Positions 1-64,000 of a stretch of DNA of 64,000 bases are shown piece by piece; the first letter of the stretch is position 1; every line of letters begins with the position of its first letter. The position numbers were made by a program, and so were the translations under genes. Location of the stretch: NCBI GenBank assembly GCA_903946925.1, contig CAJAXK010000259.1, forward strand, positions 4,286 through 68,285. Reading direction: 5' to 3'. A model generated the notes under the pieces. That model saw nothing but the letters and a program-made list of their open reading frames with translations. It was not told the DNA's origin and did no database searches. Source of the DNA: an uncultured Bacteroidales bacterium. GTDB lineage: Bacteria; Bacteroidota; Bacteroidia; Bacteroidales; UBA4417.

Positions 1-2
1 TT

Positions 3-158
3 GATCATGACAGGTATGCCAATGGCAAAGGGAAACTTTATTGTGGAACTGATGTTGACGGCAATCCAACCATGGATTACACTAAAGTTTCAGAACCTGC
101 CGGAAAAGGTGGAGACGACTATGGATTGATTCAAGCTAGAGTAGAAATTGACTTCTAA
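3..158 (+). CDS. 3' end of a gene starting upstream of the window (product unknown)
   Basis: Frame is open from the window edge to TAA at 156-158 (...GKGGDDYGLIQARVEIDF*). No recognisable motif. Confidence 0.3.
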   Translation, partial: DHDRYANGKGKLYCGTDVDGNPTMDYTKVSEPAGKGGDDYGLIQARVEIDF

Positions 159-185
159 AAACAACTAACAGTTAAAATAAAGATA

Positions 186-1763
186 ATGAAAACAAGAATA
201 TTTTTATCAGTTCTTTCAGCGACAATGATTTTTCTATCGGGTTGCGTGAAAGATGACCTATATGTAGATGATACAACACCAGGCTCCGATATTGTGCTGG
301 TAATAAACGAAGTTGCTTCAAACAATGGCGATCCAAATCCAGACTGGATGGAAATATACAATCCTGGCGATGCTGAAGTTGACATTAGTGGTTTTGGGGT
401 TTATGATAAACCTGCTGCTATTTATACATTTCCTGCAGGTACAAAAATTGCCGCTAAAGGTTTTTTTGTAGTAGTTTGCGATGTTGCACTGGCGGGAACT
501 GATCCAACCAAATATGCTGCCTTTGGAATTTCATCAGGTGGCGAATCCGTTTTCTTGGTCGATACCAATACTGCAATAATCGATCAGGTTGATGTACCGG
601 CAATGCCCCTGGGCATATCGTATGCAAGAATCCCTGATGGAGGCGATGTTTTCGCAAACGCCAATCCTACAAAAGGAACTGAAAACAGCAATACAAATGA
701 ACCTCCGCTTCTTATAGCAGATTCCATAGCAAACCCTAATGATAATAGCAGTTTTGATTATTCGGTAACAGCTTCTGATGCCGGAGGGATCAGGGATGTG
801 AAAATATACACCGAAACAGGGACTGATGTTAAAATAACTGAAATGGCCCCGACTGGTGGCGGGATATACAAATTCAAATTCCCCGTAATGGTAGCTGGCA
901 CAACCGTAAAATACTATGTTGTAGCTACTGACGAAACTGGAAAAAAAACATATTTCCCAACTACTGCCCCTGCCGTTAATGCGAGTTTTACGGTAACTAA
1001 TGGAACCCCAAATTTTGAATCGGTAGTTCTTTCGAATGAGAACCCATCGGATGGCGAAGCAGTTAATTTTACGGTTAAAGCCTATGACAAAACAGGAGTT
1101 AAAGAAGTGAGGTTATATTACACGCTTAATGATGCGCTTGCCACAACCAAAGTAACTGTAATACTAACCACAACTGACAATTTAACATTTACTGGCACCA
1201 TTCCCGGTCAACCTGATTTAACAAAAATCAGTTATTATTTAAGGGCTGAAGACAATTCCTCATTAAGGACCTATTTCCCCGCTGAAACAGTTGTGGGTGG
1301 TGTTGTTACCAGTGAATTTAACCACGATGTTGCAAGTACATGGCCATTTATAAAAGTTGCTCCATTAGCGCCACTCAATCAATTGGTTATTAACGAAATT
1401 CAAGCCTCAGGGACTCCATGGGATTTTATCGAACTGTACAATTCAACAAATGCAACAATTGATATCAGCGGATTTAAAATTTATGATTCTGGTGGCCTTG
1501 GGGCAGCATATCCAATACCGGCTGGAACCAGCATAGCCGCAGGTGGTTTCTATGTTATGGAAACAGGTTCGGGATCGCCTCAGGGACAATTCGGGATTTC
1601 CTCATCAGGAGAGGATATTACCCTTGTAAATGGCTCAGATGTTATTGTTGACCAATTACTTAAAGCAAACTGGCCTGGGGTTCCCTTAGTTGCCCGCAAG
1701 AAAGATGGACTTCCTAAATGGATTGTTCCAACTAGTGAATCAAAAGGTACGGCCAACCCATAA
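186..1763 (+). CDS. Lipoprotein with two lamin-tail (LTD) domains flanking Ig-like repeats
   Basis: 525-aa ORF with lipoprotein signal '...IFLSGC'. N-terminal 'VINEVASNNGDPNPDWMEIYNPGDAEVDISGF' and C-terminal 'VINEIQASGTPWDFIELYNSTNATIDISGF' fit the LTD signature. Confidence 0.8.
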   Translation: MKTRIFLSVLSATMIFLSGCVKDDLYVDDTTPGSDIVLVINEVASNNGDPNPDWMEIYNPGDAEVDISGFGVYDKPAAIYTFPAGTKIAAKGFFVVVCDVALAGTDPTKYAAFGISSGGESVFLVDTNTAIIDQVDVPAMPLGISYARIPDGGDVFANANPTKGTENSNTNEPPLLIADSIANPNDNSSFDYSVTASDAGGIRDVKIYTETGTDVKITEMAPTGGGIYKFKFPVMVAGTTVKYYVVATDETGKKTYFPTTAPAVNASFTVTNGTPNFESVVLSNENPSDGEAVNFTVKAYDKTGVKEVRLYYTLNDALATTKVTVILTTTDNLTFTGTIPGQPDLTKISYYLRAEDNSSLRTYFPAETVVGGVVTSEFNHDVASTWPFIKVAPLAPLNQLVINEIQASGTPWDFIELYNSTNATIDISGFKIYDSGGLGAAYPIPAGTSIAAGGFYVMETGSGSPQGQFGISSSGEDITLVNGSDVIVDQLLKANWPGVPLVARKKDGLPKWIVPTSESKGTANP

Positions 1764-1793
1764 GTAATTTTGAAATACTTAAAATGGAATAAT

Positions 1794-2582
1794 ATGGAAA
1801 TGGAATCGCAATTATCGGCAAATAATCGCGGTTTCGTTTCCGTATGGCTTTTTGTACCGGTTTTATTGTTTTTGCTCTTTGCTAACGCTTGTACAAAAGA
1901 TAAGAAAGACACCTTGGCCATGCTTGAACCTGTCGCAGTTTACAATGTGGATATCCCTGAAACTTCGGACCTTAGTTTCGGTTACTCAAAAGAAGTATTA
2001 TATACTGTGAGCGATCGAACAGCAAAAGTGTATAAAATCACTACCCAAGGCAAAGTGCTTTCGGAACTTTCATTTACAGGTAGCGATTTGGAAGGGGTAT
2101 GTTATGCTGGGAATCAATCCCTTTATGTTGTGGAAGAGCGGTTGCGAACAGTAATAAAACTAGATTTACAAGGCATCAAACTTGAACAAAAGGCAATTCC
2201 AGTTAAGATAAATGATGATAACCAAGGGTTTGAGGGTATTACGAATGCTACCCTCAACAGGCATTTTTACATACTCAACGAAAAAAATCCTGGCTTGCTG
2301 ATCGAAACTGATGAAAACCTTAATATCCTCACAAGCTATCCGCTGTCATTTGCCAGTGATTATTCAGGCATTTGCGTTGATAATGTAAACCAACAACTCT
2401 GGATAGTTAGCGATGAATCGGCAAGTGTAACAAAATGCACAATGAAGGGTGAATTAATCGAAAGCTTCCGCATTCCGGTATCAAATCCCGAGGGAATAGC
2501 TTTTAATCCCGAAACCAATCAACTGTTTATAATAAGTGATTCTGAAGCAAGGCTTTACTTGTTTCAAATTAAGAACCAATAA
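1794..2582 (+). CDS. SdiA-regulated/YjiK-like beta-propeller lipoprotein
   Basis: The ORF opens at TTG 1770; ATG 1794 is the likelier start. Lipobox 'LFANAC'. Repeated 'LEGV/FEGIT/YSGIC/PEGIAF' blades are typical of the SdiA-regulated (YjiK) family. Confidence 0.7.
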   Translation: MEMESQLSANNRGFVSVWLFVPVLLFLLFANACTKDKKDTLAMLEPVAVYNVDIPETSDLSFGYSKEVLYTVSDRTAKVYKITTQGKVLSELSFTGSDLEGVCYAGNQSLYVVEERLRTVIKLDLQGIKLEQKAIPVKINDDNQGFEGITNATLNRHFYILNEKNPGLLIETDENLNILTSYPLSFASDYSGICVDNVNQQLWIVSDESASVTKCTMKGELIESFRIPVSNPEGIAFNPETNQLFIISDSEARLYLFQIKNQ

Positions 2583-2593
2583 ATTCAAACCCC

Positions 2594-3235
2594 ATGGCAA
2601 ATGAAGAATTAAAAATAGGCGAAATATCTAAACCAAGATTCGAATTCCGATCGTTCGGACAGGATTTTGAAGCAGCAGCCAAACGCATGGCACGGTTATC
2701 AATGCCGGTTCCCGAAAAAGTTTGGGAAAGGTATTCAGATGAAATCTACATCCTCTCGCGCACAAACGACATCAACAACACTAAGGTTCGCGACGGGAAA
2801 ATGGATATCAAAACTTACGTTCAAACCGTGGATGGTCTTGAGCAGTGGAACCCACTGATGAAAGGCGAATTCCCAATACAGGCTTCGGTTTTAAAAAACG
2901 AGGTTTTCCCCGCTTTTCAGGTTACTACGCCTGAATTAACCCAGGATGTTTATTCTTTTGATGAATTCATGGAAATTATCAATACCCATCCCGATTTGGC
3001 GGCAGTAAAGGTACACAAGCAACGCTTCGGCTATATGGTAAACAATACGATATGCGAATACGGGGAAGTGCTGATTAATGGCGCAAGAGTTATGACGATA
3101 AACTCCGAATCTACTGAAGTGGACGATATTAAAAAGACAGTCAAGGATATTGGATTGGAAACTGTGGAAAACATCAACTATCTACAGGCGATAAAACGTG
3201 TTATCGGCATGATTAACAAACCTTTGGCAAACTAA
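2594..3235 (+). CDS. Hypothetical protein, possibly a degenerate CYTH-like fold
   Basis: 213-aa ORF. 'RFEFRSF' lies where CYTH proteins carry ExExK. 'HKQRFGY...CEYGEVLING...MTINSES' parallels 'DKTRYQV...FEVDEFYGEN...AEVELS' of the next gene. Confidence 0.55.
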   Translation: MANEELKIGEISKPRFEFRSFGQDFEAAAKRMARLSMPVPEKVWERYSDEIYILSRTNDINNTKVRDGKMDIKTYVQTVDGLEQWNPLMKGEFPIQASVLKNEVFPAFQVTTPELTQDVYSFDEFMEIINTHPDLAAVKVHKQRFGYMVNNTICEYGEVLINGARVMTINSESTEVDDIKKTVKDIGLETVENINYLQAIKRVIGMINKPLAN

Positions 3236-3523
3236 GCGGGGATTCGCCGGGATAATTTGTTCAGGGTTCAGAGTTCCGGGGTTCCGGTTTCCGGATTCCA
3301 AGTTCTATACTTTGAAGGTTTGTCAACTTTTAAATAGGACAAAAATGGGGGAAACATTAAAAAATTGGGAGTTTGCCCGAAGCAAGCAACCCGGCACAAG
3401 GAACCCGGCACATGGAACCCGGCACATGGAACCCGGCACAAAAAACCTTTACTTTAAGAAATGATGTTTCCACAAATTATTAAAACAGAATTTAAACTTC
3501 AATAACATTTAAACACTGAAATA

Positions 3524-3991
3524 ATGGCACAAGAAATAGAACGCAAATTCCTGGTGAAAGGTGATTTTAAGCAGGATGTATATAAAGAAACACGGATTAC
3601 GCAAGGCTATCTATCTTCTGTTCCTGAACGGACAGTACGCGTTAGGATAAAAGGCGACAAAGGGTTTATCACCATTAAAGGTATTGGAAACGCTTCAGGG
3701 GCAAGCAGGTACGAATGGGAAAAAGAAATCCCGGTTAATGAAGTGGACGCGCTTTTACAGATTTGCGAGCCTGGGGTAATTGATAAAACACGTTACCAGG
3801 TAAAATCGGGGATCCACACTTTTGAAGTGGATGAATTTTATGGCGAAAATCAAGGATTAACGGTAGCAGAGGTAGAATTAAGTGCCGAAGACGAAGGATT
3901 TATAAAACCAGCATGGCTCGGCGAAGAAGTAACCGGCAACGTAAAATATTACAATTCCATGCTGATGAAGAATCCATTTACAAAATGGTAG
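3524..3991 (+). CDS. CYTH-domain protein (triphosphate tunnel metalloenzyme / class IV adenylate cyclase family)
   Basis: 155 aa. N-terminal 'EIERKF' is the ExExK motif. 'RVRIKGDKGFITIKG', 'EVDEF' and 'AEVEL' acidic strands are present. Confidence 0.85.
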   Translation: MAQEIERKFLVKGDFKQDVYKETRITQGYLSSVPERTVRVRIKGDKGFITIKGIGNASGASRYEWEKEIPVNEVDALLQICEPGVIDKTRYQVKSGIHTFEVDEFYGENQGLTVAEVELSAEDEGFIKPAWLGEEVTGNVKYYNSMLMKNPFTKW

Positions 3992-4105
3992 CTTAGTTTT
4001 ATCCGTTCAATGAATCTACCTGCCTAAACCTTAAAATGTAGGGTTTAGGGAAAGGGCTTCATTTTCTTCCTATCCGATTGTATATAAATTAACTGAATTT
4101 GCAAA

Positions 4106-5728
4106 ATGACTGAGCCAAACAAAAAGATACCTGAAGATACCTCTTTCGATCTTTTGGATATGCACAACTATCGGATCGAAAAGCTTCCGAAACGTAAGAA
4201 AGGCAATTTTGAAAAATGGCTGACGTACATAGGGCCTCCATTGGCTATTGTTTCATTTGTATTATTGGGTTTCGTCTTGAAATTGTCATTTTTGCAACAG
4301 ATAGACCCAACCCAACTTACGGAAGAGGCAAAAAAAGTATTTGATAAAATCGGGGCCGAGGCGTTTTCACGGAACAATGCGGTACTGCTTGGGATTTTTG
4401 TTGCGGGACTCATTCTCTGGATAACCGAATCGCTTCCTAATTACCTCACTTCGCTTATTCTTATAGTTTCCCTGGTGCTTACAGGGGTGCTGCCCGAGAA
4501 AAAAGCGTATGCCGAATTAGGAAATCCTGTTATGTGGCTCAATATCATGTCGTTTGTATTAGCTAGCATGTTGGTAGCAACCGGAGTTGCAAAACGATTT
4601 GCACTTTGGTTTATTCTGAAATTTGGCAAAAATGCCGGAACAATTTTCCTGAGTTTCATGGTGATCAATATTGTATTATCTGCCTTTATTTCAGCAACCA
4701 CAGCAAAAGCAGCCATCCTGTTGCCTATTTTTATGGTTATTGCAGCCATTTATGGTGCACGTGGCGGCGATCACCGCAATAATTTCGGACGGAGCATCGT
4801 ATTGCAGAATTTGCTTTATATCAACATTGGGGCAAGTGGTTTTTTAACCGGATCAGGTGCCAATCTACTGGCGGCTGCCTTAATTGGCGGGGCTATTGGC
4901 GGAAATGTATTTTTCGGCGACTGGATGATGGCCATGTTCCCGATGATGCTGACCGTGATGCTAATTGGCTATTGGCTCGCCATGAGGGTGTTTTTCCCCC
5001 TTACTCCAGCGGAGCGTTTGCCACAGATTGAAGGTGGTATCGAGAGGTTAAGAAGTGAATATGCCAAACTTGGCAAAGTTAGTTTCCAGGAAAAAAAATC
5101 AGTGGTAATCTTTCTATTAATTCTTGGTTTCTGGTCAACAGATAAAATACATGGGATAAGCCCAACTGCTATCGCTTTTGTTGGTGCCATTATCGCACTG
5201 CTTCCCCGCATCGGGATAATCCAGTGGAACGAAGTGGATATCCCTTGGCATTTAATGTTGTTTTCGGCTGGTGCTTATGCCTTGGGAGCCGGATTTGCGG
5301 CAACCGATCTTCCCTCAATCAGTGTAAATGCCTTTTTCGATCATATTGGAATCGGCAACGAAACCCCATTTTGGGTACTTTATTTATTATTGACTGGTGT
5401 AATGGTTTTTAGCGCCCTGCTGTTCGAATCAAAAACAATGCGTGCAATGATTTTCGTCCCAATTGCCATTGGCGTTGCCGGTCGGTTTAATTTAAGTGTG
5501 ATAAGCCTTGCTCTCCCGGTAGCTTTTATGATCGAACATGTGTATGTGCTGCCTTTTAACAGCAAACCAGCAGCATTGTTATATGAAACTGATCATTACA
5601 GTGTTGCGGATACGTTTAAGTATGGTTTCACTATGATGGTAACGGCTTGGCTTTTAATAATACTTGCCGGTGAAACCTGGTTTAAAGTATTAGGGATTAC
5701 CCCTAATGGTGTATTTGGGGTTTTCTAA
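4106..5728 (+). CDS. SLC13/DASS-type anion:cation symporter permease
   Basis: 540 aa and polytopic, with two-fold repeated hydrophobic architecture. Family resemblance to DASS/ArsB-NhaD superfamily permeases. Confidence 0.8.
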   Translation: MTEPNKKIPEDTSFDLLDMHNYRIEKLPKRKKGNFEKWLTYIGPPLAIVSFVLLGFVLKLSFLQQIDPTQLTEEAKKVFDKIGAEAFSRNNAVLLGIFVAGLILWITESLPNYLTSLILIVSLVLTGVLPEKKAYAELGNPVMWLNIMSFVLASMLVATGVAKRFALWFILKFGKNAGTIFLSFMVINIVLSAFISATTAKAAILLPIFMVIAAIYGARGGDHRNNFGRSIVLQNLLYINIGASGFLTGSGANLLAAALIGGAIGGNVFFGDWMMAMFPMMLTVMLIGYWLAMRVFFPLTPAERLPQIEGGIERLRSEYAKLGKVSFQEKKSVVIFLLILGFWSTDKIHGISPTAIAFVGAIIALLPRIGIIQWNEVDIPWHLMLFSAGAYALGAGFAATDLPSISVNAFFDHIGIGNETPFWVLYLLLTGVMVFSALLFESKTMRAMIFVPIAIGVAGRFNLSVISLALPVAFMIEHVYVLPFNSKPAALLYETDHYSVADTFKYGFTMMVTAWLLIILAGETWFKVLGITPNGVFGVF

Positions 5729-5851
5729 AAACTAGATAGAACCTTAGTTCGGAATGGATCTATTCGTCCAAATGGGATTATTTTGTAAAACAATTGCAGG
5801 AATGAAGCTGATAACCCTGCTTATCAAACGGGTTTAAAATAGCAGCTTAAA

Positions 5852-8617
5852 ATGCTAACAAAAACATACAACGATATTGTGAATTTCCTGAGTTTTGCTA
5901 CAAATCTCAGGAAATTGCGCAGCCGGATAAATCAAAGCATCGATTTGCCTGAGATAATCAGCGAATTCCCAAATTCGCACCCGAGAGGGTTCATTAAAGA
6001 ATTTAAAAAAAGGAGAACCACCATTGTCGAGACTTATTTAAGGATTACCAAATGCCTCGAATCAGCCGACTATAACGAAAGGGTTCATGCGCTCAGCTTG
6101 TTAGCTGAACATATCATGTATTCGCGTTCGGTAAAAATGCCGCTCAATGCCGCAAGGGTTCAGCTTGCGCTGATGAAAGAAGTCGTTAAAAACCGCGACA
6201 ATAAGCGGGTACAACTTGAACTGATGCGTGATTTCACGGTTTCTTCCTACGGTCATCCGAGGGCAATCCGTAACTTCCTGAAAAAATTAGATATTATTGA
6301 GGTTCCCGAAACAGGCGAAGAGCTGAAAGACCTGAAAATGGGGTGGGATTTCCATGTTCACGACAGCACTTCTTATGGCCGAAAAACACCTATTCAGCTT
6401 ATCATTGATGCCTTCATTAAAGGTATTTCCGAACTCACTATCGCTTACAACAACCTTGATCGGGAAGAAGCAGTAAAAGAAGTGCTCGAAGCAGGCCGCA
6501 TATTGGGCATCAAAGTTAATATAGCCTTGGAATTTAGTGCGCTAACCAATGGGATGCGGTTCCATTATATGTATATACTGCCTAATTTCTCAAGTAAAAA
6601 AGGCCGGTTTAAGAAATTCCTGAAACAAAGGTCCGACGATTTCAAAGAGTTCCTTCATGAGCTTGAAGAAAACGAAAAAAAGCGGGAGAAAAATATCGCG
6701 CAATTGATTGAAGAATTTAATAATGTGCATCTTACCAAAATCAATGAAGGATACGGTCCCGATTCCATTTACTACCTTCAGCCACTTTCAATCAATGGTG
6801 AGGATAAAACAGTAGGAAATAAAATCTATTCCCGGCGCCAGCTTGGGGAATTTCTTTATCCCAAGCTAAAGGAGGTTCTTGAAAAAAGGGCGTTACAGAT
6901 TACCGCCCTGAAAATCCAGACAGAAAACGCCCCCACACAATTTGGCATCCGCGAGATTGAAACCATCCAAAAACGTTTTACAGATATCCGTTCCCAATAT
7001 CGCCACTTGGAACCAGAAAAAATCAGGTTGGAGTACTTTGCAGGAAACGAATCATTGGCAACCGAAACGGCGGTAAGTAGCCTTCAGGATATTTACAACC
7101 TAGCAAAAAAGGCTGGTGGGAGTATCAAATTTATTCAACCACTCGAACATGGCTTACAAGCAGCTATTGATAAAATCCTCGAAAACCATGAAATGCTTGC
7201 GTTTACCGAGATATATAACATGTATGGAACTATTGACACCAAAGAGTCGGACTTTGTTATATTTACTCACTTCATCAAACTTCTCAACGAAGGAAACCAA
7301 GCCGGTTTAATCCGCTTTTTACACACCAACAACTTAACATTTGATCAGGATAAGCTTGAAACCACACTGTCGTATTTGCGGCAAAACATGCTGATTCCCG
7401 CAATTGGGAGTGACGCCGCAGGACGCTCCACCTTGGCACCAGGCATGGGTTTTGTTTTAGAAAGCCGTTTGCCGAAATACCAGCGCAAATATTTTGAGCG
7501 GAATCATTATAAATTGCCCGATGAAGTTTCGGAATTAATCTACAAGCTCGCAAGAATCCCCAAAACCCCGCTAAAGAAAAAAGAAAAGCCTAAAATTATT
7601 TGTCTGGGAAAACTTGATGCCGGAAAACAAAACATGATTGGCGATGAAAAAATTGAAAAGCCTATCAGTCCCGCCCGTGCATGGGAATACCTTAACCCAG
7701 CAATTAAAAATTCCATTTTTATCCTAATTGGGTTTATACCGGCCTATCTAACAGTAGGCTATGAATATGCGTTTCTCTGGTTAGCCATAACCGGTTCGCG
7801 CAATATGTTCGTTGATGTGATTTCAGGGAACGGATTCAGGCCCAAAGAATGGCATTCGAATGATATTAACTGGACAAATTTTGCACATTCCCTCTTCTGG
7901 ACAGGGTTTTCGGTTCCTATACTGGGATTTGTAAAAGCCCGTTTCGATATTTTATGGACAGGCCCACATGATGGCTTCCTTTTCGAAACCATCAAATTCT
8001 TTTGCCTCAACATCGCAAATGGGATATACCTCGCATCCCATAATTATATCAGGGGTTTTGATAAAGTTACGATCAGGGGGAACTTTTTCCGCAGCATCAT
8101 TGCCTGGCCCTTTGCGGCAGCTTTCTCGCCCCTGGGAAATGCATTGTTTTTGCCCAGTATCGTTCAAACCAAATTCTGGTCCGATTTTGTTGCGGCTATA
8201 ATCGAAGGAAGCGCAAAATACAAAAATATTATTAGGGTTAAATACCAGATTATGAAAAAGTTAATACCCGATTTGGTTAGTGAGGACGAAGAAACGGAGA
8301 AGCTTGCAATGCTCGATATGATTTATTTTATAAACGAAAGCACACGGGCTAAAACCGCATTGCGGAAGCAATTAATACCTTCTCAAAATACATTTAAAAA
8401 GCTTAAAAACTTTATATTAAGAAGAAAGTACAAAGTGCTGATTCCTAACGAATCTCTCATTGAACTTAAAAAAAGGATGGAAACCCCAAACCGGGCTAAC
8501 GAATTAATTAATTATATTATCAAACACTACCATCGCGAGCAGGGTTTGTTCCTGGTTAAAATGGTATCGGAAAATTATTATAAAATACAGAAATGGCTGG
8601 ATAGAATGGATAAGTAG
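5852..8617 (+). CDS. Large uncharacterised protein with a soluble N-terminal ~620 aa and a C-terminal multi-TM region
   Basis: 921-aa uninterrupted ORF. Hydrophobic helices run from about aa 620 to 800 ('NSIFILIGFIPAYLTVGYEYAFLWLAITG', 'LFWTGFSVPILGF', 'FFCLNIANGIYLA', 'IIAWPFAAAFSPLG'). I recognise no family motif. Confidence 0.7.
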   Translation: MLTKTYNDIVNFLSFATNLRKLRSRINQSIDLPEIISEFPNSHPRGFIKEFKKRRTTIVETYLRITKCLESADYNERVHALSLLAEHIMYSRSVKMPLNAARVQLALMKEVVKNRDNKRVQLELMRDFTVSSYGHPRAIRNFLKKLDIIEVPETGEELKDLKMGWDFHVHDSTSYGRKTPIQLIIDAFIKGISELTIAYNNLDREEAVKEVLEAGRILGIKVNIALEFSALTNGMRFHYMYILPNFSSKKGRFKKFLKQRSDDFKEFLHELEENEKKREKNIAQLIEEFNNVHLTKINEGYGPDSIYYLQPLSINGEDKTVGNKIYSRRQLGEFLYPKLKEVLEKRALQITALKIQTENAPTQFGIREIETIQKRFTDIRSQYRHLEPEKIRLEYFAGNESLATETAVSSLQDIYNLAKKAGGSIKFIQPLEHGLQAAIDKILENHEMLAFTEIYNMYGTIDTKESDFVIFTHFIKLLNEGNQAGLIRFLHTNNLTFDQDKLETTLSYLRQNMLIPAIGSDAAGRSTLAPGMGFVLESRLPKYQRKYFERNHYKLPDEVSELIYKLARIPKTPLKKKEKPKIICLGKLDAGKQNMIGDEKIEKPISPARAWEYLNPAIKNSIFILIGFIPAYLTVGYEYAFLWLAITGSRNMFVDVISGNGFRPKEWHSNDINWTNFAHSLFWTGFSVPILGFVKARFDILWTGPHDGFLFETIKFFCLNIANGIYLASHNYIRGFDKVTIRGNFFRSIIAWPFAAAFSPLGNALFLPSIVQTKFWSDFVAAIIEGSAKYKNIIRVKYQIMKKLIPDLVSEDEETEKLAMLDMIYFINESTRAKTALRKQLIPSQNTFKKLKNFILRRKYKVLIPNESLIELKKRMETPNRANELINYIIKHYHREQGLFLVKMVSENYYKIQKWLDRMDK

Positions 8618-8875
8618 GGTTTGTTTTTTAGGATGCTACATTTTTGATTCAAAAAAAGGGACATCGTTTTGCTTTTTCTTAGGCAAACCTAAAAACTGCT
8701 ATACCTATTGCTTATAAAATCAAAAATCGTTGACCAAGCGAAGCGTTCTAGTGCCGTGCAGTGTTCCACCCAGCACAACGAGCTCCAAGATGAAATTTAC
8801 GATCAACACTCGGCTATTTATCTAATTTGCCAACTTTTCGGTGCAAGAGCTTATATATACAATTTGAAATTAGAA

Positions 8876-8909
8876 GAGCCGTGTGAAGGGAGGCTTTCAA
8901 GCACGGTTC
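8876..8909 (+). ncRNA. Group II intron domain V-like hairpin (orphan 3' fragment)
   Basis: 'GAGCCGTGTGAAGGGAGGCTTTCAAGCACGGTTC' is 34 nt. It has the AGC triad, an 8-bp basal stem GAGCCGTG/CACGGTTC, a 2-nt bulge and a distal stem-loop, as in bacterial domain V. No RT ORF or 5' GUGYG lies nearby. Confidence 0.45.
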
Positions 8910-8989
8910 TGTGAGAGGCTTGGGGTGAAATTTCCATTGCCGACTCGACCGGTATCACAAACAACTTAAATACAAGCAATTGTGAGTAA

Positions 8990-9090
8990 ACTTAGAGGCT
9001 TTGTGCCACATCGGAAAGGGTTCGGCTGAGCTCACGCCGAAGTTTCAGTGTATCACTTTGTGGCCAAAAAAGACTCTTCGGAGTTGAATC
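8990..9090 (-). repeat. Diverged copy of the MITE-like hairpin repeat family
   Basis: The reverse complement reads 'ACTCCGAAGAGTCTTTTTTGGCCACAAAG...GTGGCACAAAGCCTC'. It shares the left arm with the copies at 18012 and 50411. Confidence 0.5.
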
Positions 9091-9187
9091 AAAAAAAGGG
9101 TTTTAGTAATTATAAAAATAAAAAAATACGCACCCCACCAATATTTTAGTATTTTCGTATCATTAAACAGAGGATTTAAAGCGAGGT

Positions 9188-9799
9188 ATGAAGTTTTTCA
9201 GGGGAAAGGAAGAGTTTGATCCCAATGAACCAGAAAGCGTTATTGCTGCATGTAAAAGCAACAATGCTTCGGCTCAGCGTGCCCTTGTGAAATTGTTTTT
9301 CGGCTATGTGAAAAGCATAGCGCTCAGGTACTCTTCCGATAATGATTTGGCCGATGAAATATTGAACGAAAGTTTTCTCAAAGTATTTAACAATTTGCAC
9401 AAATACGATGAAAAACAGGCATTTAAAGGATGGCTAAGGACTATTGTGGTTAATACGGCCATTGATGCTTACCGTAAAAACAAGCAGTCGCCGGATTATG
9501 AAAACCTGGAAGATGTTCAGTTGCCCGACCTTAACGGGGATGCAATCAGCAGCATTTCGGCCGAAGAAATACTTACTCTGGTGCAGCAGCTTTCGCCTGT
9601 TTACCGAATTGTTTTTTCGCTTTATGTAATTGATGGTTACTCGCACAAAGAGATTGCCGAAAAATTGGGGATAAAAGAAGGGACTTCTAAATCGAACCTT
9701 CAAGATGCCCGTAAAAGACTGCAATCCATGATTTTAAAACTAAACCCAAACCTGTATTCCGCTTATGAATTAAAAACTTTACACAAAAATGAAGACTGA
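9188..9799 (+). CDS. ECF-type RNA polymerase sigma-70 factor
   Basis: 203 aa. Region 2 'LVKLFFGYVKSIALRY...DLADEILNESFLKVF'. Region 4 HTH 'YSHKEIAEKLGIKEGTSKSNLQDARKRL'. Confidence 0.9.
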   Translation: MKFFRGKEEFDPNEPESVIAACKSNNASAQRALVKLFFGYVKSIALRYSSDNDLADEILNESFLKVFNNLHKYDEKQAFKGWLRTIVVNTAIDAYRKNKQSPDYENLEDVQLPDLNGDAISSISAEEILTLVQQLSPVYRIVFSLYVIDGYSHKEIAEKLGIKEGTSKSNLQDARKRLQSMILKLNPNLYSAYELKTLHKNED

Positions 9800-11153
9800 G
9801 GATTTTGATGAGGCTATCCGGAAAAAACTGGAAAACCTCACTCCAACATATACCGAAAGCGATATTGACAAAGCGTACCGCAATGTGGTCAGGAAAAGCA
9901 GGTTCCAGATCAAGGGCGGCAGCAGTTCATGGCTTTTGTATTCCCTGTCGGCAGCAGCCATTACAGTTGTTACAATCATGTCGGTTTCATTTTTCAGGAA
10001 TAACAACGAAGTGGCTTTAAACAATACTAAAAATAGTATAAATCAGAATATCAATATTATAGATACAACTAACAAGCTTTCGGTAAATAAGGATACTGTT
10101 GAATTCGTACAAAATAATACAAATGTTGGGCAAGCCCCAGAAAGAGCAACAGCCGTTTTTGAAGGTCCTATTTCGGTTACCGGAATTAAAAAAACAGAAA
10201 AATATAACGAACCAAGTAGTATAAATACCTCGGAAGAAAGCTTTGTAACCCCCAAAACAGATAATACAATACTTGAACCAAGCATTGCAAATGTCAGCAG
10301 CATCGCATTGCAGGGAAAAACCCAGGATACTTTAAACAGAAAGAAGGAAAATGAAACCCCTGCAATTTTCGACAATCAACCTGAATTGGCCAAAAACAAG
10401 CAAGTAAGTGCTGAAAATGTGGATATTGTCCCTCCTGCTCAAATAGAAAGCACAAATACTACGCTAAAGGAAAGCAGCAAAGTTGATTTTGTAAACAAAG
10501 CCGATTCGATTGCACCGGCGAAAAAGCAGAAAAATAGTTTTAAGCCTTTCAGCGTTTTTGAAGGTGCCAAATTCAGCGTTGGCCCTGATTTCATGTTTTC
10601 GAACCAAGCGATGGGAACTGGTATTTCGGGTAAAATGGATTTAAAAAACCGTTTTGGGATTGGCACAGGTTTGAATTATACTGTTTTAAATACCGAGAAT
10701 TTCACTGATACGGCAGATATGTTCAGGCACAAACCGCCTCATTTCCATAATGATACCAACAATCATTTTAACGATAAAGGCCATATCAGCGATATATCAA
10801 TTACCAACAGCCTTATTCAAATCCCGATTGCAATAAGCTTTACCATCCCGTTAAAACGAAATTTTGGGATACTCATTTCGGCAGGAACCGATTTGGATAT
10901 TTATCTGAACCAAAAACTAAGCTTCAACCATAACCCAGATACGGGCAGAACTGAAAACCACAAATTTGAAGAAAAGGGTAATGTAGATGTTTTCAACAAC
11001 CTGGTTTTTTCAACAGGAATAGAAAAACGTTGGAAATCAATTGCTTTTCAGATTACTCCTTTTATGGGCCTAAAAACTAAAGATGTTTTTTACAAACCAA
11101 AAGAAATGGAGTTTGGCGTTGATTTTGGCGTGAAGTATTGTTTTGGGAAGTGA
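9789..11153 (+). CDS. Sigma-associated membrane protein: N-terminal cytoplasmic segment, one TM, low-complexity linker, C-terminal OM beta-barrel-like domain
   Basis: Overlaps the sigma gene by 11 nt. TM 'WLLYSLSAAAITVVTIMSVSFF'. The C-terminal ~200 aa has alternating beta-strand pattern and ends in '...FGVDFGVKYCFGK'. Confidence 0.7.
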   Translation: MKTEDFDEAIRKKLENLTPTYTESDIDKAYRNVVRKSRFQIKGGSSSWLLYSLSAAAITVVTIMSVSFFRNNNEVALNNTKNSINQNINIIDTTNKLSVNKDTVEFVQNNTNVGQAPERATAVFEGPISVTGIKKTEKYNEPSSINTSEESFVTPKTDNTILEPSIANVSSIALQGKTQDTLNRKKENETPAIFDNQPELAKNKQVSAENVDIVPPAQIESTNTTLKESSKVDFVNKADSIAPAKKQKNSFKPFSVFEGAKFSVGPDFMFSNQAMGTGISGKMDLKNRFGIGTGLNYTVLNTENFTDTADMFRHKPPHFHNDTNNHFNDKGHISDISITNSLIQIPIAISFTIPLKRNFGILISAGTDLDIYLNQKLSFNHNPDTGRTENHKFEEKGNVDVFNNLVFSTGIEKRWKSIAFQITPFMGLKTKDVFYKPKEMEFGVDFGVKYCFGK

Positions 11154-11355
11154 AAAAAATGGAAAAAGCGGATTTGCATGTGTATAAAATTTAGCTATCA
11201 GCTTTGAGCTGACACGCGAAATCACCACTACAATTTTAAAATCAAATATGTGGGCGTTCTGTAATTTAATTCATTGTTAATCAGATAAATATTACTATAT
11301 TTTAAGTGAAATCATATGAGCATTGAAACAATAGATATACAAATCGAACGGTAAA

Positions 11356-11975
11356 ATGGGATTGTTTGACGAGCAGGAAACCATCCAAAAATTGATCAAA
11401 ATAGGGAATCCTTTGGATAAGATAAAAAATGTAATAGATATTGAGATGTTTATGGTTATCATGGAGTCGAAGTTGTTGAACAAGAACAAAAAGAACAATT
11501 CAGGTGCTAAGCCCTATGACGTAGTAATGATGTTCAAGATCATGATATAGCAGCGTTATATTGGGCTGGGCGACACACAGATAGAATGCCAAACCTATGA
11601 CAGGCTTAGTTTTAAGAAGTTTCTTGGGTTAGAAAGTGGGGATAAAGTCCCTGACGAGAAAACCATTTGGGCATTTCGGGAGAACCTTACCACCAAAGGG
11701 TTGGTAGAAGAAATGTTCGCTGAATTCACCAAGTTGCTGGATGAAAAAGGATTAAGAGTGAACGGAGGGAAGATGGTAGATGCCAGTTTCACCATTGCAC
11801 CCGCCAGCGCAACACGCGTGAAGAAAACGCAAAGATAAAAGAAGGTCTTGGCGATGAACTATGGAACGACACCCCAAATAAGCAAAGGCATAAGGATATA
11901 GATGCACGATGGACCAAAAAGAACGGCGAGACTTTTTATGGCTATAAGAACCATGCAAAAGTGGATACAAGGGCC
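11356..11975 (+). mobile_element. Decayed IS5-family (InsH-type) transposase remnant
   Basis: Starts 'NSGAKPYDVVMMFKIMI'. An in-frame TAG at 11548-11550 is followed by 'QRYIGLGDTQIECQTYDRLSFKKFLGL...DEKTIWAFRENL...VDASFTIAP'. A frameshift near 11805 leads to 'RNTREENAKIKEG...DIDARWTKKNGETFYGYKNHAKVD', and the similarity ends there. The DDE catalytic half is missing. Confidence 0.75.
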
Positions 11976-12330
11976 AAAATGTCAAGTCTTTATAGAGATT
12001 TTACACATCTGTACACCTCGGTAAACACCCGCAAAACAAGGCTTGACAGTTTGTGTATAAAGTCTTGGGAGCAGGTGAAGCTGTGTTTTGATACGCATAA
12101 GCCCACGCGTTTTGCCTTTGGCTACAGTTCGTTTCGCTAAGTTGTTGCTTTTTGCCCTGTATTGAGATTATCGAAGTATCAAGCAAAAATAAAAGAATGT
12201 ATTCAAATCAATAATACCAATCAAGGAGTAAATTCTAATCTCTTTTCCGTCAACTAAAAAGTCAACGCATCAAAAAAACATGTAGCCTGTACTTTGCATT
12301 ATTCAATTTAGCCATGTAATTGAAAATGGT

Positions 12331-12338
12331 TACTTTTG
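12331..12338 (+). promoter_or_regulatory. Bacteroidota -7 promoter box (TAnnTTTG)
   Basis: 'TACTTTTG' followed by CGC, 86 nt upstream of ATG 12424. Confidence 0.45.
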
Positions 12339-12423
12339 CGCCCTTCAAATGTAGGGTTTCCTGATCATGTTCATTTATTCAAAAAAAACATACTGTTACA
12401 ATTTGCCCTAAACCCAAAAATTT

Positions 12424-13767
12424 ATGATTAAAACAAAAAAAACATGGATGCCAATACTGCTTGGTATCCTGCTCCTAACGCCTGTTTTTACTTTTGCATC
12501 GGTACCGGCAGCCATCCCATTAGTATTGGGCATTCGGATCGAATTTATAATTTTTGCCTTAACCTTGGTTGGGGTTGCTGTATTTCATAACAAAACCATG
12601 ATTGTGGCGCTTACAGGTTTGGCAGCCATACTTGTGTTGAAATATATTTTCCTGCCCGATTATTCATTTATTGAACATATTACCGGGACTTCCGATGTTG
12701 AAGGTGAGTGGCGCACTTTGCTCAATCTTACCGGGTTGCTCTTTGGGTTCGGTATTCTTGCCAAGATTTTTGAGGAATCAGGCATTCCCGATAAGTTGCC
12801 ATCAATTTTACCTGATGATTGGAAAGGTGGATTTGCATTGCTGATGTTGATTTTTGTGCTTTCGAGTTTCCTCGATAACATTGCGGCTGCCATGATTGGC
12901 GGCACAGTTGCCGTTGTTGTGTTTAAAGGCAAAGTCCATTTAGGCTATCTGGCAGCGATAGTTGCGGCAAGCAATGCAGGAGGTTCTGGCTCGGTGGTTG
13001 GTGATACAACAACTACGCTTATGTGGATTGACGGTGTTAACCCTCTGGATGTTACCCATGCTTATGTTGCCGCATTGGTAGCAATGTTTGTTTTTGGGAT
13101 TCCTGCATCCATCATTCAGGATAAGTATCACAGAATAAAAAAAGACCCAACAAAAAAAGTACATATTGATCCCTTGCGGATTGCTATTGTGGTGTTTATC
13201 CTCATTGGTGCAATCCTGACAAATTATTTCCTCGATTTCCCGGCATTGGGCGTTTGGATTGCTATAGTTATTGGGTCCTTTTTTCGCAAAACACCATGGG
13301 ACGAAATACCTAAATCGGTGCAAGGAACTATTTTTCTTGTCGCGTTGGTTACCTGTGCTTCGCTTATGCCTGTTGACGAACTTCCGCCAGCAACATGGCA
13401 AACCGCTTTTTATCTTGGGTTTGTATCTGCTGTTTTCGACAATATCCCGTTAACCAAACTATGCCTCGAACAAGGTGGTTACGATTGGGGTGTGTTGGCC
13501 TACAGCGTTGGCTTTGGAGGCTCCATGATTTGGTTTGGGTCGTCGGCTGGGGTTGCGCTTTCCAATATTTTTCCCGAAATGCGTTCTGTGGTTGATTATG
13601 TCAAAAAAGGCTGGTTTGTAATAGTAGCATACATTATTGGCTTTTTTGTGATGCTGGGTATTGTAGGTTGGAATCCTCATGAACCACACCGGAAAGATAA
13701 AACAGCAACACCAACAGAACAAGTTGCAAATCCGGATTTACCTGCTCCAGATTCAATCTTAGAATAA
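12424..13767 (+). CDS. ArsB/NhaD-superfamily permease (NhaD-like Na+/H+ antiporter or citrate-transporter-like)
   Basis: 447 aa and polytopic. 'FLDNIAAAMIGG' and 'AASNAGGSGSVVGDTTTTLMW' are typical of this superfamily. Confidence 0.8.
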   Translation: MIKTKKTWMPILLGILLLTPVFTFASVPAAIPLVLGIRIEFIIFALTLVGVAVFHNKTMIVALTGLAAILVLKYIFLPDYSFIEHITGTSDVEGEWRTLLNLTGLLFGFGILAKIFEESGIPDKLPSILPDDWKGGFALLMLIFVLSSFLDNIAAAMIGGTVAVVVFKGKVHLGYLAAIVAASNAGGSGSVVGDTTTTLMWIDGVNPLDVTHAYVAALVAMFVFGIPASIIQDKYHRIKKDPTKKVHIDPLRIAIVVFILIGAILTNYFLDFPALGVWIAIVIGSFFRKTPWDEIPKSVQGTIFLVALVTCASLMPVDELPPATWQTAFYLGFVSAVFDNIPLTKLCLEQGGYDWGVLAYSVGFGGSMIWFGSSAGVALSNIFPEMRSVVDYVKKGWFVIVAYIIGFFVMLGIVGWNPHEPHRKDKTATPTEQVANPDLPAPDSILE

Positions 13768-13812
13768 TTAGTTTCAGCCCGAAACATCCTAAACGTTCAA
13801 CAAATAATTGCA

Positions 13813-15765
13813 ATGAAAAAAATAGCACCATCTGCTCACGGAACATTGTCGGCTGCTGGCATCATAATCACAATGGGTATTGTTTTTGGCGATATTGGTA
13901 CTTCGCCGCTGTACGTTATGAAAGCTATATTGGCGGCTTCGCAGGGTACGATTGAAACTGATTTTATTTTGGGTGCTATCTCTTGTATCATTTGGACCCT
14001 AACCTTACAAACTACCATAAAATATGTATTGATTACGCTCAAGGCTGATAACCGGGGTGAAGGTGGAATCATGGCTCTTTATGCGCTTGTAAGGCGAAGG
14101 AGAAAATGGCTTTTTGCCCTCGCAATTGTTGGGGGCAGTGCTTTATTGGCCGACGGTATCATAACACCTTCCATCACAATTGTTTCGGCTGTTGAAGGCT
14201 TGAAATTGCAATTCCCCAATTTACAGATACTACCAATTGCGCTTAGCATTGTAGCGGCTTTGTTCATCGTACAGCAATTTGGCACATCGGCCATTGGCAA
14301 ATCCTTTGGTCCAATGATGATTATTTGGTTTGGGATGCTTGCCATATTAGGGATAATACAATTGGTGCAGCTTCCCCTTATCCTCAAATCATTCAACCCA
14401 TATTATGCCGTTCATCTGCTGTATCATTATCCACATGGCTTTTTGTTGCTTGGTGCTGTGTTCCTATGTACAACTGGTGCCGAAGCATTGTATTCGGATT
14501 TGGGGCATTGCGGTGTTGGCAATATCCGTGTAAGCTGGATTTTTGTTAAAGCGAGTCTGATCCTTAACTATCTTGGACAAGGTGCATGGATACTTATGCA
14601 GCACAAGGAAGGTGTAACATTGCCAAACCCATTTTTTGCCATAATGTCGTCAACATTTCTCCCATTTGGGGTTTTTGTTGCCACGGCGGCGGCGGTAATT
14701 GCAAGCCAGGCTTTGATAAGTGGTTCCTACACAATTATTAGCGAAGCAATCCAACTAAACTTCTGGCCTAAAGTGCGTATAAGCTACCCTACAACACGCA
14801 AGGGGCAAATGTATATTTCGTCAATTAACTGGTTCCTGTTTGCAGCATGTGTTATCGTAATACTTATGTTTCAAACCTCATCGAACATGGAAGCTGCTTA
14901 TGGGCTGGCAATTACGCTAACCATGCTTATGACTACTTTTTTGATGGTTTTTTATCTTATAAAAATTAGGAGGAAGAGATGGATAATCGTTGTTTTCCTC
15001 TTGGTTTATGTTACTATCGAAGGTTCGTTCCTTGCGGCAAACTTGGCTAAATTTGTGCATGGTGGCTGGTTTACTATTTTGTTGGCCGGGCTTATTGCTT
15101 TTGTGATGTACACTTGGCAGCGGGGGCGCGGGATCAAAAACCAGTTTACACGGTTTGTGAAAATTGCCGATTATGTTCAAACTATAAAGGATATAAGCGC
15201 CGATGAAACCATCCAAAAATATGCAACCAACTTAGTTTATATAACCCATGCCGATTTTGATACCGATATTGAAACAAAAATTTTGTATTCGGTTTGCAAC
15301 AAAAAACCTAAACGTGCCGATACCTATTGGTTGTTGCACGTGCATATAACCGATGAGCCACACACAATGGAATATTCGGTCGAAACATTGTCGCCCGGGG
15401 TACTTATGCGAGTTGAGTTCAGGCTTGGCTTCAAGGTGCAACCACGGATCAACTTGTTTTTCAAACACGTGCTCGAAGAATTGGTAGCAAGCCAAGAAAT
15501 TAACCTTGAATCGGGCTATCCTTCGTTGCGCAAACACCATATACCCGCCGATTTCCATTATATAATCATACGCCGAATCCAAAATTATGATTTCGATTTC
15601 CCGGCTTTTGAACAGTTTATTATGGATGTGTACCGTTGGCTTACCAAAATGTCAACTTCCGACATCCGCGCTTATGGGCTTGATACCAGCAATGTGGTAG
15701 AAGAAAAAGTCCCGTTTGTTATAGAAACTGGCAAACGGAATATATTGAAAAGGGTGCAGGCGTAA
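13813..15765 (+). CDS. kup: KUP/HAK/KT potassium uptake transporter
   Basis: 650 aa. N-terminal signature 'GIVFGDIGTSPLYVMK'. 12-TM core plus a cytoplasmic C-terminal domain. Confidence 0.95.
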   Translation: MKKIAPSAHGTLSAAGIIITMGIVFGDIGTSPLYVMKAILAASQGTIETDFILGAISCIIWTLTLQTTIKYVLITLKADNRGEGGIMALYALVRRRRKWLFALAIVGGSALLADGIITPSITIVSAVEGLKLQFPNLQILPIALSIVAALFIVQQFGTSAIGKSFGPMMIIWFGMLAILGIIQLVQLPLILKSFNPYYAVHLLYHYPHGFLLLGAVFLCTTGAEALYSDLGHCGVGNIRVSWIFVKASLILNYLGQGAWILMQHKEGVTLPNPFFAIMSSTFLPFGVFVATAAAVIASQALISGSYTIISEAIQLNFWPKVRISYPTTRKGQMYISSINWFLFAACVIVILMFQTSSNMEAAYGLAITLTMLMTTFLMVFYLIKIRRKRWIIVVFLLVYVTIEGSFLAANLAKFVHGGWFTILLAGLIAFVMYTWQRGRGIKNQFTRFVKIADYVQTIKDISADETIQKYATNLVYITHADFDTDIETKILYSVCNKKPKRADTYWLLHVHITDEPHTMEYSVETLSPGVLMRVEFRLGFKVQPRINLFFKHVLEELVASQEINLESGYPSLRKHHIPADFHYIIIRRIQNYDFDFPAFEQFIMDVYRWLTKMSTSDIRAYGLDTSNVVEEKVPFVIETGKRNILKRVQA

Positions 15766-15825
15766 CATTGTAAACTGTCAGTTGTAAATGGCATCCCACA
15801 ATTTTATTTCTTCAACTTAAAAAGG

Positions 15826-15833
15826 TATTTTTG
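15826..15833 (+). promoter_or_regulatory. Bacteroidota -7 promoter box (TAnnTTTG)
   Basis: 'TATTTTTG' followed by CGC, 28 nt upstream of ATG 15861. Confidence 0.5.
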
Positions 15834-15860
15834 CGCAATCACTGAGAAAGTTGATTGATA

Positions 15861-16844
15861 ATGAAACTTACCCGATTAACAAGTTGCTTTATATTCCTGT
15901 TGTTTTGCAGCACAGCACTGCTTTCGGGATGCAAGGAGAAAAATACCGATTATCCGCCACGTGTTTGGAGCGAATATTCCTACACCACTTCCACCATTCC
16001 CTATAGGGATATTTCCACAATTTTATACGAAAACGACCATTCTATATGGCTTGGTGCAAAAGGCAAAGAAGGCTTGCTGTACAACGATGGCTATAATTGG
16101 TCTGTTTTCGATAGTAAAAATACAGGGTTTGATTTCGATTCTATCACATCCATTGTGCGGGATGGAAACGCTAAACTTTGGGTTGGATGGAAATCCGGTT
16201 TAGCGAATTACAATGAGGGAAAGTGGATGAAAATCAACCTTTTTGATGGGCTTTGCGTAACCTCGGTAATAGTTGATGGGATTGGAACGATTAAAGTTGG
16301 CATAAAGGGCCAAAATGGTGGATTGGCAACTTATACTGACAATGAGTGGGAGTTTTTCAATTCCTCTAATTCGGATATTCCTTCGGAAAGCATAAATTCG
16401 ATTGTTTCGGATAAAGACCAAGTCCTTTGGATTGCTACTTCCAATACCGGGGTTTTCACACTTAAAAACTCAAGCTGGAAAAAAATGAGTACTGACATTC
16501 CTTTGTTAAGCCAGGATTTTAAGTGCATCGCTAAAGCCGTTGATGGTAGCATTTGGGCTGGGTCTGCCAAATCGCAACTAATCCATTTTTTTGATACTAC
16601 TTACACTGTTTTAAATACAGGGGTCTCAAAACCAATTAATTCGGTTTTGGATATAGGCAATGGAGATATGTGGTGCGCCACTTTAGGGGCAGGCCTTATA
16701 AAATTTGATGGGTCGAATTGGGAATCTTTTACAATGGAAAATGCTGCCCTGCCATCAAACGAAATACTTTGCATGGCAAGTGGAGGTGGGGGAAATTTGT
16801 TTTTTGCTGTTCCCGGAGGTAAAGTACTTATACTTAAACAATAA
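15861..16844 (+). CDS. Lipoprotein with two-component-regulator propeller-type repeats
   Basis: The ORF opens at TTG 15855; ATG 15861 is likelier. Lipobox 'LLSGC'. Repeated 'IW(L/V/I)G(A/T)...GL...' blades ('SIWLGAKGKEGLLY', 'KLWVGWKSGLANY', 'VLWIATSNTGVFTL', 'SIWAGSAKSQLIHF', 'DMWCATLGAGLIKF'). Confidence 0.7.
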   Translation: MKLTRLTSCFIFLLFCSTALLSGCKEKNTDYPPRVWSEYSYTTSTIPYRDISTILYENDHSIWLGAKGKEGLLYNDGYNWSVFDSKNTGFDFDSITSIVRDGNAKLWVGWKSGLANYNEGKWMKINLFDGLCVTSVIVDGIGTIKVGIKGQNGGLATYTDNEWEFFNSSNSDIPSESINSIVSDKDQVLWIATSNTGVFTLKNSSWKKMSTDIPLLSQDFKCIAKAVDGSIWAGSAKSQLIHFFDTTYTVLNTGVSKPINSVLDIGNGDMWCATLGAGLIKFDGSNWESFTMENAALPSNEILCMASGGGGNLFFAVPGGKVLILKQ

Positions 16845-16850
16845 ACGGAA

Positions 16851-17981
16851 ATGAGATTTTGTATAGCCGTTATTTTCGCTTTTTTGTTTTTATGCACGGC
16901 CAAAGTTGCCGAAAGCCAGGATTTTTACGAAAATTATCAACCTGTATTTAAAACTGATTCAATCAAACCGGGAACATTAAACATACATTTTTACAACAAC
17001 AACTTTATTAAGAACAATGAATATTTCGGTCCCTATACCGAAGGCATAACTTACATTGGTTCAATTTTGCAACCGGAAATAACCTGGGCAATATGCGATA
17101 AATTCAACCTGAGTGCAGGGTGGTATTTTAGGTATTATTACGGTCAGGATGGTTTTGAACAATCGCTGCCGGTTATTAAGGCAAGATATTTATTCGGTAA
17201 AGGTACGCAAGTTGTTTTTGGTCAGTTGGATGGGCAATTGCAACATGGGTTTGTTGAACCAATTTACAGCACTGATAATTATTTTACAAAGAACCCCGAA
17301 TATGGGATACAGTTTATTCTCGACCGCAAAAAACTCCACACCGATGTGTATTTGGACTGGGAAAAATTCCTGCTTCCCGGCGAAGCGCACCAAGAGGTAA
17401 TTACAGGCGGTTTGCTGGCATCGTACATTTTAAATGGAAAGCCGGATAAAAGTGGGCTAAGTGCACATTTCCAAAGTATTATACATCATTTAGGCGGACA
17501 AGTTGATAATTCCGAAAACCCGCTTCAATCCAGGGCCAATTTGGCAGTTGGTTTAAACTATGCCTTTCTGCCTATGTATGACCTCTTGAACCAAATTACT
17601 TTTTCTTCGTTTTACATCCAATCGCTCGAACTCTCGCAAACCAACACCATTCCTTTCGAATCGGGCTACGCTCTTCAAAATACCATTACTTTCGAAAACG
17701 ATTGGGCAAAATTTTGTACAGGCTGGTTTCATGGCGAATATTTCTTCTCCCCAATGGGTGATTACTTGTTTCAGTCAGTTTCGGAACTAAACAACTGGTA
17801 CGTTGGCGAGAAAAAAGATTTAATCACTTCAAAGCTGTTTTTGGGACATCAGATACTAAATGGTGTCAGCTTTGGTTTCCGGCTCGAATCCTATTATGAT
17901 TTGAAACGGAAAAGCAACGATTTCAGTTATGGCTTGAACATCTGTGTAAACGCTTCAGTTTTTGAAAAAAAGCTTAAGTAG
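16851..17981 (+). CDS. Secreted hypothetical protein (possible outer-membrane beta-barrel)
   Basis: 376-aa ORF starting 7 nt after the previous gene. Has a signal peptide and is aromatic/Gly-rich with alternating pattern. No family recognised. Confidence 0.55.
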   Translation: MRFCIAVIFAFLFLCTAKVAESQDFYENYQPVFKTDSIKPGTLNIHFYNNNFIKNNEYFGPYTEGITYIGSILQPEITWAICDKFNLSAGWYFRYYYGQDGFEQSLPVIKARYLFGKGTQVVFGQLDGQLQHGFVEPIYSTDNYFTKNPEYGIQFILDRKKLHTDVYLDWEKFLLPGEAHQEVITGGLLASYILNGKPDKSGLSAHFQSIIHHLGGQVDNSENPLQSRANLAVGLNYAFLPMYDLLNQITFSSFYIQSLELSQTNTIPFESGYALQNTITFENDWAKFCTGWFHGEYFFSPMGDYLFQSVSELNNWYVGEKKDLITSKLFLGHQILNGVSFGFRLESYYDLKRKSNDFSYGLNICVNASVFEKKLK

Positions 17982-18011
17982 GGCGGTTAGCACGATTTTT
18001 CATCCTATACT

Positions 18012-18188
18012 TTTCACTTTGAGCCTACTCCGAAAAGTCTTTTTTGCCACTAAGGCACTAAATCTCTAAGATTCACAAAGGTTAAAGAACTGATTGACAA
18101 TACTCTGTGTAACTCTGTGTCCTCTGTGCCTCCGTGGTTTTCTTTTTTTGAGGGTTTTCGGAGCGGACTCAACTTTTAACTTTTCACT
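18012..18188 (+). repeat. MITE-like hairpin repeat, copy A
   Basis: '...CTACTCCGAAAAGTCTTTTTTGCCACTAAGGCACTAA...CTGATTGACAATACTCTGTGTAACTCTGTGTCCTCTGTGCCTCCGTGGTTTTCTTTTTTTGAGGGTTTTCGGAGCGGACTC'. The arms are inverted complements and it is near-identical in layout to 50411-50575. Confidence 0.65.
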
Positions 18189-18192
18189 CACC

Positions 18193-19488
18193 ATGAATTA
18201 CCAGCAAACCTTAGATTACCTTTTCAGCCAATTGCCTATGTTCCACCGTATTGGTGCTGCCGCTTACAAGGCCGATTTGAGCAATACTCATGAGTTGTGC
18301 AGCTTGCTTGGCCATCCCGAAAAGGAATTCAGAAGCGTTCACATTGCAGGAACCAATGGCAAAGGATCCACATCTCATTTTTTGGCTTCGGTGTTGCAGG
18401 AAGCAGGCTATAAAACAGGTCTTTTCACATCGCCTCATCTTAAAGATTTTCGCGAAAGGGTGAAAATAAACGGTCAGATGATTGAAAAAAAAGCTGTTAG
18501 GGATTTTGTCAAACAACATAAAGCTGAGTTCGATTCCATACAACCTTCCTTTTTTGAGTGGACTTTTGCGTTGGCTGCTTGGTATTTTGCAAAAGAAAAA
18601 GTTGATATCGCTGTAATAGAAACTGGTATGGGTGGCCGGCTCGACTCCACAAATGTAATTTTGCCGCTTGTTTCCGTTATTACAAATATTGGCTTGGACC
18701 ACACCCAATTTTTAGGTTCAACTCTTGAAGCCATTGCTGTTGAAAAAGCGGGGATTATTAAATCTGGGATTCCAGTCGTAATTGGCGAAACCCAGCCGGA
18801 AACAAGCCCTGTTTTCGATAAAACAAGTCGGGAGCAAAACTCTGAAATCTCTTACGCCGATCAGCAAATTTTGTTGAAAGAAACAGCTTTTACACAACAA
18901 AACCCGCTGATGCTTGGTGCAACATTTTATGCACTGCAGAATGCTTTGTATTACAATTTGCTTTCGCCACTTTCGGGGAAATACCAGATCAAAAACCTGG
19001 CTACTGTTTTAAGCACACTCGAAGTTATTCAACGTATGGGATTCAATATCGGAGAAAGTTGTATTGAAAATGGAATCCTCAATGTAGTTAAAAATACAGG
19101 TCTGAAGGGCCGTTGGCAAACCATTAAACGCCGACCTTTGACCATTGCCGATATCGGTCATAACCCCGATGGTATCAGGGAAGTGCTTGAACAGCTTGCC
19201 ATCACTCCACATAATAAACTTCATTTTGTTCTTGGTGTGGTCAACGACAAGGACGTAAAAGGCATGTTAAGCAAGTTGCCTAAAAATGCAGTTTATTATT
19301 TTTGCAAAGCAAATATCCCACGTGGGTTGGCTGCCAGCGAACTTGCCAAATTGGCCGATGGCATTGGGTTGGAAGGAAAAGTTTTTGAAAGCGTAAAAGA
19401 TGCGTTATCCGCGGCGCAGCAATCCGCAAATACCGATGATTTGGTTTTGGTTGGTGGAAGTGCTTTTGTGGTTGCGGAGGTGGTTTAA
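18193..19488 (+). CDS. folC: Bifunctional folylpolyglutamate synthase / dihydrofolate synthase
   Basis: Mur-ligase P-loop 'HIAGTNGKGST'. The start is set at ATG 18193 ('MNYQQTLDYLF') because the upstream 33 codons of the ORF read through repeat copy A. Confidence 0.9.
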   Translation: MNYQQTLDYLFSQLPMFHRIGAAAYKADLSNTHELCSLLGHPEKEFRSVHIAGTNGKGSTSHFLASVLQEAGYKTGLFTSPHLKDFRERVKINGQMIEKKAVRDFVKQHKAEFDSIQPSFFEWTFALAAWYFAKEKVDIAVIETGMGGRLDSTNVILPLVSVITNIGLDHTQFLGSTLEAIAVEKAGIIKSGIPVVIGETQPETSPVFDKTSREQNSEISYADQQILLKETAFTQQNPLMLGATFYALQNALYYNLLSPLSGKYQIKNLATVLSTLEVIQRMGFNIGESCIENGILNVVKNTGLKGRWQTIKRRPLTIADIGHNPDGIREVLEQLAITPHNKLHFVLGVVNDKDVKGMLSKLPKNAVYYFCKANIPRGLAASELAKLADGIGLEGKVFESVKDALSAAQQSANTDDLVLVGGSAFVVAEVV

Positions 19489-19624
19489 GGCTAAGTGGAA
19501 AGGGAAATAATGACCTAAAATCTCAAGTTATTTCAACTGAATTTCAACTGTATAAAAGAAAGAGGTAAGTGAAACAGGTTAAAATTCCATTCTCTTGATT
19601 TATGCTGAACATGCACAAATTGGT

Positions 19625-19846
19625 TTACCCTTCTTCATTTTGGTTTGACGGGTAGTTATACCATACAACTCTTGGTCTTATAAACTGAATCGCGATAAAA
19701 GCAATCAGGGGAACAAAAAAGGCAAATACTCCCCAGCCCCATTTGTCCCAGCCCAGTGTTTTTGCCCTTTTTACACAATAAATGGTTATCCCGATTCTGA
19801 GTATCATCAGCAATCCATTTAAACCTGATGCAGTTTGAGGATCCAT
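19625..19846 (-). CDS. Small two-TM membrane protein (hypothetical)
   Basis: ORF 19625..19876. An internal ATG gives 'MDPQTASGLNGLLMILRIGITIYC...WGWGVFAFFVPLIAFIAIQF'. Two hydrophobic helices. Confidence 0.4.
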   Translation of the reverse strand: MDPQTASGLNGLLMILRIGITIYCVKRAKTLGWDKWGWGVFAFFVPLIAFIAIQFIRPRVVWYNYPSNQNEEG

Positions 19847-19903
19847 ACAATACTTGTTTTTTCGTAAATAAACCAAAAATAAAATTTTCTAACCCACACT
19901 AAC

Positions 19904-20284
19904 ATGAATATCTACTCAAGCATCGGCGCAGGCATCGTTATTTTTGCCTTGATAGCCTACAGTCTATCCATTATTACCGAACAACGCAAACGTTTGGTTA
20001 GTAGCTTTGTAATCAGGTTTCTTACCATAGGTATTGTACTTGATATTACCGCTACCATTTTCATGATTGTTGGAAGTTCAAACTCGGCTTTCACACTTCA
20101 TGGCATTTTAGGATATTCATCCTTGGCAGCCATGTTTATTGACACAATACTTATTTGGAAGTTTTATTTAGCAAGCCCAACAGGCACTATGGTTCCTAAA
20201 AGGTTACATCTGTATTCGCGGTTCGCTTATGCATGGTGGGTAATAACGTTTTTTACTGGTTTGATGCTGGTAGTTTTGAAGTAA
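19904..20284 (+). CDS. Four-TM membrane protein (hypothetical)
   Basis: 126 aa with four hydrophobic segments. No assignable motif. Confidence 0.55.
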   Translation: MNIYSSIGAGIVIFALIAYSLSIITEQRKRLVSSFVIRFLTIGIVLDITATIFMIVGSSNSAFTLHGILGYSSLAAMFIDTILIWKFYLASPTGTMVPKRLHLYSRFAYAWWVITFFTGLMLVVLK

Positions 20285-20362
20285 AAAACCTTAATGCACT
20301 TCAGAAATTGACTTCTGTTTAGCATTCAGTTGAATGAGTCTAACTTCTGGAATGGAAGTCGT

Positions 20363-20566
20363 TCAGCCACCCGAAATCAGGTGCAATACCATTACATCGT
20401 CGCCATCATTTATAAGGGCCGAACTGTAATCGCTTTTTTTAATAAGCTGTCCATTTACCTTTATGACCAGCATTTTAAAAGTGAATTTTTTTGCCTGTAG
20501 CAGTTCGTTTACAGTAAACTGAGGGGCATCAAAAACTTCTTCCTTGTTATTGAGTATAATTTTCAT
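20363..20566 (-). CDS. thiS: ThiS/MoaD-type sulfur-carrier protein
   Basis: 67 aa ending '...DGDDVMVLHLISGG' (C-terminal Gly-Gly). Directly downstream of the E1-like gene. Confidence 0.85.
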   Translation of the reverse strand: MKIILNNKEEVFDAPQFTVNELLQAKKFTFKMLVIKVNGQLIKKSDYSSALINDGDDVMVLHLISGG

Positions 20567-21178
20567 TTATTGATGTTCTGTATGGATTTGGTGTTCGTTT
20601 GTGCCAAGAAGTATTTCCATCACTGCATTGGCCTGCATATTTGCAACAATTCCCACACGCGGGGCTAAGGGTGGGCATTTTTCGGAAATGGCGTTTTTTT
20701 CGTCGCCACAAATAATCAGTTTATCCGACTGCCGCGAATGTATAAGGTTGTTGCCCCCCCAACCGGCCATGCCAACGCCCATCACAAGGAATTTTTCAGG
20801 CATATAATTATGCACGGCATCTAAAATCATATACTTCATTTCTGGTTTGTCGAAAGCCTCAACAATTACATCGCATTTACTGAAAATTTCGATTATATCG
20901 CTCTGGCACAGGCGAATATCAAAGGTGTTAACCCGCACATCGGGATTTATACGGAAAAGGTTTTGCTTAAGTGCCGATACTTTCAACATCCCGATCTGGT
21001 CGTAAAAATAAAATTGCCGGTTCAGGTTTCCTTCTTCTACAAGGTCGAAATCGGCAACAACCAACCTGCCAATCCCAACCCGCGCCAAAGCAACGGCACA
21101 GTTGGAACCTAAGCCTCCACAGCCGGCAATACCAACTGTTTTGGTTTTCAGGATATGTTTTACCTCTTCAAAAGTCAT
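20567..21178 (-). CDS. thiF: ThiF-family E1-like adenylyltransferase (short form)
   Basis: 203 aa. Rossmann 'VGIAGCGGLGSNCAVALARVGIGRLVVADFD' followed by 'NLNRQ'. Confidence 0.85.
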   Translation of the reverse strand: MTFEEVKHILKTKTVGIAGCGGLGSNCAVALARVGIGRLVVADFDLVEEGNLNRQFYFYDQIGMLKVSALKQNLFRINPDVRVNTFDIRLCQSDIIEIFSKCDVIVEAFDKPEMKYMILDAVHNYMPEKFLVMGVGMAGWGGNNLIHSRQSDKLIICGDEKNAISEKCPPLAPRVGIVANMQANAVMEILLGTNEHQIHTEHQ

Positions 21179-21459
21179 TTGACAAACTTATGGAAAAACA
21201 TAATATGTTGGGCGGGATTTTTGAACTATTTATGTGATGTGGTTTTTTGGGGCTTTAGGCGGATAGGCTTTAGGCAGTTAGGCAGTTAGGCTGTTGGGCT
21301 GTTTGTGTTTAAGCTTGTGGGTTGTTACTGCAATATTGATTTTCCAATAAATTCGATTGAAATATTTCCACAAAAGAGAAAAGACCAAACCCGAAAAATT
21401 TCGCAAATAGGCCTTTGGTGTTGCAATGCAGCTTTAATAAAAAAAATACTTATTGAAAA

Positions 21460-23169
21460 TCAACGGTTTACTTCAAACAAACTGGTTTTCGACACCATTT
21501 CCCCGTTTTCAGTAACTCCTTCCAGAAAAATCGCATACTTACCAGGTGTATCGGGGGCTAAAAACGTAAATGTCATTTCTTTATCCTCTTGTAAAGATAT
21601 CATGGGCTGCCAAAGCAAAGTGTTTCGGGTATCAGGTGTATAGGAGTTCAGTTGATTATTCACTTCCGGTTGCCAACTTTGGGTAAGGAAACGGTAATTG
21701 ATAAATATTCCGGTCGAGGGAAGGTCAATGCCTGCAAAATCGCCTTTTTTAGAAATAATGCTGATTATCCCACCATATGTTTGGCCTCCTTTTATATAGG
21801 TTTGGTTTACAATTTCAATACGCGATACATTTTGGGGCGAAATCGCCAATATTTTCGATGGTTCGTCAACAGCTACCCAGTCAATCATAACCAATGGTTC
21901 GTAAAAGGATACATCGCTGTTGCCAATAACGTTAAAATAGGGTTCCCCTTTTTGTTTCCGCACTTTAACCTGGCTCCGTAATTCGTTAAAATAATCCTCA
22001 AGGGTTGGCAATTGGATGTATTGGTCAAGAAATATTATCGAGGTAGGTGTCCCATAAAATGCTGTTTCCTCTTTTTTTCTGGTAACTGTATCCACCACTG
22101 GTTTGTTGATGTATTGCAAATCTATTTGCCTGTTCAAAGCCATTTTGAAAACGGCATCCCTTTCAGGTTCAGTTAAGGCGAAACTTGCGGACGGAAGCTG
22201 AAAAGGTGTGGTGCAAAAATCATTGTCCACCCAAATTTTAATATCTTTCAATGGCAATTTTTCCGAACAGATAAATAAATCCCTTGATCCATAATATTCG
22301 GGCAATGCGAAAAAAAAACTGCCGCTGCTATCGGTCCGCACGGCCATAAAATCGCGGCCTTCGCCCATTATGGACAAATTCACCCGTTTCCCTTTTATGG
22401 GAATTTCATCAGTTCCATAATTTAGTTTTCCGTTGATTGACAGCCCAAGGTTTTCGGCAAAATACGAATTTTTGTTTTGTTCTGTCTCTGCTGTTGCAGG
22501 TATGGCTTTGTGGCTTGATTTGGCTGCTTCAGGAACAACCGACATGCAAATGTTCCTGATCTTGGGTTCAAATCCTGAAAGTTTTTTCACGGAAACATAC
22601 ACCGTGTCGCGCGATGGATATTTACTTCTATTGGTAGAAACCAACAACGATTTGTTTCCAATTATTGGCGAAACATCAGTTTTTCGGATGCTTTCGGTTT
22701 TTTGACTTGTATTGGTAGCAACCAATTCAGCCTTTTCTGGATTTACAATTCTGATTTCATTGTACGAATAAGTTCCCGGGCCTCCATTACGCATCAACTT
22801 TGTATAAGCCCTTATAAAATAGGTCCCACTTAACAAATCGGTAGGGATGTTCAGCTTCCCGGCAACTGAACACAGCGAAACAAGGAATTTTTCGCCCGAA
22901 ATTTTACTGCCATCAGGCGTAATTAGCTCACAATAAACTATTTGGCTTGATGGATGCCCATTCAGGCTGTCTGCATCAAATAAGGTTGCCGAAAAACTAA
23001 CCTGCTCGCCAACTATATAAATGGAACGATCGGTAAACAGTATCACTTTTTCCTGGTTTTGCAGGCGTTTCCCCACCTGTGCATTTGCTGCAAACGATGC
23101 ACAAACTAACAGTAGCAGGCAAAGCAAAACAGCACGTTTGTTTGTTTTATCCATTTTTAACGAGGCCAA
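21460..23169 (-). CDS. Secreted protein with N-terminal MG2-like (alpha-2-macroglobulin-type) domain
   Basis: Signal peptide 'LLCLLLLVCASFAANAQ'. 'VILFTDRSIYIVGEQVSFSATLF...GTYFIRAYT' resembles MG2 domains. Last gene of the TonB-receptor operon. Confidence 0.65.
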   Translation of the reverse strand: MASLKMDKTNKRAVLLCLLLLVCASFAANAQVGKRLQNQEKVILFTDRSIYIVGEQVSFSATLFDADSLNGHPSSQIVYCELITPDGSKISGEKFLVSLCSVAGKLNIPTDLLSGTYFIRAYTKLMRNGGPGTYSYNEIRIVNPEKAELVATNTSQKTESIRKTDVSPIIGNKSLLVSTNRSKYPSRDTVYVSVKKLSGFEPKIRNICMSVVPEAAKSSHKAIPATAETEQNKNSYFAENLGLSINGKLNYGTDEIPIKGKRVNLSIMGEGRDFMAVRTDSSGSFFFALPEYYGSRDLFICSEKLPLKDIKIWVDNDFCTTPFQLPSASFALTEPERDAVFKMALNRQIDLQYINKPVVDTVTRKKEETAFYGTPTSIIFLDQYIQLPTLEDYFNELRSQVKVRKQKGEPYFNVIGNSDVSFYEPLVMIDWVAVDEPSKILAISPQNVSRIEIVNQTYIKGGQTYGGIISIISKKGDFAGIDLPSTGIFINYRFLTQSWQPEVNNQLNSYTPDTRNTLLWQPMISLQEDKEMTFTFLAPDTPGKYAIFLEGVTENGEMVSKTSLFEVNR

Positions 23170-24326
23170 AATGCGGGTTTTATTGTGTCGCCTCCCAAGG
23201 TGAGGCAGTCGTAGCAGTAATTGTCTAAAAGTATGAGCAGGTAACTATATTGGGTTGCGTACAAATAGGCGGGGTACATACTTTTTGGAATCCCTTTCAG
23301 CCCTGTCCTTCTTGGTTCTTCGCCCGCTGTGCTACAGCCGGGATCATATTCCGATGGCAGGTTTTCGACGTCTTTTATAAATATACGTTTGGAACTAACG
23401 CTCGAAGCACTAAAAAAACCAAGTATTTCCTGCTCGGGATTGGTAATGTTATGCATATTCCCTTTAATAACAAGCGGTTGCTTTTCGTATAGGCCACCTT
23501 GTTCAACACTGTTGATGCGGAGTTTTTCCCAATAGTTGAATGCAGCTTCGCTAAGCGCATATTGCCTAAGCAGGAGGCTATACCCGTAAACTAAACGCGA
23601 TGAAGAAACATTGTCAACAAAATGCAATGGGTACAAATCGTATCTGTTTTGTGCAAAGTTTTTGGTGGTTAAAGTAAAAATGTTTTTTACCGGTCCAGTC
23701 TTCCAACAAATCTGCCGCGAATGGTCGGGTGGCAATATGTGGTGAAGTGTACCATCGTAAAACCATTCTATTGGATAAACGGCATGGTATTCGTACGATT
23801 CTATCGCTTCCCACCTAAAATAACGGCTTTCTATATTTTGGGCATTCAGGTTAGTATAAAACTGAATGCCTTTGGTCTCAAAAACCGGGTTGCTAGCTGG
23901 TATGGATTCAAGTTCGTAATAGAGTGTATCCACTTCGGGGCAATCATGCATCTGGTCGAAATCAGAAACAATATTTATCCCGCCAGGTACCAGTATATCA
24001 ACTTTATACGATGTTCCTGTAACGAGCTTGTTTTGAGGGATTTGTACATCGTAATTCCCATCCAGCATATCGGTAGCGGTATAAGAATTGCCTTTATCAT
24101 CAATTATTTTAACAACACAGCCAGTAATTGGAAAATGTTTTGGTTGGCTTACCGGCGAAGTGGTTGATATGTTAACGTGTTGAATGTCATCACCTTTGTT
24201 CACTTCGCCGGAAACAACAAATTTAACGGCATCCTTGCTTTCAATTTCCGGTTCGTAGCGTTTCACGCACGATGCCAGAAGCAATGTTAAAATCACAAAC
24301 AGTGCAAGTTCTTTATTCGGACGCAT
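23157..24326 (-). CDS. Lipoprotein partner of the TonB-dependent receptor (DUF4249-like by position and size)
   Basis: ATG at 24326 gives 'MRPNKELALFVILTLLLASC'. Overlaps the receptor stop by 14 nt. The pairing of a CarboxypepD_reg-TBDR with this lipoprotein is recurrent in Bacteroidota. Confidence 0.65.
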   Translation of the reverse strand: MRPNKELALFVILTLLLASCVKRYEPEIESKDAVKFVVSGEVNKGDDIQHVNISTTSPVSQPKHFPITGCVVKIIDDKGNSYTATDMLDGNYDVQIPQNKLVTGTSYKVDILVPGGINIVSDFDQMHDCPEVDTLYYELESIPASNPVFETKGIQFYTNLNAQNIESRYFRWEAIESYEYHAVYPIEWFYDGTLHHILPPDHSRQICWKTGPVKNIFTLTTKNFAQNRYDLYPLHFVDNVSSSRLVYGYSLLLRQYALSEAAFNYWEKLRINSVEQGGLYEKQPLVIKGNMHNITNPEQEILGFFSASSVSSKRIFIKDVENLPSEYDPGCSTAGEEPRRTGLKGIPKSMYPAYLYATQYSYLLILLDNYCYDCLTLGGDTIKPAFWPR

Positions 24327-27090
24327 AATTCCCAAGTTTAAATTGCCAGGTTGCAGTAAATATAGGTACGCCAATCACAGAATATTGATAGCTGCGTATT
24401 ACGCCATCTTCGGTTTTATAATACACCGAATATGGGTTTTCCCTTCCCATGGCATTGTACAAACTAAAAATATAAGAGCTGTGCATAAATTTCCGCTTCT
24501 TCAAGTTCCCTTCTATGGTTACCGAAAAATCGGTTCGGAAGTAATCGGGGATGCGGTAGGCGTTCCGTTTTGAATAATCGAGTACCGGCAAACCATTTAC
24601 ATAATACACCGAAACAGGATAAGTTACAGGTTTCCCGGTTTGGTAAGTTATAATGGAAGCAAATGTTATACGCCTGGTAATATGATAGTTGGCTACAAGA
24701 TTTAATACATGTGGGATATCGAAATTTGCCGGATAGGATTCGCCACCGTTTATCTGGTTAAACTCCTGGCCACCATCAACTTTTATTTTTGAGCGCGAAT
24801 AAGTGTAAGCAATCCAGCCATCGAGTTTCCGTGAGCTGCGTTTTAAGAAAAATTCCACGCCCCAGGCTGTTTGGTCGCCTTGTAAAACAGAGGTTTCCAC
24901 CAATGGGTTGTTCAGGAAATCGGCACCATCTTTAAATTCGGGGAAATTAGTAGTTTGTTTATAGAACAATTCTGCCGATGTTTCTAATGCATATTCGGCC
25001 AATGTGCGGAAAACTCCGGCAGACCATTGGTTGCTTTTGGATGGTAGTATATGATAATCAGAAAGTTTCCATTGTGTATTAGGAGCTATTGCTGCTGTAG
25101 TATTCAGCATAAACAGGTTTTGGTGCATTTGGTTAAAAGCAAGTTTAACCGATCCTGCATCATCGGTTTTAATGTTTGCGGCAACCCTGAAGTCTGGCTC
25201 GTGGTTCCATCGTATTACTTGGTTTTTATCAAAACTAAGCGTGTCAACTATATTCCTGATATCGGTTGATTGGTTTTCAGCATATAGGTAAACTGTTTTA
25301 GGTCCAATTGGTGTAAATATGGCGTACCTTATTCCTGTAGTAATTTTTAGCCAGGGAAAAACATCGCAATTCTCCGAAATATAAATAGCACTTTCTACAC
25401 CTTGTTCCGTTCCAAGTTCTACAGGCTTGCGGTACGAGTTGTCGCCGTAAGGCAGCACATCGCCACGGTTGAGTTTGTAAAGTATGGAGTTAATGCCATA
25501 TTCGAGCGAATTTTTTTCGTTTAGCACTTGCCTGAAATCGCTTTTAAACTCATAATGCTCCATTTTGTAAGCATGTTGGTATGCGTTCGACTCCTGCTGT
25601 TTGTCAATAGTTGAGAAATCGTATTGCGAAGCAATCAACGAAAATTCGCCACGTACCGTGCTGCTGAAATTGTGGTTCAGTGAAAGCGAAGCCCCATTGT
25701 TGGAGTATTCGTAACTGCTAAGTTCCGACAAACTGAATTTGTCGAAACTATGGTAAGCGAGAAAGGAAAGTTGTGACTTCTTAATGTCAAAATTCAGGCC
25801 TGCCGAAAAATCGTTGAAGGAAGCACTACTGTTCTGTATATCAGGATCTTTAACCTTTTTTAGTATCCAGTCGGAATATGACGACCTTGCACTGAGCATA
25901 AACGAACTGTTTTCTTTTTTAAGCGGGCTTTCAATTACTAGATTGCATGTAATTGGGCTTATGCCACCGCGGGCAGTAAAGTTTTTGCGGTTTCCCTGAC
26001 GGGTAATAATATTGAAAACCGACGAAAGATGGCCTCCGTACTGAGCGGGTATGTGGCCCTTATATATCGAAAAGTCCTTTATAATATCAGTATTGAAGGC
26101 TGGGAAAAAACCGAAAAGGTGCGAAGTGTTGTAAATCGGTATTTTGTTCAAATAGAAAGCGTTTTGATCGGAGCCACCGCCACGTACGTTCAACCCAGCC
26201 GAACCTTCGCCAACACTTACAATACCTGGCAATGTAGCCGACACTTTCAAAATATCGCGCTCGCCCATCATCATGGGGAGTTCTTTTATCGATTTTATCG
26301 ACATCTTTACCAATCCCGCATCTTTTGACCGGAAAGCCATTTGCCTGTCGCCATAAACCACTACTTCATTCATTTGAATCATGGTTTTTTTCATCTTTAC
26401 TGTAAATTCGCCATCCGAAAATACTGCCATCTGGTATTTTTGTTTGGCATATCCGAGGAACTCGAAATTGGCGTTATAATTACCCGGTAACAGTGTTAGC
26501 GAAACAAACCCGTTTACATCGGATACTGCACCTGTTTTTGTTTCGGCAATAAAAATAATGGCCGAATAAATAGGTTCGCCGGTTTCAATGTCAAAAATGC
26601 GGCCCATTATTTTCGCTTTTGCGCCAGGAACCATGGCGTTTTTCCGGCCAACCTGCAAAACCTGCACAACATCAGCTTTACGACCGGTAATATATTTTTC
26701 TTCACTGGCCGTAACTACTTTTGTATTGGAATCGGCTAAAACCCCATTCGGTTTTGTGCCAAGATAGGAAGGCAAGGATGTTAACAGTTTTTCATTTTCG
26801 AGTATAACGAGGTTGCCATGCCAATCCGAAACTTCCAGTTTTGTGCCTTTTAATGCAAAAGTAACAGCATCAAATGCGGATATTGAATCGGCATTTAATG
26901 TGATTTTGATTTCCTTGACCCACTTTTCCTGATAAAAGACCTTGACCGATGTTTGCTTTGCAACCAAATTACAGAATTCAGCAAAAGGCATTTCGTTTGC
27001 ATGGCACGATAAAACTGTTTGGGCTTGCTGTGCATGGCTGCCAAGCGAAACCAAAATGAAAAAGATTAGTATGAATAGCTTTTTCAACAT
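24313..27090 (-). CDS. TonB-dependent receptor with N-terminal STN-like and carboxypeptidase-regulatory-like domains
   Basis: Signal 'MLKKLFILIFFILVSLGSHAQQ'. STN-like 'FAEFCNLVAKQTSVKVFY...'. 'GRIFDIETGEPIYSAIIFIAETKTGAVSDVNGFVSL'. Plug 'LNVRGGGSDQNAFYLNKIPIYN'. Long beta-barrel. Confidence 0.85.
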   Translation of the reverse strand: MLKKLFILIFFILVSLGSHAQQAQTVLSCHANEMPFAEFCNLVAKQTSVKVFYQEKWVKEIKITLNADSISAFDAVTFALKGTKLEVSDWHGNLVILENEKLLTSLPSYLGTKPNGVLADSNTKVVTASEEKYITGRKADVVQVLQVGRKNAMVPGAKAKIMGRIFDIETGEPIYSAIIFIAETKTGAVSDVNGFVSLTLLPGNYNANFEFLGYAKQKYQMAVFSDGEFTVKMKKTMIQMNEVVVYGDRQMAFRSKDAGLVKMSIKSIKELPMMMGERDILKVSATLPGIVSVGEGSAGLNVRGGGSDQNAFYLNKIPIYNTSHLFGFFPAFNTDIIKDFSIYKGHIPAQYGGHLSSVFNIITRQGNRKNFTARGGISPITCNLVIESPLKKENSSFMLSARSSYSDWILKKVKDPDIQNSSASFNDFSAGLNFDIKKSQLSFLAYHSFDKFSLSELSSYEYSNNGASLSLNHNFSSTVRGEFSLIASQYDFSTIDKQQESNAYQHAYKMEHYEFKSDFRQVLNEKNSLEYGINSILYKLNRGDVLPYGDNSYRKPVELGTEQGVESAIYISENCDVFPWLKITTGIRYAIFTPIGPKTVYLYAENQSTDIRNIVDTLSFDKNQVIRWNHEPDFRVAANIKTDDAGSVKLAFNQMHQNLFMLNTTAAIAPNTQWKLSDYHILPSKSNQWSAGVFRTLAEYALETSAELFYKQTTNFPEFKDGADFLNNPLVETSVLQGDQTAWGVEFFLKRSSRKLDGWIAYTYSRSKIKVDGGQEFNQINGGESYPANFDIPHVLNLVANYHITRRITFASIITYQTGKPVTYPVSVYYVNGLPVLDYSKRNAYRIPDYFRTDFSVTIEGNLKKRKFMHSSYIFSLYNAMGRENPYSVYYKTEDGVIRSYQYSVIGVPIFTATWQFKLGNYASE

Positions 27091-27776
27091 CAATTGAGTG
27101 TGCTGCAATAATTTATCAATTCATTCATTTGCAAGTCATTGCTTTTTTTAACCTTGATTTTGTTTTTACGCATGTATTTTTTGATGGCTTCGCGCTTGTC
27201 TAAGCCATAGCATTTAACAAAACCACGGTTGCTGTTAAATCCTGTAATTTTCCCATCCATAAGTATAAACATTGCTTTTCGTACTTCCGAAAAATAATGG
27301 TTGCTATTGGTTTTAAAATTATCGATTAAAAGTTCCTTGCTAAACGAAAACAGTATTTTGTGGCTTCCCTGGCCTAATACCTGGTATATTTTTTTTATTG
27401 TGTCGTCATTTGAAAACGACTCAAAATGGCAGCCGCCGAGTTCGTAGCTTTCAAGCCATGCCGCTGAAATGGAAATCAGGTTTGTTGCGCCGGTTGGATT
27501 GGTGTATTTAAGCACTAATTGTTGGTTGAAGATATCGTAATTTAAAACTAGGCCGGTAAAAGTAACCCCGCGTAAGGTAATGCTGCCGTGTAAATCGAAA
27601 TTAGCAAATAAATACTGGGAACCTGCTGTTCCAGGTTTTGGAAAAAAATTATACGATGCACCATTATACAACAAAGGGTCGAAACCATATACAGGATCTT
27701 GACTGCCAGTGGTTTGTGCAAAGCCAACAATAGGGCTAACCGTAAGGAATAGCAAAACCGGCAAGTGTATCAACAT
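27090..27776 (-). CDS. Secreted hypothetical protein, first gene of the TonB-receptor operon
   Basis: 228 aa with a signal peptide. Its stop overlaps the receptor start as TGATG. Confidence 0.6.
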   Translation of the reverse strand: MLIHLPVLLFLTVSPIVGFAQTTGSQDPVYGFDPLLYNGASYNFFPKPGTAGSQYLFANFDLHGSITLRGVTFTGLVLNYDIFNQQLVLKYTNPTGATNLISISAAWLESYELGGCHFESFSNDDTIKKIYQVLGQGSHKILFSFSKELLIDNFKTNSNHYFSEVRKAMFILMDGKITGFNSNRGFVKCYGLDKREAIKKYMRKNKIKVKKSNDLQMNELINYCSTLN

Positions 27777-28210
27777 TTGCCACCAACAGGTAAACAGTGT
27801 ATTGGAAGTGCGGTTCGTAAGTTTGGTTTTAGGATATTATTGTTTTTTCGGAACAAACAAAGTGGGTGATTAACACATCCAAATCACCGTTTTATTTGAG
27901 CAAGCCTGCAAATGCAAATCTATGTAAAATTAGGTATTAACCAGCTAAATATAAAATTACTTTGTGCAAGTAGTATTGATCGGAAGTTTATTTGTATAAA
28001 TATCAATTGATTGCAGAATCAATATCAAAATAGCCGGATCTTGCACGAAAATCCATAGTTTCCACAAAAAAACATTTAAGTTTACTCATAAATGCCTGTT
28101 TTTACTGTTTTTTTTGGGAAAGCTCAACAAATCTCGCAATAAGTCTTCGCTAAATTCCTTAAGTTAAAAATTGCAGGTTGCGGATTTCGGATTTCGGAAT
28201 GTCTATTGAG

Positions 28211-28299
28211 AATAACCAATAGCGAATAACCAATAGCGAATAACCAATAGCGAATAACCAATAACGAATAACCAATAACGAATAACAAATAACCAATAC
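28211..28299. repeat. 14-bp tandem array (AATAACCAATAGCG x3, AATAACCAATAACG x2, then degenerate)
   Basis: Read directly. Preceded by 'GCGGATTTCGGATTTCGGAATG' at 28180-28201. Confidence 0.9.
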
Positions 28300-28455
28300 A
28301 GTTACATCCTCATTTTTTATTTGGCAGTTTAGTCCTGTTGTAATATATTTGTTTTTTCAAATCAGATCATTTTCTTAACTTTTATTGTTTGGCCAAATTT
28401 GCGCTTGCGTTGATGTTGGGCTTTTTGTAAAACAATATCAATCAACAGTCCACCA

Positions 28456-29178
28456 ATGACAAGGCAAATTTCGAAAGCCATTCTTTTGCTTATAATTGTA
28501 TTCAATTGCATCACTGCTTTTTCGGCTCTTTACAAACCTGTGCCAATCGATTCTGTTGATTACAATCGCATTTCGTATAAAAAAGTGCGCAGACTTATCT
28601 CGCTGCAAAAACATTTTGGATTAAAAACTTTTGCCGAAATACATCCGGTTTGTTATAATGATCAGGACTCCAGCAACTTCAGGGTTTATAAAAAATCGCA
28701 GCTTATTAAACAAAACATCGAGGTAGTATGGGATAACCTTATCAATCAATCACCGAGTTCTGAATTCGATGGCAGGATTGTTACTTTTGGCATGTTATAT
28801 TCCAAAAAATGCAATAATATCCTGTATAACAACGAGCCCTCCACAGGGCTTGAAGAAGGACAGGTCTTGTTTTTTAACCTCAGGGTTTTAAGCGGGATAA
28901 AAAACCTCGCTGTTGCACTCGAAGTTACAAACCTGGATCGTGAAAACAAGATTGTGGAATATTGTTATGTGGAACATGGCGATACAAAAGGCACACAGCG
29001 GTTTTCATTAACCACAACAGCCGAAGGCTTCACTGAAATTACCCAGTTTACCAGGTACAAATGCAACTCAAGGTTCAGGGATCGCAGGCTTTATTCTTTT
29101 TTTCACGAACGTATTGTCAAAGAGTTTTTCCGAAAAATAAAATCTCAAAGCGAGAACGTAAAGCACACTGCTATTTAG
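28456..29178 (+). CDS. Hypothetical protein with N-terminal signal/anchor
   Basis: 240-aa ORF. N-terminal hydrophobic 'AILLLIIVFNCITAFSA'. No family recognised. Confidence 0.55.
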   Translation: MTRQISKAILLLIIVFNCITAFSALYKPVPIDSVDYNRISYKKVRRLISLQKHFGLKTFAEIHPVCYNDQDSSNFRVYKKSQLIKQNIEVVWDNLINQSPSSEFDGRIVTFGMLYSKKCNNILYNNEPSTGLEEGQVLFFNLRVLSGIKNLAVALEVTNLDRENKIVEYCYVEHGDTKGTQRFSLTTTAEGFTEITQFTRYKCNSRFRDRRLYSFFHERIVKEFFRKIKSQSENVKHTAI

Positions 29179-29583
29179 GGCCTGTGCATAAAGCCAAGTT
29201 TTATTTGCGATTGAAGATTGACAAATAGCCCAGGAAAAAATATTTAATAAATTTTAAACAAAACTATGTTTATTGATATATCTTTGCAAGGTGATAAACA
29301 AGTAGTTGCCATATTAAATTTAGAAATAAAAACATGACAACCAACGCCGCTTCTATCATCAATACGCCTTATTTTAACTTTGAGCATTCAAACCACAAAC
29401 AATAGTCTGAACGAAAGATTAATTCTCGATACATAAAAAGCTTTTTTAGGCTAAATTTACGGATTCAATACCAGATATGATTCTGGCCATAACAAAAAAA
29501 CAGTTCTATTGTAAGTCGCTTCTTCGCCACATTTCAATTCATAAAACCTAAACTCATATTACTAAACTTTACAAACATTAACT

Positions 29584-32500
29584 ATGAAAACGAAATACTT
29601 ACTTGTAGTATCAACCTTTCTTTTTCTTTGTTTTTTTAATTCCAAATCTGTTTCGGGCCAATCAGTAGTGCTAACATCACCAGCAGCAGGTTCAACATTT
29701 ATTACCAGTTCAATTGTTGGGCTTGTGGCCGAAATTACAAACCCGACCTATCTACACATAACCAATTCGCTAACAGGGTATCGAAAACTCAAAATTGGAT
29801 ATAGTTCAGTTAACATGTATAGCCCCATGTACGATGTCCTCAATGGCGGCAATACTACCATGGAAATTACCTTGTGCAACTTTGGCCCAACTGTTGATTG
29901 GAGCAAACTGTCTGTAAGGCCACAAGGCAATACCACAACTCCGGTTCTATTGGCTCCTTATGTTGCCGCTGCCGGTGGAATTGGTATTTCGTGGAAAACT
30001 ATTTCAATCCCGCTTACAGCTTTTAACCCAACCATTAATTTCTCGCAAATTTCGTTGATCGAACTTCCATATAGTTCCAATGCAGGTTCATTTGATATTG
30101 GTATTAGCAAAATTGCTTTCACAGGAGGCAGTAGCCCTTTCGTTTGGTTTGGGCCCGGCCATACCAATAATATCCACAATGGTAATGGCGGAAGTGGGGA
30201 ATTGGTTGCTCAACTTGTAACCCCCGCTGTAGGCAGTGTTGCTGTTGACCTTGTAGAGTTTTATATTGGTAGCGAGTTGATCAGTACTTCGGTTAATGTG
30301 CCTTACACTTGTAGTTATACGACCGGGGCAACCGGAACCTTTGGCCTTTCGGCAATTGCAAAGTATGTTGATGGTTCTTCAATTACAACGGCTATTGTGG
30401 ATATTTCAGTAATACCACAACCTGTAAGCCAGTTAAATGTTGCAATAACAAGCCCTTTGGCAGGAAACAATTATAACAGCCCTACGGATGTACTGGTAAC
30501 AGCCGGAATTACTGGTTATTCAAATGCTGATCCGGCATGGATACATATTACCAACACTCAAACTGGTTACCGTAAGCTCAAGCTCGGGTTTAGTTCGGGC
30601 AGTTTGTATTCCCCGCTTCAAAATGTGGTTGCAGGTGGCAACACAACAATGGAAATTACATTAAAAGACATTTTGGGCAATACCAACTGGAACAAAATAC
30701 AGGTGAGGCCACAAAGCGCAACAACTCTTCCTGTTAGCCTTGCCCCATATATTGCTGCGGTTGGTGGTGTTGGCAATGAGTGGAAAACCATTTCAATTCC
30801 TTTATCCGCCTTCGATCCTTCGGTTAACTTTAGCCAACTTTCGCTAATCGAACTTCCGTATAGCTTGAGTGCCGGAAATTTGGATATGGGAATACAGCAA
30901 ATTCGTTTTACTGGCGGAACCACCCCATTTGTTTGGTTTGGAGGCACAAAAACCGATAATTTGCATAATGGTAATGGAGGTGCCGGCGAGTTAGTAGCTA
31001 CCGTCATACCCTCAGCACCTGGAGGCCCAAGTGTTGACCATATCGATTTCTATATGGACAATGTTTTAATTGGTTCCGATAATATTACGCCCTTCGAATA
31101 TCTGGTGTCGAATCCTGCGGTCGGCGAGCACACTTTACAAGCCAAACTAACCGATAATGCAGGGCTAACCAAACAGTCGGATCCGGTAAACATAGTAATT
31201 AACGAAACAACGCCCAATACAGTAACGCTCACAGTTTTATTCGATCAGGCTCCTGCCAATGTTACTGTACAGAAATCAGCTTTGCGTTATAATAAAGATT
31301 TTGCCTACAGTTTTACCCTCGATGATGGGCTGATTGATGCTTATACGGTTGCTTTCCCACTATTAAATGGCGGTTTGGTTACAGGGAACAACATTGTTTA
31401 TCCAGGCTATTTTTACAGCGATGGATGCGGGAATGCTATTCCTTTTTCGGCAGGTTTATCCTGGTATTCGGTAAATTCAGCCGGTAACGATTTGCATATA
31501 AATACACCATCGTATATAACCTGGGGGCAGCTAACTACCATGTACAATGCGGGTTGGAATGTTTTTAACCACAGCTATTCGCATGCAGCGTATGGCACAA
31601 CCGATTATGTAAGCCAAATTGTGCTTAATACCAACTATGTGAAAACCAAGTGTGGTATTGATATGCCCCATTTTGTGATACCTTCGGGCGATCAGGGCTA
31701 TGTTCTGCCGGCATTTGCCAATGGTATGCTTACAGTAAACGGAAACAATGGTGCATTCAGGGGTTCGCCTTCGGGATACAGGATCGATCAACCCATTGAT
31801 TTCAATAATTTTAAATTGTTTAAAATGCTTGTAAGCGATGCCAACCAGAACACGGCCAACATCATGCAGAAAATAAACACCGCTGCCTCAACGAGTATAA
31901 ATGGCCAGCATTATTGGTGGAGCGATTTTACACACCATGTCGGGTTTCAGTCTTCCGGTTCGAGTTTGCTCTTTCCATTATTCCAGTATTATATGGAAAA
32001 TGTGGCTCAACAATATGGCATTACTGGTGCCGACAATATGTGGATGGCACCAACGCAAGATGTTTACGAATATTTAAGTACCCGCGACAATAGCGTGATT
32101 AGCCAAACACTTAATGGGAACACACTAACCATTACCATTGATTACGCCGCCGTACCGACCAACCTTCGCACCAATGCACTCACCTTGGCCATTCAATCCG
32201 ACCAAAATTATACCAGTGTTCTCGCAAATGGCGCTCAAGGCATGAGTTTTAATGGTGTGGGAGCAAATAAAATTATTAATGTAAATTGGGGCAGCCCTGC
32301 CCTGAAAGCAGCGGTAACCAATGCTCCCGAAGCCAACCTGACTGTGCCTTTGCTAAAAGATGAAGAAATTTCTGTTTATCCAAACCCTTTTGCCGATAGG
32401 GTACAAATTAAGTATAATCAGCCGGTTGAAGGTGAAATTTATTTTCAATTGGTTGATATGGGCGGTAAAACCGTGTTTAGCAAAACCATAAACCAAGCTT

Positions 32501-32640
32501 TAGGCGAATCAACATTTATTCTGGATTTTAATTCTGCAAACCTAAAGCCTGGAAATTATTTGCTTAGCACAAAAAATGGACAAAAAACAGTCCCTTCGGT
32601 TAAAGTAATAAAAGTGCAGACAATGCTATTTTATGAGTAA
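29584..32640 (+). CDS. T9SS cargo: two N-terminal repeat modules, polysaccharide deacetylase (CE4/NodB-like) domain and C-terminal sorting domain
   Basis: 1018 aa with a signal peptide. 'FAYSFTLDDG' and 'NHSYSH' are NodB-type motifs. C-terminal 'ISVYPNPFADRVQIKYNQ...' is a type A T9SS CTD. Confidence 0.85.
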   Translation: MKTKYLLVVSTFLFLCFFNSKSVSGQSVVLTSPAAGSTFITSSIVGLVAEITNPTYLHITNSLTGYRKLKIGYSSVNMYSPMYDVLNGGNTTMEITLCNFGPTVDWSKLSVRPQGNTTTPVLLAPYVAAAGGIGISWKTISIPLTAFNPTINFSQISLIELPYSSNAGSFDIGISKIAFTGGSSPFVWFGPGHTNNIHNGNGGSGELVAQLVTPAVGSVAVDLVEFYIGSELISTSVNVPYTCSYTTGATGTFGLSAIAKYVDGSSITTAIVDISVIPQPVSQLNVAITSPLAGNNYNSPTDVLVTAGITGYSNADPAWIHITNTQTGYRKLKLGFSSGSLYSPLQNVVAGGNTTMEITLKDILGNTNWNKIQVRPQSATTLPVSLAPYIAAVGGVGNEWKTISIPLSAFDPSVNFSQLSLIELPYSLSAGNLDMGIQQIRFTGGTTPFVWFGGTKTDNLHNGNGGAGELVATVIPSAPGGPSVDHIDFYMDNVLIGSDNITPFEYLVSNPAVGEHTLQAKLTDNAGLTKQSDPVNIVINETTPNTVTLTVLFDQAPANVTVQKSALRYNKDFAYSFTLDDGLIDAYTVAFPLLNGGLVTGNNIVYPGYFYSDGCGNAIPFSAGLSWYSVNSAGNDLHINTPSYITWGQLTTMYNAGWNVFNHSYSHAAYGTTDYVSQIVLNTNYVKTKCGIDMPHFVIPSGDQGYVLPAFANGMLTVNGNNGAFRGSPSGYRIDQPIDFNNFKLFKMLVSDANQNTANIMQKINTAASTSINGQHYWWSDFTHHVGFQSSGSSLLFPLFQYYMENVAQQYGITGADNMWMAPTQDVYEYLSTRDNSVISQTLNGNTLTITIDYAAVPTNLRTNALTLAIQSDQNYTSVLANGAQGMSFNGVGANKIINVNWGSPALKAAVTNAPEANLTVPLLKDEEISVYPNPFADRVQIKYNQPVEGEIYFQLVDMGGKTVFSKTINQALGESTFILDFNSANLKPGNYLLSTKNGQKTVPSVKVIKVQTMLFYE

Positions 32641-32769
32641 AGCAAACCTAGTCTGAAAAAAATATCAATTAATGTTATTATATTCGAGATATGTTTTTTC
32701 AGATTGGGAAATTCATTCAAATACAGGTTATTGTATTTCCCTCTTCGTTCTTTTAAAATCACAAATTTT

Positions 32770-34248
32770 ATGAAATCTATTTCACTTTTTGGCTTGGCCT
32801 TTATCTTATGTTTTCAATTGTTTGCCCAACAAGCAGTTACTTTGCACCCTTCCGATAGCTTAACGCTTACGGTAACTTTCAACAACCCACCTACAAGTGT
32901 TAGCGTAGAAAAAGCAGCACTGCGGTACAACAAGGATTTTGCCTATAGTTTTATCCTCGACGATGGGCTTATTGATGCCTACACGGCTGCGTTCCCTTTG
33001 CTCAACGGCGGGCTTGTGGTGGGTAACAACACTATATATCCTGGATATTTTTATAGCGATGGCTGCGGTAATGCAATCCCTTTTTCGGCTGGATTGTCAT
33101 GGTATTCGGTTAATGCAGCCGGAAACGACCTGCATGTTAATACACCGAGCTATGTGACCTGGGATCAGCTCAAAACCATGTACCAAGCCGGATGGACAGT
33201 GTTAAACCACAGCTACTCGCACATAGCAAACGATACTTCAATAAATTATGTGTATCAGATTAACCAAAATACTGCTTACGTAAAAACAAAATCAGGTATT
33301 GACCTAAGCCATTTTGTGCCACCAGCCGGGGATCAAAACTACGTGGCTCCTGCTTTCGCCAATGGAATGTTGAGCGTTACAGGCAACAATAGTTCGTATA
33401 ACGGTTTCCCCGATGGGTACAGGATCGACCAACAGGTTGATTTGACCAATTTTAAACTATTCAAAATGTTGATTAGTGATGCCAATCAGAATATCGGCAA
33501 CATCATGCAGAAAATTGATACCGTTGCTGCAAGAAGCGTTAACGGCAAGCATTATTGGTGGAATGATTTTACCCACCATGTTGGGTTTACTTCTTCGGGT
33601 GCAAGCCTGCTTTTCCCTTTATTCCAGTTTTATATGGAGAATATTGCTTTACAATACGGCATTAATGGCTCCGACAATATTTGGATGGCTCCAAACCAGT
33701 ATGTTATGGAATACATAAACGTGCGGGATAAAAGTATTTTGAGTTACTCGCTTTCGGGGGATGAACTAAAAATAAAAATAAATTATTCAAATGTGCCTGA
33801 CAATATGCGGGTAAATGCGTTAACTCTTGTTGTACAGTCTGATCAGGATTTTAATTCGGTTGATGCCGATGGTTTGCAAAGCCTCACTTACAAAGGAACT
33901 GGCGACAATAAACTTATCAATTTGCAATGGGGCGATATTACTACCGGCATTAAAGAAGTTGAAAAAGGCGAAGGCCCAACCCCTGACAATATCCGTATCC
34001 ATCCAAACCCGTTCATTGATAAATTCTATGTTGATTTCGATGAGGCAAAACCAGGAAATTTTTGTTTTGAACTACACGATATAACAGGGAAAAAAGTTTT
34101 CGACAAATCCGTAAACCTACCTGAAGGCAAGTCAGCCATCGAATTCGATTTACACGGAACCGACCTTCAACCGGGCATTTACATCCTGAAAACAATTAGC
34201 GGCGGTAAAGAACTCACCTCACAGAAAGTAATAAAGGGGACCGAATAA
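32770..34248 (+). CDS. T9SS cargo: polysaccharide deacetylase (CE4/NodB-like), short paralogue of the preceding gene
   Basis: ATG 32770 gives signal 'MKSISLFGLAFILCFQLFAQQ'. 'FAYSFILDDG' and 'NHSYSH' are present. CTD 'IRIHPNPFIDKFYVDF'. Collinear with the C-terminal half of 29584..32640. Confidence 0.85.
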   Translation: MKSISLFGLAFILCFQLFAQQAVTLHPSDSLTLTVTFNNPPTSVSVEKAALRYNKDFAYSFILDDGLIDAYTAAFPLLNGGLVVGNNTIYPGYFYSDGCGNAIPFSAGLSWYSVNAAGNDLHVNTPSYVTWDQLKTMYQAGWTVLNHSYSHIANDTSINYVYQINQNTAYVKTKSGIDLSHFVPPAGDQNYVAPAFANGMLSVTGNNSSYNGFPDGYRIDQQVDLTNFKLFKMLISDANQNIGNIMQKIDTVAARSVNGKHYWWNDFTHHVGFTSSGASLLFPLFQFYMENIALQYGINGSDNIWMAPNQYVMEYINVRDKSILSYSLSGDELKIKINYSNVPDNMRVNALTLVVQSDQDFNSVDADGLQSLTYKGTGDNKLINLQWGDITTGIKEVEKGEGPTPDNIRIHPNPFIDKFYVDFDEAKPGNFCFELHDITGKKVFDKSVNLPEGKSAIEFDLHGTDLQPGIYILKTISGGKELTSQKVIKGTE

Positions 34249-34572
34249 GCACAATTATAGCCTAATGCAAATTAAGTACTTGTAATTTTGATGATGGTTC
34301 TTTGGTGAGGGACTGTCAGGCTTTAGGCTGTTAGTGTAATTCTTAGGCAAATATTGCTTTTTTATTGAAATCATGTAAATGAGATAAAACCAATGTTTTA
34401 AAATCCCCTAAAATCTTTAAGGGTTTTTATTTATACCTAAAATACAGTGTGTTATATTAATTTTTTCATTTAAAAATAGGTAATTTGAAATCTGTGAAAT
34501 AGTTCGACCCTGCTCACCACAGGTCATTGGCATAAAAAAATAAGTTTGCAGTTTCAAGGATTAAAAAAACAA

Positions 34573-34690
34573 CCAAGGAGGCACTGCGAACATACTGAAA
34601 AGCACTGCGAATAAACTCCGTGTTCCTCAGTGGACTCACTGCTGCTTCGGCAGGCTCAGCACAACGCTCCGTGGTAAAACTTGAAATCTG
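34573..34690 (+). repeat. Diverged relative of the MITE-like repeat family
   Basis: 'AGGAGGCACTGCGAA...CTCCGTGTTCCTCAGTGG...GCTTCGGCAGGCTCAGC...CTCCGTGGTAAAAC' shares blocks with copies at 50411 ('CTCTGTGTTCCTCTGTG', 'CTCCGTGGTTTCC') and 8990 ('CTTCGGCGTGAGCTCAGCC'). Confidence 0.4.
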
Positions 34691-34866
34691 CATGTTGCAA
34701 ATTACCCCGTTTTTTGCATAAATTGTAAGCTTTTGAGTAAAATGGTGGTATGGTATTTATCGAAGCTGGAATTGCCAGAAGAAACTCATTTTACAAAATT
34801 TCCGTGTTATACTGAAAGATAAAAAAAAGTATGCAAAAAGCATCAATAGTATGGGCAAAATTCGTT

Positions 34867-34874
34867 TACATTTG
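34867..34874 (+). promoter_or_regulatory. Bacteroidota -7 promoter box (TAnnTTTG)
   Basis: 'TACATTTG', 33 nt upstream of ATG 34907 (pntAA). Confidence 0.5.
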
Positions 34875-34906
34875 CTTCAAACAAATCCCTAAAAAAACCT
34901 ACTGTT

Positions 34907-36034
34907 ATGACAATAGGAATACTTAAAGAAATCGCTGGTGAAAACCGGGTTGCCATGCTCCCCGAAAGTGTCGCCACGCTGGTTAAGATGAATGTAACCA
35001 TGCTTGTTGAAACCGGAGCTGGGCTTACTGCCTTTGCTTCGGATCAGGAATATGAGCAGGCGGGCGCACGAATCGAAACCAAAGCCAAAGTTATTGCAGG
35101 TGCCGAGCTGTTGATAAAAATCCAGCCACCAACTGCCGAAGAAATTGCCCTGATGAAAGATGGACAGGTTATCCTGGCAGTGCTAAACCCGTATTTTAAT
35201 ACTGGTTTGGTGCAGGAACTTGCTGCCAAAAACATTACCGGTTTCAGTATGGATGTTGTGCCCCGCACTTCACGTGCCCAGGCAATGGATATCCTTTCGT
35301 CAATGGCCACAGTTGCCGGTTACAAAGCTGTGCTGACCGCGGCTAACACCTTGCCCAAGTTTTTCCCAATGTTTATGACGGCTGCAGGAACCATCAAACC
35401 CGCCAATATGCTCATTTTGGGAGCTGGGGTAGCTGGGCTTCAGTCTATTGCAACTTCGCGAAAATTAGGTGCTGTGGTTTATGTTTTTGATGTCCGTGCT
35501 GCTGTTAAAGAAGAAGTTGTTGGCTTGGGAGGAAAGTTTGTAGAAGTGGCCGGTGCAATTGACGATAAAGCAGCCGGAGGGTATGCCGTTGAGCAAACCG
35601 ACGAATTCAAAGCACGTCAGGCTCAAGCCATACACGATCAAGCCGTAAAATCGGATGTGGTAATCTGCACTGCCCAAATCCCAGGCCGCCGCGCACCAGT
35701 ACTCCTTAAAAAGGAAACCGTTGAAGCGATGAAACCTGGTTCGGTAATCATTGACCTTGCAGCCTCAACTGGAGGAAATTGCGAACTCTGCAAAAATGAT
35801 GAAACTATTGTACACAATGGCGTGAAAATTATCGGCAATTCCCAATTCCCAACCGATATGCCTACCGATGCCAGCCGTATGTATGGCAAAAACATGATCA
35901 ATTTCCTTAAACTCATCATTACAAAAGAAGGGGCATTAAACCTGAATTGGGACGATGATATAGTGAAAGGCACAGCGGTTACACATGGCAAGGAAATAGT
36001 AAACGAGAGAGTAAAAACAATAATTAATTCATAA
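34907..36034 (+). CDS. pntA: NAD(P) transhydrogenase subunit alpha part 1
   Basis: 375 aa. Alanine-dehydrogenase/PNT fold with NAD Rossmann 'LILGAGVAGLQSIATSRKLGAVVYVFDVR'. Confidence 0.92.
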   Translation: MTIGILKEIAGENRVAMLPESVATLVKMNVTMLVETGAGLTAFASDQEYEQAGARIETKAKVIAGAELLIKIQPPTAEEIALMKDGQVILAVLNPYFNTGLVQELAAKNITGFSMDVVPRTSRAQAMDILSSMATVAGYKAVLTAANTLPKFFPMFMTAAGTIKPANMLILGAGVAGLQSIATSRKLGAVVYVFDVRAAVKEEVVGLGGKFVEVAGAIDDKAAGGYAVEQTDEFKARQAQAIHDQAVKSDVVICTAQIPGRRAPVLLKKETVEAMKPGSVIIDLAASTGGNCELCKNDETIVHNGVKIIGNSQFPTDMPTDASRMYGKNMINFLKLIITKEGALNLNWDDDIVKGTAVTHGKEIVNERVKTIINS

Positions 36035-36046
36035 TTAAAGTAAACT

Positions 36047-36352
36047 ATGGAAGATATCTTAAAATTTTTCCTCGAATACAAAGACATGATTTTCATCATA
36101 GTCCTTTCGGTATTTCTTGGGATAGAAGTTATTTCGCATGTGCCTGCTGTGTTGCATACCCCGCTTATGTCGGGTAGCAATGCCATACACGGGGTTGTGA
36201 TTATTGGTGCCATTATTGTAATGGGCCATGCCGAAAGCACACTCTCACTGATCCTCGGCTTTATAGCCGTGATTCTGGGAACGCTCAACGTTGTGGGTGG
36301 TTTTGTGGTTACCGATCGTATGCTCGAAATGTTTAAGAAAAAGAAAAATTAG
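36047..36352 (+). CDS. NAD(P) transhydrogenase subunit alpha part 2 (membrane)
   Basis: 101 aa with three TM helices. Sits between alpha-1 and beta as in split pntAA-pntAB-pntB operons. Confidence 0.9.
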   Translation: MEDILKFFLEYKDMIFIIVLSVFLGIEVISHVPAVLHTPLMSGSNAIHGVVIIGAIIVMGHAESTLSLILGFIAVILGTLNVVGGFVVTDRMLEMFKKKKN

Positions 36353-36363
36353 GAGGAAACATC

Positions 36364-37809
36364 ATGGAAACAATTACAACCTTCACCTCCGAACTCTCAA
36401 TCCTTGAGATTTCTTATCTGATCGCATCAATACTCTTTATCCTCGGTTTGAAAAAACTGAGCCATCCGGCTACGGCCCGTGCCGGCAACCTCTGGGCTGC
36501 CGCTGGTATGGGTGCAGCTATCCTATTTACCATCCTTTTCCATCAAAAAGACGGGCAACCAATCGGGAATATTATCTGGATTGTGGTGGCCCTTGCCATT
36601 GGAAGTTTTATTGGCTGGTATGCTTCTATTAAGGTTAAAATGACTGCCATGCCCCAAATGGTATCCATATTTAATGGTATGGGCGGTGCTTGTGCTGCAT
36701 TGATCTCGTTGATGGAATTCCCAAAAATGCAGAACCATCTTGCTTCGCTGCCTGAACCTGTCTCTAATATGCTTGGTGGCGAAGGTATTGCCATTTTGCT
36801 GGGTTTGATGATCGGTGGGGTTTCGTTTGCCGGTAGTATGATTGCCTTTGGTAAACTCGATGGACGTATTGGCGACATCAAACATCCGATATTGCGTATT
36901 GTAAACCTTACTTTCTTGGTAGTGCTTTTTGTGGCATTGTTCGTTATCCTGTTCATGAAACCTGAAGCCGACAACAACTTCCCAATTTACCTTTTTGCTT
37001 TGGCTGCCCTCATTTATGGGGTAACTTTTGTAATGCCGATTGGTGGTGCCGATATGCCTGTTGTAATTTCGTTACTGAATTCGTTTACTGGCGTAGCTGC
37101 TGCCATGGGTGGTTTCCTTTACGGCAACCAGGCCATGCTTACTGGCGGTATTTTGGTAGGCTCGTCAGGTACAATACTTACCATTTTGATGTGCAAGGCC
37201 ATGAACCGTTCGCTGCTCAATGTTATTATCGGAGCATTTGGCGTAGCTGGTGCCGGCGGTGTTGAAGCTACCGACAAAACAGTTAAGGAAATCTCGCTCA
37301 GCGATGCTGCTGTTTTGTTAAGCTATTCGCAGAAAGTTTTTATAGTTCCCGGTTACGGATTGGCTGTTGCACAAGCCCAGCACCTTTGTCACGAACTAGA
37401 CAACCTGCTTGCAAGCAAAGGCGTTGAGGTAAAATACGCTATCCATCCGGTTGCAGGACGTATGCCCGGCCACATGAACGTACTGTTGGCCGAAGCTGAT
37501 GTTCCGTACGAAAAACTGGTTGAAATGGAAGATGCCAACAACGAAATGTCGAACACCGATGTGGTTATCGTTATTGGTGCCAACGATGTTGTAAATCCTG
37601 CCGCCGAAGACGATCCATCAAGCCCGATTTACGGAATGCCGATTATCAAGGCATTGGATGCAAAGAATGTTATTGTTATGAAACGAAGTATGGCCGCCGG
37701 TTATGCTGCTATACCCAACAACTTGTTTTACCACGCTAAAAACCGTATGCTGTTTGGCGATGCAAAAGCCACTTTGCAGAAATTGGTTGCAGAAATCAAG
37801 AGTTTGTAA
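36364..37809 (+). CDS. pntB: NAD(P) transhydrogenase subunit beta
   Basis: 481 aa. Membrane domain followed by dIII NADP(H) domain 'PGYGLAVAQAQH...VVIVIGANDVVNPAA'. Confidence 0.92.
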   Translation: METITTFTSELSILEISYLIASILFILGLKKLSHPATARAGNLWAAAGMGAAILFTILFHQKDGQPIGNIIWIVVALAIGSFIGWYASIKVKMTAMPQMVSIFNGMGGACAALISLMEFPKMQNHLASLPEPVSNMLGGEGIAILLGLMIGGVSFAGSMIAFGKLDGRIGDIKHPILRIVNLTFLVVLFVALFVILFMKPEADNNFPIYLFALAALIYGVTFVMPIGGADMPVVISLLNSFTGVAAAMGGFLYGNQAMLTGGILVGSSGTILTILMCKAMNRSLLNVIIGAFGVAGAGGVEATDKTVKEISLSDAAVLLSYSQKVFIVPGYGLAVAQAQHLCHELDNLLASKGVEVKYAIHPVAGRMPGHMNVLLAEADVPYEKLVEMEDANNEMSNTDVVIVIGANDVVNPAAEDDPSSPIYGMPIIKALDAKNVIVMKRSMAAGYAAIPNNLFYHAKNRMLFGDAKATLQKLVAEIKSL

Positions 37810-37825
37810 ACCATTTCTTTTTTAT

Positions 37826-37866
37826 AAAAAATCCGGTAAGAGACAGTCTTTTACCGGATTTTTTTG
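37826..37866. terminator. Bidirectional rho-independent terminator
   Basis: 'AAAAAATCCGGTAA-GAGACAGTCTT-TTACCGGATTTTTT'. 9-bp core stem with an A-tract and a T-tract. Lies between convergent pntB and the Fic gene. Confidence 0.75.
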
Positions 37867-37908
37867 TTGGTTTAGTTAATTGCCTGTTGGCATTATGTTA
37901 TTTATTCA

Positions 37909-38949
37909 TTATTCGATAATTTTCCAATAGCCTGTTTTATCGCTTCCGATGCGTTCGATTATCCCCATTTTTTTTAATTCTTGAATATGCCTTTTTATGG
38001 TAGCCGTCGAATATGCTGTTTTGTCGGCAAGTTTACTATAATTTGCTCTTGGATTTAGTTTTAAATGTTGCATGATGCTTCTTTTTACAAGGTCATTTAC
38101 AGGGTCATTTTTAGTTTTTACAGGGTCATTTACAGGTTTAACAAACTGAACATGCATTTCCCGGTTTTGCAAGATATGGTTTTCGCCAAGCAATAAGTTT
38201 TCGAAAAAACGAAGTAAAAATTCATTGGAAGCGTGAATATTCTTCGTGTGATTTTTGTAATTGGCTCTTACCAAAGCATTTCGAAAATACCACGAATGCT
38301 CCGCAAACAAATTGTTGTTTACGTTAAAGCCAAATGTACGCATATATTTTATTAAAAAAATGGCTGTTGTCCGTGTGTTGCCTTCACCAAAAATGTGAAT
38401 TTGCCAGAGGTAGGAAATAAAATGTGCTATATGTTCAATAACTTCTTGCTGACTTAATCCTTTAAAGCTAAACTTTTTTTCTTGTTCAAAATCGTATTCC
38501 AATGTGGCTTTCAAGCTCTCGGCACTTCCGTATAAAACCGTTTCGCCATTAAGCACCCACTCTTGTTTTGTGATGTTGTAATTACGGATTTTGCCTGCAA
38601 ATTTGTAAATGCCTTTAAATAACCTGCGATGAATAGCAATGTATTCAGCCGGTGAAAACGTAAATGTTTGTTCACTCAAAATTTCTGTCATTCTTGCCGA
38701 AACTTTATCTGCTTCTTCGGTGCGGTCTTCGTTTGTTTGGGTTGGGTGCTGTATGTAATAAGTGTCAATGCGCTGTTTTACTTCGTCAATGGTAATATCG
38801 CCATCAATGTTTTGTTTGGCAGTAGCAATGAGATAGTCAGACGGTTTTAGCCCATCAACTTGTTGCAAGCCAATAGCCGTTTTCCAAACCCTTGCTTTTT
38901 CCGCTTTGTTTGGCTCACCCTGCCGCAAATATTCTTCAAAATTATCCAT
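37909..38949 (-). CDS. Fic/Fido-domain protein with N-terminal VbhA-like segment and C-terminal winged-HTH
   Basis: 346 aa. Fic motif region 'HIFGEGNTRTTA'. N-terminal 'AIGLQQVDGLKPSDYL...GDITIDEV'. C-terminal 'STATIKRHIQELKKMGIIERIGSDKTGYWKI'. Confidence 0.88.
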   Translation of the reverse strand: MDNFEEYLRQGEPNKAEKARVWKTAIGLQQVDGLKPSDYLIATAKQNIDGDITIDEVKQRIDTYYIQHPTQTNEDRTEEADKVSARMTEILSEQTFTFSPAEYIAIHRRLFKGIYKFAGKIRNYNITKQEWVLNGETVLYGSAESLKATLEYDFEQEKKFSFKGLSQQEVIEHIAHFISYLWQIHIFGEGNTRTTAIFLIKYMRTFGFNVNNNLFAEHSWYFRNALVRANYKNHTKNIHASNEFLLRFFENLLLGENHILQNREMHVQFVKPVNDPVKTKNDPVNDLVKRSIMQHLKLNPRANYSKLADKTAYSTATIKRHIQELKKMGIIERIGSDKTGYWKIIE

Positions 38950-39240
38950 TGGCTGAACTATGATTTACTTTTCCTATTTAGTCTTTCTTTTCTGTTTCTT
39001 AAACTTAATGCTAACGGTTGATGTTTTGACAAGTAGCAGATTGCTTGGTACTATTCTGGAAACCTACAAGAATGTTTGTGTTGGCCACGAAACTACAAAT
39101 TATTTACTCTGTTTGGTTTGCTTCTTACTTTTCTTTTTTAATTTCCTTTTACCATACGAAAGAATTTATGCGGTAGCGGGGAAAAGGATTAGGAGGCAGC
39201 AGTTTTTTTCTGTAAGAGTTGGTAGTGTCATTTTTAGTTG

Positions 39241-39248
39241 TAAATTTG
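39241..39248 (+). promoter_or_regulatory. Bacteroidota -7 promoter box (TAnnTTTG)
   Basis: 'TAAATTTG', 32 nt upstream of ATG 39280 (methyltransferase). Confidence 0.45.
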
Positions 39249-39279
39249 TAACCATTGTGTAAGGTTAAACTATGTGGTT

Positions 39280-40521
39280 ATGAATGAATATTTGACACTT
39301 TCGGAAGCTTCTGAACTTATTGGGAAAAGTAAAGAAACTTTAAGACGTTGGGATCGGGAAGGCAGACTTTCGGCTGTTCGCGAACCAATAAGTAATTACC
39401 GTGTCTATAATAGGGCGGAAGTCCAAACATTATTCAACGATTTTCTGACAAAAGAAACCAAAGATACTACCTCTAATTACGTAAAACCAGAAAACGATTA
39501 CAATGTTTTAGAGTTATTTGCAGGTGCTGGCGGTTTGGCTGTCGGAATGGAGAAGGCAGGTCTCAAGTGTGTTGCATTGAATGATGTAGATAAATGGGCT
39601 TGTGAAACATTGCGCAAAAACCGGCCAAACTGGAAAATTTTAGAAGGGGATATAAAGAATTTTGATTTTTCAGAATACCATAATAAGGTTGATGTTGTTG
39701 CTGGTGGTTTTCCGTGTCAAGCGTTTAGTTATGCGGGCAAAAAATTGGGGTTAGCCGATGCAAGGGGAACACTGTTTTATGAATTTGCAAGAGCTATTAA
39801 AGAAGTAAATCCTCTTATATGTATTGGCGAAAATGTTCGGGGTTTGTTAAGCCATGAAAATGGAAGAACATTGCAAGGCATGATTTCAATTTTAGATGAG
39901 ATTGGATATAATGTTGTTCCATTCCAAGTCCTAAAAGCTATAAATTATAGAGTTCCGCAAAAAAGGGAACGTTTAATTTTAGTTGGCATTCGGAAGGATA
40001 TTAATTTAAAATACGAATATCCTAAGCCACATAACAAAATATATACATTAAAGGATGCCTTAAAAAAGGGGGATTTATTCGACAATAATGTTCCAAAGTC
40101 CAATGGTGCCAAGTATCCCAAAAGCAAAACAGTTGTATTGGATTTAGTGCCGCCCAAAGGGTACTGGCGTGATTTGCCTATAGAAATTCAAAAACAATTT
40201 ATGGGCGGAAGCTTTTATCTCGGTGGCGGGAAAACAGGCATGGCTCGAAGAATTGGTTGGGACGAACCTTGTTTAACACTTACTTGTAGCCCAGCTCAAA
40301 AGCAAACCGAACGTTGCCATCCTGACGAAACCCGCCCATTTACTGTCCGTGAATATGCCAGAATTCAAACTTTTCCTGATGATTGGAAATTTGAAGGTTC
40401 AATGGCACAGCAATATAAACAAATAGGGAATGCTGTACCTGTTAATTTGGGAACGGAAGTTGGCTATTCTATTGTAAAATTCTTGAACCAATATTATCTG
40501 AAAGGCCAAAAATTAAAATAA
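39280..40521 (+). CDS. DNA (cytosine-5)-methyltransferase with N-terminal MerR/excisionase-type HTH
   Basis: Motif I 'FAGAGG', IV 'GGFPCQAFS', VI 'ENV', VIII 'QKRERL', X 'GNAVP'. N-terminal 'LTLSEASELIGKSKETLRRWDREGRL'. Confidence 0.92.
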   Translation: MNEYLTLSEASELIGKSKETLRRWDREGRLSAVREPISNYRVYNRAEVQTLFNDFLTKETKDTTSNYVKPENDYNVLELFAGAGGLAVGMEKAGLKCVALNDVDKWACETLRKNRPNWKILEGDIKNFDFSEYHNKVDVVAGGFPCQAFSYAGKKLGLADARGTLFYEFARAIKEVNPLICIGENVRGLLSHENGRTLQGMISILDEIGYNVVPFQVLKAINYRVPQKRERLILVGIRKDINLKYEYPKPHNKIYTLKDALKKGDLFDNNVPKSNGAKYPKSKTVVLDLVPPKGYWRDLPIEIQKQFMGGSFYLGGGKTGMARRIGWDEPCLTLTCSPAQKQTERCHPDETRPFTVREYARIQTFPDDWKFEGSMAQQYKQIGNAVPVNLGTEVGYSIVKFLNQYYLKGQKLK

Positions 40522-41229
40522 CTATTGGTATTTTGCTTTAATTTCTTTTGCTAAAGTTTGTATTGATTGTTCAACAACTTTGCTAGCGTCAACTTCAAGT
40601 GCAACTTCACCAATGGCATCAATTAACTCATAATAAAAGTCATCTTTACCTGTAATCCTATGCCAAAAACTTTTTCCTATAATTACTGGAAAGGTATTTC
40701 CAATTTTTCTATAATGTGAACTAAGTTCAGTTTCTTCTCCATAAACTACACCAACAATCATATCATTGATACCAACATTGAGATTATTCGTTCTAGCAAG
40801 AGATCTAACTCCGTTAAAATGATTAATTATGGTTGTAACATCATCATGATTTATTGTATTTGGGCCTGCTTTTAACTGACAATATTTTTTACGCCCATCT
40901 AATGCATCAATAAATTCAATATCAATTCCTTGAGTTGTGGATCCTAAGCCTTGAAATAAAGAACTTATTAGACTTTGAATCTTCATCCCAAATGAAGTGT
41001 TTATAGAGGAACCCAAAATTCTTGGAAGTACCAATGCTCTAGCAATACTTTCAGGGTCGTCATTGCCAGTCAGAAAATTTGCCAAATACTTGAAGAGAAA
41101 TGGGTTTACATTGTATTCAGACAACTTACTTGCTCGTTTGCAAGCACCTTCTATATGACTTTGAACAATTTCATTTCTAAAAAATGTCTTCGCATTTTCA
41201 AGTATCTGTTTTCTTTGATTATTGTCCAT
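40522..41229 (-). CDS. Putative type II restriction endonuclease (cognate partner of the m5C methyltransferase)
   Basis: 235 aa, very AT-rich, convergent, with its stop abutting the methyltransferase stop. Candidate PD-(D/E)xK core 'GIDIEFIDALDGRKKYCQLKAGPNTIN'. From memory it resembles Eco47II-family enzymes; this is unverified. Confidence 0.6.
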   Translation of the reverse strand: MDNNQRKQILENAKTFFRNEIVQSHIEGACKRASKLSEYNVNPFLFKYLANFLTGNDDPESIARALVLPRILGSSINTSFGMKIQSLISSLFQGLGSTTQGIDIEFIDALDGRKKYCQLKAGPNTINHDDVTTIINHFNGVRSLARTNNLNVGINDMIVGVVYGEETELSSHYRKIGNTFPVIIGKSFWHRITGKDDFYYELIDAIGEVALEVDASKVVEQSIQTLAKEIKAKYQ

Positions 41230-41538
41230 TAAATATTTCTTAGACTTTAAAATTATAAATTCTGTTCATTTAGGTCAGCTCTAGAATATCTCATAACTTC
41301 TCTAAATCTTATCTATGTATTTATTTAGGTATTAGCTGCAACTTCCTAATTCCTTTTATTCTTGTTTTTGAGGTGTGAATGGATAAAGCTCACATTCAAC
41401 CAAAATTACAATTTAAACAACAACCATCGACAAGCAGTTTCAAGAAGGCTTTTTCTGCATTCATGAATTGTATTTTGAACAGGTTTTCAAAGGTATGGAA
41501 ATACAAAGTCTTAAAAGTAAATTCCCAACAACATTTTT

Positions 41539-41546
41539 TATTTTTG
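41539..41546 (+). promoter_or_regulatory. Bacteroidota -7 promoter box (TAnnTTTG)
   Basis: 'TATTTTTG', 24 nt upstream of ATG 41570. Confidence 0.5.
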
Positions 41547-41569
41547 CAATGTTTTAAAATTGTCTCGAA

Positions 41570-42310
41570 ATGAAGAAGGCGCTGTCGGTTATACTCACCC
41601 CGGTATATCTAATTGTGTTTGCATTTTTGCTCGTAATTTTTCACCCTGTACAGGTTATAACCAATTGGATTTGGGGCTACCCGGTTCGCAAACGGACGGT
41701 TGATGTTTTGAATTTCTGTTTATTGCACGGAATCCGTATTCTGGGAACCCGCATCACTTTCAGTGGATTCGAAAAAGTCCCAATAAACCGGCCTTTGATT
41801 ATAGTGGCCAACCACCAAGGCACGCTCGATATCCCTCCCGTGATTGTGGGTTTTAAGAAAAACCACCCGAAGTTTATTTCAAAAATCGAATTGGGTAAAG
41901 GGATTCCCAGTGTTTCGTACAATCTGCGGCATGGCGGCTCAGTGCTTATCGACCGCAAAAACCGCTCTCAATCGGTGAAAGATATTATGATGCTTGGCAA
42001 ACACATTGAAGCCAACAATTATGCAGCCTGTATTTTCCCGGAAGGCACTCGTACCAAAGATGGTCTGGTAAAAACGTTTCAACCGGCGGGAATTGCCTCA
42101 CTAATACGCTCGGCACCTTCGGCTGTTATTGTTCCATTTGCTATTGATGGAAATTACGAAATTATGAAGAAAGGTTATTTTCCAATGACCTTTGGCTGCC
42201 ACTTGAAATTTACCGTCCTCGATCCCATTGAGCCTGCCGGCTGGGATGCCAGCGAACTGTCGGTCCACATCGAAAACCTGATAAAAGCAGAGCTTGGTCA
42301 GAAGTTCTGA
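41570..42310 (+). CDS. plsC: 1-acyl-sn-glycerol-3-phosphate (lysophospholipid) acyltransferase
   Basis: 246 aa with an N-terminal TM. HX4D motif 'ANHQGTLD' and 'FPEGTRTKDG'. Confidence 0.85.
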   Translation: MKKALSVILTPVYLIVFAFLLVIFHPVQVITNWIWGYPVRKRTVDVLNFCLLHGIRILGTRITFSGFEKVPINRPLIIVANHQGTLDIPPVIVGFKKNHPKFISKIELGKGIPSVSYNLRHGGSVLIDRKNRSQSVKDIMMLGKHIEANNYAACIFPEGTRTKDGLVKTFQPAGIASLIRSAPSAVIVPFAIDGNYEIMKKGYFPMTFGCHLKFTVLDPIEPAGWDASELSVHIENLIKAELGQKF

Positions 42311-42627
42311 AAAGATGAAGTTTAACTGAAATATAAGGAAACTCATTCCGTTTTCAGTTTGGTTCTGCTGTAATACGGCTGGTAGAATACTATGCATATA
42401 AAATTCTGAAAAATATTCATTAGGAGGTAGGGTTGCCAAATTTAATCACTTAACCCATTTTTTTCTTATTAAGATTTTTATTGCAGCGTTTCTTGATCTT
42501 GATTGCACTTATGTCGTCCTGCATTCCATTTTTCGTCGCCGGTTTTGGTGTGTTTGCAGACTTTTTTTGCAGCAGGGATTTCAACTTTTGACATTTGCAT
42601 CATGTTTAATCCTTAATCTAAAAAATC

Positions 42628-42999
42628 ATGAAAAAATCTGTTGAAATCCCGGTCCACATCATTTTCTGGACAATGTTTACAGTATTAACCTTTGTGCTTT
42701 CCAAAATGTACTTGGAATCGGTTCCTGATGCCCCCTTTGCTGCTCATTTCACTTATGTGGTACTTCTTGAACTCGTCATGGGGCTGGTTTTTTTCTATAC
42801 AACGTTTTTTATGATGCCTTGGGCACAAAAAAAACAAAATAACGCTCTTACCCTTGCTGCAATCCTCTTTGTGTTGCTTATCGTATTTGCCTTGCCGGCA
42901 ATTCAAATTGGTGTTTTGGAAGTTCTAAGTTCAGTGGTCCCACATTTGTTGCTAATTTTATTGGGTGTTCTGTTCTTTAACGCATTCAAAACAGAATAG
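42628..42999 (+). CDS. Stand-alone membrane protein paralogous to the sensor (TM) domain of the downstream histidine kinase
   Basis: 123 aa. 'MKKSVEIPVHIIFWTMFTVLTFVLSKMYLESVPDAPFAAHFTYVVLLELVMGLVFFY' aligns with 'MKKSIEIAAHIFFWIVFTLFVFMLSKIYLQADPNAPFSQNLVYVVFLEVVMGMIFFY' of 43351..44343. Confidence 0.65.
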   Translation: MKKSVEIPVHIIFWTMFTVLTFVLSKMYLESVPDAPFAAHFTYVVLLELVMGLVFFYTTFFMMPWAQKKQNNALTLAAILFVLLIVFALPAIQIGVLEVLSSVVPHLLLILLGVLFFNAFKTE

Positions 43000-43350
43000 T
43001 TAAAGGCTTGTAACAAAAGCCTGGAAGGCCGGAGATAGGGAGTTGAGGGAATGTGTTGTTGAATAAAGTTGTAGTTTTTTTTTGGTGGTTGTCATGGTCC
43101 CATGCCATAAATCATAAAATAGCCATAATAGAAAAAATTACCAACCAAAGACGAAATATTAATCAATCTGGTTTATTACTCCTGACCTCTAAAAACCAAT
43201 AATAACTAATGAAACCAATAGGGGAATTAGCCTTATCCTTGGTCTTCCTACTAAAAAGGCAAACCTTTGCTTTGTAGAAATGCACTTTTTTTGCTATTCG
43301 AATAGCAATTAGCATGTCAAAAACTGTTTTAACGTTAATTTTACAGAATT

Positions 43351-44343
43351 ATGAAGAAATCAATAGAGATAGCTGCACACATCTTTTTTTGGATAGTGTT
43401 TACCCTGTTCGTGTTTATGCTCAGCAAAATATATTTACAGGCTGACCCCAACGCGCCGTTCTCACAAAATCTGGTTTATGTAGTATTCCTGGAAGTGGTA
43501 ATGGGCATGATTTTTTTCTACCTTACCTTTTTCGGTCTTGTGTGGACCAAAAACAAACCGTTCAAACTACTTGTGCTACTGATGGGTTTAGTAGCATTGC
43601 TGTTGCTTTTTGCGTATCCTGCTACACGGGTCGGAAGATGGGAAGTAGTGAGTTCGATACTTCCACATACAATTGTGATTTTTCTGGCTGGAATTTTTAG
43701 AAAATTCTCCGACTCCATTAAGCTTGAACAGGAAAAACAATCCTTACAACTTCAGAATACAAAAAACGAACTTGCTTTGCTCAAAATGCAGATAAGTCCA
43801 CATTTTTTATTCAATACCTTAAACAACATTGATTATCTGATTCTGCATGATACAGAAAAAGCATCCAATTCCATTTCGAAATTGGCTGATATACTTAGGT
43901 ATATGGTTTACGATGTTGAAAAAGAGAAGATTCCTCTTTGGAAGGAGCTTAAGTATATTGAAGATTATATAGGGCTTATCCGCCTGAGGACAAGCGGTCC
44001 TGATTATCTCAAATACGCTCTTTCCGGAAACCCAGCACACTTACAGATTGCACCTATGCTCTTTTTCCCTTTGATTGAAAATGCATATAAGCATGCCTCA
44101 TCCAAAGAAGGATCAGAAGTTATTCAGATAAATATCAGCATTAAGGAATCCAGAATATGCTTTGTTGCAGAAAATGAGTATGATAAATCTGTATTGAATA
44201 ACCACCCAGGTTCGACAGGATTAGGGATGAATATTGTAAGGCGCAGATTAGCAATGTTATATCCAAAAATGCACTCCTTAAAAGTTACCGAAGGTAACAG
44301 CAGGTATATGCTTGAATTAACAATACAACTGGATGAATTTTAA
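43351..44343 (+). CDS. LytS/YehU-type sensor histidine kinase
   Basis: 330 aa. 4-TM sensor, 'ISPHFLFNTLNNI' (His_kinase region), and ATPase motifs 'IENAYKHA' and 'TGLGMNIVRRRL'. Confidence 0.88.
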   Translation: MKKSIEIAAHIFFWIVFTLFVFMLSKIYLQADPNAPFSQNLVYVVFLEVVMGMIFFYLTFFGLVWTKNKPFKLLVLLMGLVALLLLFAYPATRVGRWEVVSSILPHTIVIFLAGIFRKFSDSIKLEQEKQSLQLQNTKNELALLKMQISPHFLFNTLNNIDYLILHDTEKASNSISKLADILRYMVYDVEKEKIPLWKELKYIEDYIGLIRLRTSGPDYLKYALSGNPAHLQIAPMLFFPLIENAYKHASSKEGSEVIQINISIKESRICFVAENEYDKSVLNNHPGSTGLGMNIVRRRLAMLYPKMHSLKVTEGNSRYMLELTIQLDEF

Positions 44344-45025
44344 TTGTATAGCCGTGGATGATGAACCCATGGCAATAGGAAAAATCAAGTCCTTTGTTGA
44401 AAAGTTGCCTCAGCTTAAGCTTCAGGCTACTTTTCGCAATGGGGCAGATGCACTTCAGTTCATATATAACAATCCTGTGCAAATTCTATTTCTCGATATC
44501 CAAATGGATAAAATGACAGGCATCGAATTACTCGAACAACTTGCCATAAAGCCTCAGGTAATTCTTACAACTGCGTTCAGCGAGTATGCTATTCGGGGGT
44601 TTGAGCTTTCTGTTACCGATTACTTGCTTAAACCTTATGCTTTTGAGCGTTTTGCCCAGGCTGTAAACAAAGCAACCGAGTATATACAATGGCAGCAAAA
44701 AGCTGAAAAAAATTCTAGGGAAATTGTTGACTACATTTTTGTTAAGTCAGGATACAAATTGGTAAAAATTTTCCAGGATGAGATTCTTTATATCGAAGCA
44801 ATGAGGGATTTTCAAAACATCGTTTGCAGAACCGAAAAAATACTTGCAAGTCATTCCATGGCGGAGTTGGAACCCATGTTAAAAAAGGGCTTTGTTCGTT
44901 GTCACAAATCCTATATTGTGTCAATCCCTAAAATAAACAACATCGAACGCGATAGGGTTTATGTAGGAAGTAAATCAATCCCGATTGGCGAATCATATAA
45001 GGAGACATTTTTTAAATATATTTGA
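44333..45025 (+). CDS. LytTR-family response regulator
   Basis: 230 aa, overlapping the kinase by 11 nt. Receiver 'CIAVDDEP...LFLDIQMDKMTGIELL'. C-terminal LytTR domain 'IFVKSGYKLVKI...FVRCHKSYIVSI'. Confidence 0.9.
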   Translation: MNFNCIAVDDEPMAIGKIKSFVEKLPQLKLQATFRNGADALQFIYNNPVQILFLDIQMDKMTGIELLEQLAIKPQVILTTAFSEYAIRGFELSVTDYLLKPYAFERFAQAVNKATEYIQWQQKAEKNSREIVDYIFVKSGYKLVKIFQDEILYIEAMRDFQNIVCRTEKILASHSMAELEPMLKKGFVRCHKSYIVSIPKINNIERDRVYVGSKSIPIGESYKETFFKYI

Positions 45026-45228
45026 TGCATTATTTCAGAGGATTCCAATCTCGGGAATTGGCTTTTCTGTTTAAAGGACAGTCTTGCTTTTTATAGGTTG
45101 TTTTCACTGTTCTATTCAGATGATCTCATGCAATAGTTAGCAACATCAAAACTAAACCTCTGCCAAAGAACAAAAAGCTTTTTTGTTTTTATCCAATAAA
45201 ACGAATACACACTTAAACCATAAAATCC

Positions 45229-45612
45229 ATGAAACTTCTCGGCCTTTCGCCAATGCTTTGGACAAAACACCTTAACCTAAGCGTTGGGTTTTACACCAAT
45301 CTCCTCAAATTCAAATGCGACGAACTTAACGAAAAGATGGGTTTTGCCTCCCTTAGCCGCGATAATGTGCAAGTGATGCTTGTAGTACCAAAACAACATC
45401 CCGATTTTAAAGAAACCCAGTTTACCGGCTCCGTGTATATTCATACCGACGATGTTGAAAAAATATGGAAAGAACTGAAGGACAAGGTAGAAGTGATTTA
45501 TCCCATTGACAATTTCGAACATGGTATGCGCGAGTTTGCCATTTACGATAATAACAAATACAGGATAATTTTCGGGCAGGAAATTGATTTGGAAAAGTTG
45601 AGTGGGGGGTAA
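45229..45612 (+). CDS. VOC/glyoxalase-bleomycin-resistance family protein
   Basis: 127 aa. Paired beta-alpha-beta-beta-beta pattern. 'FYTNLLKF...' and 'GMREFAIYDNNKYRIIFGQ' are typical of the family. Confidence 0.7.
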   Translation: MKLLGLSPMLWTKHLNLSVGFYTNLLKFKCDELNEKMGFASLSRDNVQVMLVVPKQHPDFKETQFTGSVYIHTDDVEKIWKELKDKVEVIYPIDNFEHGMREFAIYDNNKYRIIFGQEIDLEKLSGG

Positions 45613-45771
45613 ATGTTCAATGTCGGATGTTCGATGTCGGATGAGAAATAAAATTTGGGCTTTTTCATCTTTTTCCTATTCTTTGGGGGCTAAATAATTT
45701 GGTGGCACATATTTAATCTGTAACAATCTGTATTAACTTTGTAGCAATCAAAAATAAAATGTCACCAATAC

Positions 45772-46272
45772 ATGAAAGGAGATTTTATGACCTCGCAAAT
45801 GCCCGAAAGCCCTATTTGTTGCCCGGAATTTGACCCAATTCCCTGGAATGAAAAAACCTTCGAGTGGACAGATAAGAAATTTGTTAAAGAAAAGGTATGC
45901 ACACTTTTCTTTATGCCGCTAAATTTTGGAAAGGTGATGAAAAAACTGGATCAAAAAGTTACCAAAGCCAAAGCCTCAACACCCGAAGGACTGTGCTTAT
46001 CCGATCATACATCGAAATGGAACATGGATCTGTACCTGGCTGTTGACAAAACCATACCTGATGCCGAAAACACAACTTTAAGCGGGAAATTCTTCAGCAA
46101 AGTGTATGAAGGGAAATTTCAGGATACCGGAAAATGGAATACCGATTTTGAAAACAGCTTAAAATCAAAAGGCATAAAAACCGATAAATGCTATATGTGG
46201 TACACCACCTGCCCGAAATGTGCCAAAAAATACGGCAAAAATTATGTTGTTTTTATTGCGAGGCTTGTGTGA
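45772..46272 (+). CDS. Conserved-looking hypothetical Cys-rich protein
   Basis: 166-aa ORF with 'CCPEF...' near the N-terminus and 'CPKC' near the C-terminus. No family assigned. Confidence 0.55.
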   Translation: MKGDFMTSQMPESPICCPEFDPIPWNEKTFEWTDKKFVKEKVCTLFFMPLNFGKVMKKLDQKVTKAKASTPEGLCLSDHTSKWNMDLYLAVDKTIPDAENTTLSGKFFSKVYEGKFQDTGKWNTDFENSLKSKGIKTDKCYMWYTTCPKCAKKYGKNYVVFIARLV

Positions 46273-46275
46273 AAA

Positions 46276-46428
46276 ATGTGGGATGTTGGATGTGGGATGT
46301 TGGATGTGGGATGTTGGATGTTTAATGTGGGATGGCGGATTTGGCCTTTGACCTTTGCCTTTTGCCTTTTGACCTTTAACTTTTGACCTTTGACCTTTGC
46401 CTTTTGACCTTTGCCTTTTGCCTTTTTC
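46276..46428. repeat. Compound tandem array: ATGTGGGATGTTGG x3-4, then CCTTTGAC/CTTTTGCC-type 8-9-mers
   Basis: Read directly. Starts 4 nt after the stop at 46272. Confidence 0.9.
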
Positions 46429-46607
46429 CCTTTCCTTTTTCGCTTAAATAAAAAACCCCATTTGCAATATTGGATTAAATCTATCGTTTTGACTACTACC
46501 ATGTAAACAAGCAATAAATTGATTTTTACAATGCATTAACATATAGCCACAAAACGAACTGCTATTTTAATTGTTTACTTTGGGATAAATATTTTAAACT
46601 GGAACAC

Positions 46608-49600
46608 TTGTCAAAAAATAGATTCACTTCTTTCGGTATTTATCTTTTCCTAATGCTTTTGCCGGTGGTTTCACAATCGCAGGCACTGCAAATAAACAGG
46701 ACGATTTCGTGGGCAAAACACTTGTCCAAAATAGATACTGCCACCAATGCCATCACTTTCGATGGTGCTTATTGTGCTGACCGTCAAAGTCTTCCGCTTT
46801 GGAACGAAACTTTTTATGACAATGGCCTTTCGGAAAATGTTACAATCGATAATTGCACTTTTCTGGTTTTATCGGATGCCGAGAAATTGGTTTTCAGTGC
46901 CAATAAAATCGATTTGCCTCCTTCAATCGTTCCGGTTATAACTAAAGTTACAAGCAGGAAACAAACAGGGATACTAGTCGAAATTATGCCATTTATTCAT
47001 GATTTGGCAACAAACCAAATCCTGAAACTTTCATCCTTCACCCTTAATTTTGCCGAAAGCGACAAGCCTGAAGCAATTACCTCAAAAACTTACGCTTCCT
47101 CCTCGGTTCTTTCGCAGGGAAGCTGGTATAAACTTGCCGTTACCCAAACCGGCATATATCGCCTCGATTACAACGATCTTGTTGCAATGGGAATCAATCC
47201 GGCTACTATCAATTCTGGCAAAATTGGCATATTTGGCCGGGGTGGCACTATGCTTCCCGAACCAAACAACCAGCCACGTGCCGATGATTTACCTGAAATT
47301 ACCATAGAGATTACTGGTCAGGGCGATGGATCTTTCGATCAGGGCGACCATATTGTTTTTTATGCACAAGGCCCAACTTCTTGGCAGTACAACAACATGA
47401 AACAAATGTGGGAGCATACCCCTCATTTGTACGCCGATACCATCAGCTATTTCCTTACACCTGACCAAGGTACAGGCAAACGCATTTTAGCAAAAGCAAG
47501 TTCTGCCGAAACCGAAACAGATATTGTTGATTCTTACGACTTTTATGCAACGTTTGATGAGAACAACTTCAATCTTGTCAAATCAGGCCGGCAGTGGTTC
47601 TCACAGGTTTTTGATGTAATAACCAGCAGGTCGTATTCTTTCGATATTCCAGCATTAGCAAGCGGAAACGAGGTTAAAGTCCGTTCGGTTACTGCTGCCA
47701 AATCCATCAATGCCAGTTCGTTCGAGTTAAGCGTTGGAAGCCAAGCTTGGACTGTTTCACATTCCCCTATTTCAACTTCCGATGGCAGTGCGGTAGCAAC
47801 AGGTGCTGTTTACTACAAAACCTTACAATCGGTTTCGCTTCCGCTAAAGGTTGACGTAAGGTACATAAAAACTTCAACTTCTGCAGCCGGGTATCTCGAC
47901 TTTTTAGACATAAATGCACGCTGCGCATTAAAATTTTCATCCGGGCAACTGCATTTTCGCGATAGCCGTTCATTCGGTAGCGGACGGACAGCATTGTACC
48001 GTGTAACTTCTGCTGCCGGTAAAGCTAAGATATGGGATGTAACCAACCCTTTGACGATTTTCGCGATTAATGCAAATACCGATGGCAACGATTTGGTTTT
48101 CAAGCTTCCGGCCGATACTATCCGGCAGTTTGTCGCTTACGATGAAAGCCAGTTTTTAAAGCCGGTTTTTGTCCATAAAATTCAAAACCAAAACCTGCAT
48201 GCAACTACCGGGGTGGACATGGTAATTATTGCACCTCAGCTATTTATGGCACAAGCTGTTAGGCTGGCAACCTTTCATGCTAACGCTACCAACCTGAATG
48301 TGCTGGTTTTGGACCCAACCACTATTTACAACGAATTCGCTTCAGGAACAGTTGATATTACTGCCATACGCGATTTTATGAAAATGCTTTACGACAGGGC
48401 GGCAACCGATAAAATGCCGAAATATCTTTTGCTTTTTGGCGATGGCTCTTACGATTATAAAGACAAGATAGCTTCAAATACCAATTTTATCCCTACTTGG
48501 CAATCGGTGGAATCGTTCGACCCCATACACTCCATAGCTACAGATGATTACTTCGGTATCCTCGACGACAACGAAGGGAAATCATATTCCGATGTTATTG
48601 ATATGGGCATTGGCCGGCTGCCAGTGGCAAATGCGCTTGAAGCAGAGCAAGCAGTTGATAAAATAATACATTATTCAGTTGCCTCGCCCGAAAATATGTC
48701 TGATTGGCGTGATATGGTAACCTTTGTTGCCGACGACGAAGACGACGAGCATGTTGAACATTCGGAAATACTGGCAAACGATTTGAACACCAACTACCCC
48801 GAAATGAACATTGATAAGGTTTATCTCGATTCGTATATCCAGGTTGCTTCGTCGAGTGGAAACCGCTATCCCGATGTGAACAAAGCGATAACGCAACGGG
48901 TGGAAAAAGGTAGCCTCATCCTAAATTATATTGGTCATGGCGGCGAAACAGGCTGGGCGCACGAGCAAGTGTTAACGGTTAACGAAATTAACAATTGGTC
49001 CAATTTCGACAATATGCCTGTTTTTGTTACTGCCACCTGCGAATTTAGCCGCTTCGATGATCCTGGCCGCAGGGCTGCCGGCGAGTATGTGCTTACAAAT
49101 CCTAAGGGTGGAGGAATAGCATTGTTTACCACAACCAGGCCAACCTTTGGTACGCCAAATTTTGAGCTGAACAAAAAATTCTTCCAGTATGCAATGAGCA
49201 AACCCGATGGCCAAAGATTGCGTATGGGCGATATAATCATGAATTCCAAACGCGACAAAGGATCCAACGAAAATGGTCGTAAATATGTTCTTTTGGGCGA
49301 TCCAGCCTTGCAAATTGCCTTCCCTGCTTTAAATGTTGTAACCACCAAGTTTAACGGCCACGCACCGGGCAGTAATGCCGATACCCTAAAAGCCTATATG
49401 GAAGTGAGCATCGAAGGGATTATTGCCGATGCTAATGGAAATATTGTTTCTGATTTTAATGGTACAATTTACCCAACGGTTTTCGACAAAGCTGTAACAC
49501 AGAAAACCCTTGCCAACGATGGAGGTACAATTTTTTCGTACTTATTGCGTAAAAACCTGCTGTATAAGGGAACGGTGAAAGTTGAAAACGGACATTTTAG

Positions 49601-50405
49601 TTTTACGTTTATTGTACCTAAAGATATTGCATACCAATATGATACAGGTAAAATTAGCTATTATGCCACCAATGGTGTTAGCGATGCAGTTGGGTTTTAT
49701 ACAAATGTAATTGTCGGCGGTTCTACCGATGTTGAGGTTATTGACACCCAAGGCCCTGATATTAGTTTGTATATGAACAACAAACTTTTTCAGGATGGGG
49801 GAATTACCGACCAGAATGCTAAATTGCTTGCGTTGGTAAGCGACGAAAACGGTATAAATACAGTGGGAAATGGAATTGGGCACGATATTACGGCTGTACT
49901 CGATGGCAACACTTCGGAACCTTATATCCTGAACGATTTTTACCAATCGGATATCAATACTTTCAAAAGTGGGTATATCTGGTTCCCATTTTCTATGCTG
50001 GCAACTGGCGAACACACAATCAATTTGAAAGTTTGGGATATTTTCAATAATTCTTCCGAAGCCGAAATACATTTTACGGTTGTGCCATCGGGCGATTTTG
50101 TGATTTCAAAAACCTACAGCTACCCTAACCCATTCAGAGAATACACCGATATTGTGTTTGAACACAATCAGCAAGGTGTTGATTTCGATGTGCGGGCCGA
50201 AATTTATTCCCTTTCGGGGCAGTTGGTTAGGGTAATTGAACAAACTTCGGCACAATCAGGCTCAGTAAGCACACCAATCCGTTGGGATGGCTTGCGCGAA
50301 AATGGAAGCAGGATGGGCAATGGCTTGTATATTTACAATCTTATTGTTCATGCTTCCAATGGGTTGGATTCACAAGTTTCTGGCAGGCTGGTTTTGCAGA
50401 AATAA
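46608..50405 (+). CDS. porU: PorU-like T9SS C-terminal signal peptidase (C25 family), paralogue 1 (most divergent)
   Basis: 1265 aa, TTG start, signal peptide. 'GSWYKLAVTQTGIYRLDYNDLVAMG', 'NYIGHGGETGWAHE' (His) and 'VFVTATCEFSRFDDP' (Cys). CTD 'YSYPNPFREYTDIVFEHN'. Confidence 0.85.
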   Translation: MSKNRFTSFGIYLFLMLLPVVSQSQALQINRTISWAKHLSKIDTATNAITFDGAYCADRQSLPLWNETFYDNGLSENVTIDNCTFLVLSDAEKLVFSANKIDLPPSIVPVITKVTSRKQTGILVEIMPFIHDLATNQILKLSSFTLNFAESDKPEAITSKTYASSSVLSQGSWYKLAVTQTGIYRLDYNDLVAMGINPATINSGKIGIFGRGGTMLPEPNNQPRADDLPEITIEITGQGDGSFDQGDHIVFYAQGPTSWQYNNMKQMWEHTPHLYADTISYFLTPDQGTGKRILAKASSAETETDIVDSYDFYATFDENNFNLVKSGRQWFSQVFDVITSRSYSFDIPALASGNEVKVRSVTAAKSINASSFELSVGSQAWTVSHSPISTSDGSAVATGAVYYKTLQSVSLPLKVDVRYIKTSTSAAGYLDFLDINARCALKFSSGQLHFRDSRSFGSGRTALYRVTSAAGKAKIWDVTNPLTIFAINANTDGNDLVFKLPADTIRQFVAYDESQFLKPVFVHKIQNQNLHATTGVDMVIIAPQLFMAQAVRLATFHANATNLNVLVLDPTTIYNEFASGTVDITAIRDFMKMLYDRAATDKMPKYLLLFGDGSYDYKDKIASNTNFIPTWQSVESFDPIHSIATDDYFGILDDNEGKSYSDVIDMGIGRLPVANALEAEQAVDKIIHYSVASPENMSDWRDMVTFVADDEDDEHVEHSEILANDLNTNYPEMNIDKVYLDSYIQVASSSGNRYPDVNKAITQRVEKGSLILNYIGHGGETGWAHEQVLTVNEINNWSNFDNMPVFVTATCEFSRFDDPGRRAAGEYVLTNPKGGGIALFTTTRPTFGTPNFELNKKFFQYAMSKPDGQRLRMGDIIMNSKRDKGSNENGRKYVLLGDPALQIAFPALNVVTTKFNGHAPGSNADTLKAYMEVSIEGIIADANGNIVSDFNGTIYPTVFDKAVTQKTLANDGGTIFSYLLRKNLLYKGTVKVENGHFSFTFIVPKDIAYQYDTGKISYYATNGVSDAVGFYTNVIVGGSTDVEVIDTQGPDISLYMNNKLFQDGGITDQNAKLLALVSDENGINTVGNGIGHDITAVLDGNTSEPYILNDFYQSDINTFKSGYIWFPFSMLATGEHTINLKVWDIFNNSSEAEIHFTVVPSGDFVISKTYSYPNPFREYTDIVFEHNQQGVDFDVRAEIYSLSGQLVRVIEQTSAQSGSVSTPIRWDGLRENGSRMGNGLYIYNLIVHASNGLDSQVSGRLVLQK

Positions 50406-50410
50406 ACAAC

Positions 50411-50575
50411 TTTAAAAGTGAGTCCACTCCGAAAAGTTTTTTTCGCCACAAAGGCACTAAGTTTCACGAAGAATATAGTGCTGATTAACAATGCTCTGTG
50501 TTCCTCTGTGTTCTCCGTGCCTCCGTGGTTTCCTTTTTTTTTAGACTTTTCGGAGAGGACTTAAAAGTATTGCTA
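50411..50575 (+). repeat. MITE-like hairpin repeat, copy B
   Basis: '...GAGTCCACTCCGAAAAGTTTTTTTCGCCACAAAGGCACTAAG...CTGATTAACAATGCTCTGTGTTCCTCTGTGTTCTCCGTGCCTCCGTGGTTTCCTTTTTTTTTAGACTTTTCGGAGAGGACTT'. Inverted arms; collinear with copy A. Confidence 0.65.
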
Positions 50576-50620
50576 TCACTTCATAAAAAACAACATCAAT
50601 TTAAACCGTCAGACCAAAGC

Positions 50621-53600
50621 ATGAATACATACCAGAAACTTTTTGTTACAGGGCTTTTTCTTGTTATAGCCAACACCTTGCTTTTAGGGCAGGGCATACA
50701 GAAAAAAGTAACCTTGAATTGGAAAGGCATTCAAGCCATTGAAGGGATCAACTACGAAGTTGTGGATGCTTTGGTGGCAGAGGACTTAAACAACAATGCA
50801 ACAAGGAATTACACGCCCGAATATTTCGAGAAATTCAAGCTGCCAAAAGGTGTAAATAATTGCGAAATCCTAATTACCAATACGGTTTTCGAACCATTGA
50901 ATAGCGAGGATTTGGACAAGCTCAGCTTCCCTTTGCTCCCTACCGAAACACTTTCGCCAGTTGTGGAAACTGCTACCGAAAGGGGAATACAGATGGCCAT
51001 GCTATCGCTTGTACCAGTTGTAATGAACCCGGAAGGCGGAATTATGCGCTTAAAATCATTCCAGATTGATGTGGTTTATAATTACTCAAGCTTTAAAAAT
51101 GCAGTTGCCCAAAATGCTTCTTTTGCACCACATTCAGTACTTGCACAAGGAAACTGGTATAAAATCCAACTCAATAAAACCGGGATTTATAAAATTACTT
51201 ACGCCGAAATGCAGGCAATGGGTGTTAACATGTCAACAATTACCCCAAATTCCATTAGGCTTTTTGGGAATGGCGGTGGCATGTTGCCCGAGTCGAATAG
51301 CGTTTTCCGTAACGACGACCTTACTGAAAACCCAATTAAAGTAGTTAGTGCCAATGCCAATGTGTTTGCATCTGGTGATTACATTTTGTTTTATGGTACA
51401 GCTCCCCATAAAACCGTTTATAACAAAACTGCTAAGAAATTTGAACATTCAACCAATATTTATTCCGACAATACTTTTTATTACTTGAATTTTGAAGGCA
51501 CTACAGGTTTGAGGATTGAGGATATGCAGCAATCAACTCTTACGCCTAATTATACTTGTACCAGCTTTTTTGATGGTGTTTTTTATGAAAAGGACAAAAT
51601 AAATTTTATCAATTCAGGCAAAGATTGGTTTGGCGAACGCATGGATGCTACAGCCAATTCATTTGAACTGCCTGAGTTTAATTTTCCAAATCTAAAAACC
51701 GGTAATCAAGCCTGGATACGATACCATGTTGCAGCAAGGGCAACCAGCAATACTACTTTTACGGTTTCTATCAATGGTACCGAGGTTTCAAAACCCTCAT
51801 GTTCGGCCTTTGCAAATTACAATTATGCCTCCGACCGTACTGAAACAAAGAGTTTTATCCCCAACGATGAAAAAATAAAAGTTTCTTTCCAATATAACGG
51901 AGGGGGAACATCCATTGGCTGGCTCGATTGGGTTGAACTGAACGTGGTGCGGGCATTGAAATTTACCAGCGGCCAAATGGCTTTTGCCGATCCAGTTTCT
52001 GTTGCCAAGGATAGGGTTACAGAATTTCAATTGCAATCCTCCTCGCCCAATGTGGTTGTTTGGGAAGTAACTGATCCATTAAAAGTAAAGCGTGTGCTTA
52101 CTGCGTTCCAAACCGATGTAAGCAAGTTTGTTTTAAATACCGATTCGCTGCGCCAATTTGTTGCCTGGGACAATACCTCGTTCCTTTCAACAACATTTAC
52201 CGAAAAAGTGATAAACCAGGATTTGCATGGCATTGAATCTACTGATTTTTTGATTGTTACTCACAAAGATTATCTTGATCAGGCAGGCCGCCTTGCCGAT
52301 CACCACCGAATAGCTGATGGTATGAAGGTTACTGTTGTTACTAACGAGCAAGTTTACAACGAGTTCTCATCTGGCTCGCCCGATATTTTGGCTATACGCG
52401 ATATTTGCCGCATGTTATATAATCGTCCGGCGGCTGGAAACAAGCTCCAATATTTGTTGCTTTTTGGCGATGGTTCATTCGATTTTAAAGACCGGGTTCC
52501 TGAAAACACAAACCGTGTTCTTGCATTTCAAACCAAAGAATCACTCAACACGGTTTATTCTTATGCAAGCGATGATTTTTTTGGGTTACTTGATGCCAAC
52601 GAAGGAAATGATGGAATTGGTTTGATAGATATTGGAATCGGGCGTTTCCCTGTAAACACTGCCGCACAAGCCAAAACCGCGGTTGACAAATGCCTTTTCT
52701 ATGCCAGTAACGGAATAGCATCCTTGGGCGATTGGCGCAATAAACTTTGCTTTGTTGCCGACGATGGAAACGGCAACACCCATTTTTCGCAGGTCGAGAA
52801 ACAGATTTGTCCCTTGGTGGAGGAAATTGCCCCTGTTTATAACGTAAATAAAGTTTATCTCGATGCGTTCAAGCAAGTTTCAACACCAACAGGGCAGCGT
52901 TGCCCCGATGCAAATACCGCTATAAAAACCAATGTCGAAAACGGGGTTTTGGTAATGAACTATACCGGGCATGGTGGCGAAACAGGTTGGGCCGACGAAG
53001 GGATACTTACCATCAGCGAAATAGATGCATGGACAAACTATGCGAACATGCCGGTTTTTATGACAGCAACTTGTGAGTTCAGCCGTTTTGATGATCCTGC
53101 GCGGGTATCGGCTGGCGAACATGTTTTCCTTAACCCTGTTGGTGGCGGCATAGCCCTGTTTACCACCACACGTTTGGCAAACGCAGGCACAAATATTGGG
53201 CTAACCCTTTATTTTTACGATACGCTTTTTGCAAAATACAATGGCGAATATCCTCGTTTTGGTGATGTTATAGCTCATGCGAAAAACAAAATGGGAGGCA
53301 ATGATGCCGCATTGATACGCAATTTCGTACTGCTTGGCGACCCTGCTTTGCGTTTGGCTTATCCAAAACATAATGTAATTACTACCGAGATAAATGGCCG
53401 CAAAACCGGTTCCGGGATGGATACCATTTCGGCCATGGAAGCAGTAGAAATTAAAGGGATAATTGCTGATCAAAATGGCAATAAGCTTACCGGTTTTAAT
53501 GGCAAAATGGATGTAAAAGTCTTTGATAAAGAACGCACTTTAATGACCTTAGGTTCCGAACCCGGCGACTATCCCGACGATTACACCCTTCAGGATAATT

Positions 53601-54445
53601 ACATCTATCAGGGCAGAGCAACTGTTGCCAATGGCGATTTTACCATCAATTTTATAGTTCCACGTGATATAGATTACAGTTATGGTTTTGGAAAAATCTC
53701 TTACTATGCCCACGATAGCCTTGTTGATGCCAATGGCTATTGCAAGGAATTGATAATTGGTGGTTCCGGCGATGAAAGCACTGATAATGAAGGCCCACAG
53801 ATAGCATTATTTTTAGATGGACTTAATTTTAAAGATGGTGATATCACTGGCGATACGCCTTTGCTGATTGCACAGTTGAGCGACGAAAGCGGGATTAATA
53901 CAGTGAGCAACGGAATTGGGCATGATATAGTGGCAACTCTGGATGGCGATAATTCTTCATCCGTTGTGCTGAATAGTTTTTACAACGCCGAACTCGACAG
54001 TTACAGCACAGGGGTGGTTTTATACAACCTGCCGGAGCTTACCGAAGGGGAGCATACATTAACACTGAAAGCCTGGGATGTTTTCAATAATTCGTCTTCG
54101 GCAACAATAAATTTCAAGGTGTCGAAAAATATACAAATCACCATTACCAGCATAAACGCAAGCCCAAACCCTTTCACTGAGGAAGTAAACGTTGCTTTCG
54201 ACGTCAACCTATCCAATTCGCCAATCGAAGCCCATCTCGAAATTTTTAACATCAACGGTTCTCTTGTTAGCACAACCGAAACTAATTTAATGGTAGCACA
54301 AGGCTATAAAGCCGGTGTGTTGACGTGGGATGGACGTGGCAATTCGGGGGCGCCAATCCCGCCAGGGGTTTACATTGTTAGTGTAAGGGCAAGCAACGGC
54401 AATTCCGAAACGGTAAAAGCTGTTAAGGTGGTGAAACTCAAATAG
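50621..54445 (+). CDS. porU: PorU-like T9SS C-terminal signal peptidase (C25 family), paralogue 2
   Basis: Start moved to ATG 50621 ('MNTYQKLFVTGLFLVIANTLLLGQG') because the upstream codons read through repeat copy B. 'NYTGHGGETGWADE' and 'VFMTATCEFSRFDDP'. CTD 'ASPNPFTEEVNVAFDVN'. Confidence 0.85.
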   Translation: MNTYQKLFVTGLFLVIANTLLLGQGIQKKVTLNWKGIQAIEGINYEVVDALVAEDLNNNATRNYTPEYFEKFKLPKGVNNCEILITNTVFEPLNSEDLDKLSFPLLPTETLSPVVETATERGIQMAMLSLVPVVMNPEGGIMRLKSFQIDVVYNYSSFKNAVAQNASFAPHSVLAQGNWYKIQLNKTGIYKITYAEMQAMGVNMSTITPNSIRLFGNGGGMLPESNSVFRNDDLTENPIKVVSANANVFASGDYILFYGTAPHKTVYNKTAKKFEHSTNIYSDNTFYYLNFEGTTGLRIEDMQQSTLTPNYTCTSFFDGVFYEKDKINFINSGKDWFGERMDATANSFELPEFNFPNLKTGNQAWIRYHVAARATSNTTFTVSINGTEVSKPSCSAFANYNYASDRTETKSFIPNDEKIKVSFQYNGGGTSIGWLDWVELNVVRALKFTSGQMAFADPVSVAKDRVTEFQLQSSSPNVVVWEVTDPLKVKRVLTAFQTDVSKFVLNTDSLRQFVAWDNTSFLSTTFTEKVINQDLHGIESTDFLIVTHKDYLDQAGRLADHHRIADGMKVTVVTNEQVYNEFSSGSPDILAIRDICRMLYNRPAAGNKLQYLLLFGDGSFDFKDRVPENTNRVLAFQTKESLNTVYSYASDDFFGLLDANEGNDGIGLIDIGIGRFPVNTAAQAKTAVDKCLFYASNGIASLGDWRNKLCFVADDGNGNTHFSQVEKQICPLVEEIAPVYNVNKVYLDAFKQVSTPTGQRCPDANTAIKTNVENGVLVMNYTGHGGETGWADEGILTISEIDAWTNYANMPVFMTATCEFSRFDDPARVSAGEHVFLNPVGGGIALFTTTRLANAGTNIGLTLYFYDTLFAKYNGEYPRFGDVIAHAKNKMGGNDAALIRNFVLLGDPALRLAYPKHNVITTEINGRKTGSGMDTISAMEAVEIKGIIADQNGNKLTGFNGKMDVKVFDKERTLMTLGSEPGDYPDDYTLQDNYIYQGRATVANGDFTINFIVPRDIDYSYGFGKISYYAHDSLVDANGYCKELIIGGSGDESTDNEGPQIALFLDGLNFKDGDITGDTPLLIAQLSDESGINTVSNGIGHDIVATLDGDNSSSVVLNSFYNAELDSYSTGVVLYNLPELTEGEHTLTLKAWDVFNNSSSATINFKVSKNIQITITSINASPNPFTEEVNVAFDVNLSNSPIEAHLEIFNINGSLVSTTETNLMVAQGYKAGVLTWDGRGNSGAPIPPGVYIVSVRASNGNSETVKAVKVVKLK

Positions 54446-54641
54446 CGAACTATTGCAAGATTAGGGAAAGTGGTTGTCTGATAATGAGTTTCCGATACTT
54501 GACATATTTTATTTTGCAATAAACTTTGGATTGAAAACCTGTTTATCCCAGGTTCTCTAATCCGCATTCTCGATTTGAAGATATACGCGAAAGCAATAAT
54601 TCAAGAAATTTCAGTTATACGATTGGCAATAACATTCAATC

Positions 54642-57600
54642 ATGCAAAAAGGAATAAAGTGTTTTTTGACTTTAGTTACTCTAATAGCTTTACAATTATT
54701 GGCTACGGCCCAGGTAAGTCAGCAAAAAGTTGTTATTGACTGGCTGGGAATCAAAACCGTAAGCGGCTTCGACAATGAACCCATAAATGTCCTATTTGCC
54801 CCGGGCTTGGCGAATGTGGCTTCAAAAAACTACAGCCCCGAATATTTCAAAAAAACCAAACTCCCTGCTGGTGTTGCCCTCGACACTGTTTTGATTACCC
54901 ATGTCGTTTATGAAACCCTAAGCCCGGAACAACAAAAATCGCTCACTTTTAAGCTATTGCCTTGCGATACGCTTTCCCCGAAAATTGAAACCGGGACCGA
55001 ACGCGGCATTAGCATGTTGATGATTACATTAAACCCATTGGTTTCAAGTGCTGATGGCAGCATAATGCGATTAAAATCCTTTCAGATTGATATTGTTTTT
55101 CGCCCTGATACAACAACAAACCAAACAAAAAAGGCTGCTGCTTATGCCTCACATTCTGTCCTTGCACAAGGCGGTTGGTATAAAATACAGTTGAACAAAA
55201 CGGGTATTTATAAAATTACCTATTCCGACATTCAGGCAATGGGAGTGAATATGGCGGAGGTGAAACCCGAAAACATAAGGTTGTTTGGAAATGGTGGCGG
55301 TTTGTTGCCCGAAGCAAACATCACATTCCGCCACGACGACCTCACCGAAAACGCTATAAAAGTAGTTTCGGCCAATGCCAACGTTTTCGCGCCGGGCGAT
55401 TATTTGCTTTTTTACGGCACTTCGCCCAACAAGATTGAATACAACAAAACGACAAAGAAATTTGAGCATATTCAGAATATTTATTCGGATTATACTTATT
55501 ACTACCTGAATTTTGATGGTGGCACAGGTTTGCGGATCGAAGATCAATACCAATCCATACTGCTCCCAACGTATGTTTCCACAAGTTTTGTCGAAGGCGT
55601 TTTTTACGAAAAGGATCTTTCGAACCTGATAATTTCGGGCAAAAATTGGGTTGGCGAACGTTTCGATGCAAACAACAATGTGTTTCAACTTCCGCGTTTT
55701 GAATTCCAGAACATAAATCCCGGCAAACAAGCCTGGATCCGTTACCGCTTATTGGCAAGGGCAAACTTATCCACAACCTTTGATGTAAAAGTAAATGGGA
55801 AGCTGGTTTCATCCCCTTCAATAAGTGCTATTGGCAATTACAATTTTGCCAGCGAACGCATCGAAACCAAAAGCTTTATCCCTGAAACAGGGATAATTGA
55901 TGTGGCTTTTGAATATAAAGGCACAGGTGTAACCATCGGCTGGCTCGATTGGGTTGAACTAAACATTACCCACCAACTTAAATTTACCGGTGGGCAAATG
56001 GCTTTTGCGGATCCCATTTCGGTTGCAAATAGCAGGGTTACCGAATTCCAGTTGCAGGCTTCTTCGGCCAATGTTTCTATTTGGGAAGTAACAAACCCTG
56101 TTAAGGTTTCCAAAATAGTGGCCGATTTGCAAGGGGATGTAAGCAAATTTGTGTTGCCAACCGATTCGTTAAGGCAGTTTGTGGCTTGGGACAACTCAGC
56201 TTTTTTAACAGCTACTTTTGCCGGTAAAATTGCAAACCAGGATTTGCATGGCATTGCTGCCGCAGATTTTTTAATCGTAACCAACCAGGATTTTTTGGAA
56301 CAAGCCAACCGTTTGGCCAATCACCACAGGGTTTTTGATGGTATGAAAGTTGAAGTGGTTACAAACGAACAGGTTTACAACGAATTTTCTTCCGGTTCGC
56401 CCGATGTGGCGGCCATACGCGATTTTGCAAGGATGCTTTACCAAAAACCCGATGCAAAAGACAAACTCCGCTATCTGCTGCTTTTTGGTGATGGGTCGTA
56501 TGATTATAAAGATAAGATTGCCAATAACACCAATAAGGTATTGGCTTTTGAAACCAAAGAATCGGAGCATACTGTTTATTCGTGCGCCTGCGATGATTTT
56601 TTCGGTCAGTTGGATGTCAACGAAGGCTATGACGCATCGGGATTGATAGATATTGGTATTGGCAGGTTCCCGGTAAATACGCCCGAACAGGCAAAAGCAG
56701 TCGTGGATAAGTGCATACATTACGCAACCAACAGTGTGAACTCATTGGGCGATTGGCGAAATAAAATATGCCTCACAGCCGACGATGGCGATGGGAATTA
56801 TCATTTTGGCCAGGCCGAACACGATTTGGCACCATTTATTGAAAAGATTGACCTTGTTTATAACCTGAATAAAATTTATGTTGATTCGTTTAAGCAAACA
56901 GCCACTGCCACAGGTGAGCGTTGCCCCGATGCCAATACAGCAATTAATGCAAATGTTGAAAATGGTGTGCTTATAATGAACTATACAGGGCATGGTGGCG
57001 AAACGGGTTGGGCAAACGAAGGCATACTTTCGGTGAAAGAAATTGAAGCTTGGACTAACTTTAACAATATGCCCTTGTTCATGACCGCGACCTGTGAGTT
57101 TAGCCGTTTCGACGACCCAAACCGGATTTCGGCCGGCGAACATGTGCTTTTAAACCCATTTGGTGGCGGGGTAGCACTTTTTACAACCACACGCTTGGCA
57201 AGTTCGGGTCCCAATATCAGGTTGAACCTTTATTTCTACGATTCTATTTTAAGCCATATTAATGGCGAATACCCACGTTTTGGCGATGTAATAGCATATT
57301 CCAAAAACCAAATTTCGGGCGACGAGAAACTATATATCCGAAACTTTGTGCTGCTTGGCGACCCTGCTTTGCAACTGGCATATCCCAAAAACCAGGTTAT
57401 CACCACGCAAATCAACGGACGGGATTTAAAGCAAGGAACGGACACCATTTCGGCTATGGAAGCTGTTGAAATCAAAGGCATAATTGCCGATCAGCAAAGC
57501 ACAAAACTTAGTTGGTTCAATGGGATAATAGATGTAAAAGTTTTTGATAAAGAACGTACCTTAATGACCTTAGGCTTCGATCCCGACGACTGGCCCGAAG

Positions 57601-58469
57601 CTTACACCGTGCAGGATAATTATATCTATCAAGGCAAAGCCACAGTTACAAACGGCGATTTTACCGTAAATTTTATTGTTCCCCGCGATATTGATTACAG
57701 CTATGGCTTTGGAAAAATTTCGTACTATGCCCACGATAGCCTCATAGATGCAAATGGTTTTTGCAAGCAATTAGTTATAGGAGGTTCAGGAATTGAGAGC
57801 ACTGATACCGAAGGCCCACAGATAGCTTTGTTTTTTGATGACATTAATTTTATTGATGGCGGTATTACTGGTGATTCTCCGTTGTTGATTGCCCAATTGA
57901 GCGACGTAAGTGGGATTAATACGGTAAGCAACGGCATTGGGCACGATATTGTAGCAACTTTGGACGGCGACAATTCTTCGTCAATAGTGCTTAATAGTTA
58001 TTACAATGCAAAAACCGATAGCTACACTTCGGGTGTGGTGCTTTACAAATTGGCTGAACTCACCGAGGGCGAGCATACACTTTCGCTCAAAGCCTGGGAC
58101 GTGTTCAATAATTCGTCCTCGTCAACCATCAGGTTCAAGGTTTCCAAAAACCGGCAAATCACCATCACAAAAGTAAACGTTAGCCCGAATCCTTTCAACG
58201 AAAGTATAAAAGTAACTTTTGAAATTAATCTTGCCGATTCGCCCGTCGAAGCCTACCTGGAAGTGTTTAATGTCAATGGTTCATTGGTAAGCACTACCAA
58301 TATGGAGTCGTTTCTGGCTCAAGGGTTTAAAGTAGGTGGGCTTACCTGGGACGGGCAATCGGATTCAGGGGCAACTGTACCACCTGGGGTTTATATCATT
58401 AGCATTAGGGCCAGTTCTGGAAATTCCAAAACAGTAAAAGCCGTAAAAGTGATAAAAACAAAACTGTAA
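54642..58469 (+). CDS. porU: PorU-like T9SS C-terminal signal peptidase (C25 family), paralogue 3 (adjacent to porV)
   Basis: 1275 aa with a signal peptide. 'NYTGHGGETGWANE' and 'LFMTATCEFSRFDDP'. CTD 'VSPNPFNESIKVTFEIN'. Highly similar to paralogue 2. Confidence 0.88.
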   Translation: MQKGIKCFLTLVTLIALQLLATAQVSQQKVVIDWLGIKTVSGFDNEPINVLFAPGLANVASKNYSPEYFKKTKLPAGVALDTVLITHVVYETLSPEQQKSLTFKLLPCDTLSPKIETGTERGISMLMITLNPLVSSADGSIMRLKSFQIDIVFRPDTTTNQTKKAAAYASHSVLAQGGWYKIQLNKTGIYKITYSDIQAMGVNMAEVKPENIRLFGNGGGLLPEANITFRHDDLTENAIKVVSANANVFAPGDYLLFYGTSPNKIEYNKTTKKFEHIQNIYSDYTYYYLNFDGGTGLRIEDQYQSILLPTYVSTSFVEGVFYEKDLSNLIISGKNWVGERFDANNNVFQLPRFEFQNINPGKQAWIRYRLLARANLSTTFDVKVNGKLVSSPSISAIGNYNFASERIETKSFIPETGIIDVAFEYKGTGVTIGWLDWVELNITHQLKFTGGQMAFADPISVANSRVTEFQLQASSANVSIWEVTNPVKVSKIVADLQGDVSKFVLPTDSLRQFVAWDNSAFLTATFAGKIANQDLHGIAAADFLIVTNQDFLEQANRLANHHRVFDGMKVEVVTNEQVYNEFSSGSPDVAAIRDFARMLYQKPDAKDKLRYLLLFGDGSYDYKDKIANNTNKVLAFETKESEHTVYSCACDDFFGQLDVNEGYDASGLIDIGIGRFPVNTPEQAKAVVDKCIHYATNSVNSLGDWRNKICLTADDGDGNYHFGQAEHDLAPFIEKIDLVYNLNKIYVDSFKQTATATGERCPDANTAINANVENGVLIMNYTGHGGETGWANEGILSVKEIEAWTNFNNMPLFMTATCEFSRFDDPNRISAGEHVLLNPFGGGVALFTTTRLASSGPNIRLNLYFYDSILSHINGEYPRFGDVIAYSKNQISGDEKLYIRNFVLLGDPALQLAYPKNQVITTQINGRDLKQGTDTISAMEAVEIKGIIADQQSTKLSWFNGIIDVKVFDKERTLMTLGFDPDDWPEAYTVQDNYIYQGKATVTNGDFTVNFIVPRDIDYSYGFGKISYYAHDSLIDANGFCKQLVIGGSGIESTDTEGPQIALFFDDINFIDGGITGDSPLLIAQLSDVSGINTVSNGIGHDIVATLDGDNSSSIVLNSYYNAKTDSYTSGVVLYKLAELTEGEHTLSLKAWDVFNNSSSSTIRFKVSKNRQITITKVNVSPNPFNESIKVTFEINLADSPVEAYLEVFNVNGSLVSTTNMESFLAQGFKVGGLTWDGQSDSGATVPPGVYIISIRASSGNSKTVKAVKVIKTKL

Positions 58470-58696
58470 ACAAGTTGTTGTTAGGTAGTGTTAGACGTTC
58501 TAGCTGTTATACAACTGCAACTTTCTTCACATTCAATGTTTTACTATGTTTATGAAATAGTTCAACAAAATCAGATTTAGCTTGAGTGCTTGCATGTAGA
58601 AAAAACAAAATCCAATGCAATAACATTTCTTTATGGTCGTTAATACAACCAATGGATAATGATAATAAATTTCGCGACTTTATTTTTAAACCACTT

Positions 58697-59887
58697 ATGA
58701 CACATAGTAAACTTACGCTTTTTACCTTTCTTGTACTGATTGCCTTCAGTATTACAGCAAAAGCCCAGCTAAAATCAGTAGCAGAAGATCCTAAATCAAA
58801 TTATATTGGCCAGTTTAACCCTATCACGACGGCTGTCCCATTTTTGATGATTTCGCCTGATGCCCGTGGAGGCTCAATGGGCGATGCTGGCGTTGCATCC
58901 GAACCAGATGCTTTTTCGATGCACTACAACCCTGCAAAATTTGCTTTCATCAATAAAGATATGGGTGTTGGGATTTCGTACAGCCCCTGGCTAAAAGGGC
59001 TTACCAACGATATTAACCTTGCTTATGTCAGTGGGTTTAAGAGGTTAAACAAGGATCAGGTAATTGCCATGTCGTTGCGTTATTTTAACCTTGGTGATAT
59101 AAATTTTACCGACATAAACGGTTCTCCGATTGGCGATTACAAACCTAACGAATTTGCACTTGATGGCACATACTCGCGTATGCTGACTTCAAATTTGTCA
59201 ATGGCAGTGGCTGCAAGATATATACATTCCAACCTTACACAAGGGCAGGATGTTGGTGGGCAGGCAACCAAACCTGGAAATTCAGTTGCAGCGGATGTTG
59301 CATTGTTTCAACGTTTTCCAGTTGAATTTGATAAAATTGAAGGTAACTTTTCGTGGGGTGTAAATATTTCCAATATCGGTACAAAAATGTCGTACAGCGA
59401 TGATAATACCAATAAGGATTTTATCCCTACCAATCTGAAAATTGGCCCTTCGCTCACCCTTAACCTCGACGATTTCAATCAGATGTCGTTTATGGTTGAT
59501 TTTAATAAATTGCTTGTGCCTACACAAAGTATTGATAGTAACGGGGTTATTATTGCAGGTATGGACCCGAATGTTTCTGTTCCTGTTGGTATGGTTCATT
59601 CTTTTTACGATGCACCGGGCGGGTTTAGCGAAGAAATGGCCGAAATCAGCATTTCAACGGGTGTCGAATATTGGTATGCCCAGCAGTTCGCACTTCGCGG
59701 AGGCTTTTTCTATGAAGATAAAAATAAAGGAAACAGGAAATTTTTTACGTTGGGCGCAGGGTTCAGGTACAATATCTTAGGGATTGATTTCTCGTACCTT
59801 ATCCCAATCGAAACACAAAACCCACTCGAACATACTTTGCGTTTTTCGCTGCTGATTAATTTTGATGCCCCATCGGTGGCTAAATAA
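58697..59887 (+). CDS. porV: T9SS outer-membrane shuttle protein PorV (LptO)
   Basis: ATG 58697 gives signal 'MTHSKLTLFTFLVLIAFSITAKAQ'. 'SPDARGGSMGDAGVAS' and a beta-barrel pattern. Conserved porU-porV synteny. Confidence 0.88.
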   Translation: MTHSKLTLFTFLVLIAFSITAKAQLKSVAEDPKSNYIGQFNPITTAVPFLMISPDARGGSMGDAGVASEPDAFSMHYNPAKFAFINKDMGVGISYSPWLKGLTNDINLAYVSGFKRLNKDQVIAMSLRYFNLGDINFTDINGSPIGDYKPNEFALDGTYSRMLTSNLSMAVAARYIHSNLTQGQDVGGQATKPGNSVAADVALFQRFPVEFDKIEGNFSWGVNISNIGTKMSYSDDNTNKDFIPTNLKIGPSLTLNLDDFNQMSFMVDFNKLLVPTQSIDSNGVIIAGMDPNVSVPVGMVHSFYDAPGGFSEEMAEISISTGVEYWYAQQFALRGGFFYEDKNKGNRKFFTLGAGFRYNILGIDFSYLIPIETQNPLEHTLRFSLLINFDAPSVAK

Positions 59888-59907
59888 GTTCTGTAATAGT
59901 TATACTG

Positions 59908-59940
59908 AAAAAAGGCTGCCTTTAATTGGCAGCCTTTTTG
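59908..59940 (+). terminator. Rho-independent terminator after porV
   Basis: 'AAAAAAGGCTGCC-TTTAATT-GGCAGCCTTTTTG'. 7-bp GC stem followed by a T-tract. Confidence 0.75.
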
Positions 59941-60243
59941 CGTTTTGAATGTTTATGTTTCAATGTCGTTTATTTAGCATTTTTCAGAAAAGAAAGAAAA
60001 AAATGTCGGATTTTGTACCCTCCCCAGCCCTCCCTAGAAAATAGGGAGGGAGTAGTTCGCAACAAAATTTTAGACATTTGAACATATGTTAAGCTATATT
60101 AGTATGTCCTCCCCCTTTTTCCAAGGGGGAGACAGAGGGGGTACAAAGTGAATTGCAGATAACATTAATGAGAACTATTAGAATGAATCCTTAACTAAAC
60201 GACATTGGTTTATGTTTTATAAACTTTCCAAATAGATGTTCCT

Positions 60244-60714
60244 CTATTTGATAATCAATACTACAGCGTATGCCGATACGCCTTCCTCCCGCCCCTCGAA
60301 CCCAAGCTTTTCAGTAGTAGTAGCTTTTATTGAAATTTGATCCAGACCAATATCCAGCACCTTGCTCATGGTGGTTCTCATAGCATCAATGTAAGGTGCA
60401 ATTTTGGGTGATTGCAAAGCGAGTGTGCTGTCAATATTCTGGATTTTGTATCCAGCTAAAGCAATCAGCGCGGCAGTTTTGGAAAGTAATATCTTACTGT
60501 CTATACCTTTAAGCCCTAAATCAGTATCCGGAAAATGCTTTCCTATATCGCCCAAAGCCGCTGCCCCCAAAAGTGCGTCGCATATTGCATGTATCAGTAC
60601 ATCAGCATCCGAATGGCCAAGCAATCCTTTTGTATGCGGAATTTTCACCCCACCAAGCCATAATTCGCGGTTTTCCACAAATTGGTGAACATCGTAGCCA
60701 AAACCTATTCTCAT
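60244..60714 (-). CDS. ispF: 2-C-methyl-D-erythritol 2,4-cyclodiphosphate synthase
   Basis: 156 aa. '[11 protein letters not shown]' and '[19 protein letters not shown]'. Confidence 0.95.
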
Positions 60715-60797
60715 TTTTAAGGGGGTTCAGTTGTTGAGGTGTTTAGTTGTTGAGTTGTTGATTCGTTGGGTTGTGAAGCACCAATAACCAATAACCA

Positions 60798-62588
60798 TTA
60801 GCTCAAATACATCCCCTCAATCTCTTTCTTAAATTGTTCAGATACAACCCTTCGCATTATTTTTAACGAAGGTGTTAGTTCGCCTGTTTGTATGGTAAAC
60901 TCATTAGGCAGCAAAGTTATTTTTTTAACCTGCTCGTAGGGCGATAGATCTTTCTGTAACAGGTTTATCCTGTTTTGGTAAAAATCCAGAACAGCCTTTT
61001 CTTTAACCTGCTGCTCTTTCGAAAGGTTATCAATGCCCATTTCCTTCATCAATCTTGCAAAGGCAATGGTTGCTGGAACTACAAGTGCCGTTATATATTT
61101 ACGTTCGTTCCCGATAATGGTAATTTGTTCAATATATTTATCCCCCGAAAGCAGGGATTCTATTTTCTGTGGGGCAATGTATTTTCCTGACGATGTTTTT
61201 ATTATGTCCTTTATTCTGTCGGTAAGGAATAAGTAGCCGTTTTCATCCAATCGGCCGGCATCGCCGGTGCAAAAATATCCATCTTTCATTACTTCGGCGG
61301 TAAGTTCAGGTTTTTTGTAATAACCCATAAATACAGTGCCGCCTTTTACCATTATTTCATCGTTCTCGCCAATTTTAACATCGAGCAAAGGCATTATTTT
61401 GCCCACCGATTTCGTGTTTATATCGTCATCGAGCAAACAAGTTACCGAAGCAACCGTTTCTGTTAACCCATAACCTACCTTAATATGAATGCCCACCTGT
61501 TCGAAAAAGTGGATTATTTCCACCGAAAGAGCTGCGCCCCCACAAACCATAAACTTAAAATTGCCACCCAGTGCGGCGCGGCCTTTGGCGAGTACAAGTT
61601 TATCGGCAACACTGTAAGCTATTTTTACCCCTAAAGGCACTGGTTTTTTGTTCCAGATATAATCAAGCCTTTGGCCTCCTACATTTATTGCCCATTTAAA
61701 AATAGATTGTTTCAAGGCCGATCCCTTTGCAATTTCGGCATTCACACCTTCATAAGTTTTCTCAAAAAACCTTGGTACCGAGCACATTATAGTCGGTTTT
61801 ACAACTTTTACAGAATCAATTACTTCTTTAGGGTTGCGCAGGTAATACGATATCATCCCTTTGCTTAGTACGTTGAATGTCCAGGCCCGTTCAAAAATAT
61901 GGCTCAGTGGAAGAAAACAAAAAGAAACATCGGTATCGTCAACCTGAAGTCGCAGGTCGTGTATTTTGATGCAATACTGAAAGTTGGCTACCGAAAGCAT
62001 AACCCCTTTGGGAACGCCCGATGTGCCTGAAGTATAGATAATGGTACATAAATCCTGATCCTGGGCTTCCTGCGACAAAACAAGCAATTGCTTGTCGTAA
62101 TTATTTGCCTTGCCTTCGATCAGGAAATCAGCAAATTGTACCACAGGCAACCCGCTATCAACCTGAACAGATGGATCGAAAGTGATGATTTTTCGAAGTG
62201 TGGGGACTTTAGCCAGCAATTCCTTTGCCACATCATATTGCTCCTGTTCTCCAACAAAAAACAGGGTTGTTTCGGTTTCGTTCAGCATATATTCGGCCTG
62301 TGCAACACTGGTTGCCGAAAACAAGGGAACCGACACTGCACGTACCAATTGCAAAGCATAATCCGTGATAGTCCATTCGGGCATGTTTCTCGACATGATG
62401 CCAACCTTATCGCCAGGTTTTACCCCACTGGCAAGCAACGCTTTTGCTGTATCTTCAATAGTATTCCATAATTCGGTCCAACTGATTGGAGTCCAGCTTT
62501 TATCAGGTTTTTGATAAAAAACAGCATTGCGTGAACCATATTTTTTGCAGTTTTCGCGAAGTATTGAAGTAAGTTGGAGATTGTTCAT
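60798..62588 (-). CDS. Long-chain fatty acid--CoA ligase (AMP-binding family)
   Basis: 596 aa. AMP motif 'IIYTSGTSGVPKGV' and 'GYGLTE'. C-terminal 'KYIAPQKIE'. Confidence 0.9.
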   Translation of the reverse strand: MNNLQLTSILRENCKKYGSRNAVFYQKPDKSWTPISWTELWNTIEDTAKALLASGVKPGDKVGIMSRNMPEWTITDYALQLVRAVSVPLFSATSVAQAEYMLNETETTLFFVGEQEQYDVAKELLAKVPTLRKIITFDPSVQVDSGLPVVQFADFLIEGKANNYDKQLLVLSQEAQDQDLCTIIYTSGTSGVPKGVMLSVANFQYCIKIHDLRLQVDDTDVSFCFLPLSHIFERAWTFNVLSKGMISYYLRNPKEVIDSVKVVKPTIMCSVPRFFEKTYEGVNAEIAKGSALKQSIFKWAINVGGQRLDYIWNKKPVPLGVKIAYSVADKLVLAKGRAALGGNFKFMVCGGAALSVEIIHFFEQVGIHIKVGYGLTETVASVTCLLDDDINTKSVGKIMPLLDVKIGENDEIMVKGGTVFMGYYKKPELTAEVMKDGYFCTGDAGRLDENGYLFLTDRIKDIIKTSSGKYIAPQKIESLLSGDKYIEQITIIGNERKYITALVVPATIAFARLMKEMGIDNLSKEQQVKEKAVLDFYQNRINLLQKDLSPYEQVKKITLLPNEFTIQTGELTPSLKIMRRVVSEQFKKEIEGMYLS

Positions 62589-63058
62589 AGAAGTAGGGTT
62601 ATTGGGCTTATTTAAAAGGAAAGTATTTTCATTACAGATTAAAACCCCTTATAAAAAGCCAATAAGGGGTTTAAAGCAGAACGGTTGAATTTTCATGTAA
62701 AGATATAATTTTTTAATAAAACCACAATATATATTCTTATCTGCATATAAAAACCTGGGTATCTATAAATTGCCTAAAGTTGTGAATGCCTAAATGCCTA
62801 AAGTCCCTTCCCAATTCTATTTGCTGTATTAGTCAAGTTATTCGGATCAAATATTTTTTTGTTTTGAAAATTCGTGTTCACGAAATTTTACCTGATTTTA
62901 TGGATTAAACCGTGAGGAACATCAACTTTAGGCACTTTAGGCACTTTAAGTACTCTCAAAACATGAATATTCCATATGGTGTATAGTTACGAACCTGATT
63001 TTTCCCTGCAATGCCGTGCTCCAGTCCCGCATTATAAAAAAAACTCCTTTAAAGTCGG

Positions 63059-63066
63059 TATCTTTG
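63059..63066 (+). promoter_or_regulatory. Bacteroidota -7 promoter box (TAnnTTTG)
   Basis: 'TATCTTTG' followed by CGC, 21 nt upstream of ATG 63087. Confidence 0.5.
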
Positions 63067-63086
63067 CGCCTCACTAATATATTGAG

Positions 63087-64000
63087 ATGATTTCAGTAGA
63101 TGGACTTACAGTTGAGTTTGGGGGCAGCTCCCTTTTTAAAGATATTTCTTTTGCAATAAACGAAAAGGATCGGATTGCATTGATGGGCAAAAATGGAGCA
63201 GGTAAATCGACCTTGCTTAAAATAATTGCTGGTACAAAATCAGCCACTCGTGGCAAAGTGTCGGCACCAAAAGATGCGGTAATCGCTTATTTGCCGCAGC
63301 ATTTGCTCACCAACGACAGCCGTACCGTGTTCGAGGAAGCAGCCCAGGCTTTTGCTCAGGTTTTTGAGATGCAGCACCAAATTGAAGATTTGAACAACCA
63401 ACTTTCGTCGCGTACCGACTACGAATCGGCTGAATATTATGAACTTATTGAACAGGTTTCGGCGGTTAGCGAAAAATATTATTCCATCGAAGAAGTAAAC
63501 TACGATGCCGAAGTTGAGAAGATATTGCTCGGCTTAGGCTTTAACCGCGAAGATTTTACCAGGCCAACCGGCGAATTTAGTGGTGGCTGGAGGATGCGTA
63601 TTGAATTGGCTAAAATACTTTTGCAAAAGCCCGACCTCCTATTGCTCGACGAACCTACCAACCACATGGATATTGAGTCGATTCAATGGTTCGAGGATTT
63701 TTTGATCAATAGCGCAAAGGCTGTTATCGTGATTTCCCACGACCGTGCTTTTGTTGATAATATTACGACACGAACCATCGAAGTTACAATGGGACGCATT
63801 TACGATTACAAGGTAAATTATTCGTCGTACCTGCAACTTAGGAAGGAGCGCCGCGAACAGCAACAGAAACATTACGACGAGCAGCAAAGGTTTATAGCCG
63901 ACAACCAGGATTTTATCGATCGTTTCAGGGGAACATTTTCCAAAACAAACCAAGTGCAGTCGAGGGTTAAGATGCTCGAAAAACTACCAGTTATTGAGAT
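63087..64000 (+). CDS. ABC-F family ATPase (partial, runs off the window)
   Basis: Not in the ORF track because no stop lies inside the window. 'MISVDGLTVEFGG...', Walker A 'GKNGAGKST', signature 'FSGGWRMR', Walker B 'LLLLDEPTNHMD'. No TM domain. Confidence 0.9.
   Translation, partial: MISVDGLTVEFGGSSLFKDISFAINEKDRIALMGKNGAGKSTLLKIIAGTKSATRGKVSAPKDAVIAYLPQHLLTNDSRTVFEEAAQAFAQVFEMQHQIEDLNNQLSSRTDYESAEYYELIEQVSAVSEKYYSIEEVNYDAEVEKILLGLGFNREDFTRPTGEFSGGWRMRIELAKILLQKPDLLLLDEPTNHMDIESIQWFEDFLINSAKAVIVISHDRAFVDNITTRTIEVTMGRIYDYKVNYSSYLQLRKERREQQQKHYDEQQRFIADNQDFIDRFRGTFSKTNQVQSRVKMLEKLPVIE

Follow-up and report, generated by a model that had tools for sequence, protein, structure and literature searches.

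The window, by which we mean the whole 64,000-nucleotide stretch of DNA analysed here from an uncultured Bacteroidales bacterium, carries three PorU open reading frames (ORFs) in tandem on the forward strand, upstream of porV. [quoted passage not shown] They are old paralogs rather than fresh duplicates and are not equivalent, consisting of an ancient A/B pair and a younger, extra B. Judging from the sequences, we give a rough probability of 0.55 to the reading that the locus provides three functional PorU paralogs that share a PorV partner and have divided the work between them.

The first copy (PorU-A, positions 46608 to 50405, + strand) has a TTG start and encodes 1265 amino acids. The second (PorU-B, 50624 to 54445, + strand) encodes 1273 amino acids from a likely ATG at 50624; its ORF is open from a GTG at 50498 (50498 to 54445), and the downstream start was chosen because the signal-peptide-like N-terminus found there aligns with that of the third copy (PorU-B prime, 54642 to 58469, + strand, 1275 amino acids). 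Signal peptides on the three proteins were predicted by eye only. With the NCBIfam equivalog model for PorU, NF033707, whose cut-off lies at 420 bits, copies 1, 2 and 3 reach 1319, 1260 and 1233 bits, respectively, and each covers model positions 1 to 1093 or 1094 of 1095. The 'PorU long form' N-terminal model is also matched by all three, as is Pfam C25 (PF01364), at 355 to 363 bits (361 for copy 1). These results bear out the claim of an earlier note on this DNA that three tandem, full-length PorU genes are present, and the motifs that it quoted, namely QG(S/N/G)WYK...TGIY(R/K) in the N-terminal region, NY(I/T)GHGGETGWA (His) and TATCEFSRFDDP (Cys), are found in copies 1, 2 and 3.

The dyad consists of His777 and Cys811 in copy 1 (codons at 48936 and 49038), His783 and Cys817 in copy 2 (52970 and 53072), and His784 and Cys818 in copy 3 (56991 and 57093). 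The earlier note had located these codons correctly except for the first His, which was one nucleotide off, and was also right that none of the genes is a pseudogene: neither frameshifts nor internal stops were found in copies 1, 2 or 3, and the dyads are intact. Indeed, the dyad is present in 128/128 PorU ORFs from 76 loci and the window. Matches to the type A CTD model TIGR04183 are weak (24.5, 25.3 and 20.4 bits for copies 1, 2 and 3; cut-off 23), and in none of them does Pfam Por_Secre_tail reach its gathering score; FlgD_ig-like matches span the same C-terminal stretch, and the C-terminus of every copy is included in the PorU model match.

All three proteins could be aligned end to end with P. 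gingivalis PorU (PG0026, crystal structure 6ZA2), which forms an attachment complex with PorV, PorZ and PorQ. Scores to 6ZA2 were 531 bits for copy 1, 480 bits for copy 2 and 445 bits for copy 3 (the latter over residues 24-1147), with E-values from 1e-132 to 1e-158, and residues 24-1152 (approximately) of the solved chain correspond to residues 161-1267 (approximately) of the window proteins. P. gingivalis PorU and the window copies have in common the C25 domain, the His and Cys motifs (GHGGETGWA and TATCEF in the window align with GHGGPAGWS and TATCDF) and a putative CTD-like domain at the C-terminus. The window proteins carry, however, an extra 'long form' N-terminal domain of approximately 140 residues, which in the alignments falls outside the 1156-residue P. 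gingivalis chain. At the level of the locus, a single PorU is named in reviews for P. gingivalis, whereas the window has three paralogs, with the gene for the partner, porV, in the same locus.

The porV gene (58697 to 59887, + strand) closes the array, as the earlier note had it, and has copy 3 as its only direct neighbour among the sortase genes. Its ORF is open from 58586, the likely start being the ATG at 58697 (MTHSKL), and the product, an outer-membrane shuttle and PorU anchor, scores 493.5 bits with NF033710 (cut-off 250) and 221.6 bits with Pfam PorV, while remaining far under the PorQ and PorV2 cut-offs (32.6 versus 325 for PorV2). The terminator placed after porV by the earlier note was also recognized by reading the sequence, as an intrinsic-terminator-like hairpin at about 59908 to 59946 (+ strand; AAAAAAGGCTGCC-TTTAATT-GGCAGCCTTTTTGCGTTTT), in which GGCTGCC and GGCAGCC enclose 7 nt and are followed by TTTTT; a consensus scan did not report it. 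Neither the scan nor reading of the sequence gave a convincing terminator between the array genes. The gene adjoining porV is ispF.

Across 52 loci, the spacer between A and B has a median length of 24 bp, which is consistent with co-transcription. The spacers in the window are unusually long (approximately 182-215 bp), and the one between A and B contains a 17-nt inverted repeat (50421 to 50561; arms 50421-50437 and 50545-50561) that encloses 107 nt. This stretch is probably a small insertion that lengthened a spacer normally of about 24 bp; its core occurs once in the window and not at all in the related loci that were fetched. Upstream, between a hydrolase gene and porU-A, Tandem Repeats Finder detected heptamer repeats (46276 to 46445; approximately 8 units of ATGTGGG followed by approximately 14 of TTTGMCY). 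In 19 related loci the equivalent upstream stretches lack them, and they may or may not be part of the upstream control region of the array. Matches to sigma-70-type promoters were not in excess over shuffled sequences, and the Bacteroidetes-type TAnnTTTG motif does not occur on the + strand of the four spacers. Since no promoter was found, co-transcription of the array and porV as a single-strand unit, which is probable, rests on gene order and spacing.

Arrays of this kind recur in relatives. In 43 assessable loci, that is, loci of related genomes complete enough for porU copies to be counted, the order is porU-porU-porV in 29, porU-porU-porU-porV in 3 and a single porU followed by porV in 11, and the triple array also occurs in at least 6 other species-level genomes. 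The two-copy array is thus the norm in this lineage and three-copy arrays recur, so that the rarity implied by the earlier note is not borne out here. That note had also envisaged that such arrays might prove common and already described: they are common in this lineage, but a full-text literature search brought up no description of multi-copy porU or of PorU paralogs. Wherever a locus extended far enough upstream, B-type copies were always accompanied by an A-type copy. The genomes nearest to the source are Lentimicrobiaceae-like, and isolate names are absent among the best 120 of 950 homologs of copy 2.

In Flavobacteriia, Chitinophagia and Cytophagia, single-copy porU-porV loci such as the Chryseobacterium porUV operon and loci L031-L033, L037, L076 and L077 show the same porU-to-porV order as the window, with one porU each, and in the tree their PorU proteins lie closer to copy 1 (A) than to B. 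In L077, ispF also lies beside porV, but on the opposite strand. A widely seen protein, P0110, belongs to a single-copy porU-porV locus.

Copy 1 shares 39% protein identity with copy 2 and with copy 3; between copies 2 and 3 the identity is 68%. In a neighbour-joining tree, copy 1 falls into a clade of first-position ('A') proteins and is the nearest of the three to canonical single-copy PorU, and copies 2 and 3 fall into a clade of later-position ('B') proteins. Bootstrap values for separate A and B clades are 92-100% in three of the five taxon groups and 67/71% in a fourth, with the fifth unresolved; a clade uniting the A and B of one taxon group appears in only 0-3% of replicates. The A and B clades being separate within taxon groups, the A/B duplication is ancient: it goes back to before the Lentimicrobiaceae-like and Prolixibacteraceae-like groups and others labelled Bacteroidales diverged, and the gene order A-B-porV has been retained since. 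A global A|B split is also present in the tree, but the grouping of all A, or of all B, proteins as one clade has weak bootstrap values of 9-16%, so we claim the split per taxon group only and do not regard it as proven that B arose just once. A recent tandem duplication was rejected on the basis of the 39-68% identity between copies and the recurrence of the array across assemblies.

The third copy is a later duplication of B. Copy 3 pairs with its own copy 2 (76% bootstrap), and third copies from elsewhere form separate clades (85% and 99%) that are only 62-65% identical to copy 3 of the window; a common origin of all third copies therefore lacks support, and B was probably re-duplicated more than once, gene conversion being an alternative. 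The dN/dS values measured against a sister metagenome-assembled genome (MAG) were 0.070, 0.059 and 0.116 for copies 1, 2 and 3 and 0.040 for porV, and an independent species pair gave 0.075, 0.069 and 0.138 for the three copies. By these values, copy 3 is evolving at roughly double the rate of copy 2.

How three such enzymes could share one locus may be pictured from the P. gingivalis system, where PorU retains its CTD in order to bind PorV (PMC10202324). By analogy, each paralog would be exported by the T9SS, keep its own CTD and dock on a PorV molecule. PorU-A may act as the general sortase, and B and B prime might process different sets of CTD cargo or transfer to a different acceptor, as in release into the medium versus attachment to LPS. 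The ideas put forward in the earlier note, namely sortases specialised by CTD or cargo class, different anchoring chemistries and heteromeric complexes, are plausible. The window itself contains no more than two genes for type A CTD cargo. T9SS components are known to duplicate and specialise, sometimes for particular cargo (PMC10202324); among the paralogs GldK/GldJ, GldN/GldO and the multiple PorP/SprF-like proteins for type B cargo, none is a sortase. A further parallel, functional and not one of homology, given that fold, envelope and chemistry are unrelated, comes from other sortases: Gram-positive bacteria possess several sortase classes, a housekeeping class A and specialised ones, each of which serves a subset of sorting signals.

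The main alternative to division of labour is an obligate hetero-oligomer of A and B, one of them regulating or positioning the other instead of acting on separate cargo. The occurrence of B only together with A in loci with sufficient upstream sequence, the fixed gene order and the short median A-B spacer, which suggests coupled expression, all fit such a partnership. There is also a precedent, in that P. gingivalis PorU is described as latent in a dimer in which a hairpin of one monomer blocks the active site of the other (PMC10202324, citing Mizgalska 2021). The complete catalytic apparatus of every A and B sequence, as well as the re-duplication of B with no matching duplication of A, speak against it, and we regard obligate partnership as rather unlikely.

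It could also be that the copies are redundant and serve dosage, giving a large T9SS secretome more sortase capacity without any specialisation. In domain layout and motifs the copies are indeed alike, and a threshold of 85% leaves just two positions at which A and B carry different fixed residues (T846 in the first porU versus A852 in the second; K892 versus N900), too few to provide an argument for altered specificity. Dosage duplicates, however, are usually young and similar, and 39% identity, family-level divergences, a fixed order and dN/dS values of about 0.06-0.07 are unexpected for redundant copies, making this explanation improbable.

It is very doubtful that one or two of the copies have ceased to be sortases and are instead gingipain-like C25 cargo, PorU2 proteins or decaying genes. 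The faster evolution of copy 3 and its TIGR04183 score under the cut-off could be read in this way, but all three proteins span the PorU equivalog model at about three times its cut-off, and their freedom from frameshifts and stops, with dN/dS of at most 0.14, does not fit decay. The gingipains RgpB and Kgp, which are secreted C25 cargo, belong to the same fold family as the window copies; nevertheless, copies 2 and 3 gave just weak local matches of 24-37 bits (RgpB chains, approximately 170 residues) and copy 1 had no match to gingipain structures at E<=0.001, so that an identity as gingipain-like cargo peptidases was rejected. The earlier note would have been refuted if only one copy scored as PorU and the others fell with gingipain-like cargo peptidases; all three score as PorU. 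PorU2/PorV2 (NF052324, NF052325), named as putative T9SS components by curators, likewise include a second PorU-related, sortase-like family, but copies 1, 2 and 3 reach only 181, 182 and 168 bits with the PorU2 model (cut-off 450), and type B is therefore not PorU2. Scores and selection thus largely refute a loss of sortase identity. An assembly or binning artefact, in which strain variants were stitched in tandem, can practically be dismissed, even though the nearest genomes are all metagenome-assembled and one bin carries an array on each of two contigs (L008 and L014), perhaps a sign that this bin is mixed. The protein sequences of the copies differ by 32-61%, far beyond strain variation, and over 35 independent assemblies show the array in this order, among them the two chromosome-level MAGs OY762227.1 and OY782677.1.

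To our knowledge, PorU is treated as a single enzyme in all T9SS models. The paralogy described here calls for caution with per-genome counts of T9SS components and with PorU trees that use one sequence per species. How PorU recognises its cargo and chooses between release and anchoring is stated as open (PMC10202324), and two diverged sortases kept in fixed order by porV, joined now and then by a third, have differences that could be used to map the determinants of cargo fate. We tentatively suggest, as a possibility that we rate well below even, that in a large branch of the Bacteroidia, uncultured for the most part, the T9SS has long relied on two non-interchangeable sortases, A and B, which either form a heteromeric pair and regulate each other or divide the work into 'release' and 'anchor to the surface', and that B was repeatedly re-duplicated as it tracked changing cargo. 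If A and B are indeed non-interchangeable, these arrays would represent a natural dissection of the choice that PorU makes about the fate of its cargo.

Four consecutive ORFs on the forward strand (46608-59887) encode three PorU proteins followed by PorV, an arrangement that the earlier note had read from the sequence and that our profile and alignment scores bear out. NF033707, the NCBIfam PorU equivalog model, covers the entire length of copy 1 (PorU-A, 46608-50405, 1265 aa), copy 2 (PorU-B, 50624-54445, about 1273 aa) and copy 3 (PorU-B prime, 54642-58469, 1275 aa), with 1319, 1260 and 1233 bits, respectively (cut-off 420). In profile searches all three also match the 'PorU long form' N-terminal model and Pfam Peptidase_C25 (355-363 bits), and the fourth ORF (58697-59887) is identified as PorV (493 bits, cut-off 250). 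When aligned to the solved P. gingivalis PorU chain (6za2), the copies match across nearly the whole chain with 531, 480 and 445 bits, copy 1 being the nearest by score. The motifs quoted previously are present in every copy, with catalytic His/Cys codons at 48936/49038, 52970/53072 and 56991/57093. The sole soft assignment is the type A CTD that had been ascribed to each protein, whose scores lie at or slightly below threshold.

Scoring against PorU and generic C25 models and against solved PorU and gingipain chains placed all three with PorU and none with gingipain-like cargo: copies 2 and 3 reach no more than 24-37 bits with gingipains and copy 1 gives no hit at E<=0.001, versus 445-531 bits to PorU. 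Scores on the curated model of the separate sortase-like family PorU2 (168-182 bits) are far under its cut-off of 450. As judged by sequence, and leaving aside the borderline CTD scores, all three genes pass every testable criterion of PorU membership, and proteins of this kind already carry the name PorU in pipeline annotation.

Across 52 loci, a median of 24 bp separates the first-position (A) from the following (B) gene, a distance that favors co-transcription. At 215 bp, the spacer of the window is the longest and carries an inverted repeat (50421-50561; 17 nt, 94% complementary, around 107 nt). Most relatives have a spacer of about 24 bp, so the repeat probably represents a small insertion, either MITE-like or a structured RNA; neither the window nor the fetched loci yielded another copy. 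A terminator scan revealed no convincing terminator between the genes of the array, and a hairpin with a T-run, read from the sequence, follows porV (about 59908-59946). Motif scans identified no promoters. Directly 5' of the first porU lie heptamer tandem arrays, (ATGTGGG)~8 and then (TTTGMCY)~14 (46276-46445), which none of 19 related loci has at this position. The arrays could be prone to slippage and so act on expression, or be mere simple-sequence DNA.

No other T9SS machinery genes adjoin the array. Upstream are an m5C methyltransferase with an EcoO109I-like endonuclease, an acyltransferase, a LytS/LytTR-type two-component pair, a glyoxalase-family protein and a small hydrolase; ispF and an acyl-CoA synthetase lie downstream on the opposite strand. 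The porV-ispF intergenic region contains, 3' of the terminator, two G/C-rich hairpin-forming stretches (59990-60150; CCCTCCC...GGGAGGG and CCTCCCCC...GGGGGAG). The methyltransferase (+), with an N-terminal MerR/HTH, and the convergent endonuclease (-) form a type II restriction-modification pair (39274-41229). At 37909-38949 (-) lies a gene for a Fic/DOC-domain protein whose N-terminal segment resembles the VbhA antitoxin and whose C-terminal domain is a winged helix; this protein may be a self-contained regulator of the Fic toxin-antitoxin type. Two neighboring genes for T9SS cargo (29584-32640 and 32704-34248; type A CTD, Por_Secre_tail about 36 bits each) encode a 1018-aa protein with Big_7 Ig-like repeats and a polysaccharide-deacetylase-domain protein. 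Four genes at 21460-27776 (-) comprise an unassigned 228-aa ORF, a TonB-dependent-receptor-like gene (CarboxypepD_reg plus Plug), a DUF4249 gene and an MG2-domain (alpha-2-macroglobulin-like) gene.

A scan of GTDB representatives (one genome per species) returned 396 relatives, and we retained the closest 80 (76 loci). The nearest of these 80, at 62-88% identity, come from MAGs of uncultured Bacteroidales or Lentimicrobiaceae, and the window organism is placed among them on that basis. We mapped PorU- and PorV-like ORFs in this set; of the loci that include porV and have 4 kb or more of sequence upstream, 29 read porU-porU-porV, 11 single porU-porV and three, besides the window, porU-porU-porU-porV. 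With truncated contigs counted, the triple array occurs at L002, L004, L006, L014 and L061 and in the sister lake MAG (L001 plus L059). Single-copy loci are labeled Chitinophagales, Flavobacteriales, Cytophagaceae or Microscillaceae; labels of two-copy loci include Lentimicrobiaceae, Prolixibacteraceae and Bacteroidales. The tandem pair is the normal state of the lineage, and the triple a recurrent elaboration.

Some genomes depart from this layout. The Lentimicrobiaceae bin CAYQTT01 carries porU-porU followed by a CusA-like efflux operon in place of porV (L008, 13754-17608) and, on a second contig (L014), a complete triple array. The bin represents either a single genome with five porU genes split over the two arrays or a mixture of two populations. 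Extra unlinked B-type porU occur in bins JBBSDC01 (L004 plus L046) and JBBQGD01 (L013 plus L058). By stop-to-stop ORF length, one paralog in some groups is about 1140-1170 rather than about 1280 aa and is probably missing the 'long form' domain at its N terminus: B in Prolixibacteraceae-like loci, A in some Lentimicrobiaceae-like ones (short second copies, L016, L028, L038, L044, L048, L054; short first copies, L021, L039, L041, L049).

In a neighbor-joining tree of 128 full-length PorU ORFs, all first-position copies, window copy 1 included, form one cluster (A) adjoining the single-copy sequences, and all second- and third-position copies another (B). Exact all-A or all-B clades have 9-16% bootstrap, so we stop short of proposing one global split. 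Within the Lentimicrobiaceae-like core the A and B clades reach 92% and 100%; both reach 100% in two further taxon groups and 67% and 71% in a fourth, and the fifth and smallest (three loci) resolves neither (39% and 0%). Clades joining the A and B copies of a single group, as lineage-specific duplication would produce, were recovered in 0-3% of replicates for each of the five groups. This rarity, with the per-group support, indicates that the A/B duplication is older than at least the four groups that resolve; the A-B-porV order has been kept since. Window copy 3 clusters with copy 2 and the sister MAG orthologs (76%), and third copies elsewhere form separate clades (85% and 99%; 62-65% identity to it), reflecting either repeated B duplication within the family or a single older event blurred by conversion and fast evolution.

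Copy 1 shares 39% identity with copies 2 and 3, which are 68% identical to each other (70% in DNA). The dN/dS values against the nearest genome, the sister MAG (0.070, 0.059 and 0.116 for copies 1-3; porV, 0.040) and in a second, independent species pair (0.075, 0.069 and 0.138) indicate purifying selection on all three, about twofold more relaxed on copy 3. The three genes are old paralogs, all maintained.

P. gingivalis PorU is itself a T9SS cargo that retains its CTD and is held at the surface by PorV, and it is reportedly latent as a dimer (PMC10202324). It cuts cargo CTDs and joins cargo either to PorZ-supplied A-LPS or to small amines, the latter route releasing the cargo. As the window proteins keep every recognizable PorU feature, the simplest mechanism would be three active sortases, each docked on a PorV molecule. 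We favor, at a probability of roughly one half, a division of labor in which A would be the general enzyme and B and B prime would serve other cargo subsets or acceptors; the A and B types differ at just two fixed residues, which limits any specialization argument. The main rival, that A and B are obligate partners, we regard as rather unlikely. Plain redundancy fits poorly with how old the paralogs are, with their fixed order and tight spacing, and with the strong constraint on them.

Multi-copy arrays, which the earlier note allowed might prove common and already described, are indeed common here as tandem pairs, but no description was found: searches of the full-text literature, outside which many subscription papers lie, turned up no mention of multiple PorU genes, including in one PorU phylogeny (in the text as searched) and two T9SS reviews. 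It is for the paralogy of PorU itself, rather than for the PorU identity that annotation already assigns, that these searches gave no prior description. How PorU chooses between release and attachment is an acknowledged open question (PMC10202324). Although not rare in its lineage, the array is a usable handle on that choice.
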